A stretch of DNA of 63,958 bases, filler included, from Candidatus Babelota bacterium (GTDB lineage Bacteria > JAGOBX01): assembly GCA_017999075.1 (NCBI GenBank). It is 11 parts of 11 records of this genome, joined end to end, with 100 filler letters (N's around TTAATTAATTAA, not from the genome) between each part and the next. Parts side by side here need not be neighbours in the genome. Positions count along the whole stretch, not along the records: positions 13,489 to 26,851 come from JAGOBX010000045.1; 10 more parts are not named here. One strand, 5' to 3'. The notes beneath the pieces are model-generated. The model was not told where the DNA came from and made no database searches. It was given only the letters and a program-made list of their open reading frames with translations. The translations under genes were made by a program, and so were the position numbers. Position 1 is the first letter of the stretch. Each line of letters opens with the position of its first letter. Shown piece after piece: positions 1 through 63,958 of this stretch.

Positions 1-13
1 ACTAATAACTGCA

Positions 14-2077
14 TTGATAATCATTTCTTCGATTTCCATTATTGCAGTATCATTTTTTGGAGCTAAACAATCATTATTTTATCTAACGGAAAATATGATG
101 AACTATGTTTCCAAATCTGTAAGCGAAAAACTTACCAAGCATTTAGAATCAGCAGAAAAATTTTCGGTTTTAATTGAAAAAAATATTCTTGACAAAAAGA
201 TTAATCTTGAAAACGGTAATGAAATCAGTGAATTCTTAGCTGGTTTAATAGCAGTAAACAAAGATTTTACTTCAATAGATGTCGGATTCACTAACGGAAA
301 TAAATTCCAGGCTAAACGTATGGATGATAATTCTGTTTCCAGACGGTTAGTGTTCCGCCAAGAAAAAAATATTATTAATCAATGGATACACTCTAATCCG
401 CAATATTATAATTCTCTTAAAAATTATGAGGAAAATCTTGAAACAGGATACGATCCGCGTAATCGGCCATGGTGGAAAACCGCAGTCCAAACCGGTAAAA
501 TGAGCTGGACAGATATTTATCCTTCAGGTTCAGGGTTGTATTTTTCACATGTTAATCCAATTTATAATGCTGACCGCTCTTTATTAGGCGTATCTGCTAT
601 TGATTTAAACATATTGGATATTTCATTTTTTCTAAATACTTTAAAAATCGGTAAATCCGGCATAGTATTTATTTTTAATGATAAATTTGAAATTGTAGCC
701 ATGCCCATGAAAAGTATAAGCGAACTTTCAAAAATACTTAATACTGTCGTCAGACCTAACGGTTGGAGGGATTACAGTTTAAAAAAACCTGAAGAAATAA
801 CCAATCCTCGTATACGCACAGCATTAATAAGTTTTCGTGATTCTTTCAAAAGTCAGAATTCACAATTTTTTTTCACTCAAGATGATGATCATCAAAAAAA
901 CATTGTTTCTTTTTCTTCTTTATCTGAACTCAAACTTAATATTTGCGTAGTTATTGCTGAAAACGATATTTTAGGTTATGTTAAAACCATTAATAAAATC
1001 ACTCTGGCAATATCTTTTGTTTTATTGATTTTTTCTATTATAATTGCATTTTTTATTTCCCGCGCAATTGCACGTCCATTAACTGAACTTACTGCTGAAG
1101 TAGATAAAATAAAAAATCTCGATTTGGATTCCTCCTTAGTAATTAATACCCGCATCACTGAAGTAGCGCATATCCATTCATCTATCGAAAATATGAAAAA
1201 AGGATTAAAATCATTTAAAAAATATGTACCTGCAGATTTAGTTAAACAACTAATTAAAATGCAGAAAGAAGCGGTAATCGGCGGAGAAAACCGTTGTCTG
1301 ACTTTATTTTTCAGCGATATTGCCGGATTCACTTCCATTTCAGAAAAACTTACTCCTGAACAATTGGTTGAAAAACTTGACATCTATTTTCAAGGATTAA
1401 CTAAAACCATTCTTGAACATCAGGGAACTGTCGATAAATATATCGGCGATGCAATTATGGGATTCTGGGGCGCGCCTAATCATCTGAAAGATCATGCGCA
1501 GAAAGCCTGTATGGCCGCGGTACGCTGTATTGAATTTATAAACCATTTAAATGATAATTGGATACGGCAGAATCAAGATCCCTTAGTTACCCGAATCGGA
1601 TTGCATACCGGCGAAGTTATTGTCGGTAATATGGGATATGACGAGCGCATGAATTATACAGTATTGGGAGACAGTGTTAACCTCGCCAGCAGACTTGAAG
1701 GATTAAATAAATATTACGGAACTTCCATAATCATAAGCGAAGTTACTTACCAGGCTGCAGGAAATTATATAGCTGCCAGAAAAATTGATGTGGTTGCAGT
1801 AAAAGGCAAAAGTCAAGGAGTAACAATATATGAACTTATCGGACTAACCTCAGATTTAGATAAATTTAAACTTAACGAAATTAGTGATTTCAATACGGCG
1901 TTTGAATTGTATCTAAACCGTAAATGGAAACACGCAGCGCAAATTTTTAATGATATTTATATTCGTTCTGATAAAAAAGATAAACCAGCAGAAATATTAA
2001 TCGCACGTTGTAATCAATATTCAAATGAACCGCCGGATGAAAATTGGAATGGTATTTATATTTTTAAAACCAAATAG
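14..2077 (+). CDS. Membrane class III adenylate cyclase (TM-Cache-TM-HAMP-cyclase-TPR-like tail); 5' end probably lies before the window
   Basis: Cache motif YDPRNRPWW/WTDIY; HAMP (IARPLTEL...EVAHI); cyclase motifs FFSDIAGFTSISE, DKYIGDAIMG, NYTVLGDSVNLASRLE, VKGK; C-terminal PPDENWNG. Confidence 0.92.
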   Translation: MIIISSISIIAVSFFGAKQSLFYLTENMMNYVSKSVSEKLTKHLESAEKFSVLIEKNILDKKINLENGNEISEFLAGLIAVNKDFTSIDVGFTNGNKFQAKRMDDNSVSRRLVFRQEKNIINQWIHSNPQYYNSLKNYEENLETGYDPRNRPWWKTAVQTGKMSWTDIYPSGSGLYFSHVNPIYNADRSLLGVSAIDLNILDISFFLNTLKIGKSGIVFIFNDKFEIVAMPMKSISELSKILNTVVRPNGWRDYSLKKPEEITNPRIRTALISFRDSFKSQNSQFFFTQDDDHQKNIVSFSSLSELKLNICVVIAENDILGYVKTINKITLAISFVLLIFSIIIAFFISRAIARPLTELTAEVDKIKNLDLDSSLVINTRITEVAHIHSSIENMKKGLKSFKKYVPADLVKQLIKMQKEAVIGGENRCLTLFFSDIAGFTSISEKLTPEQLVEKLDIYFQGLTKTILEHQGTVDKYIGDAIMGFWGAPNHLKDHAQKACMAAVRCIEFINHLNDNWIRQNQDPLVTRIGLHTGEVIVGNMGYDERMNYTVLGDSVNLASRLEGLNKYYGTSIIISEVTYQAAGNYIAARKIDVVAVKGKSQGVTIYELIGLTSDLDKFKLNEISDFNTAFELYLNRKWKHAAQIFNDIYIRSDKKDKPAEILIARCNQYSNEPPDENWNGIYIFKTK

Positions 2078-2095
2078 TTATTTTTTAATAATTTT

Positions 2096-5000
2096 ATGTT
2101 TTTCCCTTTTATTTTTTTGGGTGTTTCACTTTTTATTTTCATATTAAAAAAAAATATATTAAATAATTTTAGATTTTTATTAACTTTCAGTTTTATTTAT
2201 TTTTTTCTATCGGTAAATCTTTTTTCAGCAGTAATAACAATAGGCACTTTGAGCGGTTCGACTGATTATAATCCTTTTTATACTTATTATGATTATGTGT
2301 ATGAAGCAAATCTTTATTCAAGTTCTGCAATAGGTCAGTCACTGGAAATAACCAGGATTGAATGGGCATCTCAAGGCACTAATACTCTTTCAAACATAAA
2401 AGTATATTTAAAAAACATTTCAACTTCTTCAGTGCCAGCGCAAAATTGGTCAACAATAACTTCAGGCGCAACACTTGTCTATAACGGTTCTATGTCAGCT
2501 ACGGCTGGTGCCTGGAGCGGTGTTAACCTCACCACAACTTTTAATTACGATAACTCTTATAATCTTCTTGTATTGACAGAAATGATTTCAGGCAGCGGCG
2601 GCGGCAGTTATTATTATACTACTTCAACCGGATGTCACGGTCGCCTATTTGCTAACGCTTCTCCCCCATCCGGTACTTTCGGAGCAAGCAGTGATCGGGC
2701 TAATCTGCAGATTACCGGCAATCCTCTTCCTCCTTCAGCTCCGACATCAAATGCGGCAACCAGTAGTACAACAACGAGTTTTTCTGCGAATTGGAGCGCG
2801 GTAGGCGGCGCTACGGGCTATTACCTTGATGTTTCCACTGTAAATAATTTTGCAAGTTTTGTAACAGGATATAGCAATCTGAATGTGGGTAATGTTACAA
2901 CTTACAGTGTTACTGGTTTATCTGCAGGAACAACTTATTATTACCGTGTCAGGGCATATAATGCAAACGGTACAAGCAGCAGTTCAAGTACAATAACTGC
3001 ATATACTATTCCAGCCACTCCAACTATAAGTCCGGCAACTAATACTGCAGGCACAAGTTTTACTGCAAACTGGAACACTTCAACCGGCGCGAGCAGTTAT
3101 CGGTTGGATGTTTCTACAGCAAACGATTTTTCAAGTTTTGTTACAGGCTATAATAATCTTGATGTCGGAAACGTTACATCGTACAGCGTAACCGGTTTGA
3201 CTTCAGGCATAATTTATTACTACCGCGTACGCGCATATAACACAGGCGGAACAAGTTCAAATTCCAGCTCGCAAAATCTATTAACTTTGCCTGCTGCGCC
3301 TACCGTTAATGCTGCTGGCGCAATAACAAATTCAAGTTTTTCAGCAAACTGGAACGCAGTTACAAGTGCGACGGCGTATAGATTGGATGTAGCTACTGAC
3401 GCCGGTTTCACAAGTTATGTTACAGGTTATCAGGATTTGAACGTCGGTAATCTAACAACCTATAGTGTAACAGGTCTAACTGCAGGCACAACTTATTATT
3501 ATCGCGTACGCGCTGTAAATGCAACCGGAACGAGTGCTAATTCCAGTTCGCAAACTGTAAGCATAATTTCGAATGCGCCAACCGTCAATTCCGCAACCAA
3601 TGTTAATACCAGTTCATTTACTGCAAATTGGAACGCTTCAACCGGCGCAAGCAGTTATAAATTGGATGTTTCCACTTCAAACGATTTTTCAAGTTTTGTT
3701 ACCGGTTATAATAATCTGGATGTAGGAAATGTGACAAACTATAGTATTACCGGTCTAACTCCGTATACTATTTATTACTACCGCGTCCGCGCATATAATG
3801 CAGGCGGAACAAGCAGCAATTCAAACACTGTCAGCGATACAAGTTTATATAATGGCCCAATATTTTATGTCAACGATTTATCATTGACAAATGATACTTA
3901 TACTTCAAGAACCGGCAGCGATATTATAAATATGGGGAATCAGCTTTATCCCTTCAGAACTATAACTCAGGCATTATCCCGGACATACAGCGGCTGTACA
4001 ATCTATGTTGATGCAGGAACATACGCAGAAACTGTAGTAATAAATACAAATAATATTTCTATCCTCGGGGTCGATTCTACGGCAACGATAATCGACCCGT
4101 CGGGCGATTCGACTTTAACAGCGCTTTACGGAATATATGCAAACGGCCTGACGAATTTACGGATCTGCGGATTACGGATTTTTGATTGTTATCAGGGTTT
4201 ATATTTTAATAATATCGATACATCAATTGTCGAAAATGTATGGTCTGAATATTGCGGAAATGGAGGAGGATATGGATTTTATATTGTAAACGGAAGTTGT
4301 TCGAATACTATAAATAATTGTTATTCTTTAAAAAATTACAAAGGAATGTATCTTAATAACTCATCCTACAATTTATTAAAGGATAACACTGTATGTTCAA
4401 GCGTATCATACGGAATAAATCTTCAAAACTATAGTTCATATAATTTATTACTTTCAAATACTGCGTTATATAACAGCCGTTCATTTTATTTTGAAGTAAA
4501 TAGCGATACTAATATTTTAACAGGAAATACGGCAAAATACAGTAATGGACAGGGGTTTAATTTTGAAAATGTAAAAGGATATACTGTAACCGGCAATACA
4601 GCTATATCAAATATAGGACCAGGATTTTATGTCAATGGAAGTTTGTACAATACTCTAACCGGCAATACATCAACATTAAATACAACATTCGGATTTGATG
4701 TCAGGGACGGTTCTGCAAATATTCTGAATGGCAATATTTCTTATAATAATCTACAATACGGTGTTTATTTAAAAACCGAAGTCAATTCAAAATTTTCAAA
4801 CAACAAGTCTGATTCAAATGTTCAATACGGTTTATATATGGAACAAAACGCTAATAATAATATTTTTACAGGAAACACAATTAATTCAAACCTGCAGCAC
4901 GGGATATATGTCGCTTCAAGTTCAAATAATAAGTTTGAACAAAATGATATAAAAAATAATATCCAATATCAAATTTATCTGACAGGAACATCATTAGCCG

Positions 5001-6301
5001 ACACATTCACAAAAAACAATATTCAAACATCAATGACAAATCAGAATTACGGTTTATATAATGACGCTGCTTCAAATTTTGATTTCAGAAATAATTACTG
5101 GAATACTGCTGACTCGTCTGTAATATCCGCGAAAATTAATATTATAAGCGGAACGATTTTCCAGGCGCCTTACAGGACAAGTGAAATAGATACCGCAATA
5201 GGCGCGGATACAATTTCTCCTTCTTCTCCGACTTTTATAAACGCTGACACATCAGTTTTGAAAAGGGTAACTTTAAAATGGACAAAACCTGTAATTGATG
5301 AAGGCAACACAGCATTAACAGGATTAGCAGGATACAGATTGTATAGAGTAAAAAACGCAGAGTGCAGAATTAACGGTGATACTGACAACTGGGAACAATT
5401 TTTAATTTTCACAATAGAAAATGCAGATGACACGGAGTATGTAGATACCGGCTTTAATTCAAGCGGAATTTATTATTATAAAATAATTGCATATGATTCG
5501 CATATTACTAACGGCCAATTATTTTATAACCGGAGCTGGTATTCGCAAAATTTATATGCTTATGTAAGATATAATTCCACTCCTGAAACTCCGGTATTGC
5601 TTACACCAGTTGATTTGCCTGCACCTTATACAGATTTTACGAATTATGGAAGAACACTTAATCCTCGTCTGAATTTAATGTGGCAATGTCCATTTGATTC
5701 TGACAGTAACACATTACATTTTTCTGTTTATATAGACAGCGGTTCAGGAGTTAAACTACTCGCAAATTCAGCAGCGGACACATCCGGGTTTTATTATTAC
5801 AAAAACGGCAGTTATGAAACATTTACAATATCTGGCGCTGATTCCAGCGTATACGGAAACACAGTGTATTACAAACCGCAAGTTAATTTGAATGATTCTG
5901 TTTATGCTTGGTCAATAGCTGCATACGACAGCGATTTGTACAGCGATACATCATTAGCAAGACATTTTAAAATCGGAGGAAGAGTCTGGTCTGATACTCC
6001 ATTGGTATCCGGTCAAACGCTGATAAGAAAAATCCATATTGACGAACTGCGCGAAGAAATAAATTATGTGCGTAAACTGCGCGGACTTTCCGCTTTTTCG
6101 TGGACTGACCCTGTGATAACAGCCGACCAAACTCTGATACGAAAAATCCATATTGACGAATTGCGGTCTGCATCAGCTCAAGCGGCCAATGCGGCAAATT
6201 CGCAAACCCCTGTCTGGACTGATTCTTCATTAACTGCCGGAGAATCTATTATTCGTAAAATTCATTTTGACGAACTACGTCAAAAAATTCCACAATTTTA
6301 A
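2096..6301 (+). CDS. Large secreted protein: 4x FN3, parallel beta-helix (NosD/pectin-lyase-like), FN3/Ig domains, triple C-terminal repeat
   Basis: Hydrophobic N-terminus; repeated ANW..V.GA..Y.LDV...YYYRVRA.N FN3 units; PFRTITQAL...IYVDAGTYAE followed by Asn-ladder repeats; 3x W(S/T)D...LIRKIH.DELR at the C-terminus. Confidence 0.85.
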   Translation: MFFPFIFLGVSLFIFILKKNILNNFRFLLTFSFIYFFLSVNLFSAVITIGTLSGSTDYNPFYTYYDYVYEANLYSSSAIGQSLEITRIEWASQGTNTLSNIKVYLKNISTSSVPAQNWSTITSGATLVYNGSMSATAGAWSGVNLTTTFNYDNSYNLLVLTEMISGSGGGSYYYTTSTGCHGRLFANASPPSGTFGASSDRANLQITGNPLPPSAPTSNAATSSTTTSFSANWSAVGGATGYYLDVSTVNNFASFVTGYSNLNVGNVTTYSVTGLSAGTTYYYRVRAYNANGTSSSSSTITAYTIPATPTISPATNTAGTSFTANWNTSTGASSYRLDVSTANDFSSFVTGYNNLDVGNVTSYSVTGLTSGIIYYYRVRAYNTGGTSSNSSSQNLLTLPAAPTVNAAGAITNSSFSANWNAVTSATAYRLDVATDAGFTSYVTGYQDLNVGNLTTYSVTGLTAGTTYYYRVRAVNATGTSANSSSQTVSIISNAPTVNSATNVNTSSFTANWNASTGASSYKLDVSTSNDFSSFVTGYNNLDVGNVTNYSITGLTPYTIYYYRVRAYNAGGTSSNSNTVSDTSLYNGPIFYVNDLSLTNDTYTSRTGSDIINMGNQLYPFRTITQALSRTYSGCTIYVDAGTYAETVVINTNNISILGVDSTATIIDPSGDSTLTALYGIYANGLTNLRICGLRIFDCYQGLYFNNIDTSIVENVWSEYCGNGGGYGFYIVNGSCSNTINNCYSLKNYKGMYLNNSSYNLLKDNTVCSSVSYGINLQNYSSYNLLLSNTALYNSRSFYFEVNSDTNILTGNTAKYSNGQGFNFENVKGYTVTGNTAISNIGPGFYVNGSLYNTLTGNTSTLNTTFGFDVRDGSANILNGNISYNNLQYGVYLKTEVNSKFSNNKSDSNVQYGLYMEQNANNNIFTGNTINSNLQHGIYVASSSNNKFEQNDIKNNIQYQIYLTGTSLADTFTKNNIQTSMTNQNYGLYNDAASNFDFRNNYWNTADSSVISAKINIISGTIFQAPYRTSEIDTAIGADTISPSSPTFINADTSVLKRVTLKWTKPVIDEGNTALTGLAGYRLYRVKNAECRINGDTDNWEQFLIFTIENADDTEYVDTGFNSSGIYYYKIIAYDSHITNGQLFYNRSWYSQNLYAYVRYNSTPETPVLLTPVDLPAPYTDFTNYGRTLNPRLNLMWQCPFDSDSNTLHFSVYIDSGSGVKLLANSAADTSGFYYYKNGSYETFTISGADSSVYGNTVYYKPQVNLNDSVYAWSIAAYDSDLYSDTSLARHFKIGGRVWSDTPLVSGQTLIRKIHIDELREEINYVRKLRGLSAFSWTDPVITADQTLIRKIHIDELRSASAQAANAANSQTPVWTDSSLTAGESIIRKIHFDELRQKIPQF
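2725..3843 (+). repeat. Four tandem FN3-coding repeats (~280 nt period), ABAB pattern
   Basis: Units 2 and 4 share STGASSY.LDVST.NDFSSFVTGYNNLDVGNVT; units 1 and 3 share YSVTGL.AGTTYYYRVRA. Confidence 0.9.
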
Positions 6302-6318
6302 AAAATAAAAAACAACCA

Positions 6319-6348
6319 TTGACAAATTATATATGTTGAATATATGAT
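6319..6348 (+). promoter_or_regulatory. Putative sigma70 promoter for the 1705-aa gene
   Basis: TTGACA (6319-6324), 18-nt spacer, TATGAT (6343-6348); SD-like TAGGAG near 6448. Confidence 0.45.
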
Positions 6349-6465
6349 TATAAATATATTTGAAAAAAATAGACATCTTTATTTTTATCAAAATAAAATT
6401 ACTGAATCCAGGTAGCTATTCATAGCATTTATAATTTTTTATTATTATAGGAGCGCAAACAAATA

Positions 6466-9400
6466 TTGAAAAAAAATATATTGGTAATATTTTTTTTACT
6501 AATATATGCTGCCGCAGGTAATGGATATTATATAGCATATCAAGGAAAATTAACTGACAGTGATAATCGCAGAATTAATGCATCAGTTGTAATAATTTTT
6601 TCAATTTACTCAGAAGAAACAGGAACAACAGAACTCTGGACTGAAACGCACAATTCAGTAAACATAGTTAATGGATTGTTTTCTGTTTGGCTTGGTTCTT
6701 CAAATCCCATTAATTTAAAATTTGACAGACAATATTATTTAGGAATAAATATAAATAATCAGGGAGAACTGACTCCGCGTATAAAGCTAAACGCCTCAGC
6801 ATTTGCATATAGGGCAAAATATTCGGATACTGCTGCGTTTCTTGAAAATAACGCAATTGCCGAAGGCGCTATGATAATCAATGACACGCTGACAGTTAAC
6901 AGTTCTTTTATAATAGAAAAAGATGGAAAAGTAGGAATTAATACATTATTTCCGTCTGAACAACTGGAAGTTTTAGGTAATGCAAAAATATCAGGTTCAA
7001 TAACAGCGAAATCATATTCAGGCGATGGTTCAAATCTGACAAATTTGCAATATAATTCATTGGCTGGAGATAAGATAAGCAGAACAGAAATTTCAGAATT
7101 GCTGAATATAGTTGGTAATGATACGAATAACTTGAATAACCGTATAACTGGCCTCGAAAATGATTCTCAAAATAAAACTGTAATTCTGTCAATCTATGGA
7201 ACACGAATTTCAAATCTTGAAAACGATTCAGTGACAAAAACATATGTGAACACACAGTTATCCACACTCTCATCAGATACGCAAACCTTAAAAAATGATC
7301 TGGCAAATTACAAAATTCTGGTTTATGCAGACACAATAAATTTATATAACCAGCTTAGTTTGATACGTTCGGATTCAGTTATCAGTATAGCTTTTTCAAA
7401 AATCAGCGGCGATACTGTAACCAAATCGTATGTTGACGCTGATTCACAGACTAAAACTGCGGTTCTGACAAACTATGGAACACGCATTTCAAATCTTGAA
7501 AACGATTCGGTTACAAAAACATACGTAAATACCCAGTTATCAAACCTGTCATCAGATACGCAAAACTTAAAAAATGATCTGACAAATTACAAAACTCTGG
7601 TTAATGCTGACACAATAAATTTATATAACCAGCTTAGTTTGATACGTTCGGATTCAGTTATCAGTATAGCTTTTTCAAAAATCAGCGGCGATACTGTAAC
7701 CAAATCGTATGTTGACGCTGATTCACAAACCAAAACTGCGATTCTGTCAAATTATGGAACGCGCATTTCAAATCTTGAAAACGATTCAGTTACAAAAACA
7801 TATGTGAATACGCAGTTATCAAACCTTTCATCAGATACGCAAACCTTAAAAAATGATCTGGCAAATTACAAAATTCTGGTTAATGCAGACACAATGAATT
7901 TATATAACCAGCTTAGTCTGATACGTTCGGATTCAGTTATCAATATAGCGTTTTCAAAAATCAGCGGCGATACTGTAACCAAATCGTATGTTGACGCTGA
8001 TTCACAGATTAAAACTACGGTTCTGACAAACTATGGAACGCGCATTTCAAATCTTGAAAACGACTCGGTTACAAAAACATATGTGAATACGCAGTTATCA
8101 AACCTGTCATCAGATACGCAAACCTTAAAAAATGATCTGGCAAATTACAAAATTCTGGTTTATGCAGACACAATGAATTTATATAACCAGCTTAGTTTGA
8201 TACGTTCGGATTCAGTTATCAGTATAGCTTTTTCAAAAATCAGCGGGGATACTGTAACCAAATCGTATGTTGACGCTGATTCACAGATTAAAACTGCACT
8301 TCTGTCAAATTATGGAACGCGCATTTCAAATCTTGAAAACGATTCGGTGACAAAAACATACGTAAATACCCTGTTATCAAACCTGTCATCAGATACGCAA
8401 ACCTTAAAAAATGATCTGGCAAATTACAAAATTCTGGTTAATGCAGACACAATGAATTTATATAACCAGCTTAGTTTGATACGTTCGGATTCAGTTATCA
8501 ATATAGCGTTTTCAAAAATCAGCGGGGATACTGTAACCAAAACATATGTTGATGAACAACTTTCTGTAAAATTAAATAAAAATGACAGTATAGTTATTTC
8601 TCGTGTTTCACAACTTTTTAACGACAGCGGCTTTATTTCAAACGCTGGATCAAGCATAACTCAGGAGAGCGCAGATTTGAGATATATTAAAAAATCTGAT
8701 ACAATTGCCGCAGACAGCATCGGTACAGGAGCAGTAAACAGCATAGAGTTATCATATCTTGACAATGTATCCTCAAATATTCAGATGCAATTAAATTCAA
8801 AAGCATCAAATGCTAATCCTGGAATAACCGGCGGATTGCTTGTCAGTGATACGCTTGCGGTAGGAGCGGATACATTTATCGTTTTAAAAAATGGTAATGT
8901 CGGTATTGGCACAACAAATCCATCGGCGCGTTTAACAATAAATGGCAGCAATTCAAGTGAATTATTAGAACTTTCAATAAATTATAATTCTACAACACCC
9001 AGCCTTGCAATTAACAATACAAGCGGAAATCTTGCATCAGGTTCACGTATTTCATTTAAATCTTCCGGAACAGAACTGGCTAATATCATTTATCAATTAG
9101 GTTCAGGATCAACTCCATCATTACAATTCGGAACTAATAATAATGAACGGATGAGAATTACTTACAATGGAAAAATCGGAATCGGAACCGTAACTCCTTC
9201 TGATAGTCTTCAAGTCGCAGGTTCGATACGAGGTGAAACACTTACAATCACTCAGAGAATTTATGCAGATACAATATCAGCAATAAAATTTTATGGTGAT
9301 GGTTCCAATTTGACCGGAATTAACTCCTCAGGAAAATTTTCCGGAAATGTTGGAGACAGTATTTATATTACTTCAACTAAAGTCGGTATTGGAACAACTG

Positions 9401-11583
9401 TTCCTAATTCGCATTTAGAAGTTGCAGGAGATATTAGAACTTCAGATTTGGGAGGACTTTATTTAAGAGGTGGAGTTTCAGACACTAATCACGGACTCGG
9501 ATATTATCACAGTGCAATAAGAGAATGGACAACAGGCTGGGGACCAGACGGACCTGTGCTTCACGGTTATGGCGGCGGCTCTTTAGGAACTAATCAAAGC
9601 GGAACAAAATCTACCGCGCTTGTATGGAATTCTTCAGGACAAGTAGGCATTGGAACCAATTCTCCAAGTTATAAACTTGATGTTTTTAACGGCCCTTCAA
9701 GATTTATAAATCCAAATTTATATATCGGTGAAATAATGCGCTGGCAGGGCTCAAATTCAAGCTCTCAATATCAAATGAATCTTTCTGCTTTTTCGCCTTC
9801 TTCAAATAATGTATCCTATTATTTTTCAATGCAGGACAATGACGGCAGTTATGATACATTTTTAATTTTCAATCGGGGAAATATAGGAGTAAACATAAAA
9901 ACTCCTCTTGATAAATTTCATGTTAACGACAGTTCCGCAATTTCCGGCTGGCGAGGCCGCGCTGTTTTTTCAGGAGCAAACCGCAGTGTTGTTGCTGGAA
10001 TATTCAACGATTCTGCTATTATAGGCGCCCATAATTCTGCTTTAACTGCCTGGGATACTTTATTCATCAATACTCAAGGAAACTTTGCAGGAGGCGGCAA
10101 CGGCAGCGTTATATTGCCCACATATGTAGGAATAGGCACACAAAGCTTAACATATGCTTTGAATTTTGGAACTGATAAAGGTATGCTTTTAAATGCTCTG
10201 ACTTACGGTTTCGCGATTGAACCAGTTACTGCGGCAACAGATTATTTAAATATTAAATCTGTTAATGCAGGAACTTCTTCAACAAACACTGATAATATAT
10301 TAGTCATAACGCGAGCTGGCAAAGTCGGCATCGGAACGACAAATCCTGGCTCAAGTCTTGAAATTTATAATAATTCAAATCCCAAAATATTTCTGAATTA
10401 TAACGGCTCTACTCAATATTTTTTGAGCGGAATATCAAATTCATTGGATTTTGGAAATGTCGGAGGTTCGCCTGCAGCAATAAGATTTATGCCCGGAAAT
10501 GTTACAAAAGTAATAATCGATAATTCCGGCAATGTCGGTATAGGCACAACTTCGCCTTCTGATAGTTTAACAGTTACAGGTGCGGTAGGTGCTGACAATG
10601 GAGAAGGACGCGGTTTTAAACTAAAGAAATCCGACGGCAATTATGCGGCTATTTTAGATATTGATAACAGCAATACAATGCGGTTAAAAGTTCCTGGTCC
10701 AGATTTTTTTATTAATCCTGATACTCCTGCCGCGTTAAATCTAAATTATAATCAGGGGGGGCAGGGTCATATTACAATGGTGGCAGGAAATTCAACAGGC
10801 AATGTCGGTATAGGCACAACAAATCCAGATCGCGCAAAACTTGTAGTAAACGGGTTTGTCAGTTATGATAATGACACTTACGGATATTTGACATCTAATG
10901 CAACAACAGGAATTTCAAGCGGAACAAACAATACATCTATTTATGCCAACGGCAGAATAGTATGTCCTGAATTCAACGCTGTGTCTGATGCGCGCATAAA
11001 AATAGAAATTCCGAAAACTGAAACTAAATCCAATCTTGAAATTATAAATAAATTACGTCCAGTCGATTATAAAATGAAGGATGAAATTCATCACGGCAGT
11101 AAAAATAAAAAAGGATTTTTTGCTCAGGAAGTAGAAAAAATTTTACCTGATGCTGTTTCAAAATCCTCTGATTTTGTGCCTGATATTTTTGCATTATCAA
11201 AATCAATTTCTTATGATAATTATTTAAAAATATTAACTATTACGCTTGATAAACCTCATAATTTACAGGTCGGCGACAAAGTAAAATTAATTTCAGAAAA
11301 AGAATCATTTGAAAAAACTGTAAACACAGTTTTTTCTTTAAATACTTTTTCAGTGGGAGAATGGAATTTGCCCACTGAAAAAGTATTCGTTTACGGCAAA
11401 TATGTAACTGATTTCAGGACGCTCGATTACAATCAAATTTTTACTGCAGGGATCAGCGCCATTCAGGAACTCTCTAAAAAAAATGAATCTTTAAAAAAAC
11501 AGATTGAGCAATTAAAACTAAAGGAAACTTTAATTATTGATTTAATTAAAAGAATAGAAAATTTAGAAAGTAAAATTAAATAA
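6466..11583 (+). CDS. Secreted tail-fibre-like adhesin with 93-aa stalk repeats, GNVGIGT repeats and a C-terminal peptidase S74 intramolecular chaperone
   Basis: Signal peptide followed by the YQGKLTDS...LWTETH...NGLFSVWLG N-domain; many G(N/K)VGIGT..P repeats; SDARIK...LRPVDY...GFFAQEVEKILP.AV S74 motif and a terminal coiled coil. Confidence 0.85.
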   Translation: MKKNILVIFFLLIYAAAGNGYYIAYQGKLTDSDNRRINASVVIIFSIYSEETGTTELWTETHNSVNIVNGLFSVWLGSSNPINLKFDRQYYLGININNQGELTPRIKLNASAFAYRAKYSDTAAFLENNAIAEGAMIINDTLTVNSSFIIEKDGKVGINTLFPSEQLEVLGNAKISGSITAKSYSGDGSNLTNLQYNSLAGDKISRTEISELLNIVGNDTNNLNNRITGLENDSQNKTVILSIYGTRISNLENDSVTKTYVNTQLSTLSSDTQTLKNDLANYKILVYADTINLYNQLSLIRSDSVISIAFSKISGDTVTKSYVDADSQTKTAVLTNYGTRISNLENDSVTKTYVNTQLSNLSSDTQNLKNDLTNYKTLVNADTINLYNQLSLIRSDSVISIAFSKISGDTVTKSYVDADSQTKTAILSNYGTRISNLENDSVTKTYVNTQLSNLSSDTQTLKNDLANYKILVNADTMNLYNQLSLIRSDSVINIAFSKISGDTVTKSYVDADSQIKTTVLTNYGTRISNLENDSVTKTYVNTQLSNLSSDTQTLKNDLANYKILVYADTMNLYNQLSLIRSDSVISIAFSKISGDTVTKSYVDADSQIKTALLSNYGTRISNLENDSVTKTYVNTLLSNLSSDTQTLKNDLANYKILVNADTMNLYNQLSLIRSDSVINIAFSKISGDTVTKTYVDEQLSVKLNKNDSIVISRVSQLFNDSGFISNAGSSITQESADLRYIKKSDTIAADSIGTGAVNSIELSYLDNVSSNIQMQLNSKASNANPGITGGLLVSDTLAVGADTFIVLKNGNVGIGTTNPSARLTINGSNSSELLELSINYNSTTPSLAINNTSGNLASGSRISFKSSGTELANIIYQLGSGSTPSLQFGTNNNERMRITYNGKIGIGTVTPSDSLQVAGSIRGETLTITQRIYADTISAIKFYGDGSNLTGINSSGKFSGNVGDSIYITSTKVGIGTTVPNSHLEVAGDIRTSDLGGLYLRGGVSDTNHGLGYYHSAIREWTTGWGPDGPVLHGYGGGSLGTNQSGTKSTALVWNSSGQVGIGTNSPSYKLDVFNGPSRFINPNLYIGEIMRWQGSNSSSQYQMNLSAFSPSSNNVSYYFSMQDNDGSYDTFLIFNRGNIGVNIKTPLDKFHVNDSSAISGWRGRAVFSGANRSVVAGIFNDSAIIGAHNSALTAWDTLFINTQGNFAGGGNGSVILPTYVGIGTQSLTYALNFGTDKGMLLNALTYGFAIEPVTAATDYLNIKSVNAGTSSTNTDNILVITRAGKVGIGTTNPGSSLEIYNNSNPKIFLNYNGSTQYFLSGISNSLDFGNVGGSPAAIRFMPGNVTKVIIDNSGNVGIGTTSPSDSLTVTGAVGADNGEGRGFKLKKSDGNYAAILDIDNSNTMRLKVPGPDFFINPDTPAALNLNYNQGGQGHITMVAGNSTGNVGIGTTNPDRAKLVVNGFVSYDNDTYGYLTSNATTGISSGTNNTSIYANGRIVCPEFNAVSDARIKIEIPKTETKSNLEIINKLRPVDYKMKDEIHHGSKNKKGFFAQEVEKILPDAVSKSSDFVPDIFALSKSISYDNYLKILTITLDKPHNLQVGDKVKLISEKESFEKTVNTVFSLNTFSVGEWNLPTEKVFVYGKYVTDFRTLDYNQIFTAGISAIQELSKKNESLKKQIEQLKLKETLIIDLIKRIENLESKIK
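7160..8553 (+). repeat. About five near-identical 279-nt (93-aa) in-frame tandem repeats
   Basis: AATCTTGAAAACGA recurs near 7213, 7492, 7771, 8050 and 8329; unit YGTRISNLENDSVTKTYVNTQLS...SKISGDTVTKSYVDADSQ. Confidence 0.95.
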
Positions 11584-11663
11584 GAGTTTACGTTTAAATG
11601 TGTAAAACAACTTCAGTGCTGCCGCTGTTGAAAATGAAATATTTCAGATCAGATTTACTTTCC

Positions 11664-12748
11664 TTAAAACATATAAAAAAGAGAAAATTGGCAGCGGTTG
11701 CTTTTCAAATCATAAACCGAATTTTGAAAATACATATCCGAACGGAGATTGTAATATTCACATGCAGCAAATAAATTTGTTGTAAAACTGTACCATAAAT
11801 TAATATATTTCTGACGGTTTCTTAAAAAATCATAATCAATCAAACTCGAATAATCATTTTTCGTATATCCGAAACCTGTATTTGAAAAAATTTTTTTCGA
11901 AAAATATATCATAAGATTGAAATATCCGCCTTTGCTCTTTATTTTAGGGGCACGAGGATACATTGTCACAGAACCTAAAAGTTCATTTGTGTTTGCGCCG
12001 CTAAAAAATTCTGATGACAATTTCCCGAATTTAAAAGGCAATACGATCTCAGCAGAATACGCATATGATTCATCTATTGTTCTCGAATATTTGCCTTTGT
12101 CATAACCTAAAGCAGCGATTGTTTTTTTGAAAATCCACATATCTTTTTCAACAGATGCACGAATCTGGTATCTAAATTGTCCGGTTTGTGTTTGAGGAAT
12201 AGCAGATTTAACGTCTTTAGTTTGTTTAAGTGCCCCTGTGCTTCTATCTTAAAAAAATCAAATGAATATCCAACACGAAATTGCGGAAATTGCCCATGCA
12301 TATTGCCGCAATGTCCAAGATAGCCCCCATTTAGAATCATAGGTTCTGTCTGCGCTATGATCATATCAGTCTGACCGCCGACAATTGTCCAGTTATCTTT
12401 AATTACTGATATTACAGCTTTTCTCAATTTAAGTTCCGCATTCTTGTCATTTATATTATCGCTGTTGGTAAAATCAATCTCAAAAATTCCGTCTACGTTA
12501 TATCCAAATTCTTCAGGCGCTTTTATTTTTAATCCTATTCTGGAGGTTTCAAGAGTAAAATTCAAATCAGATGTTCCATAGTCAGGATTAGCTTTATATT
12601 GAGTATGCCATCCTGGATTACGATCGCCATAAATTACACTTGCATTAATAAATCCATATGCTTTGAAATCAAATTTGTTTAACTCCGCAGAAGAAACATA
12701 ATTTAAAGCATTTGCACAGATTAAAATTATCAGCGCCAATTTTTTCAT
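11664..12748 (-). pseudogene. DcaP-like outer-membrane porin split by a frameshift near 12235-12245
   Basis: Signal peptide and beta-barrel strands (YGFINAS, SRIGLKI, FEIDF, LRKA, VGGQT); after KIEA the barrel-like sequence continues in another frame (GALKQTKDVKSAIPQ...MWIFKK) and ends in the aromatic motif FSLFYMF. Confidence 0.7.
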
Positions 12749-13363
12749 TTATTTACTGTTCAAAAAATTTATCAATGTTATTCCAGATTTATCCAGTTTT
12801 AATTTTTTGCGGACATTATTCCTATGCCGTTCAACAGTGGTGTGAGATATTTTCAACACTTTTCCAATAGCTTTAGATGACATTCTCTGTTTTATCATAG
12901 AGCAAATTTCGATTTCCGTATTCGTTAAAAATGGTTTTAACTTATCAAGTTTTATTCCTAACGGATCGCTTATTTCAGACAATGTTTTAATAATCAATTC
13001 AACAATTTTTTTGTCATTACCATCTTTAATATTAGCATATATTCTTTCAAGAAGAGGCAATGCAGTATATTCAATATTTTTCATTGCACTGTCAATATAT
13101 TTATTTTTCATTCTTGCAAACTGAGTCATCATTTTTTCAATATATTTATGTTCTATATCATCAAATGTTTCAGATTCCTCTCTCTGACATTTAGTCTTCC
13201 TCTGTTTCTGTTCGTAATTGTAAACATTTCTCAAAAAAATACTTGAACCAGAATCTTCCAAAAGTTCATCAGGTTGAATATACAAATGATTAAAACACAG
13301 AAGATCTTTAATAATAATATATTGGTAATTAAGATAAATTTTTAAAAGACTGTCAAAACTCAA
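12749..13363 (-). CDS. LuxR-type HTH transcriptional regulator (start uncertain, near contig end)
   Basis: C-terminal LTNTEIEICSMIKQRMSSKAIGKVLKISHTTVERHRNNVRKKL. Confidence 0.85.
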   Translation of the reverse strand: MSFDSLLKIYLNYQYIIIKDLLCFNHLYIQPDELLEDSGSSIFLRNVYNYEQKQRKTKCQREESETFDDIEHKYIEKMMTQFARMKNKYIDSAMKNIEYTALPLLERIYANIKDGNDKKIVELIIKTLSEISDPLGIKLDKLKPFLTNTEIEICSMIKQRMSSKAIGKVLKISHTTVERHRNNVRKKLKLDKSGITLINFLNSK

Positions 13364-13388
13364 GTTGGTGAAATCATATGAATATAAT

Positions 13389-13488
13389 NNNNNNNNNNNN
13401 NNNNNNNNNNNNNNNNNNNNNNNNNNNNNNNNTTAATTAATTAANNNNNNNNNNNNNNNNNNNNNNNNNNNNNNNNNNNNNNNNNNNN
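13389..13488. other. Artificial contig-joining spacer (first of ten identical ones)
   Basis: N-run, TTAATTAATTAA (stop codons in all frames), N-run; also at 26852, 29852, 43285, 46283, 49281, 52274, 55253, 58230, 61196. Confidence 0.98.
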
Positions 13489-13536
13489 TTCAGGATCATA
13501 AATCCATCCGCAAGCATTGCATACATATTTTTTCAT
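13489..13536 (-). CDS. Rubredoxin, 5' part (cut by contig end); not in the ORF track
   Basis: Minus strand reads MKKYVCNACGWIYDPE after an AGGAGG SD. Confidence 0.88.
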
Positions 13537-13783
13537 AATAACCCTCCTAAAGATTATATATTATTGCAATTATTTAAATAATAAAAATTGTTTAAATAAA
13601 TTTCAATAAAACTTCTAATCTTAAAATGCGATAAACATTTTTTAAACGTGAGAAGTTTTTCGATTTTTATAATATATTTATGCATTAATAATAATTATAA
13701 TGATGTAAAATGCAATAAAAACTTTTTATGATTTTTTATGCTAAGGAAAAATGAAAAATGAATACAGAAAAATGAATATTATA

Positions 13784-13812
13784 TTGACAAATTAAAGTAA
13801 ATTATAGATAAT
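13784..13812 (+). promoter_or_regulatory. Possible sigma70 promoter for the PhnD-kinase-PNPase operon
   Basis: TTGACA, 17-nt spacer, GATAAT; the AT-rich background lowers its significance. Confidence 0.35.
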
Positions 13813-14000
13813 AGAAATGTTACTGAATGGTTATTTGGCCATTTTTTGTAAAAATTATATATTGATAAGCAATAAGTTAATTTTGCAAATAAAGTATATG
13901 ATTATAATATAAATCAGGAAACAGTTCCGAAATTTGTATTAAGGCAATATTATTATTTTTTTGGAGGGGCAGGATGATTTTTATATTTAAAAGGGATTTT

Positions 14001-14915
14001 ATGAAAATAATTTTAATAATACTGATTTTAGTAAATTTGGCTGGATGTTCAACAGAAACTGAAAATTCAATTAATGAACAGTCAGATGTTAAAAAAAATG
14101 AGGGAGTTAATGTACCTTCTGAACAGCAAAATAAAAAACTTAGTATGGCAGTAGTGCCTTCAAGCAATGCTATAGATTTGCAGACTGTATTGAAACCTCT
14201 GGTAAATTATCTTCATACCAAACTTGATTCGGTAGTTATTTTGAAATTTGCAACCAATTATGAACATATAGTTGATAAACTCGGGACAGAATATGATTTT
14301 GCTTTAATGGGCGCATATTCTTATGTGGAATCACATAAAAAAAATCAAACTTTACCGCTTGTGAAATCAATAAGAAATGGAAAAGCATCATATAAAGGAA
14401 TAATAATAACACATAAAGATTCTGGAATTAAATCAATAGCAGATATAAAGAATAAGAAAAAAATAAAAGCAGTTTTTACGGACAGGTATTCCACTTCAGG
14501 ATTTTTGTATCCTGCTGCCGACATAATAAAATCAGGAATAGATATCAACAAAGATTTGGAATTCAAATTCGTAAAAGGACATGATAATGTAGTTAAAATA
14601 ATTTCAGCTAAAGGAGCTGATATAGGAGCCTGCTACCAGGGAGCCGTAGAAAAATATTTAACTAAGGAAAAATCTGCAAATATAGTAATTATAAAAGAAA
14701 CAGACGAAATACCAGGAGATCCTCTTGTAATAGGTAAAAATATAATTGAAAATAAAGAATTAAAAGAAAAGATGCTTGAAGCGTTAGTTAGTTTAAAAGA
14801 ACCGGCAATTCTTAATTCATTGGCTGGCGGCCTGGAAGGATATGCTGTTGCTGCAGATTCGGATTACGACAATTTGCGTGAAAAAATTAATTTAATAAAT
14901 CAATATTTCAAATGA
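14001..14915 (+). CDS. PhnD-family phosphate/phosphite/phosphonate-binding lipoprotein
   Basis: Lipobox LAGC; motifs YKGIIITHKDSGIKS, FTDRYSTSGFLYP, GHDNVV, DSDYD. Confidence 0.85.
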   Translation: MKIILIILILVNLAGCSTETENSINEQSDVKKNEGVNVPSEQQNKKLSMAVVPSSNAIDLQTVLKPLVNYLHTKLDSVVILKFATNYEHIVDKLGTEYDFALMGAYSYVESHKKNQTLPLVKSIRNGKASYKGIIITHKDSGIKSIADIKNKKKIKAVFTDRYSTSGFLYPAADIIKSGIDINKDLEFKFVKGHDNVVKIISAKGADIGACYQGAVEKYLTKEKSANIVIIKETDEIPGDPLVIGKNIIENKELKEKMLEALVSLKEPAILNSLAGGLEGYAVAADSDYDNLREKINLINQYFK

Positions 14916-16999
14916 AAAAATATTTTATCTGGTTCCAAAAAAAAAATCGCGAGATAAGCGGTTCATTTTTATTTTTGTCATTATTTTTAACTGTAATACT
15001 TCTTTATATAATATTAAGTTTTTTTACAAGTTTATCATCACATTTTTTTTATTTATTTTTAATAATTGCTTTATTATTTTTTATTATAGATCCTTTTTTA
15101 AAATCAATTCTTCCGTCGGCTAAGGCAAATCTTCTTTTATTGGAAATATATGTTTTTTTCATACATTTTACAGTAGCGTATTCCGGAGATAACAGCACGG
15201 CATTTTTCTTTTTGTATTTTATTCCTATTATATCAGGAGCTATGAGTTTCGGCATACGCGGGAGCGTGGCTACAACTCTGTTTATTTTTTTGCTGTATAA
15301 TTTAAGTCCGGATCCTATAACCCGGAATATAATGTTATTCGGTCCTCAGGTTCAAGTGCATCTCCCTAAATTCATTGCATTGCTGATAATAGCGATAATG
15401 CTTGGATTTTCAAGTGAGGAAAACAGAAAAGCTGAACAGCGGGCTTATGAAAGAATGTCAAAAATTGTTACGTTAAATGAAATTAAAAACAGTTTAAAAC
15501 TTGATTATGAACTCGGTTCAATATTAAAAGTTACGACAAATTCAATACTTAAAATAATGAACTGCAATGCGGCTTTGGGAATATTGTATGATAATATGAC
15601 TGGAGAAATTCTGGAAAAATACGAGCAGGATTTTGATTTGAACAGTCTTAATAAGGCGGTAATACGAGCCACTCAGGATTCGGAATTGTTTGGACCAAAA
15701 GACAAAATTATATCCTCGCCTGATTCAAAAAAAATAAGGAATATACTTAAAATAAACCTTCACATAGACAATGAACAGTATTTGATTATATATTTGTCTA
15801 AGATGTACGAAAAAAATACGTTTAATGTCAGCGATATTGAACTTTTAAAAACGATAAAGGTATATCTTGAACTTTTATTTAAAAACAGAACTTTATATAA
15901 AAGAATAGAAAGTATAAAAGATTATCTGTATTTTACTTTTAAAAATCTGCCTCTTGGAATAATGATTTTAGATAATGATTTGAAAATTAAGTTTATTAAC
16001 ACTCAGGCGCTGCTGCTTTTAAAATATGATAATGAAAAAGATTTGACTGACAGGATTCTCGGAGAAGACATATACATATTTCCTGATAAAAAAATTCAAT
16101 CAAAGATTGAAAATGAAGAATATATGTTTTTTCATAGAACTCAGCTTGTAGCTAAAAATCTTGAAGTTAAACAAATCGAATTGACTACAGTAAAATTAAA
16201 AACTGAATACGGATTAATTAAAGGAATGATAGTTTCTTTTAATGATATAACTGAAATGAAACAAATGGAAGAAGAACTTAACAGACGCGACAGGTTATCA
16301 TCGTTAGGAGAAATGGCTGCGGGTCTTGCTCATGAAATAAGGAATCCGCTTGGTTCTATAGAAGGTTTTGCGTCGCTTCTTGTAAAAGATTATGCTGATT
16401 CTGCTGACAATGAAAAAAGCAGGATAGCTTCTAAAATAGTAGAAGGAGTTAATGATTTAAATAAGATTGTAACTGAATTTTTGAATTTTACAAATAAAAT
16501 TCAATTGAAAAAACAAAATAAAAATATTATTGAGACTATTGAAAAATCGTTGCTTTACGCCAGAAAATCTATTGACGAAAATAAAATAAAAGTTGAAAAA
16601 CAGTATTGCGCTCAGAAGATAATAGTTAATTACGACGAAGATAAAATAAGCCGTGTTTTATTAAACGTGATATTGAATGCGGTTGACGCATTATCTGACA
16701 TTAGTGAACCGCTAATCAGCATCAGCGTAAGGATAAAAGAAAATAATATGGCATCAATGGAGTCTACTCTATGCTGCATAGATTTTTTTAATAATGGAGG
16801 GAATATTGATGAAAATGTAAAAAGTAAAATATTCAATCCTTTTTTTACCACAAAATCAAATGGAATAGGATTGGGATTGACTATTTCACAGAAAATAATA
16901 GAAGAACATAACGGCAGAATAAATTTTAAAAATGAGAGGAATGGAGTAAAATTTACTATAGAATTACCTGTTGATAAAAGGTTTGTTTATAAATCCTGA
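14912..16999 (+). CDS. Membrane sensor histidine kinase (multi-TM, GAF-like, PAS, HisKA, HATPase)
   Basis: SLGEMAAGLAHEIRNPL H-box; NVILNAVDA N-box; IFNPFFTTKSNGIGLGL G-box; ATGA overlap with the upstream gene. Confidence 0.93.
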   Translation: MKKYFIWFQKKNREISGSFLFLSLFLTVILLYIILSFFTSLSSHFFYLFLIIALLFFIIDPFLKSILPSAKANLLLLEIYVFFIHFTVAYSGDNSTAFFFLYFIPIISGAMSFGIRGSVATTLFIFLLYNLSPDPITRNIMLFGPQVQVHLPKFIALLIIAIMLGFSSEENRKAEQRAYERMSKIVTLNEIKNSLKLDYELGSILKVTTNSILKIMNCNAALGILYDNMTGEILEKYEQDFDLNSLNKAVIRATQDSELFGPKDKIISSPDSKKIRNILKINLHIDNEQYLIIYLSKMYEKNTFNVSDIELLKTIKVYLELLFKNRTLYKRIESIKDYLYFTFKNLPLGIMILDNDLKIKFINTQALLLLKYDNEKDLTDRILGEDIYIFPDKKIQSKIENEEYMFFHRTQLVAKNLEVKQIELTTVKLKTEYGLIKGMIVSFNDITEMKQMEEELNRRDRLSSLGEMAAGLAHEIRNPLGSIEGFASLLVKDYADSADNEKSRIASKIVEGVNDLNKIVTEFLNFTNKIQLKKQNKNIIETIEKSLLYARKSIDENKIKVEKQYCAQKIIVNYDEDKISRVLLNVILNAVDALSDISEPLISISVRIKENNMASMESTLCCIDFFNNGGNIDENVKSKIFNPFFTTKSNGIGLGLTISQKIIEEHNGRINFKNERNGVKFTIELPVDKRFVYKS

Positions 17000-17012
17000 T
17001 AATAGAATAAAG

Positions 17013-18770
17013 ATGAAATGCATAAGACAATTTAACAATACAATATTGTTTAACAATGATCTGGAAATAGAAATAATTGACAATATATCTTCATGTCTCG
17101 GAATAAGGCTGAAATCTAAAAATACAGTGATATTAGGTTTTTTAAATGCAGGAGATTTAAAAACTGTAAGAGAACCGAAACTGATAATAAAATATATTGA
17201 GCGCTATTCTGCTTCGGGCCAATTACCTGGAGCTGCGAACCTTGAAGAAAATGTTTATTCACAAAAAAATTCTATTATAGAAAAACATATTACGCGTCAA
17301 ATTTCGCCGCTGTTAAAAAAAAATAATTTTGATGTGGAAATTAATATTCTGCTTGAATCTGCAGACTATAAGTTTCCTTCTGATGCATTATCAATGAATT
17401 GCGCGATGATATTATGCTATATATCAGGGCTGTTGGAAATTCCTTATTATGCAGGCAGGTTCTGCGTTATAGATTCGCATACAAAAATTGAGCCTGAATT
17501 TAAGGATATCAAAAATTCCAAGTTTACGGCAATATTCGGGACAACTCAAAATAAAATAATTTTTCTTGAAGTTAACGGAATAGAATTTTCAGAATTTGAA
17601 ATTGAAAATGTATTAAGAAAGATTGAAAAAGATATAACTGCATTTTTTGAGATATTAAATGATTTGAAAAAAAATGTTTCTGTAAAATTAGGAGTTGAAC
17701 GATTTACATCAAATGAAAAAAATGATTCAATAAAAAATCAAATAGAAAAAATTGTTACTGAAAACAGAGAACTGCTTGAAGGGATCTATGTTTATGATAC
17801 ATATAAAATGAGAATATCAGAACTTACTAAATTATCTTCTATATTGTTAAAAAATGTTGAATTGACTGTGGATTTGAATAATGATGTATATACGGACGTA
17901 AAAAAGTTTTATTATGATTGTTTTCTAAAAATGATTGTAAAAATAGTTAAAGAAAAATTGACCCAAAAAAAGCGGTTATATAATGATTATATGAATAAAT
18001 TGACCGGAATAGACGTGGAAATAATAAAAAATAGAAATACTGCTGTTTGCCGAATAAACCGTGAAATAACAGATACAGTAGTTTCTGTAACATCATTGAT
18101 AACCGAAAAACGCATATTTAAAGAAAATGATAGAACAGAAAATATACCTAATGTAAAATTGGAAAAATTCATAAAAAAAACTGATGATGTTGATTCCAAA
18201 AAAGAGAACAAATTTTATAATATCTCCAATTTTTTTGGTAATAACATAAATGTTATGCTTGGCGACAGAATTTTGCCTGATGAATTTAAACCTTTAAGAT
18301 CGCTGCAAATAGAAACTGTTTTAAACAAGGTTGTTAATTATAAAAATTTATTTTCGCAGGAAAACGTTTACAGGATGGTGACAGAATATATTTCAAGCGA
18401 CGGATGTGAAATAAGTTCTCCTGTAAATGCTGTGAATATTTTAAAATATTATCATCCGGTAAATTTTTTTAAAGATATTTTTTTTGGAGATATTGTTTGC
18501 CTTGAATTTGCTTATCTGATAGAAGAAAATTATTTAATTTTGGAACCTGTATTTCTTGAAGAAACAGCTGCTGATTTACGAATATGCATAGCAGGAGATT
18601 CTAATAATATTAAATTTATGAATTTAGTAACTAATACGTCAGGTATAGAAATATCAAAACTCACAAAAATAATAAAAGAATGTAAGACTATTTTGAAAAA
18701 TTATTTGCGAACGGTAGTTTCAAATATGAATAAAAATAAAAACAATTTATGTTACAGCATAAGGTTTTAA
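17013..18770 (+). CDS. Highly degenerate PNPase-like protein A (two RNase PH domains, no KH or S1)
   Basis: KYIERYSASGQLPG ~ NYQERTYAAGRIPG; RQISPLL ~ RPIRPLF; YRMVTEYISSDG ~ VRVVSEITESNG; LEPVFLEETAADLRICIAG ~ [20 protein letters not shown]. Confidence 0.72.
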   Translation: MKCIRQFNNTILFNNDLEIEIIDNISSCLGIRLKSKNTVILGFLNAGDLKTVREPKLIIKYIERYSASGQLPGAANLEENVYSQKNSIIEKHITRQISPLLKKNNFDVEINILLESADYKFPSDALSMNCAMILCYISGLLEIPYYAGRFCVIDSHTKIEPEFKDIKNSKFTAIFGTTQNKIIFLEVNGIEFSEFEIENVLRKIEKDITAFFEILNDLKKNVSVKLGVERFTSNEKNDSIKNQIEKIVTENRELLEGIYVYDTYKMRISELTKLSSILLKNVELTVDLNNDVYTDVKKFYYDCFLKMIVKIVKEKLTQKKRLYNDYMNKLTGIDVEIIKNRNTAVCRINREITDTVVSVTSLITEKRIFKENDRTENIPNVKLEKFIKKTDDVDSKKENKFYNISNFFGNNINVMLGDRILPDEFKPLRSLQIETVLNKVVNYKNLFSQENVYRMVTEYISSDGCEISSPVNAVNILKYYHPVNFFKDIFFGDIVCLEFAYLIEENYLILEPVFLEETAADLRICIAGDSNNIKFMNLVTNTSGIEISKLTKIIKECKTILKNYLRTVVSNMNKNKNNLCYSIRF

Positions 18771-18776
18771 TTTGAT

Positions 18777-21011
18777 ATGAAAAAAGAAAAATCAAAATAC
18801 TATTCAATAATATTCGATAACAAACCGTTAAAAGTAAGGCTGATTGATTATAACGGAACTTCAGATTACACGATAGAACTGTCATTTGGCAATACAATAG
18901 TAAACTGCAACCTTGTAATCGGTAATAAACTAAAAAAAACAGGAGAACACAGTTCTCCAATAAAATTATTTTATTCTGAACGTTTTTATTCTTTCGGAGC
19001 CATTCCCACAAATTTTCATAAGAGGGAAGATTCCAAGACTCCGCGAGAGATTCAATTGACAGATTTTTTTACCGAATGCGCTATAACATCTTTGAATAAG
19101 ATTATAGATACCGAAATAATAATATCGCTGCTACTTGTTTCATTTGAAGAAGGCTGTTCTCCGGAATTGCCTGCTTCAGTGGGATTATCTATGCTGATTT
19201 CATTCGTATCATATTTCAATTCAAATAATTTTGCAGCATTGAGACTGGCTGAAATTGAAGGAAGATATATAAAAAATCCTGATATTGACATAGCTCAATA
19301 CAGTAATCTTGACTTGCTTATTGCGTGTTCTGAAACTTTGATTATTAATATGATATGTTCTGTCAAAGAATCCTCAACCACTTATATTATTGGAGCTGCA
19401 GGATATATAAAATCAGCAATAGAACCCTTGATAGATTTTCAAAAAAAAATAATAGAAGATTGGAAAAATCTGCCTGATATTACGGTCCCATTATCGAAAA
19501 TAGAATATATAGATTTAGATTCTGATATAATAAAAAGTTTTAATGAAACCAATAAAAATGAGATAAATATTCTTATTAGTTCGTTTGATAAGCCTGAAAT
19601 AAATATTTTGGAAATATTAAATATGATGAATGAAATGGTTTCTACAGGAGTCGAGAATGGAAATATTTCGAATTATGCTTTGAAAAAATATCTTTATGAG
19701 TTAATTGGAGAAAATATAAAAAGGAATTTACTTGAAAAGCATATAAGACTTGATTCGCGTCAATTTAACGAATTCAGGGAAATAGAATGTACATCAGGCA
19801 TATTACCTTCAGTTCATGGTTCGGGTATATTTAAATTTGGAAAAACTTCTGTAATGTCAGTAGTAACTTTAGGAACCATTAATAAATCAAGATGGCTATT
19901 TGGAATAGAAGGGTATAAAAGGCAGACATTAACTAATAGTATTTATGTATATCCGTTCAGTACAGGGAAGATAGATGCGAACATAAAATATAACAAATTT
20001 GAAGATACACTTAATATATATCTTGATTCAGTATTAAAAAATGTTATGCCCGGATTGTCGGAACTTCCTTATTTGAAACGAATAATATATGAAATGATTT
20101 CAACTGACGGCGGAACTATATCCGCTGCAATAAATAGTTCAAATCTTGCTTTTAAAGATGCAGGGATAAAGATAAAATCAGAATTTGCGAGCGTTGACAG
20201 TTCATTGTTTTTTTCTGATAAACTGAATGATTTTTTTGTTTTAACTGATTCATTAATGATTGAAAGAGTATGTTCAGACGCTGAAATTAATGTTGCTGGA
20301 ACATTGAACGGTTTGATAGGAATAATGTTCAAATCAAGAAAAAAAGGAGTAACGCTTCATCAGCTTGAAAAAATTTTACATCATCAAAATGAAGTATTGT
20401 CATATATTATATCGAAGATAAAAGAAACTGTCCCGGAATGCAAACCGCAATTGAATTCAAGAGTTCCTGAAACCCGTATATTGCAGGTTAATCCGGATAA
20501 AATCGGATTAATTGCAGGAAGAAATTTTTGTAATGTAAATGAAATAAAAAAAAATACGAATTGCGACATAACAATTGAAGACGACGGAATTATAGTTATA
20601 AGTACAAAAAATAAATTCAGCAATATTGAAGCGGCGCGTCTTAAAATAATTGAAATTTCAGGGCAGATTGAATGGCGCAATTCTGATAAAACAGAAAATA
20701 AATTTAGAAATATGTTTTCAAAATTTAAAAAAGAATCAAAATATCAAGAACCATCAAGGCAAATTGATTATAAAGTTGGAGATATAGTTAATGCAACTGT
20801 AATAAAACTTGTTCCTTTCGGAATATTCGTTGAAGCAGAATTCGGAGCTAAAGGACCTGTATATTTGTCAGAACTTGGAACAGGTTTTTGCACAAAACCA
20901 GAAGAACTGGTTAAAATAGGCGATTTGATAAAAGTGGTCATAACTGAAATAGACGGTTTTAATTACAAATTCAGTCAAAAAAAATATCTTGAGAGACCCG
21001 CGAGCAAATGA
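18777..21011 (+). CDS. Degenerate full-architecture PNPase-like protein B (PH1-helical-PH2-KH-S1)
   Basis: YSERFYSFGAIPTNFHKRE; RLDSRQFNEFREI...GILPSVHGSGIF...VTLG; DAGIKIK; KH region NPDKIG...ITIEDDG; S1 region VGDIVNATVIKLVPFGIFVE; catalytic motifs altered. Confidence 0.88.
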   Translation: MKKEKSKYYSIIFDNKPLKVRLIDYNGTSDYTIELSFGNTIVNCNLVIGNKLKKTGEHSSPIKLFYSERFYSFGAIPTNFHKREDSKTPREIQLTDFFTECAITSLNKIIDTEIIISLLLVSFEEGCSPELPASVGLSMLISFVSYFNSNNFAALRLAEIEGRYIKNPDIDIAQYSNLDLLIACSETLIINMICSVKESSTTYIIGAAGYIKSAIEPLIDFQKKIIEDWKNLPDITVPLSKIEYIDLDSDIIKSFNETNKNEINILISSFDKPEINILEILNMMNEMVSTGVENGNISNYALKKYLYELIGENIKRNLLEKHIRLDSRQFNEFREIECTSGILPSVHGSGIFKFGKTSVMSVVTLGTINKSRWLFGIEGYKRQTLTNSIYVYPFSTGKIDANIKYNKFEDTLNIYLDSVLKNVMPGLSELPYLKRIIYEMISTDGGTISAAINSSNLAFKDAGIKIKSEFASVDSSLFFSDKLNDFFVLTDSLMIERVCSDAEINVAGTLNGLIGIMFKSRKKGVTLHQLEKILHHQNEVLSYIISKIKETVPECKPQLNSRVPETRILQVNPDKIGLIAGRNFCNVNEIKKNTNCDITIEDDGIIVISTKNKFSNIEAARLKIIEISGQIEWRNSDKTENKFRNMFSKFKKESKYQEPSRQIDYKVGDIVNATVIKLVPFGIFVEAEFGAKGPVYLSELGTGFCTKPEELVKIGDLIKVVITEIDGFNYKFSQKKYLERPASK

Positions 21012-22792
21012 AAATAAAATATTTCAGCATAAAATTTATAATAAATTTTTCTTTTATATTTGTATATACTTTATCTCTGATAATAACTTCAGGCTACATA
21101 ATAGTTCAAATAAACAAGAACGCTGAGACATATAAAAATATGTTAATTACCAAGGATTTGAGTATTCTGGCTAATTACTCATCGGAGGTTCTCGATACAT
21201 ACGATAAAACTGGAATTTTAGATGATAATCTGATAGATGAATTATCAATGAATATAAAAACCATGTTTAAAAATGATAATTATATTCATCATATAATATT
21301 ATATAACGAAAGTTTTCATGAAATATTAAAAATCAATAATACTGGATCAAGCTCAGTAAAAGAACCTCCTATATTAAAACCTGATATTTTAAGAAATATG
21401 TCTGTTTACGGAAAAATAATTAACCATAAAGGACTTACAATAAAAGCAATAAATGTTAAATCAAAACAAGGTTCAAAAAACAGGATAACCGGATATATTC
21501 AAACAGGCTTTTCAAACCGGTATTTTAGCCGGATAGTATTGTCAAGTGTATTATTTACAGTGCTGCTTGCATTGATACTAATAACAATTTCATTATTTAT
21601 AATTTCTGCATCTGTAAATTTTGTAATCAATCCTGTGCAGAAACTTATAGGAGTGGCGGAAAAAATAGCGAACGGGGATTCTTCGCCTGAAATAATAACA
21701 ATGAAAGTTAATAATGAAGTTGGAGTTCTTGTTGACGCATTTAATTTAATGACTAAAAATCTGCAGGAAAGAATTAAAGATTTACAGACAATACAGATAC
21801 TTGGAATGGAAATAAGTTCGGAACTTAATAAAAAAGATTTGCTTAAAAATATAATAAAAATTTATACTACTAATACGAACTGTCAAAAATGCGCGCTGCT
21901 TTTAGCAAGCGAAGACAAACATTCGCTGGAACTTACTTCAGGATATAATCTTACAACAACAAAATTTAATGTTAAATTTGGAGAAGGAGTAGCAGGAACA
22001 GTAGCAGTGTCGTGTAATTATAAAATAGTTGATAATATTACGGAATATCCTGAATATTTATTGTTTTATAATTCGAATGAATTGAATAAAATTGAGAACA
22101 AACAGATGCTTGCTTTGCCGCTTGTTGTAAAGGACAGGTTGACAGGAGTAATATGCCTTACAGGAAAAGAAGGAGATTCAAAATATTCATCTTCGGAAAT
22201 AGTTCTTTATCAAACTCTTGCATCGTCAGCGGCTATAGCCATAGAAAATTCTAATCTGTATGAGCTTGCAATAACCGATGGATTGACGAAACTTTATATA
22301 CACAGATATTTCCAGCAAAAATTATTTGAAGAAATGGAATATCATAAAAACAACAACAAAAATATGGCGTTGATAATGCTTGACATAGATCATTTTAAAA
22401 GTTTTAACGACACATACGGACATCAGCAGGGGGATATAGTATTACAGCATTTAGCCAAGATAATGCTTCATTCTACCAGAATAATAGATTTTCGTCTTAG
22501 CGATAGAAGATCGGATATAGTTGCAAGATACGGAGGAGAAGAGTTTTCCGTTATATTGCCGATAACAGATATTAATGGAGCTATTGCAGTAGCGGAAAGA
22601 ATAAGATTTAATGTTCAGGAATACGAATTTCCCGGGCAGGATAAACCTTTAAGAGTAACAGTAAGTTTAGGAATAGCTGAATACAAAAAAGGATTGAATC
22701 CGGCGCAATTGATAAAAAATGCGGATATAGCATTATACCAGTCAAAAGAAAAAGGAAGAAACAGGGTTAGCGTATTTGAAGAAAAAAAGTAA
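21008..22792 (+). CDS. Membrane diguanylate cyclase (periplasmic sensor-HAMP-GAF-GGDEF)
   Basis: AITDGLTKLY, DIDHFKSFNDTYGHQQGD, RRSDIVARYGGEEF (intact active site and RxxD I-site); ATGA overlap with PNPase-like B. Confidence 0.94.
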   Translation: MKIKYFSIKFIINFSFIFVYTLSLIITSGYIIVQINKNAETYKNMLITKDLSILANYSSEVLDTYDKTGILDDNLIDELSMNIKTMFKNDNYIHHIILYNESFHEILKINNTGSSSVKEPPILKPDILRNMSVYGKIINHKGLTIKAINVKSKQGSKNRITGYIQTGFSNRYFSRIVLSSVLFTVLLALILITISLFIISASVNFVINPVQKLIGVAEKIANGDSSPEIITMKVNNEVGVLVDAFNLMTKNLQERIKDLQTIQILGMEISSELNKKDLLKNIIKIYTTNTNCQKCALLLASEDKHSLELTSGYNLTTTKFNVKFGEGVAGTVAVSCNYKIVDNITEYPEYLLFYNSNELNKIENKQMLALPLVVKDRLTGVICLTGKEGDSKYSSSEIVLYQTLASSAAIAIENSNLYELAITDGLTKLYIHRYFQQKLFEEMEYHKNNNKNMALIMLDIDHFKSFNDTYGHQQGDIVLQHLAKIMLHSTRIIDFRLSDRRSDIVARYGGEEFSVILPITDINGAIAVAERIRFNVQEYEFPGQDKPLRVTVSLGIAEYKKGLNPAQLIKNADIALYQSKEKGRNRVSVFEEKK

Positions 22793-22793
22793 T

Positions 22794-23471
22794 ATGGATT
22801 TAAAAAAAAAATTGTCTGAATGCAGATTATACGGGTTTACGCCGGACAAATATTTGAACGGCAGAAATCTTCTTGAAATAGTTGAAATGCAATTAAGTTC
22901 CGGAGTTGACATTATTCAGCTTCGTGAAAAAAAAATGAGCGACAGGGAAAAATTCAAACTGGCTATTGAAATAAAAAAAATATCAGAAAAATATAATAAA
23001 ATATTTATTGTTAACGATGATATAACAATAGCCCAATTATCAGACGCCGATGGAGTTCATCTTGGCCAGGACGACATAGAAGTAAAATACTGTAGGAAAA
23101 TATTAGGAGAAAAAAAAATTATAGGATTATCAACTCATAATGAAAATCAATATTCTGAAGGTCAGTTGAGTTGTGCTGATTATACGGCAATAGGTCCGGT
23201 TTTTCAAACATTTACAAAAGACAATCCGGCGCCTGTTGTAACTTTGAATAAACTTCCGGAAATATTAAAAACCAAAAAAAAGTTTACTGTGGCGATAGGC
23301 GGTATAAATCAAGGAAATATAGACTGTTTATCAAAATTTTCAATTGATTGTTTCGCTGTAGTTTCGGATATTGTTTGTTGTGACGATATAAAAAGTTCTG
23401 TTAAAAGATTAAAAAAAATTATAGACAGAATTAAGGAAAAAAATAAAAGTTTAAATATAAAATTAAGGTGA
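22794..23471 (+). CDS. thiE: Thiamine-phosphate synthase
   Basis: IQLREK, FIVNDD, DGVHLGQDD, IIGLSTH, GPVFQTFTK, VAIGGIN. Confidence 0.93.
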   Translation: MDLKKKLSECRLYGFTPDKYLNGRNLLEIVEMQLSSGVDIIQLREKKMSDREKFKLAIEIKKISEKYNKIFIVNDDITIAQLSDADGVHLGQDDIEVKYCRKILGEKKIIGLSTHNENQYSEGQLSCADYTAIGPVFQTFTKDNPAPVVTLNKLPEILKTKKKFTVAIGGINQGNIDCLSKFSIDCFAVVSDIVCCDDIKSSVKRLKKIIDRIKEKNKSLNIKLR

Positions 23472-23475
23472 AATA

Positions 23476-23943
23476 ATGAAAATAACTCCTATTGAAATTG
23501 AAAAAATTGAATTTAAAAATTCTATGTTTTTTGGATATGATAAAAATCAGGTAAGGAGTTTTTTAAATGAAATATCTTCAGACATTTCAGAAATTATAAA
23601 AGAAAATTCAATTTTAAAAGAAAAAGTAATTGAATTGCAGAAAGTTCAGCAGGATTATCAGAATATGGAAAAAAAACTTCAGGATACCTTGATGATTATT
23701 CAGGAATTTAAAAAAAATGTACAGGATTCTGCAAGGAAAGACGCGGAACAGTTTATAAATGAAACAAAACTTCAATGTAATATTATGATAAATGAAGCTG
23801 AAAAAAAAGTAGGTGAACTGAAAAAAGAATACAATACTTTGATGCTTGAAAAAGGGAAAATTATTTCGAAATTAAAGTTTATGCTTCAGGAAGAATTAAA
23901 TGTGATTGAATCATTTGAAAATTCTAATAAAGAATCTATATGA
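23476..23943 (+). CDS. divIVA: DivIVA-domain protein
   Basis: MKITPIEIEKIEF...GYDKNQVRSFL followed by a coiled coil. Confidence 0.88.
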   Translation: MKITPIEIEKIEFKNSMFFGYDKNQVRSFLNEISSDISEIIKENSILKEKVIELQKVQQDYQNMEKKLQDTLMIIQEFKKNVQDSARKDAEQFINETKLQCNIMINEAEKKVGELKKEYNTLMLEKGKIISKLKFMLQEELNVIESFENSNKESI

Positions 23944-23977
23944 AGAACAAAAGGTAATTTTATTAATTAAAAAAAAT

Positions 23978-24277
23978 ATGGAAAAAAACAGCAGCAGCGT
24001 TAATATGAAAATAAAAGTCAAGGCTAATGCAGGGAAAAATGAAATTATAGGCTTTATGGATCAAGATACTTTAAAAATAAAAATTAAGGCTCCGGCAGTA
24101 GATAATAAGGCAAATAAAGAACTTATAAGTTTTTTATCGAAAACAATGAATTTATCAAAAAACAATATTGAGATAATAAGCGGTTTTGGAAATCCGTTGA
24201 AACTACTTCGTTTAACAGGCATAACAAGGTTGGGGGCAGATTCCATAATTCAGGAAAAAATAAGTTTGAAAAAATAA
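23978..24277 (+). CDS. DUF167 (YggU/UPF0235) family protein
   Basis: IKVKANA...LKIKIKAPAVDNKANKELISFLSK...IISG...K. Confidence 0.88.
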   Translation: MEKNSSSVNMKIKVKANAGKNEIIGFMDQDTLKIKIKAPAVDNKANKELISFLSKTMNLSKNNIEIISGFGNPLKLLRLTGITRLGADSIIQEKISLKK

Positions 24278-24278
24278 T

Positions 24279-25832
24279 ATGAAAAATAAACATCTGCAGA
24301 TAAATTTTAAATTTAAATATCAAATGATGCTGGTATTTTTCATAATTGGAGTAGGAACAATTATTTTATCTCAGGGAATACTTCAAAAAGTTGTGGAAAT
24401 AAGACTTATTAACCTTGCAATATCCGATATAAAGCAATATGTAATTCCTAATTTTAAAGATTTAATAACTTTATCAGTAAAACTTGATGATGATATAATT
24501 TTAGCTAACAGCGCAAGAAAAGTGAATTATTATAACAATATAAATTCATTCAGAATTACAGATGATAACGACAGGATACTTGTAAGCAATTTTTCTGAAG
24601 AAATCAATCAGATTTATAAGTATAACCTGACATTCTTTAAACAAGATAAAATACTGTTTGCTGATGAATCGCAATCAGAAGTTAATAAGTTATTTTTGAA
24701 AAATAACACTGATTCAATAGAAATTTATTATCTGTTTTCTTTTATGCATAAACAAGAACAGATTAAAAGAAAAATATTTTTGACTATATCTAAAAATTTT
24801 GTTAATAAAGTTAATGAAGATTTAAAACGTAGATTTTTATTGATAGGCTGCGGGATAAGTATACTGAGTGTATTGTTTGGTTTTTTATTCAGTGAGAAAG
24901 TAAGCAGAAAAATAGAAATTATTAAATCGGCGGCCCAAGTTATAGGTTCGGGAAATTTTATGCATAGAATAACCATTAAGGCTGCTTTGAAAGACGAACT
25001 TGTAGATTTATCAGCAGACATAAATAAAATGGCGTCAAGTCTGAAAGAAGCAGAATCAATGAAACTTGAAAATGAGAGATTTGAGCAGGAACTTAGAATA
25101 GCAGAACAGATACAGCAGACTTTGCTTCCTGTTTCAACACCGAAAACGGATAACTTTGAGTTTGGAAGCATATATTATTCTGCAAAAGAAGTTGGCGGAG
25201 ATTATTTTGATTGGATAACTGTTGATGATAATCATCTTGGAATAGTTTGTGCAGACGTGTCAGGCAAGGGAGTTCCCGGGGCTTTTGTAATGGCTATTAC
25301 GAGAAGTGTTCTTCGTTCATACGCAGTGAATATTTTATCTCCTGGAGAACTGCTTAAAAAAGTGAATGCTCTTTTGAAAAAAGATATGAAAAAAGGAATG
25401 TTTGTAACTATGTGGTATGGTATTCTTGATATAAATACAGGACAAATAAAATTTGCTAATGCAGGGCATAATCCAGTGATAATTTATAGGAATAATAAAA
25501 AAGATATAGAGATTATGGAAACTCAGGGATCTCCGCTGGGTATTTTGAATGAAAATATTTTTAATAAAAAATTGGTTGAAACCGAAATTGTTTTGTCTGA
25601 AGGAGATATTTTAATACAATATACAGATGGAGTTACTGAAGCATTTAATTCCAATAAAGAAATGTTTGAGTTTGAAAGGTTATATGAAGTTATAAGAAAT
25701 TCTGGGAGTAACATTTCTGCTCAGCAAATGATAGATAACATTAATGAAAATGTTAAAAAGTTTGTGAATGAGTATGAGCAGTCAGATGATATTTTAATGG
25801 TATCAATTAAAAAAAAAACAAAACAGGGATAA
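24279..25832 (+). CDS. HAMP plus SpoIIE/RsbU-type PP2C phosphatase
   Basis: ELRIAEQIQQTLLP, VGGDYFD, ADVSGKGVPGA, NAGHNP, YTDGVTEA, QSDD. Confidence 0.93.
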   Translation: MKNKHLQINFKFKYQMMLVFFIIGVGTIILSQGILQKVVEIRLINLAISDIKQYVIPNFKDLITLSVKLDDDIILANSARKVNYYNNINSFRITDDNDRILVSNFSEEINQIYKYNLTFFKQDKILFADESQSEVNKLFLKNNTDSIEIYYLFSFMHKQEQIKRKIFLTISKNFVNKVNEDLKRRFLLIGCGISILSVLFGFLFSEKVSRKIEIIKSAAQVIGSGNFMHRITIKAALKDELVDLSADINKMASSLKEAESMKLENERFEQELRIAEQIQQTLLPVSTPKTDNFEFGSIYYSAKEVGGDYFDWITVDDNHLGIVCADVSGKGVPGAFVMAITRSVLRSYAVNILSPGELLKKVNALLKKDMKKGMFVTMWYGILDINTGQIKFANAGHNPVIIYRNNKKDIEIMETQGSPLGILNENIFNKKLVETEIVLSEGDILIQYTDGVTEAFNSNKEMFEFERLYEVIRNSGSNISAQQMIDNINENVKKFVNEYEQSDDILMVSIKKKTKQG

Positions 25833-25836
25833 AATT

Positions 25837-26851
25837 TTGAAGTTTACAAGATTAAATAATACAATTTTAAACAAAGGTTTTTTTAGGTTTATTGCACCTG
25901 GTTCTAAAAGTGTGACCAACAGGGCATTGATAATGCTTGGATTAAATGAAAATAAGGCGGCATTAGAAAATATTCTTATTGCAGAAGATACGCTTGTGAT
26001 GATTAATGCGCTGTATGATTTAGGCGCTGAATTAATATTTGATTGTAAGGTCAATATTTTGACTAAAACTGGAATATGCCAACCACGTAACAGAAATGTA
26101 TATTTGGGATATGCTGGCACCGCATACAGATTTTTATTGCCTTATTTATTGACTATGCGTGGTAAATTTAAAATGTATGGAGAAGAAGAACTGCATAAAA
26201 GACCTATAACTGAGCTTATAAGTTGTATGAAAAATTTAGTTGACGGAATGGTATATGAGGATACTGGAAATCGAAGTATTTATTGTGAGATAAATAAATT
26301 AAAAAATATTTCATCAGTTTCTGTTGATCCTGTAAAAAGCAGTCAGTTTTTAACTGCATTACTTTTGGTTATTCCTGTTATATATGATAAATTCACAATA
26401 GAATGCACCAACAAACCTGTATCATCAACATACATAGATTTAACTATGGATATGCTTAAGAAAACCGGAATAAATATCGAACAGGAAAATTATTCGGCAT
26501 ACAAAATTTTCGGAAAACAAAAATATAATTTTTTAAAATATAATATAGAAGGAGATTATTCTGCCGCATCTTATTTTTTTGCTTTATCTGCAATAAGCGG
26601 AATCAGGTCTGAAATTCTTAATCTTGACTGCTTAAGTAAACAGGGTGATAAAAAGTTTATTGAAATACTCGAACGTATGGGTTGCGTGGTAAACTATAAA
26701 AATTCTTGTAATTCTATAGAAATTTTACCTCCTGAAAAATTGCGTTCTGCCGGAGAAATAGATATGTCGAAAATGCAGGATGTAGTGCCTACAGCAGCTG
26801 TTGCCGCTGTGTTTGCAGAAGGAGAAACTAAAATAGTAAATATAGAAAATT
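25837..26851 (+). CDS. aroA: EPSP synthase, 3'-truncated by contig end
   Basis: PGSKSVTNRAL, GYAGTAYRFL, RPI, SSQFLTALLL, EGDYSAASYF, QGD. Confidence 0.92.
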
Positions 26852-26990
26852 NNNNNNNNNNNNNNNNNNNNNNNNNNNNNNNNNNNNNNNNNNNNTTAAT
26901 TAATTAANNNNNNNNNNNNNNNNNNNNNNNNNNNNNNNNNNNNNNNNNNNNCTCTCCGGGAGTGATTAAGTTGTCGAAAATCGACAGGCA

Positions 26991-27374
26991 TTATAAATAT
27001 TGATTTATTAAATTTTCGATAACTGCGGACGCATTTGAATTATTCTTTTTAGCAAACTTTTTTAGTTTTTCCATAGCAGAAATTAAAATCCTGATATTGT
27101 ACCTTTCTTTTTCACCGTCAACATCTTTATTTTTTTTAGGTTCTGTAAAAATATTTTTCGCAATTACATCACATTTGTCATCAAAAAGTAAATTGTCTCT
27201 GTTAATAAATTCATTTTTTACTTTTGATATGTATTTTTTCTTTGCTTTAATTTCTTCCTGTTTAACTTTCGGATAAAACTTTTTAAGTAAAATATCATTA
27301 CATTCAACATTATCTAACAAATGTTGATTCTCTTCAAGATAAGTGAATATTTCTTTTTTTAAATCTTTTTTCAT
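26991..27374 (-). CDS. Protein with C-terminal ribbon-helix-helix DNA-binding domain
   Basis: KERYNIRILISAMEKLKKFAKKNNSNASAVIENLINQYL fits the RHH pattern; ATG at 27374 follows a GGGGTG SD-like sequence. Confidence 0.65.
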   Translation of the reverse strand: MKKDLKKEIFTYLEENQHLLDNVECNDILLKKFYPKVKQEEIKAKKKYISKVKNEFINRDNLLFDDKCDVIAKNIFTEPKKNKDVDGEKERYNIRILISAMEKLKKFAKKNNSNASAVIENLINQYL

Positions 27375-27382
27375 AGCACCCC

Positions 27383-27437
27383 ACATACACATAAAACCAT
27401 ACACACACATTATACACACGTGAAGTTAATTTGTAAA
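27383..27437 (-). promoter_or_regulatory. Sigma70 promoter overlapped by three TGTGTAT direct repeats (putative RHH operator)
   Basis: Minus strand TTTACA, 17-nt spacer, TATAAT (27437-27409); repeats GTGTGTAT, GTGTGTAT and ATGTGTAT across the -10 and downstream. Confidence 0.65.
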
Positions 27438-27446
27438 GATTTATTT

Positions 27447-27575
27447 TTAAAATATAAAGAACATTAATAAAATCAGTAAGTATGAAGTAAAAGCAAATCT
27501 ATCAATTTTTTTCATTTTTTGATTGACAGCTTTTTTTAGCTTGTAATTTCTTTTTTTCTTGTGTTTCTTTTTCAT
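27447..27575 (-). CDS. Small basic protein with C-terminal TM segment
   Basis: AGGAGAG SD; MKKKHKKKRNYKLKK...FAFTSYLLILLMFFIF. Confidence 0.45.
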   Translation of the reverse strand: MKKKHKKKRNYKLKKAVNQKMKKIDRFAFTSYLLILLMFFIF

Positions 27576-27711
27576 TTCTAACTCTCCTATAATTGATTTT
27601 AGTGTATTTTGTTTGTATTTTGAATTGAAGTATATTTTTAATTTGTTTCCGTAAAAACACATATCCGGTCAAAATAATACTTGCAATAGTAAGAATAATA
27701 TCTTTATCCAT
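27502..27711 (-). CDS. Small protein with N-terminal TM and basic tail (holin-like or virion membrane protein)
   Basis: MDKDIILTIASIILTGYVFLRKQ; starts 3 nt after the upstream stop. Confidence 0.5.
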   Translation of the reverse strand: MDKDIILTIASIILTGYVFLRKQIKNILQFKIQTKYTKINYRRVRNEKETQEKKKLQAKKSCQSKNEKN

Positions 27712-27714
27712 TTT

Positions 27715-27888
27715 TTACTTTTTTAAGGCGTTAATGAATATTTCAAGTTTTTCTTTTATTTCTTGAACTTCACTAACAACTTTTTTAACAGTTTGAACAG
27801 CTTCTTTAACATCATTAACAAGTTCGATTACATCTTCTTTGTCAATTTTTTTTGCTTTTTTGTATAAACTTTTTAAAAAATCTAACAT
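27715..27888 (-). CDS. 57-aa amphipathic/coiled-coil protein (not in the ORF track)
   Basis: AAGGAG SD then MLDFLKSLYKKAKKIDKEDVIELVNDVKEAVQTVKKVVSEVQEIKEKLEIFINALKK; fills the gap between its neighbours exactly. Confidence 0.7.
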   Translation of the reverse strand: MLDFLKSLYKKAKKIDKEDVIELVNDVKEAVQTVKKVVSEVQEIKEKLEIFINALKK

Positions 27889-27890
27889 GA

Positions 27891-28988
27891 TTAACTCCTT
27901 TTACTTTTTCTTCTTTTTGTTTTTTCACTCAATAACAAATACCCTCCAACACCCAAACCGGCAAGTAAAATGGGATTACTTGCAACACTTGAAAAAAGAC
28001 TGTATAAACCAGCACCGGCACCGACACCGACCGGCAATAAAGGATTTATACTTGTATCATTTTTTTTTTGTTCAGGTTCTGTTTGCTTTTCTTTTTTTTC
28101 TGTGTCCGTTTCTGTCTTTTCAGGTTCTGTTTTAGTTTCGGTTTCGGCTGCCTTTTTATTAGCATTTTCTACACCGTCTTTTATTTTCATTTCAAGATAT
28201 TGTCTTATTGTTGGGTCAAGCATATCATACGGTACAAATGTTTTTTCACCTGTTAATGATTTTACTGTCATTTTTGCAAGTTGAATATATTTGTATCCAT
28301 TAACCAAAATATTATCCAACACAGGTTTTATTATTTTAAAATTTACAGCTGTTACCGAAGGAATACTAAAACCTATAATTTGAGGCATAATTTTTTCAAG
28401 TTTTTGCATTAACTCTTTTTCAAGATTTTCATCAACACCAGCAATAGTTTGTTTTCCTGTTATGATGTTAATAATTTCATTTACAACAATTGAAATACGA
28501 TTCATATAAAATAAACCGGGATAAAAACGTGTTGCAATTCTTGTTGTTGCACTTCCTTGGTTATGTATTACACCAATACGTACGTAATTTTGTAATTCAA
28601 CCGGAAACATTGCAATACTTTTTTCATAATCAGGATTTAATTTATTTTTTGCATTTTCTAAAATTTTGCAATAATAATAAATACTGAAACAAAAAATATA
28701 TGCTTGTGATTCCGGATTTGTCATAAATAATTGTTTTGTTTTATTTATGTCTTTGAAGTATTTTTTATAGTTATTCAACAAACCATTTAAAGTACTTTCA
28801 AGATATTGAAACAAACCAATTTCACCATCATAACCGACAGCTTTAAAATCATAATTACTTTCTGTTTTTCCGATTGCCAAAGCAATTATATAAAGATTAA
28901 TATATTTGCTTATAAACGCATACATTGCCGGTTGATTTTTTTTGAATGTGTCAACACCAACAATAATTTTTCTTAAATTTTCGTTCAT
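27891..28988 (-). CDS. Lytic transglycosylase (SLT domain) with E/K/T linker and C-terminal membrane anchor
   Basis: AIGKTESNY (catalytic ES), GEIGLFQY, IHNQG; ETETKTEPEK linker; Gly-rich hydrophobic tail ending KTKRRKSKRS. Confidence 0.8.
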   Translation of the reverse strand: MNENLRKIIVGVDTFKKNQPAMYAFISKYINLYIIALAIGKTESNYDFKAVGYDGEIGLFQYLESTLNGLLNNYKKYFKDINKTKQLFMTNPESQAYIFCFSIYYYCKILENAKNKLNPDYEKSIAMFPVELQNYVRIGVIHNQGSATTRIATRFYPGLFYMNRISIVVNEIINIITGKQTIAGVDENLEKELMQKLEKIMPQIIGFSIPSVTAVNFKIIKPVLDNILVNGYKYIQLAKMTVKSLTGEKTFVPYDMLDPTIRQYLEMKIKDGVENANKKAAETETKTEPEKTETDTEKKEKQTEPEQKKNDTSINPLLPVGVGAGAGLYSLFSSVASNPILLAGLGVGGYLLLSEKTKRRKSKRS

Positions 28989-29677
28989 TATTTTCTCCTG
29001 ATTACAGTTGCAACACTCCCGGTTCTTTTCATTTTTTTTGGAATAGGAACTTCTTCAAATATTAATTTGCTTGTCATACCCGAACCTAATTGATTTAATT
29101 TTGTCAAATCAGTTGAAATAACATAATTGTCTTCAAATGTTACGTCCGAATAATTAGAACCTGAATAAAGACACATAATTTTATTGACAGCAACATCGAA
29201 TTTTAAATAAGCATTTGTTGAAGGACAAAAATATATTAAATTATCTGATTGTGCTGTTAAAGCAAAAGTCTTATCATGAAAAAAATTTTCAATTCCGTTC
29301 TGAGTAGGAAAATTTTCATTTACTTTTACAATAATATTGTTTACATATTCTGAATTTTTTAATAATACCAAACAATCAACAGTTTGTATAGTTTCTTCTG
29401 TTGTTAAGTCTCTAAGAACTGACATTGATAACATATTAAAAGGTTCGGTTAGTGTGAAGCCGTATTTTGCTACTACCGGGTCTGGAAAACCTCCATCAAG
29501 TCCCATAGTACCGTTTAAACCGTCTTGACCGATTGAAACATATAAACCATACGCAACATTTTTTAATTTTAAACTCCCGTCTAACTGTACCGCAGCACCC
29601 GAAAAAACTGAATTATATTCAGGCGGCAAAATTCCTGTTGATTGTATTCTTATTGCTTGTATTTTTGTTTTATCCAT
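28988..29677 (-). CDS. Hypothetical beta-rich protein (possible virion structural protein)
   Basis: 229-aa ORF translationally coupled to both neighbours; no family motif recognised. Confidence 0.6.
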   Translation of the reverse strand: MDKTKIQAIRIQSTGILPPEYNSVFSGAAVQLDGSLKLKNVAYGLYVSIGQDGLNGTMGLDGGFPDPVVAKYGFTLTEPFNMLSMSVLRDLTTEETIQTVDCLVLLKNSEYVNNIIVKVNENFPTQNGIENFFHDKTFALTAQSDNLIYFCPSTNAYLKFDVAVNKIMCLYSGSNYSDVTFEDNYVISTDLTKLNQLGSGMTSKLIFEEVPIPKKMKRTGSVATVIRRK

Positions 29678-29849
29678 TTATTTTATCCTTTATAAAGTTA
29701 AATGTTTTGATATTTGTTTGTTGTAATTGTCTTATATCTTTTGCATATTCAATATAGATAACAGCATTGTTTCCGGCTTCACCGTATAAAGATACATCAA
29801 TATCACTTATTTCATTTTCTTCAAAAGAGTCAATAATTAAATAATCAGC
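29670..29849 (-). CDS. 3' end of a hypothetical protein (cut by contig end)
   Basis: Open frame ADYLIIDSFEENEISDIDVSLYGEAGNNAVIYIEYAKD...KING* overlaps the next ATG. Confidence 0.55.
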   Translation of the reverse strand, partial: ADYLIIDSFEENEISDIDVSLYGEAGNNAVIYIEYAKDIRQLQQTNIKTFNFIKDKING

Positions 29850-29953
29850 ATNNNNNNNNNNNNNNNNNNNNNNNNNNNNNNNNNNNNNNNNNNNNTTAAT
29901 TAATTAANNNNNNNNNNNNNNNNNNNNNNNNNNNNNNNNNNNNNNNNNNNNAT

Positions 29954-32900
29954 TCAATAACAGGGGAATATATAGACAAAATAAATGTTTCAAATAAAAT
30001 CAATATTATTAATGGATTAGTACTTAAAGATAACAAGCTTTATATTTCGACATCAAGTCAATGGATGTATCTTGTAAAAGACGGAAATATAAAAATCCCG
30101 GTTGAGAATCAAACTTCCAGTTTTATACAGGGAACACTGGATAAATATTCAGATAACTTATACAAGACTGTTTGTGACAACAGAGAAAACGGCATAATTC
30201 AGAATTTATCCGACAATGGAATAATTGAAAATGAAATAACAGTTTTTTTTGAATCGAAAAATTTATTGACATTTGTTTTTTTATCAAAATCAATAGAAAA
30301 CACTTATTATATTGCGACAGAAGAAGATGCTGGAGAAAATAATGTTATTAGAAATATTAAAGTTTATTCACAGGAAGGCAATCAGTTGTTTTCGGTTAAT
30401 ATTCCTGCGGTATATTATTCATATCTTGAAAAGCCTTTTCAAATAGATGGAGCGGGAAATATCTATCATTTGGTAAGTAAACCTGAAGGAATTACACTTA
30501 TAAAACTTACGAGATTTAATGATACAAGGAGAATTTCCAGAACATATCTGAATTATCCTTCAGATTATATATCATCTCCAATTCATTATAATGATAACCT
30601 TTTAAAAGAACCGGAAGGATTCGATGCTGAAGGAATCGGTTTTTCAGATGTCAGTGAAGACAGAAGCATACAAAGACCAACAGCATCTGCATCAAATGTA
30701 ACGAGAAGCGAAGCTCTTGTAATAGCTGAAGCATACAGAGATTTGCAGTGGACTGCAATATCTTCAAATATTTCTGCAGGAGCTGTAGTTGTAGGCGATG
30801 GACATACAATTAGAACCCCGTCATGGATTACTGCAGGAGTTAAAACAGCAGTTCCATATAAATGGGGAGGGTTTACATCAATAGAAACTTATTTAAGTCA
30901 AGTAGCTGCAGGAAAATATGCAGGTTCGGATTATACAAGCGATGTATCGTGGAGTGATAATTACTGCGTTGGTGTGGATTGTTCCGGTTTTGTTTCAAGA
31001 TGCTGGCGCAGATCTTCTAAAGAAGGGACTTCAACTTTGCCGAATATTTCCGTTCAGTTATCAGGATTCGATGATATGAAAACAGGAGATATAGTAAATT
31101 ATGCAGGCAGCCATGTGAGATTGTTTAATAAGAAAGAAGAAAACGGTACATACAGTTTCATAGAAGCTATGGGAACATACTGGCGTGTGATGAGCAGAAA
31201 TTATACTGCCAGCGATTTATCTAATTATTTGCCCCGCCGTTACAACAATATTATTGAAATAGATTCGCCTGTTTTAATAGGAATATTTAATGATGCAGGT
31301 TCTGATGTAATTATAAAATGGAAAAAACCTGATTCGTCAAATATTCAAAATATAAAAATATACATTGGCACAGACGGAGAATCATATAATGTAGGTGCAT
31401 CAGTCTCTGCTTCAAGCGGTCAAACGACACTGACAGGTCTTACATCAGGAATTTTATATTATATAAATGCAACATATTCTGACAGTTCTGGAAGAGAGGG
31501 GCTGTATTCAAAAGATTATGCGATAATTCCAAACAGTTCTTCGGCAAAATCCGATGTTTTGATAATTGATGATGAGAAACGTTACGGCAGTCATAATATA
31601 GTTAAGTATTATGCTCCTTCATTATTGAATGCAGGATATTATTTTGATGTATGTTCAGCTGAAGCAATAACAGGAGATACTGTAAACCTTTCAGATTACT
31701 GGACAGCAGTATGGTTTACAGGCCGCGGTTCATCAACAGGAGGAGATACGTCGCTGAATGCTTCAGAACAATCGAAATTACAAACTTACCTTGAGGCAGG
31801 CGGAAACTTATTTATTTCTGGACAGGAAATAGGATATGATTTAGAAGCCAAAGGAATAGGAACGTCTTTTTTAAATAATTATTTAAAAGCAGATTACAAA
31901 TCTGACGATGCAGGGAACGACGTTGTTTTAACAGGAGTTACAGGAAGTTTGATGTCTGGAGTTACAGCTGAATTAGATGAGGATAACGGATTGGTAAATG
32001 ACGGAGGCGCATATGATGCGAGGTATCCTGATGTAATATATTCATACGGAACAGGAGATACAATATGCCAGTATTCTGCCGGCAATGGCGGCGGAGTTTC
32101 GTTTAAAGGTATATTCCCTCCTGGAAGTGAAGAAGGGTCTGTTATATATTTATCATTTCCTTTTGAAACCATAAAAACTTCAAGTTCGAGAAATACTGTT
32201 ATGTCGAAAATAATGGGTTTTTTTGGGGTTCCTGAAACAGATACCTCCCCACAAATTTCAATAGGTGATAATTATACAGGCGTACCGAATAATTCTTTTC
32301 AAATTTTGTTGACAGCAGGAGATGATAAAGATACTTCTGCGGGACTAACGTGGTCATTATCAGGTGCGTCTGTTATTTTATTTGATACAATATATACTGT
32401 AGAATCTTCAAATGATTATATTCAGGTTAATCCTGGCGGCGCTGCAGGAACTGATACGTTTTTTGTTCAAGTAACTGATTCTGACGGAATGACTGACAGT
32501 AAAGAAATTTCTATAACATTGCAATTAATTGCAATACCGGACACGCCTGTAATTTATTATGTGAAGAATAATTCAGTTGATACATCAGTAGATATATGCT
32601 GGCAGAATGATCCTAAAGCGTATAAATATGTTATTTACAGTTGTACGGATAATTTTAATTATCTGCCAAGATATACTGTATATTCTCCTGAAACTACTTT
32701 GAATATAGAGGATATATCAGATAATACAAAATATTATTTTAAAATAAAATCATATAATAGCGTTGATACTCCAAGTGAAGCTTTTTCAATGATACTTGGA
32801 TTAAAAACAACATCTGGGTCGCCGGATATAGTTTTAGTTGAAGATGATTTCAGCGTATTTCCGCATGATTATATATCTAAATTTGTTGGAGCAATTTCAG

Positions 32901-35179
32901 ATGGAGCCAACAAACCTTTTGACTGCGTTTTATCTACAGGTGTTACAGACGGAAGTGTGAATTTGAATGATTATAGGACAGTTATATGGTCGTGCGGAAA
33001 TGATTCTAATATTTACGGGACTTCTCTGTCAAGTCTTGAAATCGATAAAATAAAAGATTTTCTTGATAACGGAGGAAATCTGTTTATATCAGGAAATGAT
33101 ATAGGTTCGGATTTATCTGTGCTTGATAATGAATTTTATGAAAAATATTTGAAATCAAGTTTTGGTTTTACTGATTCATTCCGGTCAGATTTGACTTGTT
33201 TGTCAACCGGAATATTAAGCGGTATATCGGATTTTGTAATTTATACAGATGACGGTTCTGCGGCCGGCTCTGCAGCATATATGGCAAAATCCCCTGACAG
33301 AACTAACATAAGTTCCGCTGATTCTGTAAATGGTGGAAAAGTTACTTTAAGATATCCTTCGACAGGCTGGGCCGCAGGAATAGATTTTACCGGGGGGTTT
33401 GGAATACAGGGAGATGACGATTATCCGTATCTTGAAACATCCAAAAAATTGAGCAAACTTGTAATGTTCACTTTTGCTTTTGAATGTATAAATGACATAA
33501 CTGTTAGGCGTAATATTATGTCAAAACTAATAAATTATTTTGATAGTTCGTCGGTGGCTGGACGGATTGATGTTGAAAATGATGATAATGATTCGGGAGT
33601 TACAGTATATCTTGTAAGTATTTCAAGCAATGATACTGTAACAACATATACAGATGAAAAAGGCAGATTTAGATTTGATTATCTTGAATCGGATTCGTAT
33701 TATGTGACTTTGAAAAAATCAGGATACAGTGATTTTTCTACTGTTTCATTCAATTTATCAAGTAAAACTGATACTTTAATAATTGCTTCAATGTCTGACA
33801 ATGCAGTTGATTCTATTCCTGATGAATCAGATACAATTTTTAGATATATTGCAGATACAGTGACTTCCGCAACAAGATTTGAACTTAATACAAATAATGT
33901 AGATACTTTAATTTTGGAAATACCAGATGAATATGCCAATAAATGGATTTTAACTATTGATTTACCATCGTCAAACTGTACTGTAGTTGTTTCTGGAATA
34001 CCACAAAATTTATTGAATACAACAGACACTTCGTTAATTGGAAAATATGAATATGGAATTAATCGCGGAATGCAAATTGAAGTTTATAATTCTGCCGGGA
34101 CTGATATTTCAGAATTGCTGTCTGATAGTCCGGTTATAGAATTTAATTATTCTAATATCAATATATCTACAGCAGAACATAATTTGAGATTTTACTGGCT
34201 GGATACTTCAGATTCAAAATGGTACGAAGCTGCAAGCCAGTCTAATAGTCCGGGATTTGGTAAAAATTATTTAATATACCCTGATTCTAATTATATACAA
34301 CTCGAAGTTAAACATTTGTCCCACTGGTGGCTTGGAAACTTAATAGATACTCTTACAGTCATAAAAAATACAGATTCTTCAATTGAGACTGCTACTGCAA
34401 ATGCAGTTAATGTTTCTGTGCTGTCTTTTTATGTTATAGGCGATACATTTACTAATAATAGTGATTCGTTAGTTTCTATATGTTTAGGAAATAAAGGAAA
34501 TATAGATTCTTCTCATATAAACAATATAAAATTATGGTTTGATAGCGATAGCAATTTTATATATAATTCAGGAGATGTGTTTGTTTCTTATTTATACTGG
34601 GATAATGGAACAAATTTATGGAAAAATGATTCTTTAAACTATTATTTGGCATCAGGTGCAAATTTTGTGCTTACGATTGATATTGCAGATACTGCAGTTG
34701 ATGGAGAAACTTTTCAGGCATATATACCTTTATATGGAATAGATTCTTTTGATGAAAATCCTGCTCCTGAAACCCAGCAAATAATTAATAATACAGTTTT
34801 GACAATAACTGTTCCTTTAATATCAGTAAATATAACTGTTTTATTAAATGATACCGGAACAGGATACAATGGTAATTTTGCTGATTTTATTCCAGGCAGT
34901 AAACTTGCATACACAATAGAATTTTCGAACTTAAAAGGTGCGCTTGCTGATACTGTTTATATAAGGCATTATATTACTGATATAATTGAATACATATCAG
35001 GAAGTATAGAGCTGGACACTGATATATCTGATGGTTCTGGTTATACTGTATGTACTGACAGTTCTGATTTGGATCAGGCTGACTATAATGTAAGTCAGCC
35101 TGGAGTTATTACTGCATTTATAAGGCAGATGAATCCGTATCAAACAGGAAGATTGAGATTTAAAGTTTATATTCCATAA
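29954..35179 (+). CDS. Giant secreted multidomain protein (5'-partial): NlpC/P60-type peptidase, FN3, two GATase-like alpha/beta domains, carboxypeptidase-regulatory-like, HLS module, DUF11-like C-terminus
   Basis: PYKWGGF...GVDCSGFVSRCW...GDIVNYAGSHVRLF; duplicated V.W..G...(Y/F)L..GGNLFISG.(E/D)IG.DL; frame open back to the contig start. Confidence 0.82.
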   Translation, partial: SITGEYIDKINVSNKINIINGLVLKDNKLYISTSSQWMYLVKDGNIKIPVENQTSSFIQGTLDKYSDNLYKTVCDNRENGIIQNLSDNGIIENEITVFFESKNLLTFVFLSKSIENTYYIATEEDAGENNVIRNIKVYSQEGNQLFSVNIPAVYYSYLEKPFQIDGAGNIYHLVSKPEGITLIKLTRFNDTRRISRTYLNYPSDYISSPIHYNDNLLKEPEGFDAEGIGFSDVSEDRSIQRPTASASNVTRSEALVIAEAYRDLQWTAISSNISAGAVVVGDGHTIRTPSWITAGVKTAVPYKWGGFTSIETYLSQVAAGKYAGSDYTSDVSWSDNYCVGVDCSGFVSRCWRRSSKEGTSTLPNISVQLSGFDDMKTGDIVNYAGSHVRLFNKKEENGTYSFIEAMGTYWRVMSRNYTASDLSNYLPRRYNNIIEIDSPVLIGIFNDAGSDVIIKWKKPDSSNIQNIKIYIGTDGESYNVGASVSASSGQTTLTGLTSGILYYINATYSDSSGREGLYSKDYAIIPNSSSAKSDVLIIDDEKRYGSHNIVKYYAPSLLNAGYYFDVCSAEAITGDTVNLSDYWTAVWFTGRGSSTGGDTSLNASEQSKLQTYLEAGGNLFISGQEIGYDLEAKGIGTSFLNNYLKADYKSDDAGNDVVLTGVTGSLMSGVTAELDEDNGLVNDGGAYDARYPDVIYSYGTGDTICQYSAGNGGGVSFKGIFPPGSEEGSVIYLSFPFETIKTSSSRNTVMSKIMGFFGVPETDTSPQISIGDNYTGVPNNSFQILLTAGDDKDTSAGLTWSLSGASVILFDTIYTVESSNDYIQVNPGGAAGTDTFFVQVTDSDGMTDSKEISITLQLIAIPDTPVIYYVKNNSVDTSVDICWQNDPKAYKYVIYSCTDNFNYLPRYTVYSPETTLNIEDISDNTKYYFKIKSYNSVDTPSEAFSMILGLKTTSGSPDIVLVEDDFSVFPHDYISKFVGAISDGANKPFDCVLSTGVTDGSVNLNDYRTVIWSCGNDSNIYGTSLSSLEIDKIKDFLDNGGNLFISGNDIGSDLSVLDNEFYEKYLKSSFGFTDSFRSDLTCLSTGILSGISDFVIYTDDGSAAGSAAYMAKSPDRTNISSADSVNGGKVTLRYPSTGWAAGIDFTGGFGIQGDDDYPYLETSKKLSKLVMFTFAFECINDITVRRNIMSKLINYFDSSSVAGRIDVENDDNDSGVTVYLVSISSNDTVTTYTDEKGRFRFDYLESDSYYVTLKKSGYSDFSTVSFNLSSKTDTLIIASMSDNAVDSIPDESDTIFRYIADTVTSATRFELNTNNVDTLILEIPDEYANKWILTIDLPSSNCTVVVSGIPQNLLNTTDTSLIGKYEYGINRGMQIEVYNSAGTDISELLSDSPVIEFNYSNINISTAEHNLRFYWLDTSDSKWYEAASQSNSPGFGKNYLIYPDSNYIQLEVKHLSHWWLGNLIDTLTVIKNTDSSIETATANAVNVSVLSFYVIGDTFTNNSDSLVSICLGNKGNIDSSHINNIKLWFDSDSNFIYNSGDVFVSYLYWDNGTNLWKNDSLNYYLASGANFVLTIDIADTAVDGETFQAYIPLYGIDSFDENPAPETQQIINNTVLTITVPLISVNITVLLNDTGTGYNGNFADFIPGSKLAYTIEFSNLKGALADTVYIRHYITDIIEYISGSIELDTDISDGSGYTVCTDSSDLDQADYNVSQPGVITAFIRQMNPYQTGRLRFKVYIP

Positions 35180-35204
35180 AATTTTAAATGTTTGAAAATG
35201 TATT

Positions 35205-36269
35205 ATGAAAATTAATATTTTTGTTTTATTGATGTTTTTTTTCAATATCAGTAATTTGATTGGGGAACAGCTGTTAATTGAATCATCAATTTCTTTAAAT
35301 ACTGCTGTTATTGAAATTCAGACAGATACGGAATGTTATTCTAGATTGATGTTTGGAGAAAAAGAAAATAAATTATCTAATATTTTATTGCAAACAGATA
35401 TGACTAAAAAACACAGATATGAAATTTCTAATTTATCTGAAGGTACTAAATATTTTTATAAAATAGAATACTATACAGATGTTTTTAAGCAATCTTCAGG
35501 AATAGGAAATTTTGTTACTTTAGGAATTCCATCGCCATTTATAAATGAAATGAAAGTTATTTCGGATATAAGAAAAATTAAATTCTTAGTAAAAACCAAT
35601 ATCCCGATAAAATATGAAATTGAGATAAATAATATAAAACTAATTGATAGCGAATATAAAACTGAAATTGATTTTGATATAGATAATTTGAAACCTGGAA
35701 CGGAATATTTATATTCATTGAGAATATATAATGAAAAAAATGTGGAGCATACTGAAACCGGAAAAGTTAGAACCAGGGATAATAATATGGCATTATATAA
35801 AAAAACCGAAGGAACATTTAATATAAATCCTGAAGAAAAGTTTATAAAAAATGAACCTCCTATTATTGATCGCATAACAGACGGAAAATTGAATTATTTT
35901 ACAGGGCTTGCAACTTCAGGAAATATTAAAACAGATAATCAGAGTATTATAATAGATCTTGAGCAGGACACTGAAATAGAAAAAATAAAAGTTTACTGGA
36001 GAGGACTTGCATACAGCAAAAATTATTTAATTATGTTGAGTAAGGATAAAAAAAAGTGGGAATTGGCTGAAAAAAATATTGATGCGTTAAAAGGAATTCA
36101 AATGCTTTCTGAATCCGGAGATCCTGTGTTTATGAATGAAATATCAATTAACAAATCTGGACGTTATGTCAGACTATGGATCCCGCAGAACAGTGATTTT
36201 TATTGTAAACACAATCATTGGAATTATGTTCAGATTTTTGAAATTGAAATTATAAATAATAAATTTTGA
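35205..36269 (+). CDS. Secreted protein with 2x FN3 and an F5/8 type C (discoidin) domain
   Basis: HRYEISNLSEGTKYFYKI, NLKPGTEYLY; NMALYK...ITDG...IIIDLEQDTEIEKIKVYW...GRYVRL...IFEIEI. Confidence 0.8.
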   Translation: MKINIFVLLMFFFNISNLIGEQLLIESSISLNTAVIEIQTDTECYSRLMFGEKENKLSNILLQTDMTKKHRYEISNLSEGTKYFYKIEYYTDVFKQSSGIGNFVTLGIPSPFINEMKVISDIRKIKFLVKTNIPIKYEIEINNIKLIDSEYKTEIDFDIDNLKPGTEYLYSLRIYNEKNVEHTETGKVRTRDNNMALYKKTEGTFNINPEEKFIKNEPPIIDRITDGKLNYFTGLATSGNIKTDNQSIIIDLEQDTEIEKIKVYWRGLAYSKNYLIMLSKDKKKWELAEKNIDALKGIQMLSESGDPVFMNEISINKSGRYVRLWIPQNSDFYCKHNHWNYVQIFEIEIINNKF

Positions 36270-36334
36270 AAAATCCGGAGGTGTAAAAAAATATTAAATT
36301 AAAAATGTTAAAAAATTTTTCAGGAGGTTTTAAA

Positions 36335-37438
36335 ATGGGAAATAAAATGAAATTAGTTTGGACAGTATTGTTTCTGATTACGGTGTTCGTATTTAATGCA
36401 AGAGGAGTTTTTGCAAATGGAACTGCCTCAGGTGTGAGTATTCAGACAGGTTGGGACAGCGGTGTTTCTAATGTTGCAGATACATACGGAGATTTAGTTG
36501 TGAGTTATAGAACTGCAAGCGGCGGAGCTGATATTTTTGCGACTCCGGCATCGTTTGTTTCATCTACGGTATCAAGTGTGTATGGAAATACTTTACCTGT
36601 TTCTTATACGCCGCAAACAGTAATGCCTGGAGATACAGTATGGTTTTTGCTTACTGTAACAAATAAAGGAAATTCTTCAGATACTATAACTTTTTCCACA
36701 CAGAACTTTAATTATTACGGAATGGGGGCAGATTCTATTATAGTAACATATTGGAATTCGGCTAAAACAGCTCAAGTTACTAATACATCGTTGCTTGCAG
36801 AAGATGCCAGTGAACAATTTAATGTGGCAGTATATTTTTTAAATGGATTAGACCATGAAGATTCAATGACTTTTGAAGTTAAAACAATTTCAAAAGGAGG
36901 ATTGGGAGGAGATACTGAAGGTTATGTAGGGGCAAATTTATTAAGTTATGCGGGAAATGGTGATGACACAATTTTATTGTCTGCTACAGTTTATTCTTTG
37001 GTGGCTCAGATTTATGTTTCGAAATCCGTTACTCTTGATAATACAGGATTGACTGATTATGACGGAGATACTTCGCTGGTTGTTCCAGGATCAGTTTTGG
37101 TTTTTGATATAACATATGACAATGATGGAACAGGAGAAGGAGATACTGTAACTATAGTAACATATATACCCGCTAATACGGATATTGATACTGCTACAGC
37201 AGCAATGTGTTCGCCAGATACTAATAATAATGCAAGCTCTATCACAATACAATTTTCAAACGATGGAAGTTCATGGCATTCTACAGCGCTTTCTACTGAT
37301 AACAGAATAAAATGGATTTTGGGGAATGCGGTTTCAACTCAGGATAATGATGAAGGAACTGATACTCAAGGCGCGGTTGACGGAACTGTTCAGGATGCAG
37401 ACAGCGGTAGATTGCAATATAAAGTTATAGTACGATAA
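36335..37438 (+). CDS. Secreted Ig-fold protein with DUF11-like C-terminus (candidate major filament subunit)
   Basis: Strong CAGGAGG SD; signal peptide ending VFA|NGTASG; VSKSV...VPGSVLVFDITYDNDG...YIPANT...GRLQYKVIVR. Confidence 0.75.
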   Translation: MGNKMKLVWTVLFLITVFVFNARGVFANGTASGVSIQTGWDSGVSNVADTYGDLVVSYRTASGGADIFATPASFVSSTVSSVYGNTLPVSYTPQTVMPGDTVWFLLTVTNKGNSSDTITFSTQNFNYYGMGADSIIVTYWNSAKTAQVTNTSLLAEDASEQFNVAVYFLNGLDHEDSMTFEVKTISKGGLGGDTEGYVGANLLSYAGNGDDTILLSATVYSLVAQIYVSKSVTLDNTGLTDYDGDTSLVVPGSVLVFDITYDNDGTGEGDTVTIVTYIPANTDIDTATAAMCSPDTNNNASSITIQFSNDGSSWHSTALSTDNRIKWILGNAVSTQDNDEGTDTQGAVDGTVQDADSGRLQYKVIVR

Positions 37439-37457
37439 ATTCTGTATTTTAAAATAA

Positions 37458-37481
37458 ATCAGAATTTAAAAAAATTCTGAT
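37458..37481. terminator. Perfect 10-bp inverted repeat after the 377-aa gene (terminator or mRNA-stabilising hairpin)
   Basis: ATCAGAATTT-AAAA-AAATTCTGAT. Confidence 0.5.
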
Positions 37482-37506
37482 ATAGGGAAATTTTATAATT
37501 TTATAT

Positions 37507-39891
37507 TTGATGATTTATAAAACTAAAATTATTAAAATTTTTATAACAGGAATTATATTCCTATTAATATTTTTTTCACATCTGATATACGCTGATGGTA
37601 TTTCAGCCGGCTCGTATATCAGATGGGGAAATATTAATTTTAACGATTTGACAGATACTTCAGGAGAACTTGCGGTTTATTATACATTACCAGGTTTTTC
37701 TACGGTTATGTATAATTTTTCTAACGACGGAAATACTGTAGTTAGTCCGGTTTACGGAAATACTTTATTTTTTAATGAAACAGAAGTTTTTTGTTTAAAT
37801 AATGAGACAAAAGTAATTTCATTCAGTTTAGTAAATAATGGAAATACATCAGCTGTTATTATGATTGACACAAGCATAATAAGTTATTCAAGACCTGAAA
37901 TTTCTGACAGTGTTTCGGTATATGTTTATATTGATTCTAATAATGATAGTACGTTAAATCCTGGGGATTATGCTGTTGACAGTATTTCTCTGGAAGCAGG
38001 AAATGAGACTAATTTATTGTTTGTAATGAATTTTTTTGATGGTATAATTTCAGGTGATACTTATAAAATAAATATAACTGCTTTTAATATAAATTCTGAT
38101 ACAGGTGGATACATAGGATCAAATAATATTCAATATTGCGGAGAAGGGAATTCTTCAAAAATGATAAATGCGAGATTTGGAATTCCTTATGATATAATTT
38201 GTCCTGACTGGGCAGACACTTTTTATCAAATTAATGTGGATAATATAATAGGAACAGATAATGAATATATTATTGCATTAAATAACGTAGATATTTTAAG
38301 AGTTTTTATTACAAGTCAGACGGAATTAGATAGCTGGACAATAATAGTAAATCCTGTTGATACTGGCGGATATCTGCGTTTAAAATCTCCTGATACTGTT
38401 TTCATAGCTTCAACAAATTATAATAACATTTCACGTTCAGGATATGGAGCAGGGAAATTGCTTCAGGCAGATATGTTTGATTCAACATATTCTTCTGCAG
38501 GGATAAATTATTATTCGGACAGTCCGATTATTAAAATAAATTATTTATCAAATAGTATATCAACTGATTATGGGTTGCTTAGATTTTATTATTTAAATTT
38601 AAGCGATTCGGTATGGTATGAAGCTACTGATTTGGCAAATGGCGCTGCGCCTAATAGTTTATATTCGGTAGAATCAGAAACCGGAAATTTATCTTTAAAT
38701 ATACAGCATTTATCTCACTGGTGGCTTGGTTCTTTAATAGATACAGTAACAGTAATTAAAAGTATTAATAATTTAACAGATACAGGATTAATAAATGATA
38801 CATTTGTAGGCGGCTCAATTTTTATAATGGGAGATACAGTTGCAGGTGATACTCTTGTAATGTTTGGAATAGAAAATTATGGTGACATTGATACAAGTGC
38901 AATTGATTATATTTCTTTATATGAAGATGTGAATAATATTGGAAAATATGAAGAAGGGATAGATACTTTTGCCGGAATATTGAATTTGTCAGGAAATAGC
39001 TGGATTAATAGTTCATTAAATTATCATTTTAGCGATAATGATACTGGAAATAATTTTATAGTTACAGTTAAAATTAACAATAATGCAGTTTCGGGTGAGA
39101 CATTTCAAATGATAATACCGGCTATGTTTGTAAAATCATCAGATGAAAATACAGGTCCGGCTTTACTAATTACAGGATTTGATTCGGTAACAGTTATATC
39201 TTTAAGCAGCTCAGCTGGAATAATAGCATTTACATATCCTTCAACATCAGGAAACCCGATAGATACAACTGTGTCTTCAATAACAGTGATTGGGACAATA
39301 AGCGGAGCATCTGCAGGAAACACCGTAACAATATATTTAGGTTCAACGCCGTGCACGTCTATAATATTGACTAACGCAGATTCAACATTGTTCAGTTGTT
39401 CTGTAACGCTCAGTTTAGATACAAATTACATAAGCGCGTATCTTGATACCGGAATAATATCAGATTGGGATACGATACAGGTTAATCATATTATGACTTA
39501 TATTATTTCTGGAACAATTGACAGAGAAGGATCATTAGTTGATTCAGGTGTAATTATAAATATTTTTAACGGCATGGAAACACAAAGTACAATTACAAAT
39601 TCATCCGGATATTATTCTTTAACAGTTAGTTATTCCGATACATATATTGTTAGATTTTTAAAATCCGGATATAAAACCCACCAAATAAATATATATGTTT
39701 CTTCAAATTATAATATTGATACTTTAGTATTGACTGCAGGAGATTTTATTAATGATGGTTCAATAAATGCAAAAGATTCAGCTTTTATTAGAAAATATTT
39801 TGGGCAAATATTGCCTGAATATGACATAGACGGTGATAATATAATAGGCGCTGTTGAAAAAGAATATTTGATAAGAAATTATTTAAAATAA
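37507..39891 (+). CDS. Secreted multidomain protein with HLS module, Ig/carboxypeptidase-regulatory-like domains and a C-terminal dockerin-like domain
   Basis: Signal peptide IYA|DGISAG; LRFYYL...WYEA...HLSHWWLG; AGDFINDGSINAKDSAFIRKYFG...YDIDGDNIIGAVE. Confidence 0.8.
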   Translation: MMIYKTKIIKIFITGIIFLLIFFSHLIYADGISAGSYIRWGNINFNDLTDTSGELAVYYTLPGFSTVMYNFSNDGNTVVSPVYGNTLFFNETEVFCLNNETKVISFSLVNNGNTSAVIMIDTSIISYSRPEISDSVSVYVYIDSNNDSTLNPGDYAVDSISLEAGNETNLLFVMNFFDGIISGDTYKINITAFNINSDTGGYIGSNNIQYCGEGNSSKMINARFGIPYDIICPDWADTFYQINVDNIIGTDNEYIIALNNVDILRVFITSQTELDSWTIIVNPVDTGGYLRLKSPDTVFIASTNYNNISRSGYGAGKLLQADMFDSTYSSAGINYYSDSPIIKINYLSNSISTDYGLLRFYYLNLSDSVWYEATDLANGAAPNSLYSVESETGNLSLNIQHLSHWWLGSLIDTVTVIKSINNLTDTGLINDTFVGGSIFIMGDTVAGDTLVMFGIENYGDIDTSAIDYISLYEDVNNIGKYEEGIDTFAGILNLSGNSWINSSLNYHFSDNDTGNNFIVTVKINNNAVSGETFQMIIPAMFVKSSDENTGPALLITGFDSVTVISLSSSAGIIAFTYPSTSGNPIDTTVSSITVIGTISGASAGNTVTIYLGSTPCTSIILTNADSTLFSCSVTLSLDTNYISAYLDTGIISDWDTIQVNHIMTYIISGTIDREGSLVDSGVIINIFNGMETQSTITNSSGYYSLTVSYSDTYIVRFLKSGYKTHQINIYVSSNYNIDTLVLTAGDFINDGSINAKDSAFIRKYFGQILPEYDIDGDNIIGAVEKEYLIRNYLK

Positions 39892-39926
39892 CAATTATAA
39901 ATTTTAAGTTGAAAAATTTTTCCGGT

Positions 39927-41507
39927 TTATTTTTTAAATATCCATGCCTTATATCCAAAAAATATTTTAATCGCTTGATAAAATTTGTTAGGTAATAATT
40001 TTTTTAATATATATTTTCCAATGAAAAATTGGAGATTTGTAAGCTTATTGCATAATTCCACTTCAAACAGAAAATGAAATTTTTTATTTTTATAACGGTA
40101 ACGTACTATTTTTGAAGCAATATAACCAAAAAGATTAGGTGAATATGCGGAACTTGTAGAATGAACATATTCTTTATATTGGTTATATGAATTAAATTCT
40201 TTATGAAACGGATAATTTGCTATTGCAGCATATGCAGAACATTTTTTTGCATAATTATGAGGCAGCCATGTTATCCTTTTATATGAATTGTCAGGCATTT
40301 TATAATTTCCCCATTCTTCTAATGTCTGAGGAGCTTTGAAATTGTGTTTTGTTACAAGAAGTTCAAATATTGAAGTTCCGGGAAGAGGAATTAAAATAAA
40401 CCACCCCAATACTATATGATTATTGTCAGCGGAAATTCTGTCTATTACAGATAATGTGGCTTGAAAATCTTCTTCGTGTTCATCAGGGAAACAGCAGATA
40501 AAACTTACTCTGTGTGTTATTTTATTTTTTTTCAATATATCGACTGTTTTTTCTATTTGTTCGATTTTTATATCTTTTTTTATTATTTCATCAAGCATCC
40601 TTTGAGATCCTGATTCAGCTCCTAAACTTAAATAATAACATCCTGATTTTTTTAACACATCTACAAATTCCTGCCCTATTTCATTATATGCTTTAACAAA
40701 AGTATCAAATCTGCAAAATGAACTCCAGCGAATTTCTATTTTTTTGTCAATTACAATCTTAAAAATTTCGAACGCCCTTCTATAATCAATAAAAAATTCA
40801 TCGTCAAAATCAAAATAAAAATTTGAAACCTTATATTTTTTTTTTAAGAATTCAATTTCTTCAACAACTCTTGCTGCTGATTTTTGTCTGTATTTACGTT
40901 TATTCATAACAGGATTATAACAAAAACCGCATCTATACGGACATCCACGCGAAGTATGTACAGGCATAGCTAAAGATTTGAAAATATGTCTCCCGAGCAG
41001 TTCGAAAGGTAAATCGATATCAAGTTTTTCCATATCTATGAAATCTCTGGGGGGGTTGATAAAAATTTTATTTTCATTATTTTTATATCCGATTCCTTTT
41101 ATATTTTCAAATGATTTTTTATGTATCATAGCGTCAGCAAGTTCTTTTACAGTTTCCTCCCCCTCTCCAATAACTACCACATCCACCAATTTGTTTTTAA
41201 GAGATTCTTCAGGCAGCAATGAAGGATGAACTCCGCCAAGAACTATAGGTATATTAGTATTGTAATTTTTTATTTTATTGGCAATATTCAATCCATTTGT
41301 GATAAAATCTCCTGTTAACATGGTTATTCCGACAAATAGATAATTATCATACTGTAATTCGTTTAAATTTTGGATTCCATAATGAAAAATTTTGACTTCG
41401 ATATTTATCTTTTGTAAGGCTTTTGCAACGTATAATAAACCAAGGGCAAAACTCATCCCCATAGATTTGCTGCCCGGATATACTAATAAGACTTTTTGTT
41501 GATTCAT
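39927..41507 (-). CDS. Cobalamin-binding (class B) radical SAM protein
   Basis: GGVHPSLLPEE, VVIGEGE, TSRGCPYRCGFC, GAESGSQRML. Confidence 0.92.
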   Translation of the reverse strand: MNQQKVLLVYPGSKSMGMSFALGLLYVAKALQKINIEVKIFHYGIQNLNELQYDNYLFVGITMLTGDFITNGLNIANKIKNYNTNIPIVLGGVHPSLLPEESLKNKLVDVVVIGEGEETVKELADAMIHKKSFENIKGIGYKNNENKIFINPPRDFIDMEKLDIDLPFELLGRHIFKSLAMPVHTSRGCPYRCGFCYNPVMNKRKYRQKSAARVVEEIEFLKKKYKVSNFYFDFDDEFFIDYRRAFEIFKIVIDKKIEIRWSSFCRFDTFVKAYNEIGQEFVDVLKKSGCYYLSLGAESGSQRMLDEIIKKDIKIEQIEKTVDILKKNKITHRVSFICCFPDEHEEDFQATLSVIDRISADNNHIVLGWFILIPLPGTSIFELLVTKHNFKAPQTLEEWGNYKMPDNSYKRITWLPHNYAKKCSAYAAIANYPFHKEFNSYNQYKEYVHSTSSAYSPNLFGYIASKIVRYRYKNKKFHFLFEVELCNKLTNLQFFIGKYILKKLLPNKFYQAIKIFFGYKAWIFKK

Positions 41508-41525
41508 TTTAAATAATAGTTATAT

Positions 41526-42779
41526 TTATTTTACAAATTTAAATAAAAATTTTGATGATATTCTTTTAATTGATTTCAAAAAACCGAAAAATAGTATTAA
41601 TACTCCAAACTTATTCAAATGCCTTGCAGTTTTTAATGCTGATCTGAATTTTATAAGAATAAGTTGAATAAAAAATATATAAAAATATTGGCTGACAGTT
41701 TTAATTTTAAAATTTTTGTCAATATAAATTTGTGAAGATTTGAGCGGAGTTTGATTATTAATGAGAGTAATCAGTGAATCCAGTAATTTTGGAATAAATA
41801 TTTCTGCTGCATACATATTATTTGCTTTTAAATACATATTTTCCGCTATTTTATTTCGTTCGTGTTCATTTTGTAAATAAAATTTAATTTTATTAAGCAA
41901 ATCATTTTTATTGTAAAACACTTCGATTTCTTTTCCTGGTTCAAAAGTATATTTAATTGAAGGAGAATATTCTGTTAGACAAAAAGAACGGGTCATTCCG
42001 ATTTCCATAGGTCTTCCTTTATTTTGACGTATATTTTGAGACAAAATATTATCATCATTAAACCATACATTGTGCGCATTAGAAAATGAATATATATCTG
42101 TTTTAGTAAAATTCAAATTGATTTTTGATTTTAAAAAAATTTCGCGTATTTCCGATTTTTCTATAAACCCGTTTTCGCTTTTTTTTCCAAAGGTTTCTAT
42201 TTTTATTCCATTTTTTTTTATAAAATCAATATATTCCATTCTATCTGATTTTGAACAATCTCCTACAAATGAAACATCATATTCTTTTTTTAAATCTTCA
42301 TGATAAAATTCTTTTTTTGAATAACTTGAAAAATAATATAATGCCGGAACACCCAATTTTTCATATTGAAATACAGAATAATAATCGCATGTTATTGCCG
42401 CGTCTGCAACTTGAGCGTAATATTTTGAATAAACATCAAAAATAAGTTCGTCGTCAAGAACAAAAAGAACCAGTTTTAATTCTTTATATTTTTTTAAATC
42501 GTTGAAGAAAAAAGGATGTAATTCGAAACTGCTTCCGAACGGCATAAAAAATATAATAGAAATATTATTTTTTAATATTATATTTTTAATTTCATTATGT
42601 ACATAACTTACTCCGAAATTAATACATTTGTCATAAAAATAATAAATTATACCAGATAAAAAATATTCGGAAATTTTTGACGCATTAAAACTTGCATAGT
42701 CATTTATTTTATTTGTATTTTCAAGCCGCGGCTGTAATATTAAAATATTATCTTTTTTTGAATGAATTTTGTTAGTCAT
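41526..42779 (-). CDS. CgeB-like glycosyltransferase (Glyco_trans_1_2)
   Basis: YDVSFVG...R, SKINLNF, QNKGRPMEI...F.LTEY, FEPGKEI...ERNKIA. Confidence 0.82.
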   Translation of the reverse strand: MTNKIHSKKDNILILQPRLENTNKINDYASFNASKISEYFLSGIIYYFYDKCINFGVSYVHNEIKNIILKNNISIIFFMPFGSSFELHPFFFNDLKKYKELKLVLFVLDDELIFDVYSKYYAQVADAAITCDYYSVFQYEKLGVPALYYFSSYSKKEFYHEDLKKEYDVSFVGDCSKSDRMEYIDFIKKNGIKIETFGKKSENGFIEKSEIREIFLKSKINLNFTKTDIYSFSNAHNVWFNDDNILSQNIRQNKGRPMEIGMTRSFCLTEYSPSIKYTFEPGKEIEVFYNKNDLLNKIKFYLQNEHERNKIAENMYLKANNMYAAEIFIPKLLDSLITLINNQTPLKSSQIYIDKNFKIKTVSQYFYIFFIQLILIKFRSALKTARHLNKFGVLILFFGFLKSIKRISSKFLFKFVK

Positions 42780-43284
42780 TAATTTTTTCCAATACACAAT
42801 TTAATCTTTGAATACATGCGTCATCTTCATTGAAGTTAGTTAAATAATTTATTTGTCTATAATTTTTTTTTATATATTCGTTTTTTTCAAAATTTATATA
42901 TTTTATTTCAAAATTTATATTTGAAAATAATTTTTTCCAATCAGAAAATCTTAAGCGATTTACATAAGAAGTTCTGTTTATAGTCATCATCTCCCATAAT
43001 TTTTTGCTGTATTTCAAACATTCGAAAATATTTTTTTCGTCGTCTAAATTATAATGATCCCTTAAATCAATTTGAGTTATAAGCAATCCGTTTTTTTTTA
43101 AAACGCGGTTGCATTCTCTTATAACGCATTCCGGAAACCGCAGATGTTCAAAAGTATCGTTTGAAATTATAACGTCAAAAATTTTGTTGCCGAAAGGGAA
43201 AATTTTACCATCATATATTTTTAAATCAATACTTTTATTTTTTGACAAGGACTTATTATTAAAATAACTGACTATATCAAGAGC
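42772..43284 (-). CDS. Class I SAM-dependent methyltransferase, 5'-partial
   Basis: FPFGNKIFDVIISNDTFEHL...RVLKKNG...IDLRDH, NRLR. Confidence 0.82.
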   Translation of the reverse strand, partial: ALDIVSYFNNKSLSKNKSIDLKIYDGKIFPFGNKIFDVIISNDTFEHLRFPECVIRECNRVLKKNGLLITQIDLRDHYNLDDEKNIFECLKYSKKLWEMMTINRTSYVNRLRFSDWKKLFSNINFEIKYINFEKNEYIKKNYRQINYLTNFNEDDACIQRLNCVLEKIND

Positions 43285-43384
43285 NNNNNNNNNNNNNNNN
43301 NNNNNNNNNNNNNNNNNNNNNNNNNNNNTTAATTAATTAANNNNNNNNNNNNNNNNNNNNNNNNNNNNNNNNNNNNNNNNNNNN

Positions 43385-44608
43385 ACAACATTGTTATTTC
43401 TGCTGATTGATTTTCTCTTGAAAATTAAAACAGAAAAAAAATATATATGTTACATAAATCTTGAGACCATACAGGATTATAAAATATTTTCAAATCCGCA
43501 ACTGTTTATTGAAAATATCCGCGCGGGCTGTAATCCGAAAAAAAAAATATTTGTATTCATAGACGAAATACAGCGTATTCAAAATTCAGGAATGTTCCTT
43601 AAAGGATTATTTGATTTGCAGCCGAACATAAAATTGTTTGTGTCAGGTTCATCATCGCTTGAAATCCAATCAAAAACAAAAGAATTTTTAACCGGCAGAA
43701 AAAAAGAAACTGTATTATTACCTCTGACTTTTAACGAAATTGTTGATTACAATCAAAAGTTGCCTGCAATGAAATATATTAGTCTTGCGCATAAAAATAT
43801 CAATAGATGGCGCGAGCTTGATAAAATATATTCTGCATTACTGATAAAGCAGATCGAAAAATCAGCGTTATTCGGGCATTATCCGGCAATATTAAAAAAA
43901 TCAGGCAATACTGATAAAATAGAAACGCTTAACGAACTTTTCAATTCATATGTAAAGAAAGATGTAGTTGATTTTATTAAAATTGAGAAAACTGATTTGT
44001 TTAATCAATTAGTTAAGGTTTTAAGCGGACAGATAGGAAATCTTATAAATAAATCAGAAATTGGTTCACATATTCAAATAAATTCCGCAACGCTTAATCA
44101 TTATCTTTCAGTATTGCAGGACACATTTGTTACTCATTATCTCCCGCCTTATACGAGTTTGAGGCGTAACGAAGTTAAATCAGCGCACAAATGTTTTTTC
44201 TTTGATAATGGTTTGAGAAATTTTGCGTTACGGATGTTTTCAGAACTTGAATTCCGGCCGGATAAAGGAATGCTTCTTGAAAATCTTGTGTTCACAGAAA
44301 TTTATAAAAAATTATCCGTGGAACAGGAATTATTTTTCTGGCGCACTAAAGCAGGCGCGGAAGTCGATTTTGTTTTGACTTTCGGTAATAATATTATACC
44401 TATAGAAGTTAAATCAGGTTCAGTTAAAAGCGGTATGATATCGAAAAGTTTTCATTCATTTATAGATAATTTTAAACCTGTGGCCGGTATTTGTCTGAAC
44501 AAGGATACATTCGATATTGCAAATATTAGCGGTTCAAGAATTTATTATATTCCGATACATTGGTTTCTGATTTATTTCAGAGAAATTATTCAGGATATAT
44601 TAAAATGA
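43385..44608 (+). CDS. AAA_14/DUF4143 ATP-binding protein, 5'-partial
   Basis: FIDEIQR, VSGSSS, LTGR, FFDNGLRN, LENLV, FWRTKAGAEVDFV, PIEVK. Confidence 0.9.
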   Translation, partial: TTLLFLLIDFLLKIKTEKKYICYINLETIQDYKIFSNPQLFIENIRAGCNPKKKIFVFIDEIQRIQNSGMFLKGLFDLQPNIKLFVSGSSSLEIQSKTKEFLTGRKKETVLLPLTFNEIVDYNQKLPAMKYISLAHKNINRWRELDKIYSALLIKQIEKSALFGHYPAILKKSGNTDKIETLNELFNSYVKKDVVDFIKIEKTDLFNQLVKVLSGQIGNLINKSEIGSHIQINSATLNHYLSVLQDTFVTHYLPPYTSLRRNEVKSAHKCFFFDNGLRNFALRMFSELEFRPDKGMLLENLVFTEIYKKLSVEQELFFWRTKAGAEVDFVLTFGNNIIPIEVKSGSVKSGMISKSFHSFIDNFKPVAGICLNKDTFDIANISGSRIYYIPIHWFLIYFREIIQDILK

Positions 44609-44913
44609 ATTATTCCTGCAGGGATTATTATGACTATATGCGCCTCAAGATGTAATAACAAGGAATTGTGTGTAATGATACTGAAATACACTGTTGATTT
44701 GTCACTGCCCCATGAAGAACGCGGAACTACTTTAATGTCTGATAAAACAGCTCTTAAAAGCGCGCATAAACTTACATGAGTGCTATATGATTCAGTCGCC
44801 GAGTATTGTTATACCGGCGCAGGCGCATATTTTGTAAAGAAGATAACCAAACGCGTTTTTGCGGTAAAAAATGCGATTTAGTTATTATATTTTTATTAAA
44901 CAACAGCTTTGTG

Positions 44914-45070
44914 AGCGGGCGTGCCGGTGTGGAGGCTTATGAATTATACCGGACATAAAACGCTTGCTATGGTTATGCGATATACGCATTTAGAGAACGC
45001 GGACAGCGGGTTAAAACTACTTGACAATAAACCGGAAATCAAAGCAGATAAAGCAATAAATCAAGCGTAA
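44914..45070 (+). pseudogene. C-terminal remnant of a tyrosine recombinase (phage-integrase type)
   Basis: Reads AGVPVWRLMNYTGHKTLAMVMRYTHL, the box II GH...RY.H motif; an in-frame stop lies directly upstream. Confidence 0.75.
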
Positions 45071-45139
45071 ATCTTTAAAATTAGCTACGGTTTTTTTAAA
45101 AAATTTAATTAATTTAGTTGTAAGTGATTGAAAATAAAA

Positions 45140-45186
45140 GTGAACCGCCTGAGAGTCGAACCCAGAACCTACGGATTAAGAGTCCG
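45140..45186 (-). mobile_element. 3' half of tRNA-Lys(CTT), an att core; not a complete tRNA
   Basis: Minus strand CGGA-CTCTTAA-TCCG anticodon arm, CTGGG-TTCGACT-CTCAG T arm and 3' acceptor strand; no D arm or 5' acceptor; flanked by IHF-like TATCAATAACTTA (45212) and TTTGGTAC repeats. Confidence 0.8.
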
Positions 45187-45338
45187 TTGATTTTAGAACT
45201 ATCGGATTTATTATCAATAACTTATCTCGAAAAATGCTTTTGGTACTTCTTTGGTACAATCGATATTAACGCTCCATATATATATATTTATTTTAACCGG
45301 TATATTTAAGGGAAATAATTCTACCCGGATAGAGAATC

Positions 45339-45406
45339 AAGGGCAGTTTTTTTATAATGGGTAATTTTAAAATAAAAAAAATGGTAATTTTAAAAAAAAA
45401 TTGACA
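45339..45406. mobile_element. IS21-family-like terminal repeat (solo end)
   Basis: Ends in ...TTGACA (TGTCAA read inward) with two GGTAATTTTAAAA internal repeats ~22 nt apart; near-identical copy at 46439-46509. Confidence 0.6.
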
Positions 45407-45560
45407 AGTCCCATTTTCGCGACGCATCTCCTTGAAAAAAAGGTACAGATGTCAGATATATTCAGGAATTGCTGGGGCATCCAAATGTTAAAACAACACA
45501 AATATACATACACAGGAAATCGGTAAAATTAAAAATCTTGCCGAAGATCTTTTTACTTGA
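45407..45560 (+). pseudogene. Frameshifted C-terminal remnant of an IntI/XerD-like integrase
   Basis: FATHLLEK / GTDVRYIQELLGHPNVKTTQIYIH / EIGKIKN, with frameshifts between the pieces; 5' end stops at the IS-like end. Confidence 0.8.
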
Positions 45561-45642
45561 TTTTATTAAATATATAAATAAAATTTAATCCATGTTAAAT
45601 TAGCGAGTATTTTATAATAAATACATTTGAAGGTCATTTACC

Positions 45643-45715
45643 CGAAGTTAACTTCGCCTTTTATCCATATTCGGCACAAATAGCGAAGTCTACTGCGTGT
45701 AAAAAATAGTTAGAC
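45643..45715 (+). other. attI-like region ending in the core site GTTAGAC
   Basis: Palindrome CGAAGTTAACTTCG (45643-45656), a second GCGAAGT, and GTTRRRY core at 45709-45715 with no attC hairpin ahead of it. Confidence 0.55.
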
Positions 45716-45745
45716 GATAGTGTCCTAATTTTAAAGACGGGAATA

Positions 45746-46159
45746 ATGAATAAAAAATATATATTTTTTTTAATATTAAGTTTTATTTTCGGATTATTAG
45801 GTGAAAAATTTGGTATTAGGGATATACCAATAACCTCAAGTTCTGATTTCATTTTCATTCTACCAACAGTAATTCTTATTTTAGTTATTGGAATAATAAT
45901 TTTTCCTATTACTGTGAAAATAAATCCAATGAGTATATGGGAACCAATCTTAAATAAAAAAATTTATACTTTCAGAGAAATGCCTTATCAGATATTGTGT
46001 TCTCTGTTTGCAGGACTCGGAGTAATAATTAGTCTTGCTGTTAGAAAACAACAGATCAGTTTAATTGGAAGCATTTTGATTATATCTTCTTTAAGTTTAT
46101 TTATTGGAATAAAACGCATTAAAAAAAAATATGGCAATGATTTTTTTAAAGAAAATTAA
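45746..46159 (+). CDS. Cassette-borne four-TM hypothetical membrane protein
   Basis: 137 aa with four hydrophobic segments; bounded by GTTAGAC and GTCTAAC core sites with very short flanks. Confidence 0.75.
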   Translation: MNKKYIFFLILSFIFGLLGEKFGIRDIPITSSSDFIFILPTVILILVIGIIIFPITVKINPMSIWEPILNKKIYTFREMPYQILCSLFAGLGVIISLAVRKQQISLIGSILIISSLSLFIGIKRIKKKYGNDFFKEN

Positions 46160-46188
46160 TTTTATATTATTTAGGTCGGACACCAATC

Positions 46189-46275
46189 GTCTAACTTCAT
46201 CCTGTCCCTCGTGCCTTCGCGCGGCCGCGTGCGGTCATCCGCTCTGCGAGCGGACGAGGACAGGACGTGTTATAC
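46189..46275 (+). mobile_element. attC-like recombination site (87 nt)
   Basis: R'' GTCTAAC, L'' TCCTGTCCCTCGT, L' ACGAGGACAGGA (one unpaired C), R' GTTATAC; GC-rich internal hairpins in AT-rich DNA. Confidence 0.8.
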
Positions 46276-46438
46276 GTCTGTGNNNNNNNNNNNNNNNNNN
46301 NNNNNNNNNNNNNNNNNNNNNNNNNNTTAATTAATTAANNNNNNNNNNNNNNNNNNNNNNNNNNNNNNNNNNNNNNNNNNNNAGTTAAAACATTTAATAA
46401 TGTAGGAGGTGATAAAGTAAAATAAAGCATATTTTCTT

Positions 46439-46509
46439 AAGGGGAGTTTTTTTTAATAATGGGTAATTTTAAAATAAAAAAAACGGGTAATTTTAAAAAA
46501 AAATTGACA
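46439..46509. mobile_element. IS21-family-like terminal repeat near contig start
   Basis: Two GGGTAATTTTAAAA repeats then TTGACA; matches 45339-45406; the contig breaks ~55 nt upstream, as expected for a multicopy element. Confidence 0.6.
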
Positions 46510-46772
46510 CCGAAATTTATTATATTAAATCTGTACCAAAATTGATAGCCAGACCGATGAACAGAAAACAAATACACCGCATAGAAAACAGAGTTGGGTA
46601 AAAAAATCTCTGTACCACCGGCGTACCAAAAATCAGGTAAAAGCGGGTAAAAATAGGTAAATTCAAGCCCCAAAAACAGATCAAAATATGGTCAATTTTA
46701 ACGATATAAAGCCTTTATTATCAATATGTTATCTGCTAAACTAGAGCGTTGTTCATAAAAATGCCAAGTTGC

Positions 46773-46817
46773 TCTGCAAAATCTCCACCACCGGTTCAAA
46801 TCCGGTCGTCGCCTCCA
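46773..46817 (+). mobile_element. 3' half of tRNA-Cys(GCA), an att core; not a complete tRNA
   Basis: CTGCAAA loop, ACCGG-TTCAAAT-CCGGT T arm, CGTCGCCTCCA end; 5' stem does not pair; IHF consensus TATCAATATGTTA and GTACCAAAA repeats upstream, GACCAAA repeats downstream. Confidence 0.8.
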
Positions 46818-47362
46818 TTCCAATTTTCCGCGGCTAACTCTCTTTTTATCAATCTATTTACTGTGTTACTCTGTATGATTTTCACAGACTTTTTTTACCG
46901 AACTTTTCCGCGCGGACCAAATACTGACCAAAAATACAAGGTCACGATTTTGCGGTCATAGCTTCTGTTTCGGCAACGGTCTGAACTGCCGGCTTAGTAT
47001 CGAGCAACTTTAAATCTTTAATTATGATAAATATTTTGGTGTTTTTATGCAGTATTTTAAAGTAGCACATAAAATATATTATATCATAAATGAGATTGTA
47101 GAATAAATATCTGAAAAAAATTATTTTGTGAATTGATATAAAATATTGTTTGCGAAATATTAAATATTATTTTTTTTGAAGTTTATTTATGCACAGATAA
47201 AAATAGACAAGAAACGGCTGCTGAATTTTTAATTTTTAAATATATACCTGATAAAACTGAAATTTTAAAATGCCGTTGTTCAGCACTTAATTTTTTATCT
47301 GTCAGCATAGTGTTTATATATTATAGGATATCAATCTCCTGATTTTGCAGATTGCAAATTTT

Positions 47363-48589
47363 TTATGTTAAATATTGCAGATATCCTGCAGCCGGAAGTA
47401 TCATAGCATTATTCTGTTTTAAAATAGGCGTGTCCAGATTTTTTACTAACTGAATAAATGGAATATTCAATTTATTTATCCAGTAATGCGCGGATTTGCT
47501 TAAATCCGTTTCGCTTAATTTCACTTCAATAAGCAATAATGGTTTTGTTTTATTAGCGATTATAAAATCGACTTCATGTCCGTCTTTATCTTTTAAAAAA
47601 TGCAGAGAGTATGAACCAATACCGCAGTCGTTAAGCCGGTTAACATACATTAGAATGTTTAATGCAATAAAATTTTCAAAACGGCTGCCTTCATTAACAG
47701 CAAGAGAATAATCGTAAAAATATATTTTCTTTTCTTTTTTTATAGCGCGGGCTAAAGATTTATTATATGGCGGAACTTCAAAAATCAGAAATACCCGTTT
47801 CAATAAATCAATGTATCTGACAACTGTTTTATAGGAAATCTGCAAATCATCTGCAATTGACTGCGCCTGCAAGGGACTGGATAGCCGTTCGGGCAGTAAA
47901 AGCATTAAATTCTCAATGGTTGTGATATTTTCAATAGCAGCGAGTGTCTGAATATCTTCCCGTGATATCTGTCTTATATAATCATTTGACCATTTGTTGA
48001 CAAACCTTTTATTATTTGAAATAAGTGGTTCAGGAAATGCAGTCAAAGAATATAGATTTTCGAAAGAAGATTTTATTTTCTTATTTCCATTAGTTATATA
48101 CTGAAAATTTTTTTCAATCCATTCATAAGAAAGCGGAGAAGCATTATTCTCAATGACTGAAAATTTCTGCGCAAATTCCGATACGCCGAAAGGATTAAAT
48201 TTATAACCAAAATATCTGCCTGCAAGCGAGTCGCCGGCTTTCAGGAACGTGTCAAGTCTTGCGCTTCCTGTTACTATAATTTGACACTTATCAGAAAATT
48301 CGTCATAAATACCTTTCAAAGTATTTTTCCAGTTTTTTAATTTATGTATTTCGTCAAATACAAAAATATTATCTTTGCCTGGCTTTATGTAATCATATAA
48401 GAAACGCGGATTTTTAAGATACTCGCGTCTGACAGTCAAATCGTCCCAGTTAAAATATGAGCCGCCTTTTTGTTTGATAATTTTTTTTGCGGTTGTTGTT
48501 TTTCCGCTCTGTCTCGGTCCATACAGGAACAGCATTTTTTTCGGCAGGGCAAATAAATAAGTTTCAATATATCGCTTATAAACTTTCAT
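47363..48589 (-). CDS. AAA_14/DUF4143 ATP-binding protein
   Basis: GPRQSGKTT, FDEIHK, VTGSARLD, DSLAGR, KIYFYD, FENFIA, EVDFI, IEVK. Confidence 0.92.
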   Translation of the reverse strand: MKVYKRYIETYLFALPKKMLFLYGPRQSGKTTTAKKIIKQKGGSYFNWDDLTVRREYLKNPRFLYDYIKPGKDNIFVFDEIHKLKNWKNTLKGIYDEFSDKCQIIVTGSARLDTFLKAGDSLAGRYFGYKFNPFGVSEFAQKFSVIENNASPLSYEWIEKNFQYITNGNKKIKSSFENLYSLTAFPEPLISNNKRFVNKWSNDYIRQISREDIQTLAAIENITTIENLMLLLPERLSSPLQAQSIADDLQISYKTVVRYIDLLKRVFLIFEVPPYNKSLARAIKKEKKIYFYDYSLAVNEGSRFENFIALNILMYVNRLNDCGIGSYSLHFLKDKDGHEVDFIIANKTKPLLLIEVKLSETDLSKSAHYWINKLNIPFIQLVKNLDTPILKQNNAMILPAAGYLQYLT

Positions 48590-48813
48590 TTTTTTCTCTG
48601 TAATAAAATATATTTTTCATTTAAAAATATACAATATATAAAATAAAAAATCAAGTCTATCTTATACAACAATCCAAAATAGACGTGTCCGTTTTGGAAT
48701 ATGAGTAAAAATAGACAGAATTATAAATAATAATTCAAAAAAATTATAATTGAATATTTTTTATGTTATATTATAATTGATTGTAATAAATGAAATTCTT
48801 AAGGACGTTAAAT

Positions 48814-49170
48814 ATGCAAGCATATAAATTTGAAACAACAATTACCGAACCCGGCAAAATAGAAATGCCTTTTGATTATAGAATTTTAATCAATCATAAG
48901 GTAGAGATACTTTTACTTGATACCGGTAAATATGGTTCAGAAAAAGAAAAAATTTAGAATGCCGGCCTACAAATGCGGCGGTCAGGTTAAAGAATTCAGC
49001 AGAGAAGATTTATATGCGCCAAGTATATAGTTATTTTATTGATACAAATGTCCTGATTTATTCTACCTTATGAAGATTTGGGACATAGAAAAACATAAAA
49101 AATCTACCGACTCATTAAATAAACTTATAAAAGATAATAAATCTCTTTATATTTCAACTCAAATAAAAAA
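48814..49170 (+). pseudogene. Frameshifted VapBC-like toxin-antitoxin pair
   Basis: Antitoxin-like MQAYKFETTITEPGKIEMP...KVEILLL continues in another frame to FSREDLY; overlapping PIN toxin from 49014 (YFIDTNVLIYST) continues in another frame to EKHKKS...LYISTQI. Confidence 0.7.
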
Positions 49171-49380
49171 ATTGAAAAATGTAAGTAAATTACAAAAAAA
49201 ACAGCAGGATTTATTAGAGGAAATAAGAAACATCGATAATCTTTGCAGAAGAACTGTTGTACTTTTAAAGCAAACCTGCANNNNNNNNNNNNNNNNNNNN
49301 NNNNNNNNNNNNNNNNNNNNNNNNTTAATTAATTAANNNNNNNNNNNNNNNNNNNNNNNNNNNNNNNNNNNNNNNNNNNN

Positions 49381-50984
49381 ATTTGAGATTTATCTAAAAA
49401 GTAATTGCCAGCAATACTGGTAATAGTAAAATCAGTGCCAACTGTGCCTTGGGTATTAGAAATAGCTCCTAAGGTTGACTCGCGATAAGTATTGTATTCA
49501 TAATTGCCTGAAACAAAATATTCATTTATTTTAGAAAAATTCGATAAACGCAACCCAATATTGACAAAATTAAAATATTTTTTAATAATTTTTTTGGAAT
49601 CAAGAATTTTATCCATTTTTTCAAAATCAGATATTATTTTATTATTTCCTGCCATAATTATGGTGTATGTTAACGGAAAAATATTCACATCAAAAAAAAC
49701 CTTTTTCATTCCTGAAATTACACTTTTTTTTAATAATTCAGATTCTCTTGAAATATAATTTGATTCACCTGGAAACAAAAAAGAAACAATTCCTGTTTCG
49801 GTTAATTTGGATTTTATCAAAGCATATGTTTCAGGATAATAATAAAAAGCATTTTGAAGAAGAGCAGTGTTTTTTATATCAATTATTATAAAATCAAACT
49901 TTTTCTTAGATTTAGTAAGATAATTCTGCAGGCTTCCGAAATGTATCTTTACATTTTTCAATTGACTCAATAATAATTCAGAACTGTTATCAATTGTTTT
50001 AAGCGCAGAAAAATAAAGCTTTTCAGAAGGAAATACAACATTTATTTCCTCAGTATTCACTGATTTCAGTTTATCCATCAAAGGAAAAAATAAAATACCG
50101 TCAATCAAAAGAACTGGTTTTTCTTTAGTTTGAACTGTTCCTGAAAAGATTATTTCTTCATCTATTCCCGGCTCAAATTGAAATAAAACAGGCGTTCCGG
50201 AAATCATCAAACATTTTTCATTTTCGGAGCTGATTAAAATATGTTTTCCATACTCATCATTTATTTCTTCCGATAAAAAAAAACCCGGATAAATTTTCCG
50301 GATCAAATAATTACTGAAATCATTATAAGAAAATATAAAAAAAACACTAATGAAAAAACACAATATGCCTGTCAAACTAATTTTTTTAGAATTTAAATAA
50401 ATATAAATAATCAACAAAAAATTTATTACAACACCAAGAAAAGAAAATAAATAAAAATCTATTATATAATTTACTGAAAAGTAAGTAAGTAATCCTGCGA
50501 TTATAAAACCTGCGGTTTCTTTTATATATAACGATGTAACAGTATGCGTTTTTTCATTGGAATTAAGCAGACAACAAAAAATAAAACTATTAATAAAACA
50601 CGGTATTATAATTGATATAACTACAATAATTAAACATTTTATTATATTAATTTCTGTATTTCCTGAAACAAAAAATATGCCTGAATATTTTATAAAAATC
50701 AATGAGGCAATACATACCAGTAAATATATAAAACATAAATAAACAAATTTTTTTTCACTAAATCTGAATTTTAATCCGGATATGCACCCTGCAATATTAG
50801 CCGAAAACCATATAAACCAGTAAAATGATATTATATATTCGCTGCCGTTAAACAGAGATAATAATTCCCTGAATAAAACAGTTTGAAAAGTCAAGCAGAT
50901 TATACTTATAAAAAAAAATATAAGGCCTGTATTTAAGTTATTGTTACCGGAATTTCCCATTGATTTTATAACCGCAAAATTCAC
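49381..50984 (-). CDS. Membrane protein with spermidine-synthase-like domain (3'-partial)
   Basis: FQTVLFRELLSLFNGSE, LYIKETAG multi-TM N-terminus; KKFDFIIID...YY.E.Y.LIKSKL...GI. Confidence 0.75.
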
Positions 50985-52206
50985 AGGTTCCTGAATTTGA
51001 AATTTTTAATGATTTGATATTATATCCTTTTCTTTCGGCTATAAGTTTACCGCAACCCGGACAATAAGTATTGGTTTTATCTGAATCAAGATTTCCTATA
51101 TAAACAAATTTTAAACCTTCGGATTTTGCAATATTAAAAGCTTTAATCATAGTATGTTCAGGAGTAGGAGGTTTATTTTTAAGTTTGTAATTAGGAAAAA
51201 ATCTCAAAAAATGAACAGGTACATCTTCTCCTAAATTAACTTTTATCCAACTAACAAATTTTTTTATTTCATTATCAGAATCATTTGCCCCTGTGATAAT
51301 AAGGTAACTCACTTCAAGCCATATATTTTCTTGTTTTAATATTTTTAGCGACTCAAGAACAGGCTTCAATTTAGCTGTAGTAAAACTTCTATAAAAATTT
51401 TCACTCATACCTTTAACGTCTATTGTTGCCGCATCAATATATTTACAAAGTTCGCGCAGAGGTTCTTCATTTATATATCCAGCGCTGACAATAGCATTTT
51501 TTAATCCCTGTTTTTTCGCTATTTTAGCGGTTTCAAGAACATATTCGTAATAAATAACAGGTTCATTATATGTATATGATATTATATCCGATTTACTTTT
51601 TTTCGCATATTCAACAATCTGTTCAGGTTCTACTGCGGTTATCGCACGCATATCAAAAGGATTTAACTGAGAAATATTCCAATTCTGACAATTTATACAA
51701 TGAAGATTACATCCTGCAGTAGCAATTGAAAAGGTAGAACTTTTCGGAAAAAAATGAAAAAAAGGTTTTTTTTCTATAGGATCAAGCGCCATAGTTACAG
51801 GGCGGCCAAATACCAGACTATAAAGTTTTCCATCTATATTGGCGCGGGCTCTGCAATCTCCCTGTTCACCTTCTTCTATAACGCATTCTTTAGGACACAA
51901 CAGGCATAAAATTCTTCCCGCTTCCAATTTTTCATAGTATTTTGCTTCTTTTAAAGCAAGACCTTTAGCATTTACAAGAGCTTTAGTAATTTTTATTGAA
52001 TCATTACCAGGATTAAACACAACTTCAGTAATTCCTGTTTTTTCATAGGAAAGACTTTTCCGGAATTCAATATTGCTTTCAGTATTTTTATTCGCAGAAA
52101 TAGTATTATATTCCGAATACTTTTCAGCATTACGATTTTCCGTTATCTGATATATTAAAAATAAAATTACAATTATAAAAATAAAATAAGGAAAAAACTT
52201 TTTCAT
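50944..52206 (-). CDS. amrS: AmmeMemoRadiSam system radical SAM enzyme with N-terminal membrane anchor
   Basis: CLLCPKEC, DPIEKKPFFHF, AGCNLHCINCQNWNISQ, YTYNEP, HFLRFFP, YIGN...TYCPGC...CEFCG. Confidence 0.9.
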   Translation of the reverse strand: MKKFFPYFIFIIVILFLIYQITENRNAEKYSEYNTISANKNTESNIEFRKSLSYEKTGITEVVFNPGNDSIKITKALVNAKGLALKEAKYYEKLEAGRILCLLCPKECVIEEGEQGDCRARANIDGKLYSLVFGRPVTMALDPIEKKPFFHFFPKSSTFSIATAGCNLHCINCQNWNISQLNPFDMRAITAVEPEQIVEYAKKSKSDIISYTYNEPVIYYEYVLETAKIAKKQGLKNAIVSAGYINEEPLRELCKYIDAATIDVKGMSENFYRSFTTAKLKPVLESLKILKQENIWLEVSYLIITGANDSDNEIKKFVSWIKVNLGEDVPVHFLRFFPNYKLKNKPPTPEHTMIKAFNIAKSEGLKFVYIGNLDSDKTNTYCPGCGKLIAERKGYNIKSLKISNSGTCEFCGYKINGKFR

Positions 52207-52373
52207 TTTTAACAGTATATCGGATTATACTAATAATTTCAAGAAAAAAATAATAAACAATGGCTGCGGCAAANNNNNNNNNNNNNNNNNNNNNNNNNNN
52301 NNNNNNNNNNNNNNNNNTTAATTAATTAANNNNNNNNNNNNNNNNNNNNNNNNNNNNNNNNNNNNNNNNNNNN

Positions 52374-52876
52374 CATAAAATTATTTGAATTAATGTGTGA
52401 TTGTTGGTCTCAAGGTTTGTCAGCAGTCTTATTTCTTCGAGAGTTTCAATGCTAATTAATTGAGATTCGTCTATTATTGTTGCCACAATCCTGTTTTCAG
52501 AATATTCTTTTATCAAAAATTTATTAAGCGATTCAAGAAGATAAACTTTAGAGTTTTCTTTTTTGTTAAATCTGACGCCGAAGTCTATAAGCATATTTTT
52601 TAAAAGTTCGACAAACGATAATGTCGGATTGAATATATAAGCTATTTTAATCTTAGGGATTGTTTCAGAACTGTGAATTTTGTCCATAATTAAACGGCTG
52701 ATAGTTGTTTTCCCGCTTCCGACAGGGCCTGTTAAAACCAAAAAACCTTTTAAATTCTCAATTCCATACATCAATGTTTTATAAACGTCCTGATGTATAG
52801 CTGAAAAATAAAAAAAATCTGCATTAGGAGTTAATTCAAAAGGAGCTTTTATAAAATTAAAATATTTAAGGTACAT
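52374..52876 (-). CDS. ExeA/GspA-family AAA ATPase, 3'-partial
   Basis: MYLKYF....PFELTP, LTGPVGSGKTT, IIDESQ, LEEIRLLTNLET. Confidence 0.9.
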
Positions 52877-52885
52877 TTTAGCGTT

Positions 52886-55252
52886 TTAATTATTTTTAAT
52901 TTTTATATTTTTTACCGGTAAATCTTCGACAGGAGTTTCATTTAAATTATCATTTGATATAACCGGGGTTATAAATATCAGCAATTCAGTATTGACATCA
53001 TTTTTTTCTTCTGAAGTAAACAGCGCTTTTCCAAGATAGGGTATCTTGCTTAAAATAGGAACTTTTTTTATTGAAGTAACCTGGTCTTTTTTTATCATTC
53101 CGCCTAAAGCTACAGTATAGTTATTTTTTACAATTACAATTGTTGAAGCTTCACGTTTTTTTATGACAGGATTGTTTAACATTGACAATGTTTCTATTTC
53201 ACTTACAGTTTGTTTTATATTGAGCATAATTGAACTGTCAGAACTTATATTGGGAGTTACTTCAAGAGTTATTCCCACATCTTTATATTCGGTTGCAACA
53301 TCAGGATAATTGGTAAGATTGTGGTTTAAAACTATTGATTGAGTTGTTGCAGGTAAACTTAAAGAATTGTTTGATTTGTCCGTATTATTATTATCATCTG
53401 AAGAACTACCCTGTATTTTAACTATAGGAACTTCTTTTCCTATAATTATTTTAGCCGGTGTATTGTTTTTAGTCAATATCTGTGGTTTTGATAATATGTT
53501 GACTGAAGACTGTTCAGCAGCTAAATTAAAAAATAAATTATATTTGTTAGTGTTTAGCAAAGAATATCTTAGGCCCGTTAATGGAGAATTTAAAGCCAGA
53601 TCAGCCTGTCTTAAATTTTGTTCAACGCCTGCGCTTTGATACTTATCTCCCAACTGCCATTCAAAACCATACCGTTCAGAATCATCCAGTTTGACTTCTG
53701 CGATTAAAACTTTTATTAACACCTGTTCAGGTTTTTTATCTAATTCAAACAGAGCTGCTTTCATTTCATTAAGCCGTTTTTTGTTTTTTGTTCTGATAAT
53801 TACTGAATTGGAATTTTCTGATGAGACTATATTTATATTGTCGGAAGATGAAGAAGATGCAGTATTGGAATATAATTTGTTTAAAAATTCAGATACTTCC
53901 TTCGAAGAATTATAAACAAGATTATGAACATATACAAATTCATTTTTTAGTTCAGGAGACTGCTGTTCATCGGCATCCAGTATGGATAATATGTCAGAAA
54001 TATAACGCTCCATAAATTTCGGCAACGCCGCCAAAATTGAATTATTATATGTCAACGGGCATAATTTAATATCTTCATCGATATTATCAACGGATTTTAA
54101 AATTTCTATATCAGATGCTCTGTCCTGATTTAAAACTTGCGTTAATTTTGAATGTGCAAGTAAAACATTCAGAATATGTATTTTATACATTTTTATATTT
54201 GTTTTTTTAAGAATTTCTGTTATTTGCTCCCATTTTTCAGTCAATTCTTTCAAAACTTTTATATCGGCAAATGCTATGCATATATTAAATTCCGGCAAAA
54301 TACGGAATTTAAGACCTTCATCCTGAATAATTTTTACAGATGTATCAAAGTTTGTTAATTCATGTTCATATTCGAATATTATAATTGCGTTACGTTTTGA
54401 TTTGAAATTTAATCCTCCTGCATTTTCTATCTTATTTTTTATGATTTTATAATCGTTTAAATTTAAAATTGATACAAATATTTCAGGGAAAAATTTAAAA
54501 GGAACCTGATATTTTGACAAAACTGTTATTGTGTCATCGCTTATTAATTCAGAAACAGAATATGAAGTCTGCATTTCCTTATTCATAGATGCAACAAAAT
54601 CTTTGAGTTTTATGGATTCGTATTTGAAAATTTTACCATTGCTTTTTTCCTGAAGAAATTCATTACTGTATAATAACTCGGAATTTTTATCGTATATTAT
54701 CCATTTTCCTGTTTTTAAATATTTTTCTTTGTTGTCAGGAATTTTATAAATTTTAACAAACTCGTGTATTTCCTGAACTTCATAATTTGTATTTTGATAA
54801 ATATATTCAATTAATTTTTTATATTTTTTTAGATGATATCTTATATCCGAAATAACAATTAAATTGTCTTTGTCAAAATATTTTATGTTTGATAATGGAA
54901 ATTTAATTTTTTCTATTACTGATTTTACCTGAAGATATAAGGATGATTTTACAAAAAAAGGTTCATTATCCATTGTCAAATCAGTTGAATCAACCATATC
55001 ATTTTCTATGCCGCTTACCAGAAAATTCAGAGTTTTGTTTTGCTCTTTATTATGTGGTTGCTGGTTTCCTGAATTAGATAATGAAAAAGTTTTTAAATCA
55101 GCAGGGTATAAATCATATATTTGATTGAATTTCGGATCTTTTTTTTCAATACCGTAATTATTCATTAAAATAATATAATCATTATGATCTATTACATTAT
55201 CTCTATTAAAATCACACATATTATAAAATTGTTCTTTATTGCTGTCTAATCC
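52886..55252 (-). CDS. GspD-like secretin with dockerin/EF-hand-like N-terminal repeats, 5'-partial
   Basis: LDKKPEQVLIKVLIAEV, ILSKPQILT.NN..A.I.IG.EVP, YKDVGITLEVTP, KVPILSKIPYLG.LF, ELLIFITP; N-terminal CDFNRDNVIDHNDY...NYG. Confidence 0.88.
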   Translation of the reverse strand, partial: GLDSNKEQFYNMCDFNRDNVIDHNDYIILMNNYGIEKKDPKFNQIYDLYPADLKTFSLSNSGNQQPHNKEQNKTLNFLVSGIENDMVDSTDLTMDNEPFFVKSSLYLQVKSVIEKIKFPLSNIKYFDKDNLIVISDIRYHLKKYKKLIEYIYQNTNYEVQEIHEFVKIYKIPDNKEKYLKTGKWIIYDKNSELLYSNEFLQEKSNGKIFKYESIKLKDFVASMNKEMQTSYSVSELISDDTITVLSKYQVPFKFFPEIFVSILNLNDYKIIKNKIENAGGLNFKSKRNAIIIFEYEHELTNFDTSVKIIQDEGLKFRILPEFNICIAFADIKVLKELTEKWEQITEILKKTNIKMYKIHILNVLLAHSKLTQVLNQDRASDIEILKSVDNIDEDIKLCPLTYNNSILAALPKFMERYISDILSILDADEQQSPELKNEFVYVHNLVYNSSKEVSEFLNKLYSNTASSSSSDNINIVSSENSNSVIIRTKNKKRLNEMKAALFELDKKPEQVLIKVLIAEVKLDDSERYGFEWQLGDKYQSAGVEQNLRQADLALNSPLTGLRYSLLNTNKYNLFFNLAAEQSSVNILSKPQILTKNNTPAKIIIGKEVPIVKIQGSSSDDNNNTDKSNNSLSLPATTQSIVLNHNLTNYPDVATEYKDVGITLEVTPNISSDSSIMLNIKQTVSEIETLSMLNNPVIKKREASTIVIVKNNYTVALGGMIKKDQVTSIKKVPILSKIPYLGKALFTSEEKNDVNTELLIFITPVISNDNLNETPVEDLPVKNIKIKNN

Positions 55253-55352
55253 NNNNNNNNNNNNNNNNNNNNNNNNNNNNNNNNNNNNNNNNNNNNTTAA
55301 TTAATTAANNNNNNNNNNNNNNNNNNNNNNNNNNNNNNNNNNNNNNNNNNNN

Positions 55353-57063
55353 ACATTATTAATTCGCCTATAGTCAAATCTCCTATAAGTATTCTGGATA
55401 CCGCATACCATGTGAAAATCATTCCTGATATTATAGCGGCTATAGCAATGATAAATTCAAATCCGTTTGTTATAGCCGTAATTATCATAGAATTTTTTCT
55501 TATGTTAAGGTAAAGATATTTGAGTTTTTTTATCACTCTGTCTTTTATATCGTATCCCTGTATTGCTCGTACTCCTGAAATGGATTCGTAGCTTTTTGCC
55601 GAATATTCTTCCTGCCGCGCCGTAATGGATTTCACATATTTTCTGATATAATCCGATAACTTATAATAACAATACGCGTTAAACGGTATTACGATTGCGC
55701 TTAATAATGCCAGTTTATAATCAATAATAATTATAATGACCGGAAATAGAAAAAAATATAAAATATATTCCAGCATTTGTATTATTAAATTTGACAATAT
55801 GCCTATTGCCGCCGACAAATCGCTGAATTTAAATATAACCTCGCCAGTTTTTTTATTTGTAAAATATGAAAACGGAAGATCGAAAATTTTTTTATAAAAT
55901 CTGAATTTTACGTCGTAATCTATTAAACTCTGCATATAAGCCGAATAGTAATTTTGCAGTAAATCAAGAAGAGCTTTGAATCCTGCAGCTATGCCTCCGG
56001 TTATTAAAAGTATTTTTAAAAGTCCGTAATTTTTTGCCGGTATTACTGTATCGAATATTAATTTTGTAAAATATGTGGGTATCATTGCAAGACCCGCGGC
56101 AAGTAATCCGTATGCGGTTACTTCTATAAAATAAAAATAATACGGCTTAAGAAATTTAAGAAGTTTGATTAAACTGTAAAGCCGGTAGTATTTATAATCT
56201 TCCTGCAATATTGAAGATTCAACGCTTTGTATTAAAAAATAAACAGGATGCAGCAATATCGAATAATTTTTTGTATATCCTCTGCGTTTGCCCGATTTAA
56301 AATCTTCGCTGAATCCTCCGAACGGTTTTAATATCTCTTCGGTTATTTTATAATAATAATAAAATTTATGTCTTATATTTTGTTCGTTTAAAAAATTTAT
56401 TCCGTATTCGTATAAATTGTAATTGTGTTTTTTTAATTCGTATAACACGTATGAACTTGAAGTTGATTGAGCCCAGATGCGTTCAAGCCGGAAATATGTT
56501 TCTATTAATCTGTGAAATCCTTCGCCCATTAAAAATTGAGCGTTGTTGTGATTATTTTTAACGTTTTCTTTTAATCTTTCGGACTCTATAAATAATCTGT
56601 ATCTGATTCTTTCAATTTCGGCTTTTTTTAAGGGATAAGGACCGTCGGCATATATTTCTTTGGCAAGCGATTTTAAATATTCGCACACTCCTGAATTTTT
56701 ATCTTCTATTTTTTCAAAATAATCGCCTGCTTTTTCATCTCCGTAAATTACGCAATCTTTAAATATGAAAACCCATTTTGCGTTTCGTTCTTTAACGATT
56801 TTATGTTGACAATAACTTAACGGCTGATATTGTATTTCTATTGAATAATCTTCGAACTCAAAATTTTTTTCTTCATAAACATTCCTGCCGGTTAAAATTA
56901 TAAATTTTAACGGTTCAGTTATTTTATTTCCGGTTTCGCTTTCTATTTCAAGTTTTAGAGAGCGTCCGTATCCTATGAGTCCTACGCTATGCTTTTCAGA
57001 CGATAATAATTTTAATAATCTATTGATTGAAGAGTTTTTTGTAATATTAAGATTTATATTCAT
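55353..57063 (-). CDS. Type I secretion-like ABC transporter (3'-partial) with an N-terminal nucleotidyltransferase-fold domain
   Basis: ABC membrane domain LIFDTVIP, LPFSYF..KKTGEV, ESISGVRAIQ, LTIGELI; N-terminal LAKEIYADGPYPL..EIERIRY...ILKPFGG resembles NTase-plus-helical proteins. Confidence 0.72.
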
Positions 57064-58229
57064 TTGCCGGAATTAATCATTAATTTATAAATTTTTTTCG
57101 ATGTTAATATTTCAATTTCCGCTTGCTTGATTGATATTAAAAAACGTCTGTGTTCAAGTTCGGAGTTAAGCAAATTGTCTATAGGAATAAATCCTTCATT
57201 GTAAAGATTTTTGTTAATGGCAAGAATTTCATCGTATAAAACAAGATTTTTTTTGAAACAATTCATATTTTCGGAAAGTGTCTTTAAAGCCGATAACGCT
57301 TCAGAAAATATAATTTCAGATTCTGTTTTTGCTTTTAAATAAGCTAATTCGTAAAGTTTATATATCGAAGCATATTCGGTTTCAGATATTTTTTTTAATT
57401 TGAAAATATCTATTGGAATATTATATAAAAATGAAATATTCCAGCGTTTATCGTATTTATCAAATACCGAATTAAATGTTTTTGACGAATTTATCAGCGT
57501 ATATCCGTTTGAAATTATAATGTCGGCTTTGAATTTATCGAAATCTATGGTTTTGTCTATATCAATTATTTTTTTTTGGATTCTGAGTTTTTTTAGCTGC
57601 GGCAGCGATTCAATGTTAAAATCATTAATCGCGTCCGCATAAGGCGGCTCAGTATCCTGAATAGTTTCGGGTTCAATTATTTCTAATTCTTTATCGTTAA
57701 TAGATAATCCTGAATATTTCTTTTTAAAGGTTTCAAAGATATTTTTAAATTCCGCGGCGGCCTCGTTTATAGCGGCTTCAGTTTCGTTTAACCGGATTTT
57801 AATTTTCATATGGTCGGCTTTTTTAATTATTCCGGCGGAATATTTTTCCGAATTGGTTTCGTATAATGTTTGCATATCTTTATAGTCTGACAATAATTGC
57901 GAAAGTTTAATTTTTTGTTTCAGGATATCTTTTAATTCTGTAAAAATCGTTCGTTTGAGGGATGTTTTTTTTTCAAGCATTGAATAATAATCATATTCAA
58001 GTTTTAATTTTAATTTTTTTAATTCTCTGTTTTCGCGCGATTCTTTATTAAAATTTTTTGAAATCTTAATTCCGAATTCGGAATATGCGCTGTTTGCAGG
58101 TTCGTAAATTTCGGAAGAGAATTTTGAAGACCCTGCTTTTGCTTGAATATTCACAAGAGTTCCGTCTTTAAAAATTTTGTCAATATTTAATCCTGAATTT
58201 ATACGCCTTGATTTTGTTCTATCTGTAGC
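57060..58229 (-). CDS. TolC-family outer-membrane efflux protein, 5'-partial
   Basis: EKYSAGII...D, YNIPID.F, LYNEGFI...LL..E repeats; ATGA overlap with the ABC gene. Confidence 0.75.
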   Translation of the reverse strand, partial: ATDRTKSRRINSGLNIDKIFKDGTLVNIQAKAGSSKFSSEIYEPANSAYSEFGIKISKNFNKESRENRELKKLKLKLEYDYYSMLEKKTSLKRTIFTELKDILKQKIKLSQLLSDYKDMQTLYETNSEKYSAGIIKKADHMKIKIRLNETEAAINEAAAEFKNIFETFKKKYSGLSINDKELEIIEPETIQDTEPPYADAINDFNIESLPQLKKLRIQKKIIDIDKTIDFDKFKADIIISNGYTLINSSKTFNSVFDKYDKRWNISFLYNIPIDIFKLKKISETEYASIYKLYELAYLKAKTESEIIFSEALSALKTLSENMNCFKKNLVLYDEILAINKNLYNEGFIPIDNLLNSELEHRRFLISIKQAEIEILTSKKIYKLMINSGK

Positions 58230-58468
58230 NNNNNNNNNNNNNNNNNNNNNNNNNNNNNNNNNNNNNNNNNNNNTTAATTAATTAANNNNNNNNNNNNNNN
58301 NNNNNNNNNNNNNNNNNNNNNNNNNNNNNATGTATTATGATACGAAAAACAATTTTCATTAAGACAAAGCGTTGGAAGCAAAGTAATATGAGATAAAGAT
58401 ATAAGGGAGATATTTAACTCAGTTAACCTGCAATGCAAAAATAAAAAACAAGGAGTTAGACAACCGCA

Positions 58469-61195
58469 ATGGACTCACACATATCACATAATCAGACGAT
58501 AACGTCTGTTATATATATTTTAGACGACAGCAAGACTGAACTGCTGATTGCTGAACAGATTATTGTTTCAAAAAAAATAGGAAAGGTTTCTTGTTTTGAT
58601 AACAGCAAATTGTTCTACAAAGCAATAGAAACACAACTGCCTGATATTATCTTGATTGAAATGAATATGGCCGACACGAATAGTATAGATATTTGCTTGC
58701 ATTTAAAATCGCAACCAATAATTCAATTCATCCCCATCATTTTGATATCTGCCTCTAATGACGTTGAGACTGTAAAAAAATGTTTCAGTTCAGGCGCTTC
58801 TGATTATATTAGCAAGCCTTTCATTGAGGATGAAATGATAGCAAGAATAAGAATGCATTTATCATTAAAGAAAATAGAAGACGAAATGAAAATAAAGAAT
58901 AACTCAAGTGAAACATCATTAAATGAAATAACATCAATAGAATATATTAACGAATATAAGCGGCCATATAAAACGCTGCAGGAAAAACTCAGAAGTTATC
59001 GCAAACTATTTGAAAGTAGTCATGACGGCTATGTAGTTGTAGATATAAATGGGCGCTTTATAGAAGCAAACAATGCTTATTGTAAAATGCTCGGTTACAA
59101 AATCAATGAATTGATGGAAAAGGAGAATTTTTACGCGATTACCCCTGAACGTTGGCGAAAATGGGAATATGATGAAATATGGAAAAACCGTCTTCTAGAA
59201 ATCGGCGTGTCGGGTATTTATGAAAAGGAATATATACGAAAAGACGGAACAATTTTCCCTGTTGAAATACAAGCGTTTACTATATTTGATGATAATCGGA
59301 ATATTAAATATATATATGGATTCGTACGAGATATTACTAAGCACAAACTGAAGGAGAATTTTTTAAAAGAGTCAAAACAGCAGTTACTGGATATTATTAA
59401 TTTTTTACCTGATGCGATATTTGCTATTGATACAAGCGGAAAAGTTATTGCATGGAATTTTGCAATTGAAAAAATGACCCAAGTTAAAGCTGAAGATATT
59501 CTTGGGAAGGGCGATTACGAATATTCTTTACCGTTTTATGGAGTCCGCAGACCGATTTTAATTGACTTAGTGTCTCTAAACTCGCAAGAGATTGAAGATA
59601 AATATCATTTTGTCAGGAAGGAAGGAGATAGGCTTCTTGCGGAGATAAGTGTTATGGTCGGGGGGCAAAGACGAGAACTTTGGGGTATTGCCAAACCTTT
59701 ATATAACAGCGAGGGCAAGATTGTTGGCGCGATTGAATCAATTCGCGACATTACAGAATTTAAATTAACTGAAAATGCCTTGAAAGAAAGCGAAAAATTT
59801 TTGCGTACAGTTACTGACAAAGTGCCTGAAGCTATATATGTATTTAATATTTCAAAAGACGGTAAAATGTCTTTTGATTTTATAAGCGGCTATGCTCAGG
59901 AATTATTCGGATACTCTCCGCAGGAATTAAAAAATAATTTTTCTTTAGCGCTGAATCTTGTTATTCCTGAAGACGCGCAGGGTTTACAAGATTCAATCCT
60001 GACCGCTTCAAGTAACAAGCATGATTGGAATTATGATTTCAGAATTTATACTCAAAATGGAAAAAAAAAATGGATACGCGGAATGTCTGCATTACATGAA
60101 GTTTCAAAAGATGCAACAATAGTGTTTATAGGCAGCTTATCGGATATAACGGAAAAAAAACAGGCAGAAGAAAAAATAATAGAGGCAAATAAGAAATTAT
60201 TGGCAGCCACGCAGCAATCGAAGGCTTTAAATCAGGAATTAATTACATCAAACAAAAATCTATTGAATAAAAATATAGAATTGAAAATGAAAAATTTCGC
60301 AATAGATACTTCAATTAATGCTATAGCATTTATAGATGTAAATGGAAAGATATTTTATGTGAATAATTCATTGGTTAAAATGTGGGGTTATGATAACAAA
60401 GAAGAAATAATTGGGATGATTCCTTCAGACCTTCATCCTCCGGGTGTTTTTGAAAATGAAAAAAATATGTTTGATATAATTGCTGAAAGAGGCGGCTTAT
60501 CTGATGAGATAAAAGCCAGAAGAAAAAATGGAGATTTATTTGATATTCATTATACTTGCAGTATCGTTAAAGATTATGATGATAATATTTTGTGTACAAT
60601 GAGTGTAATTGAAGATATAACAAACCGACGGAAGTCAGAAAATGAAATTTTAGAAAAAACGACTTTATTGAATGCGCAGTTGGAAATTTCCATAGACGGC
60701 ATACTTATGGTTGATAGTAATGAAAAAGTAATTAACTATAATTCAAGGTTTGGCGAGTTATGGCAAATACCGCAACATATATTGGATACCAAAAATGATA
60801 ACACGATTTTGGAATATGTTTTGAAACAATTAAAAAATCCACAAGAATTTATTGATAAAGTTAAATATCTTTATGAAAACAAAAAAGAAAAAAGCAGAGA
60901 TGAAATAGAATTTGCGAATGGAGGGTATCTTGATAGATATTCTGCGCCAATAACAAAACCGAACGGCGAATATTTTGGCAGAATCTGGTTTTTCCGGGAT
61001 ATTACAGATAAAAAAAAAATAGAAATATTGTTGAAAGAAAGCGAACAAAAATTTCGAACAATATTTAACAGCAGCTCAATAGGAATAGCCATAACAAAAA
61101 TTGATGGAACTTTACTGGAAACAAATGAGAGTTTTATTAAAATTTTCAATTTTCCAAATAAAGAAAAAATTTTAAAATCAAATGCGTCATATTTT
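58469..61195 (+). CDS. Receiver plus multi-PAS signalling protein, 3'-partial
   Basis: REC (IYILDD, PDIILIE, GASDYISKPF); at least six PAS/PAC units ending (R/E/S)DIT; AAGGAG SD. Confidence 0.9.
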
Positions 61196-61295
61196 NNNNN
61201 NNNNNNNNNNNNNNNNNNNNNNNNNNNNNNNNNNNNNNNTTAATTAATTAANNNNNNNNNNNNNNNNNNNNNNNNNNNNNNNNNNNNNNNNNNNN

Positions 61296-63523
61296 GGTAT
61301 TATCTGAGAACCATAAAAAATTGTATTTTCAGGATTAATTTCTCCTGTTATCTTTAAATAAGGCAAACTGCACTTAATAGCATTTTTTTCAATTTCAATG
61401 CCTGCGCCTTTAACTAACAGAATAATCTGTTTTTCCATTTCATTTCCAGTTTCGTCAATGGATTTAATTTTTATAAACTGAAAGCCAGGTTCAAAACCAA
61501 GCATAGCGCTAAAATTACCATCATTATCGGCAGATACTTTTGCACCATTGATATACACTTTATTCAATGCACCTGTTTTTCCTTTGAAAACAACACCATT
61601 CTCAGTTACAGACATATTTTCAGGCGCTGATAAAGTGATTTCTGGTTTCTGCGTTTTCAAAATAATTTGCCTATAATCAGATGGAGTGCCTTCAATATTA
61701 TTTTCGTCAAGCGCGGTTACTCGCCAGAAATAAACACCGTCTTTTTCCGGAAGTGCGATATCAGCTACTTCAACAGTTATCTGCGAACTTCTGCTGTTTA
61801 TATTTCCTGATACAAGAATATTTTTAAATTCAGGTTCTGACGCAATTTCGACTTTAAAAGAATTTGAATGCTGAATTTTATTCCACTTGAGTTCAATGAT
61901 ATTTTTATTGGTAATCAATTTATCCGCAGGCGCAATAAGCTCAGGCGTGCCAACTGACGGTATCATAATTGAATAATTTTCAAATATTTTTTTCCCAGAA
62001 TCTGCTCCAGATTCATAAATTGTCAATGTAAAAGGTTTTGGTTCCGGAGAAACCGGTATGAAAGATGATATTTTTCCATCGCCTGATACAGGCATACAAA
62101 TATTGCCAAAACAAATATTAGTTCCCTGCTCAACCTCTCCCTGAATATGCATAGTTTTACTGTGAGAATAAATTATATTTTTTTCAACCTCGATTCCTTC
62201 GCCTTTGATTAACATATACATTTGCTTATGAATAATATTCCCTGCTTTATCCCTTGATTTTATATGTAATAATGCAATACCTGGTTTAAATATCATTGAC
62301 GCAGCAAACTTACCTGATTCATCCGCTAAAATTTTCGAACTATTGATAAAAACCTCATTATACGGATTTGTAACGCCTGAAATAATTATTGCTTCTTCGG
62401 TTATCCCGAAATTATCTGGAGAATTAATATCAAGTATGGGGATAGTTCTGCTGATGTTAAAACTTTCAAAAGCAGAAGGCTGCCCTTCAAGACCATTAGC
62501 ATCAAGAGCAGTAACTCTCCAATAAAACTTTCCATCAGGTATTTCATTGGTTTTCACTGTTTCCTTTGTCAAATGCGAACCGCCTTTTGGTATAAAAGCT
62601 GATGCTTCAAGTTTTGTAAAAAATGTGTCGTATGCAAGTTCAATTTTATAAGTATAAGCCTCTGAAATTTTTGACCATTCTAAATTAATTTCATTTTTAT
62701 TAGTTAAATATCCTGCTTTCGGAAAGAGTAATTCAGGTTGACGCGGCAATGCTATCGGAGCTGACGGCGTGCTGCCTTTTTCTGTAATTGAACCGAAACC
62801 CTCCGCAACTTCAACTGTTTTACCTGAAGCAGAGTTTTTTACCAATCCTTCATTAACCGATAATTTATTTTTCTGAGTTTCAGTATCATAATCAAAAATA
62901 AATTTTGTGCCGCGAACGCCCACTACCCCTATTGGAGTTTTAACTTCAAATGTAGCTTCTTTAGTTTTATTATTCAATTTTTTCATAACCTTTATATCTA
63001 AAACTCCACTTGAAAGTTTAAGAGATTTCGCACTTTTTTTAGATACATCCGGTCTTTGAAAATTTATTTCTGTGTTATCCCGTAAAATTATAATATCTTC
63101 GTCTTTTGTTTTAACCAAAGCCCGGCTTTTATTTTGTGTTTTAAATTCCACTCCTTCAGGAAATGAATCTTTTTCCGTAGCTTTATTCCACGCATCCATT
63201 GGATTTCTGCGAAACAATACGTCACCGCTCACGCTTTCCAAAGTATAAACTTTTTCGTCGGTTACTGGTATTTTAATAACAGTTCCTAAAGGTACTGCAT
63301 TAGGATTTTTTATTTTATTCAGTTTTGCAAGTTCTTTCCATTTTTGAAAATTGCCAAGATATTTTTCGGCAAGCGAATATAATGTATCGCCTTTCTTTGC
63401 TATATAATTCATATATTCAATTTTTTCAGCAGCAATTATGCTTGATGAAAAAACAATATAAATAAAGAAAAATAATAAAGAAATATTTTTTTTCAAATTA
63501 AGTTGCCGATTTAAAATTTTCAT
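61296..63523 (-). CDS. Secreted LysM-FecR protein with duplicated FN3/Ig modules, 3'-partial
   Basis: KKGDTLYSLAEKYLG...W.ELAKLN LysM; VKTPIGVVGVRGTKF FecR; two (F)YWRVTALD.N..EG.PS units. Confidence 0.88.
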
Positions 63524-63541
63524 GATATTCTCCTTAAAAAT

Positions 63542-63958
63542 TTAATGAAAAAAAAGATCAATATATTCATCCGCTTGTTTGAGTTTTAAATTTTCGAGAA
63601 TAGCGGTTTTCAATTTTGCTGATAACGATTTAAATGCTTTTTTGATTTTGGAAGGTTTGAGAATTGAAAGCACATCAAGAGCTTGTTCCCAGTCCTTTTC
63701 TTTCTTCAGATCGTTTTCCCGGCGTTCTGCAATATAAACTTTATGCAATGCGAAATATACCGGTTCAGGAACAAATAAAAGCAATTCAGGATTTATCTCA
63801 ACTGATATCGGATGATTTATCATTTCAAGATTATCAATTGGATTCAGCGCAATTTGAAGACCATAAACATATACACCACGACCGATTGAACCATTATGAC
63901 TTTGTTCGGTAATGAACTCAAGTTTGAAATCTTCGTTGTAATATTTATGATATATTCC
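63542..63958 (-). CDS. C-terminal part of a GSU2403-like nucleotidyltransferase-fold protein
   Basis: Frame open to the window end; LEFIT...VPEPVYFALHKVYIAERR...KKEKDWEQA. Confidence 0.7.
   Translation of the reverse strand, partial: GIYHKYYNEDFKLEFITEQSHNGSIGRGVYVYGLQIALNPIDNLEMINHPISVEINPELLLFVPEPVYFALHKVYIAERRENDLKKEKDWEQALDVLSILKPSKIKKAFKSLSAKLKTAILENLKLKQADEYIDLFFH

Follow-up and report, generated by a model that had tools for sequence, protein, structure and literature searches.

What does a bacterium do with two adjacent genes for polynucleotide phosphorylase (PNPase)-like proteins that both seem deprived of their catalytic residues? PNPase usually counts as a highly conserved homotrimer encoded by one gene; RNase PH rings that are inactive and built of diversified subunits are a feature of the eukaryotic exosome. 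A previous sequence-only reading of the 63,958-nucleotide stretch analysed here (the window) had proposed that such a pair, genes A and B at 17013..21011, encodes a non-catalytic heteromeric ring. The source of the pair is an uncultured wastewater bacterium. A 91%-identical canonical PNPase carries the NCBI label ‘Candidatus Dependentiae’, which we do not adopt as taxonomy.

A five-gene block with a kinase and a cyclase

A and B occupy the coordinates assigned to them and, as had been read, are separated by 6 nt (A stop 18770, B start 18777). They form the centre of the following block:

13974..14915, plus strand: PhnD-type periplasmic substrate-binding lipoprotein (SBP), first gene of the block (Pfam Phosphonate-bd, 9.9e-50)
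14912..16999, plus strand: multi-pass membrane histidine kinase (Pfam HisKA 6.5e-13, HATPase_c 1.4e-16)
17013..18770, plus strand: gene A, PNPase-derived core only (PH1, long helical domain, PH2), 585 aa
18777..21011, plus strand: gene B, PNPase paralogue with the full architecture PH1-alpha-PH2-KH-S1, 744 aa
21008..22792, plus strand: membrane HAMP-GAF-GGDEF diguanylate cyclase, last gene of the block (Pfam GGDEF 8.2e-45, GAF, HAMP)

The initial reading mentioned neither these three neighbours (SBP, kinase and cyclase) nor a further paralogue, C, described below. The block has the same order in all three pair-bearing genomes, the window and the relatives G001 and G002, with gaps of 0-21 nt or overlaps of 4 nt, so that the synteny to be looked for in relatives is indeed found. 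In the window, the SBP stop overlaps the kinase start, and the B stop the cyclase start, by 4 nt each. SBP orthologues hold the equivalent position in G001 and G002, cyclase orthologues directly follow B in both, and the kinase in the same position is 82% (G001) and 60% (G002) identical; a third genome, G003, has no kinase orthologue (best match 114 bits). For A, the start ATG 17013 is favoured over a rival upstream TTG at 16971 because the G001 orthologue begins at the equivalent ATG, right after the kinase stop. The five genes are probably expressed from one operon. The best sigma-70-like site of the region (13784-13812, 11/12 matches) is a consensus match only.

The SBP translation displays a lipobox-like LAGC, and the cyclase an intact GGEEF and I-site, with RxxD five residues upstream of GGEEF (RRSD-IVARY-GGEEF). 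No receiver domain is encoded within the block, and PADLOC gave a defence-system match for none of its five proteins. With Rfam, the 750 bases preceding the block gave no match at E<=1, and gathering thresholds yielded no riboswitch anywhere in the window.

Two PNPase paralogues with altered active sites

B aligns with the solved PNPase 5yjj (HMMER, E 1e-65) and follows the five-domain order of the enzyme (PH1, all-alpha, PH2, KH, S1), Pfam placing RNase_PH at 332-464 (1.6e-18), KH_1 at 568-625 and S1 at 665-726. Its scores against the family models TIGR03591 (E 6.5e-88, 295.9 bits) and NF008805 (294.8 bits) do not reach the respective cut-offs of 525.05 and 471 bits, and its PH2 also gives weak matches to Rrp41 models (TIGR02065, 6.1e-9). 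The AF2 model of B (pLDDT 84.8) has the PNPase fold. S1 is the best-kept part of the protein, with 46 of 75 positions invariant and a mean pairwise identity of 74% versus 50-53% for PH1, PH2 and KH. The neck loop FHKRE is likewise intact and reads F-[HY]-K-R-E across B orthologues; survival of both elements had been noticed from the start. On the other hand, the KH loop is degenerate (GPGGK to GRNF), so that part of the RNA-binding apparatus of B may be impaired.

In the case of A, Pfam finds no match, neither in A nor in its orthologues (4/4). The Pfam check proposed earlier therefore succeeds for B and fails for A, whose RNase PH fold emerges from profile comparison and structure. A 20-574 aligns end to end with B 18-553 (hhalign 95.6%, E 1e-8), and the C-terminal half of A alone with the PH2 of B (86.6%, E 4.5e-6). 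The PH1 of A is its most canonical PNPase-like part (hhalign 99.5%, E 2.4e-22). NCBIfam PNPase models match A 57-335 with 63-67 bits (E 1e-17 to 1e-18), the scores for TIGR03591 (62.6) and NF008805 (67.2) not reaching their cut-offs. The best PDB matches by Foldseek of the AF2 model of A (pLDDT 83.4) are PNPase cores (TM 0.75-0.82), and an ESM Atlas single-sequence model matches PNPase over residues 7-576 (TM 0.78). Two RNase PH-type beta-alpha-beta-alpha domains are thus recognisable by profile and structure, as had been claimed, and the domain order of A is limited to PH1, alpha and PH2. KH and S1 are absent according to hhalign, motif alignment and the AF2 model, again in agreement with the first reading, and part of the helical domain is gone in the G002 orthologue. 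The neck loop of A is also lost, being replaced by an acidic NLEEN.

Every motif change quoted earlier was present. In B, according to the HMMER alignment to 5yjj and a 38-row alignment, the phosphate-site motifs RREIGHG and SNGSSS become KFEDTLN and TDGGTI, and the metal-site EDxLGDMDFK becomes ERVCSDAEIN. In A, a deletion has removed the RREIGHG stretch, the other two sites read SDGCEI and EETAADLRIC, and catalytic residues are lost too. The PNPase metal-site residues are D486, D492 and K494 (E. coli numbering, as in the earlier reading). None of the four B and four full-length A orthologues keeps the catalytic motifs, and among B orthologues the substitutes are in turn conserved (FED..NI.LD, ST[DE]G.T.S and E[RK].C.DA..N). 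As controls, the 39 other PNPase-like matches from the search with B all retain RRxxGH and NGS[ST]S, and the 38 covering the region all retain ED..G.MD[FL]K; among the matches of this search, only the three B-family proteins are devoid of the catalytic motifs. With the family scores and these controls, chance is a very improbable explanation. Both A and B have thus probably lost phosphorolytic activity, the predicted outcome being neither 3'-5' phosphorolysis nor NDP polymerisation. Within the altered active-site region of B, residues E409, D417, E496, C499 and D501 are invariant; at the metal-site position E503, two of four orthologues have L, so that this residue varies. Since this altered site is conserved, a new ligand or a new chemistry is possible, rather than a dead site. 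Pfam and NCBIfam revealed nothing beyond PNPase domains in A and B; neither a known ligand-binding motif nor one of the domains or motifs recognised for c-di-GMP binding (PilZ, degenerate GGDEF/EAL, MshEN and others) came up.

Evolution of the pair and its canonical relatives

Both searchable relatives, G001 and G002, possess a canonical motif-intact pnp in addition to the A/B pair, as the initial reading had suggested looking for. That of G001 lies directly after ribF-rpsO, on a contig other than that of A/B, and scores 990.3 bits against a PNPase model that gives B 270.4 and A 51.6 bits. In the window, G001 and G002, A and B are not beside rpsO and are flanked by the histidine kinase and GGDEF genes. 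Paralogue C (535-545 aa), with intact catalytic motifs and without KH and S1, occurs in G001 and G002, unlinked to A/B. From these relatives, a canonical pnp is assumed in the window's own organism.

Selection was assessed by pN and pS in place of dN/dS, whose proper estimation is precluded by saturation of dS (undefined or above 1.8). Between the window and G001, pN and pS are 0.236 and 0.761 for A and 0.171 and 0.716 for B, comparable to those of their neighbours in the block (SBP 0.206 and 0.760; cyclase 0.133 and 0.727; kinase 0.102 and 0.751). A evolves faster than B, with 60% versus 72% identity to G001 and 30% versus 44% to G002. The reading frames of A, B and the neighbours are intact in all three genomes, those of the pair, put at about 590 and 740 codons, counting 585 and 744 in AT-rich DNA. 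By these measures the pair is under purifying selection and not decaying, as had been argued from the intact frames; pN lies far below saturated pS and the altered motifs are conserved among orthologues. The sequence-only reading had named three findings that would speak against it, namely A without the fold, B as sole PNPase, and the pair absent or decaying in relatives; with G001 and G002 as relatives, none was encountered.

The A and B trees are congruent, and very long branches separate both proteins from the pnp of their own lineage. The tree comes from a quick search only, with a warning of long-branch joining, and the sister relation of A and B cannot be read from it because both branches are very long. 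As far as alignments and trees go, A and B are ancient, fast-evolving paralogues of PNPase, of independent bacterial origin within that family.

This family is very rare, with about five lineages. An exhaustive profile search with A found five members at E<=1e-30, three of them fragments; a metagenome scan with the B profile recovered only the contig already known from G001, and a profile scan of genome contigs a single locus. Protein clusters P0004 (B-type) and P0048 (A-type) showed no contig link between them. Among short DNA contigs of four runs, none spans the stretch, and none of the pieces listed bridges the A-B junction. No RNA run is listed as containing the locus, a result uninformative as to its expression. 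In a literature search at abstract level, with subscription journals outside its scope, such bacterial paralogues were not described.

A candidate RNA-binding ring and its competitors

Do A and B work together? A model of A 1-573 with B 310-556 (the PH2 region) was compared with three controls. It reached ipSAE 0.70, 0.70 and 0.67, versus 0.00 for the best control, with contact agreement of at least 92% between runs and partner pLDDT of at least 78. In the modelled interface the PH2 of B contacts the PH1 of A, and this score may merely mirror likeness to solved PNPase homotrimers. The ipSAE mark used is reached by 58/80 solved complexes and 2/110 mismatched pairs, figures that are rough here because our own alignments were fed into the model. 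We treat a heteromeric ring of A and B as a candidate assembly.

The explanation that we favour, with confidence about evenly balanced, is a non-phosphorolytic RNA-binding ring module of A and B tied to c-di-GMP or kinase signalling. B would catch and thread RNA via its strongly conserved S1, its KH and its F-[HY]-K-R-E neck loop; since these three elements are retained, we propose that B probably binds single-stranded RNA without degrading it. A would be a core-only subunit with an acidic NLEEN neck and no RNA-binding appendages, most likely joining B in a PNPase-like ring in which its PH1 contacts the PH2 of B. The result would be an asymmetric, non-catalytic particle resembling an exosome core, which may retain RNAs, shield them or pass them on. 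It would act in response to the signal that the adjoining kinase and cyclase perceive, with c-di-GMP as a plausible intermediary. This operon tie is guilt by association, from which we infer the link of the pair to c-di-GMP and ligand control.

Alternatively, A and B could form separate homotrimeric rings, or A could act alone, with independent functions and an adjacency due only to tandem duplication. We regard this as unlikely, if worth weighing: the solved bacterial PNPases among the matches listed are all single-gene products, A evolves much faster than B and has lost part of its helical domain in G002, and tight translational coupling suggests a roughly 1:1 synthesis of A and B that fits poorly with a simple three-chain ring. 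However, an A-only ring would be without evident activity because A has an acidic neck and no RNA-binding element; moreover, adjacency of A and B (gap of 4-21 nt) is retained in 3/3 genomes despite saturated divergence, and the interface model above controls argues weakly in the same direction. Somewhat less probable still is a role of A and/or B as dominant-negative or regulatory subunits in trimers of the housekeeping PNPase or of paralogue C, tuning RNA decay by the operon signal. The canonical pnp and C coexist with A/B in 2/2 searchable genomes, and PH1, the most canonical-like part of A, also forms the modelled interface; yet interfaces of A and B may no longer be compatible with the lineage's pnp, because both sit on such long branches away from it.

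A further possibility is that the changed PH2 pocket of B, perhaps also that of A, now serves nucleotide or second-messenger binding or a new catalytic chemistry, which would make the pair a sensor or an enzyme and not a passive scaffold. To this we accord a low probability, slightly below that of regulatory subunits. The replaced motifs with their invariant acidic and Cys residues persist in B orthologues down to 44% identity, B is coupled in translation to a cyclase whose GGEEF and I-site are intact, and c-di-GMP is reported to act on E. coli PNPase; against it, no known ligand-binding motif was recognised, Pfam, NCBIfam and PADLOC add nothing beyond PNPase domains, and the metal-site E503 varies. 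As for a functionless decaying remnant of duplicated pnp genes, extreme divergence and the failure of Pfam on all four A orthologues could be invoked, but intact frames in AT-rich DNA of three genomes, low pN, conserved lineage-specific motifs and S1, and confident AF2 models of both proteins make it very improbable.

The RNA-binding A+B ring that we favour can be compared with known systems. Like bacterial PNPase (TIGR03591; 5yjj, 3cdi, 4am3), B has the five-domain order and an FFRR-type neck loop, A has the PH1-helical-PH2 core, and both model as PNPase folds. Unlike it, they score far below the family cut-off (A 63 and B 296 bits versus 525), substitution or deletion has removed the RREIGHG, SNGSSS and D..D.K residues, KH and S1 are missing from A, and the genes lie away from rpsO, alongside a canonical pnp in relatives. 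In E. coli, c-di-GMP is reported to act on PNPase and DosC/DosP to associate with it (PMC11543664, citing Tuckerman et al. 2011), and PNPase can be a non-degradative sRNA carrier with Hfq (PDB 7ogm). The likeness would lie in a PNPase-type particle that is linked with a diguanylate cyclase and can hold RNA undegraded; there, however, it is the active housekeeping enzyme and the cyclase is not encoded alongside, whereas here a dedicated, predicted inactive pair is translationally coupled to the cyclase.

Exo9, the eukaryotic exosome core (yeast, human), is a ring in which different RNase PH subunits carry an S1/KH cap. It has lost its activity (PMC5735172). The idea would be similar for A and B: non-identical PH-type subunits, phosphorolysis presumably lost, and RNA-binding and channel elements retained in a putative ring. 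By contrast, A and B each fuse two PH domains in PNPase style, only B has the cap domains built in, no hydrolytic nuclease is known to accompany the pair, and the heteromer is a candidate. In the archaeal exosome (Rrp41/Rrp42 ring, Rrp4/Csl4 cap), too, the work is divided between PH subunits that have active sites and others that do not, but there the ring is active, it consists of single-domain subunits, and the cap is encoded by separate genes. In a bolder scheme, less probable than all the above except decay, this candidate phylum would have rebuilt an exosome-like division of labour from PNPase, with B as S1/KH cap and RNA-gripping neck, C as sole phosphorolytic site and A as a third subunit with a structural or regulatory role; c-di-GMP from the cyclase coupled to B would switch RNA entry or the composition of the ring. 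If so, RNA decay would be directly signal-gated.

The A/B pair may be a bacterial counterpart of the inactive eukaryotic exosome ring. Two differently stripped, apparently non-catalytic PNPase paralogues, maintained by selection in a lineage that also has an active one, would have followed the evolutionary path of the exosome independently and in simpler form, and would offer two genes open to experiments on the use of a dead PH ring. Their constant position, with a sensor kinase on one side and a diguanylate cyclase on the other, suggests that second-messenger signalling acts directly on RNA fate, so far only hinted at for E. coli PNPase.

The five-gene block and its surroundings

A and B, the two genes derived from polynucleotide phosphorylase (PNPase), are adjacent and separated by six bases, as the sequence-only reading had placed them. 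They belong to a tightly packed block in the order binding protein, kinase, A, B, cyclase.

Genes of the block in the window
13974-14915, first gene of the + strand block: PhnD-type lipoprotein binding protein (SBP)
14912-16999, block, directly before A: multi-pass histidine kinase
17013-18770, + strand: A, 585 aa counted from ATG
18777-21011, + strand: B, 744 aa
21008-22792, block, directly after B: HAMP-GAF-GGDEF cyclase, with GGEEF and an RxxD I-site

An in-frame TTG at 16971 upstream of A is a possible alternative start; we have taken 17013, because the orthologue in the related genome G001 begins at the equivalent ATG right after the kinase stop. The five genes recur in identical order in G001 and in a second relative, G002, with gaps of 0-21 nt or 4-nt overlaps, the A orthologue of G002 being shortened to 496 aa. 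As genes after the cyclase differ in G002, the conserved unit comprises these five. No receiver domain was found among them, the defence-system search on the block gave no match and no RNA family was found upstream. The best promoter-like site is located upstream of the SBP gene, and no terminator-like site on the + strand convincingly interrupts the block, both kinds of site being consensus matches only.

The stretch downstream of the cyclase (22776-25832, + strand) carries thiE, a gene with a DivIVA domain, yggU (DUF167) and the gene of a SpoIIE/PP2C phosphatase. ORFs of like sizes follow in the same order in G001, where only sizes were compared, and different ones in G002; since the order is not kept there, these genes are probably outside the functional block. 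A divergent gene upstream of the block (12749-13363, - strand) encodes 204 aa with a LuxR/GerE helix-turn-helix at the C-terminus; the N-terminal part gave no receiver-domain match at E<=1e-5, and G001 does not conserve the gene at the corresponding position.

Elsewhere in the window, three giant ORFs are found on the + strand: 2096-6301 (1401 aa, fn3 repeats and a right-handed beta-helix), 6466-11583 (1705 aa, ending with a Peptidase_S74, or endosialidase chaperone, domain) and 30065-35179 (1704 aa, sole match CarboxypepD_reg). Peptidase_S74 domains occur at the ends of phage tail fibres and of some surface proteins. Two AAA_14/DUF4143 ATPase genes (43391-44608, + strand; 47363-48589, - strand) border a low-GC stretch containing a borderline Rfam tRNA match at 45141-45208 (- strand; 29 bits, exactly the gathering score), where ARAGORN called no tRNA.

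Two PNPase cores with altered catalytic motifs

B is an unmistakable yet aberrant PNPase. Pfam recognizes RNase_PH (332-464, 1.6e-18), KH_1 (568-625) and S1 (665-726), and the NCBIfam PNPase equivalogs span the full protein but score 295.9 and 294.8 bits where the cut-offs are 525 and 471. Its closest solved relative is the PNPase 5yjj (E 1e-65), and the AF2 model, computed from a 33-row alignment, forms all five domains (pLDDT 84.8, pTM 0.86). Constraint is by far highest in S1, where mean pairwise identity is 74% and 46 of the 75 positions are invariant; PH1, PH2 and KH reach 50-53%, the helical domain 25% and the KH-S1 linker 16%.

A recognizably shares the PNPase core with B, and the core alone. 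Pfam gives no match in A nor in its three full-length orthologues (0/4), and PNPase profiles match its N-terminal half (A 57-335) at 63-67 bits. In a profile-profile comparison, A 20-574 and B 18-553 are collinear (95.6%, E 1e-8). The isolated C-terminal half of A matches the correct part of B PH2 (86.6%, E 4.5e-6) and, weakly, the collinear part of canonical PNPase (26.6%, E 7e-4). The AF2 model of A (pLDDT 83.4, pTM 0.86), possibly biased by the PNPases in its alignment, places a long helical domain between PH1 and PH2, and every one of its top PDB hits is a PNPase core (E 4e-33, TM 0.75-0.82). The ESM Atlas model of the exact A sequence (pTM 0.76), which is independent of our alignment, resembles PNPase models from residue 7 to 576 (TM 0.78). 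The alignment to B and both models thus bear out the RNase PH-type core proposed for A.

Catalytic motifs compared in a 38-row alignment
RREIGHG (canonical): B, [KR]FE[DE]xxN; A, deleted
ESNGSSS (canonical): B, ST[DE]G[GS]T[IL]; A, S[ST]DG[CS]E[IV], with STNNLII in G002
[10 protein letters not shown] (canonical): B, E[RK]xC[SA]DA[EL][IL]N; A, EE[TAH][AS]AD[LA]R[IF]C, not alignable in G002

The changes first reported for B are thus found again: D486>R and K494>N are seen, and D492 (E. coli numbering of that reading) is replaced by E or L. The B orthologues, whose identity falls to 44%, retain the altered motifs themselves. As a control, RRxxGH and NGS[ST]S are intact in all 39 other PNPase-like proteins from the B search, and the last motif in all 38 that cover the region, this set extending to highly diverged CPR and Firmicute proteins with 22-27% identity. 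At the neck loop, F[HY]KRE is present in all four B orthologues and A displays acidic residues of the NLEEN type; in the KH domain of B, the GxxG loop reads G[RKQ]N[FS]. Judged from these alignments, both proteins appear to be devoid of the catalytic apparatus. Since the catalytic motifs are replaced or deleted in A and B and kept in the controls, loss of phosphorolysis is strongly predicted for both.

Relatives, selection and rarity

A separate canonical pnp, the existence of which had been left to verify, is present in G001 at 990 bits, with all motifs intact, right after ribF and rpsO; G002 also carries a canonical-type copy. Both relatives searched (2/2) contain alongside A and B a third paralogue, C, as a complete ORF of 535-545 aa without KH or S1, in which RRExGHG, [SN][DG]GSSS and EDHxGDMDFK are intact. 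Directly after C, both genomes encode a conserved putative membrane protein of 116-118 aa, hydrophobic at its N-terminus and unmatched in Pfam.

C and the following small protein
L003 (G001) 1471-3078, + strand: C
L003 (G001) 3075-3431, + strand: small protein
L021 (G002) 2746-4383, - strand: C
L021 (G002) 2387-2737, - strand: small protein

PNPase-family clusters of 502-570 aa without KH or S1 also exist in other phyla in the ESM Atlas.

Among 40 relatives of G001, the B profile gave B-type matches only in G001 (1466 bits) and G002 (797 bits), the other 38 showing one PNPase-core match each at 160-245 bits. The GTDB phylum of G001, the closest genome, holds three species-level genomes, so that the lineage of the window is very sparsely sampled. 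B is present in two of the three; in G003, the third, whose completeness is not given, B, the cassette kinase and C are apparently absent. A quick maximum-likelihood tree of 45 core sequences recovers A (4 sequences), B (4) and C (2) as separate clades (SH-aLRT 99-100), each at the end of a very long stem, and places the canonical PNPases of the lineage among ordinary ones; its long branches call for caution over whether A and B are sisters and over how old the duplications are. The branching order matches within A and B, the window and G001 grouping together with the others outside.

Synonymous sites have reached saturation in the comparison of the window with G001 (pS 0.716-0.761). With pN of 0.236 for A and 0.171 for B, well under this level, decay of the pair is very unlikely, in agreement with the earlier argument from intact frames. 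These values are within the range of the neighbouring genes (SBP 0.206, cyclase 0.133, kinase 0.102). A diverges faster than B, with 60% versus 72% identity to G001 and 30% versus 44% to G002.

The family is extremely rare. A word-based search of 5.8 billion proteins returned two close relatives of B (71% and 47%) and two partial relatives of A. An exhaustive profile search with A among 1.84 billion representatives gave 196 matches at E<=1e-3, of which only five reached E<=1e-30, among them fragments and one more full-length A (P0048, 596 aa). The remaining matches are PNPases aligned to PH1 of A. A metagenome scan returned nothing beyond the already known G001 contig. Metagenomes of wastewater, activated sludge and digesters from 4 studies contain DNA of the window locus; in one independent study 28 of 30 bins of the locus are covered, with 0-1 differences per piece among those listed, and 9 of its 11 pieces are at least 99% alike.

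A candidate A-B particle

We modelled the full A core (1-573) with B PH2 (310-556), each with its own alignment. The ipSAE values were 0.70, 0.70 and 0.67 (best of three controls 0.00), a mark reached by 58/80 solved complexes and 2/110 mismatched pairs, these counts being rough as own alignments were used. Contact agreement was at least 92% across runs and partner pLDDT at least 78. The modelled interface lies on A at 22-47, 58-77 and 107-119, all in PH1 and including the conserved ERxSAxG and LLES stretches, and on B at 342-366, 386-400 and 433-444, which take in the HGS and STDG loops. As the modelled A already includes the PH2 of A, the face of A PH1 covered by B-PH2 is presumably the free one between subunits. 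Because PNPase trimers are solved, the pass may reflect likeness to them rather than a specific A-B preference.

The pair stays within the PNPase/RNase PH fold, but its score, catalytic residues and context exclude it from the PNPase equivalog. The closest system in concept is the inactive eukaryotic Exo9 core, as presented in the abstract of PMC5735172; in contrast, the A and B chains are fused two-domain proteins of independent bacterial origin. In literature listings and abstracts, neither inactive bacterial PNPase paralogues nor an operon of this kind was described. As a precedent, a passage of PMC11543664, citing Tuckerman et al. (2011), reports that c-di-GMP acts on E. coli PNPase, which associates with DosC/DosP.

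Beyond the predicted loss of phosphorolysis, the steps of the mechanism we propose are conditional. B would catch single-stranded RNA via S1 (and KH) and the neck loop, without phosphorolysing it. A, without any RNA-binding element, would serve as its ring partner, and the two might form an asymmetric, inactive particle resembling the exosome core, which could sequester, protect or hand over RNAs. The remodelled and conserved PH2 pocket of B could hold a ligand. Given the fixed, translationally coupled place of the two genes, flanked by a sensor kinase and an active-looking cyclase, the A/B particle may be the output or a cofactor of a kinase-cyclase signalling unit.
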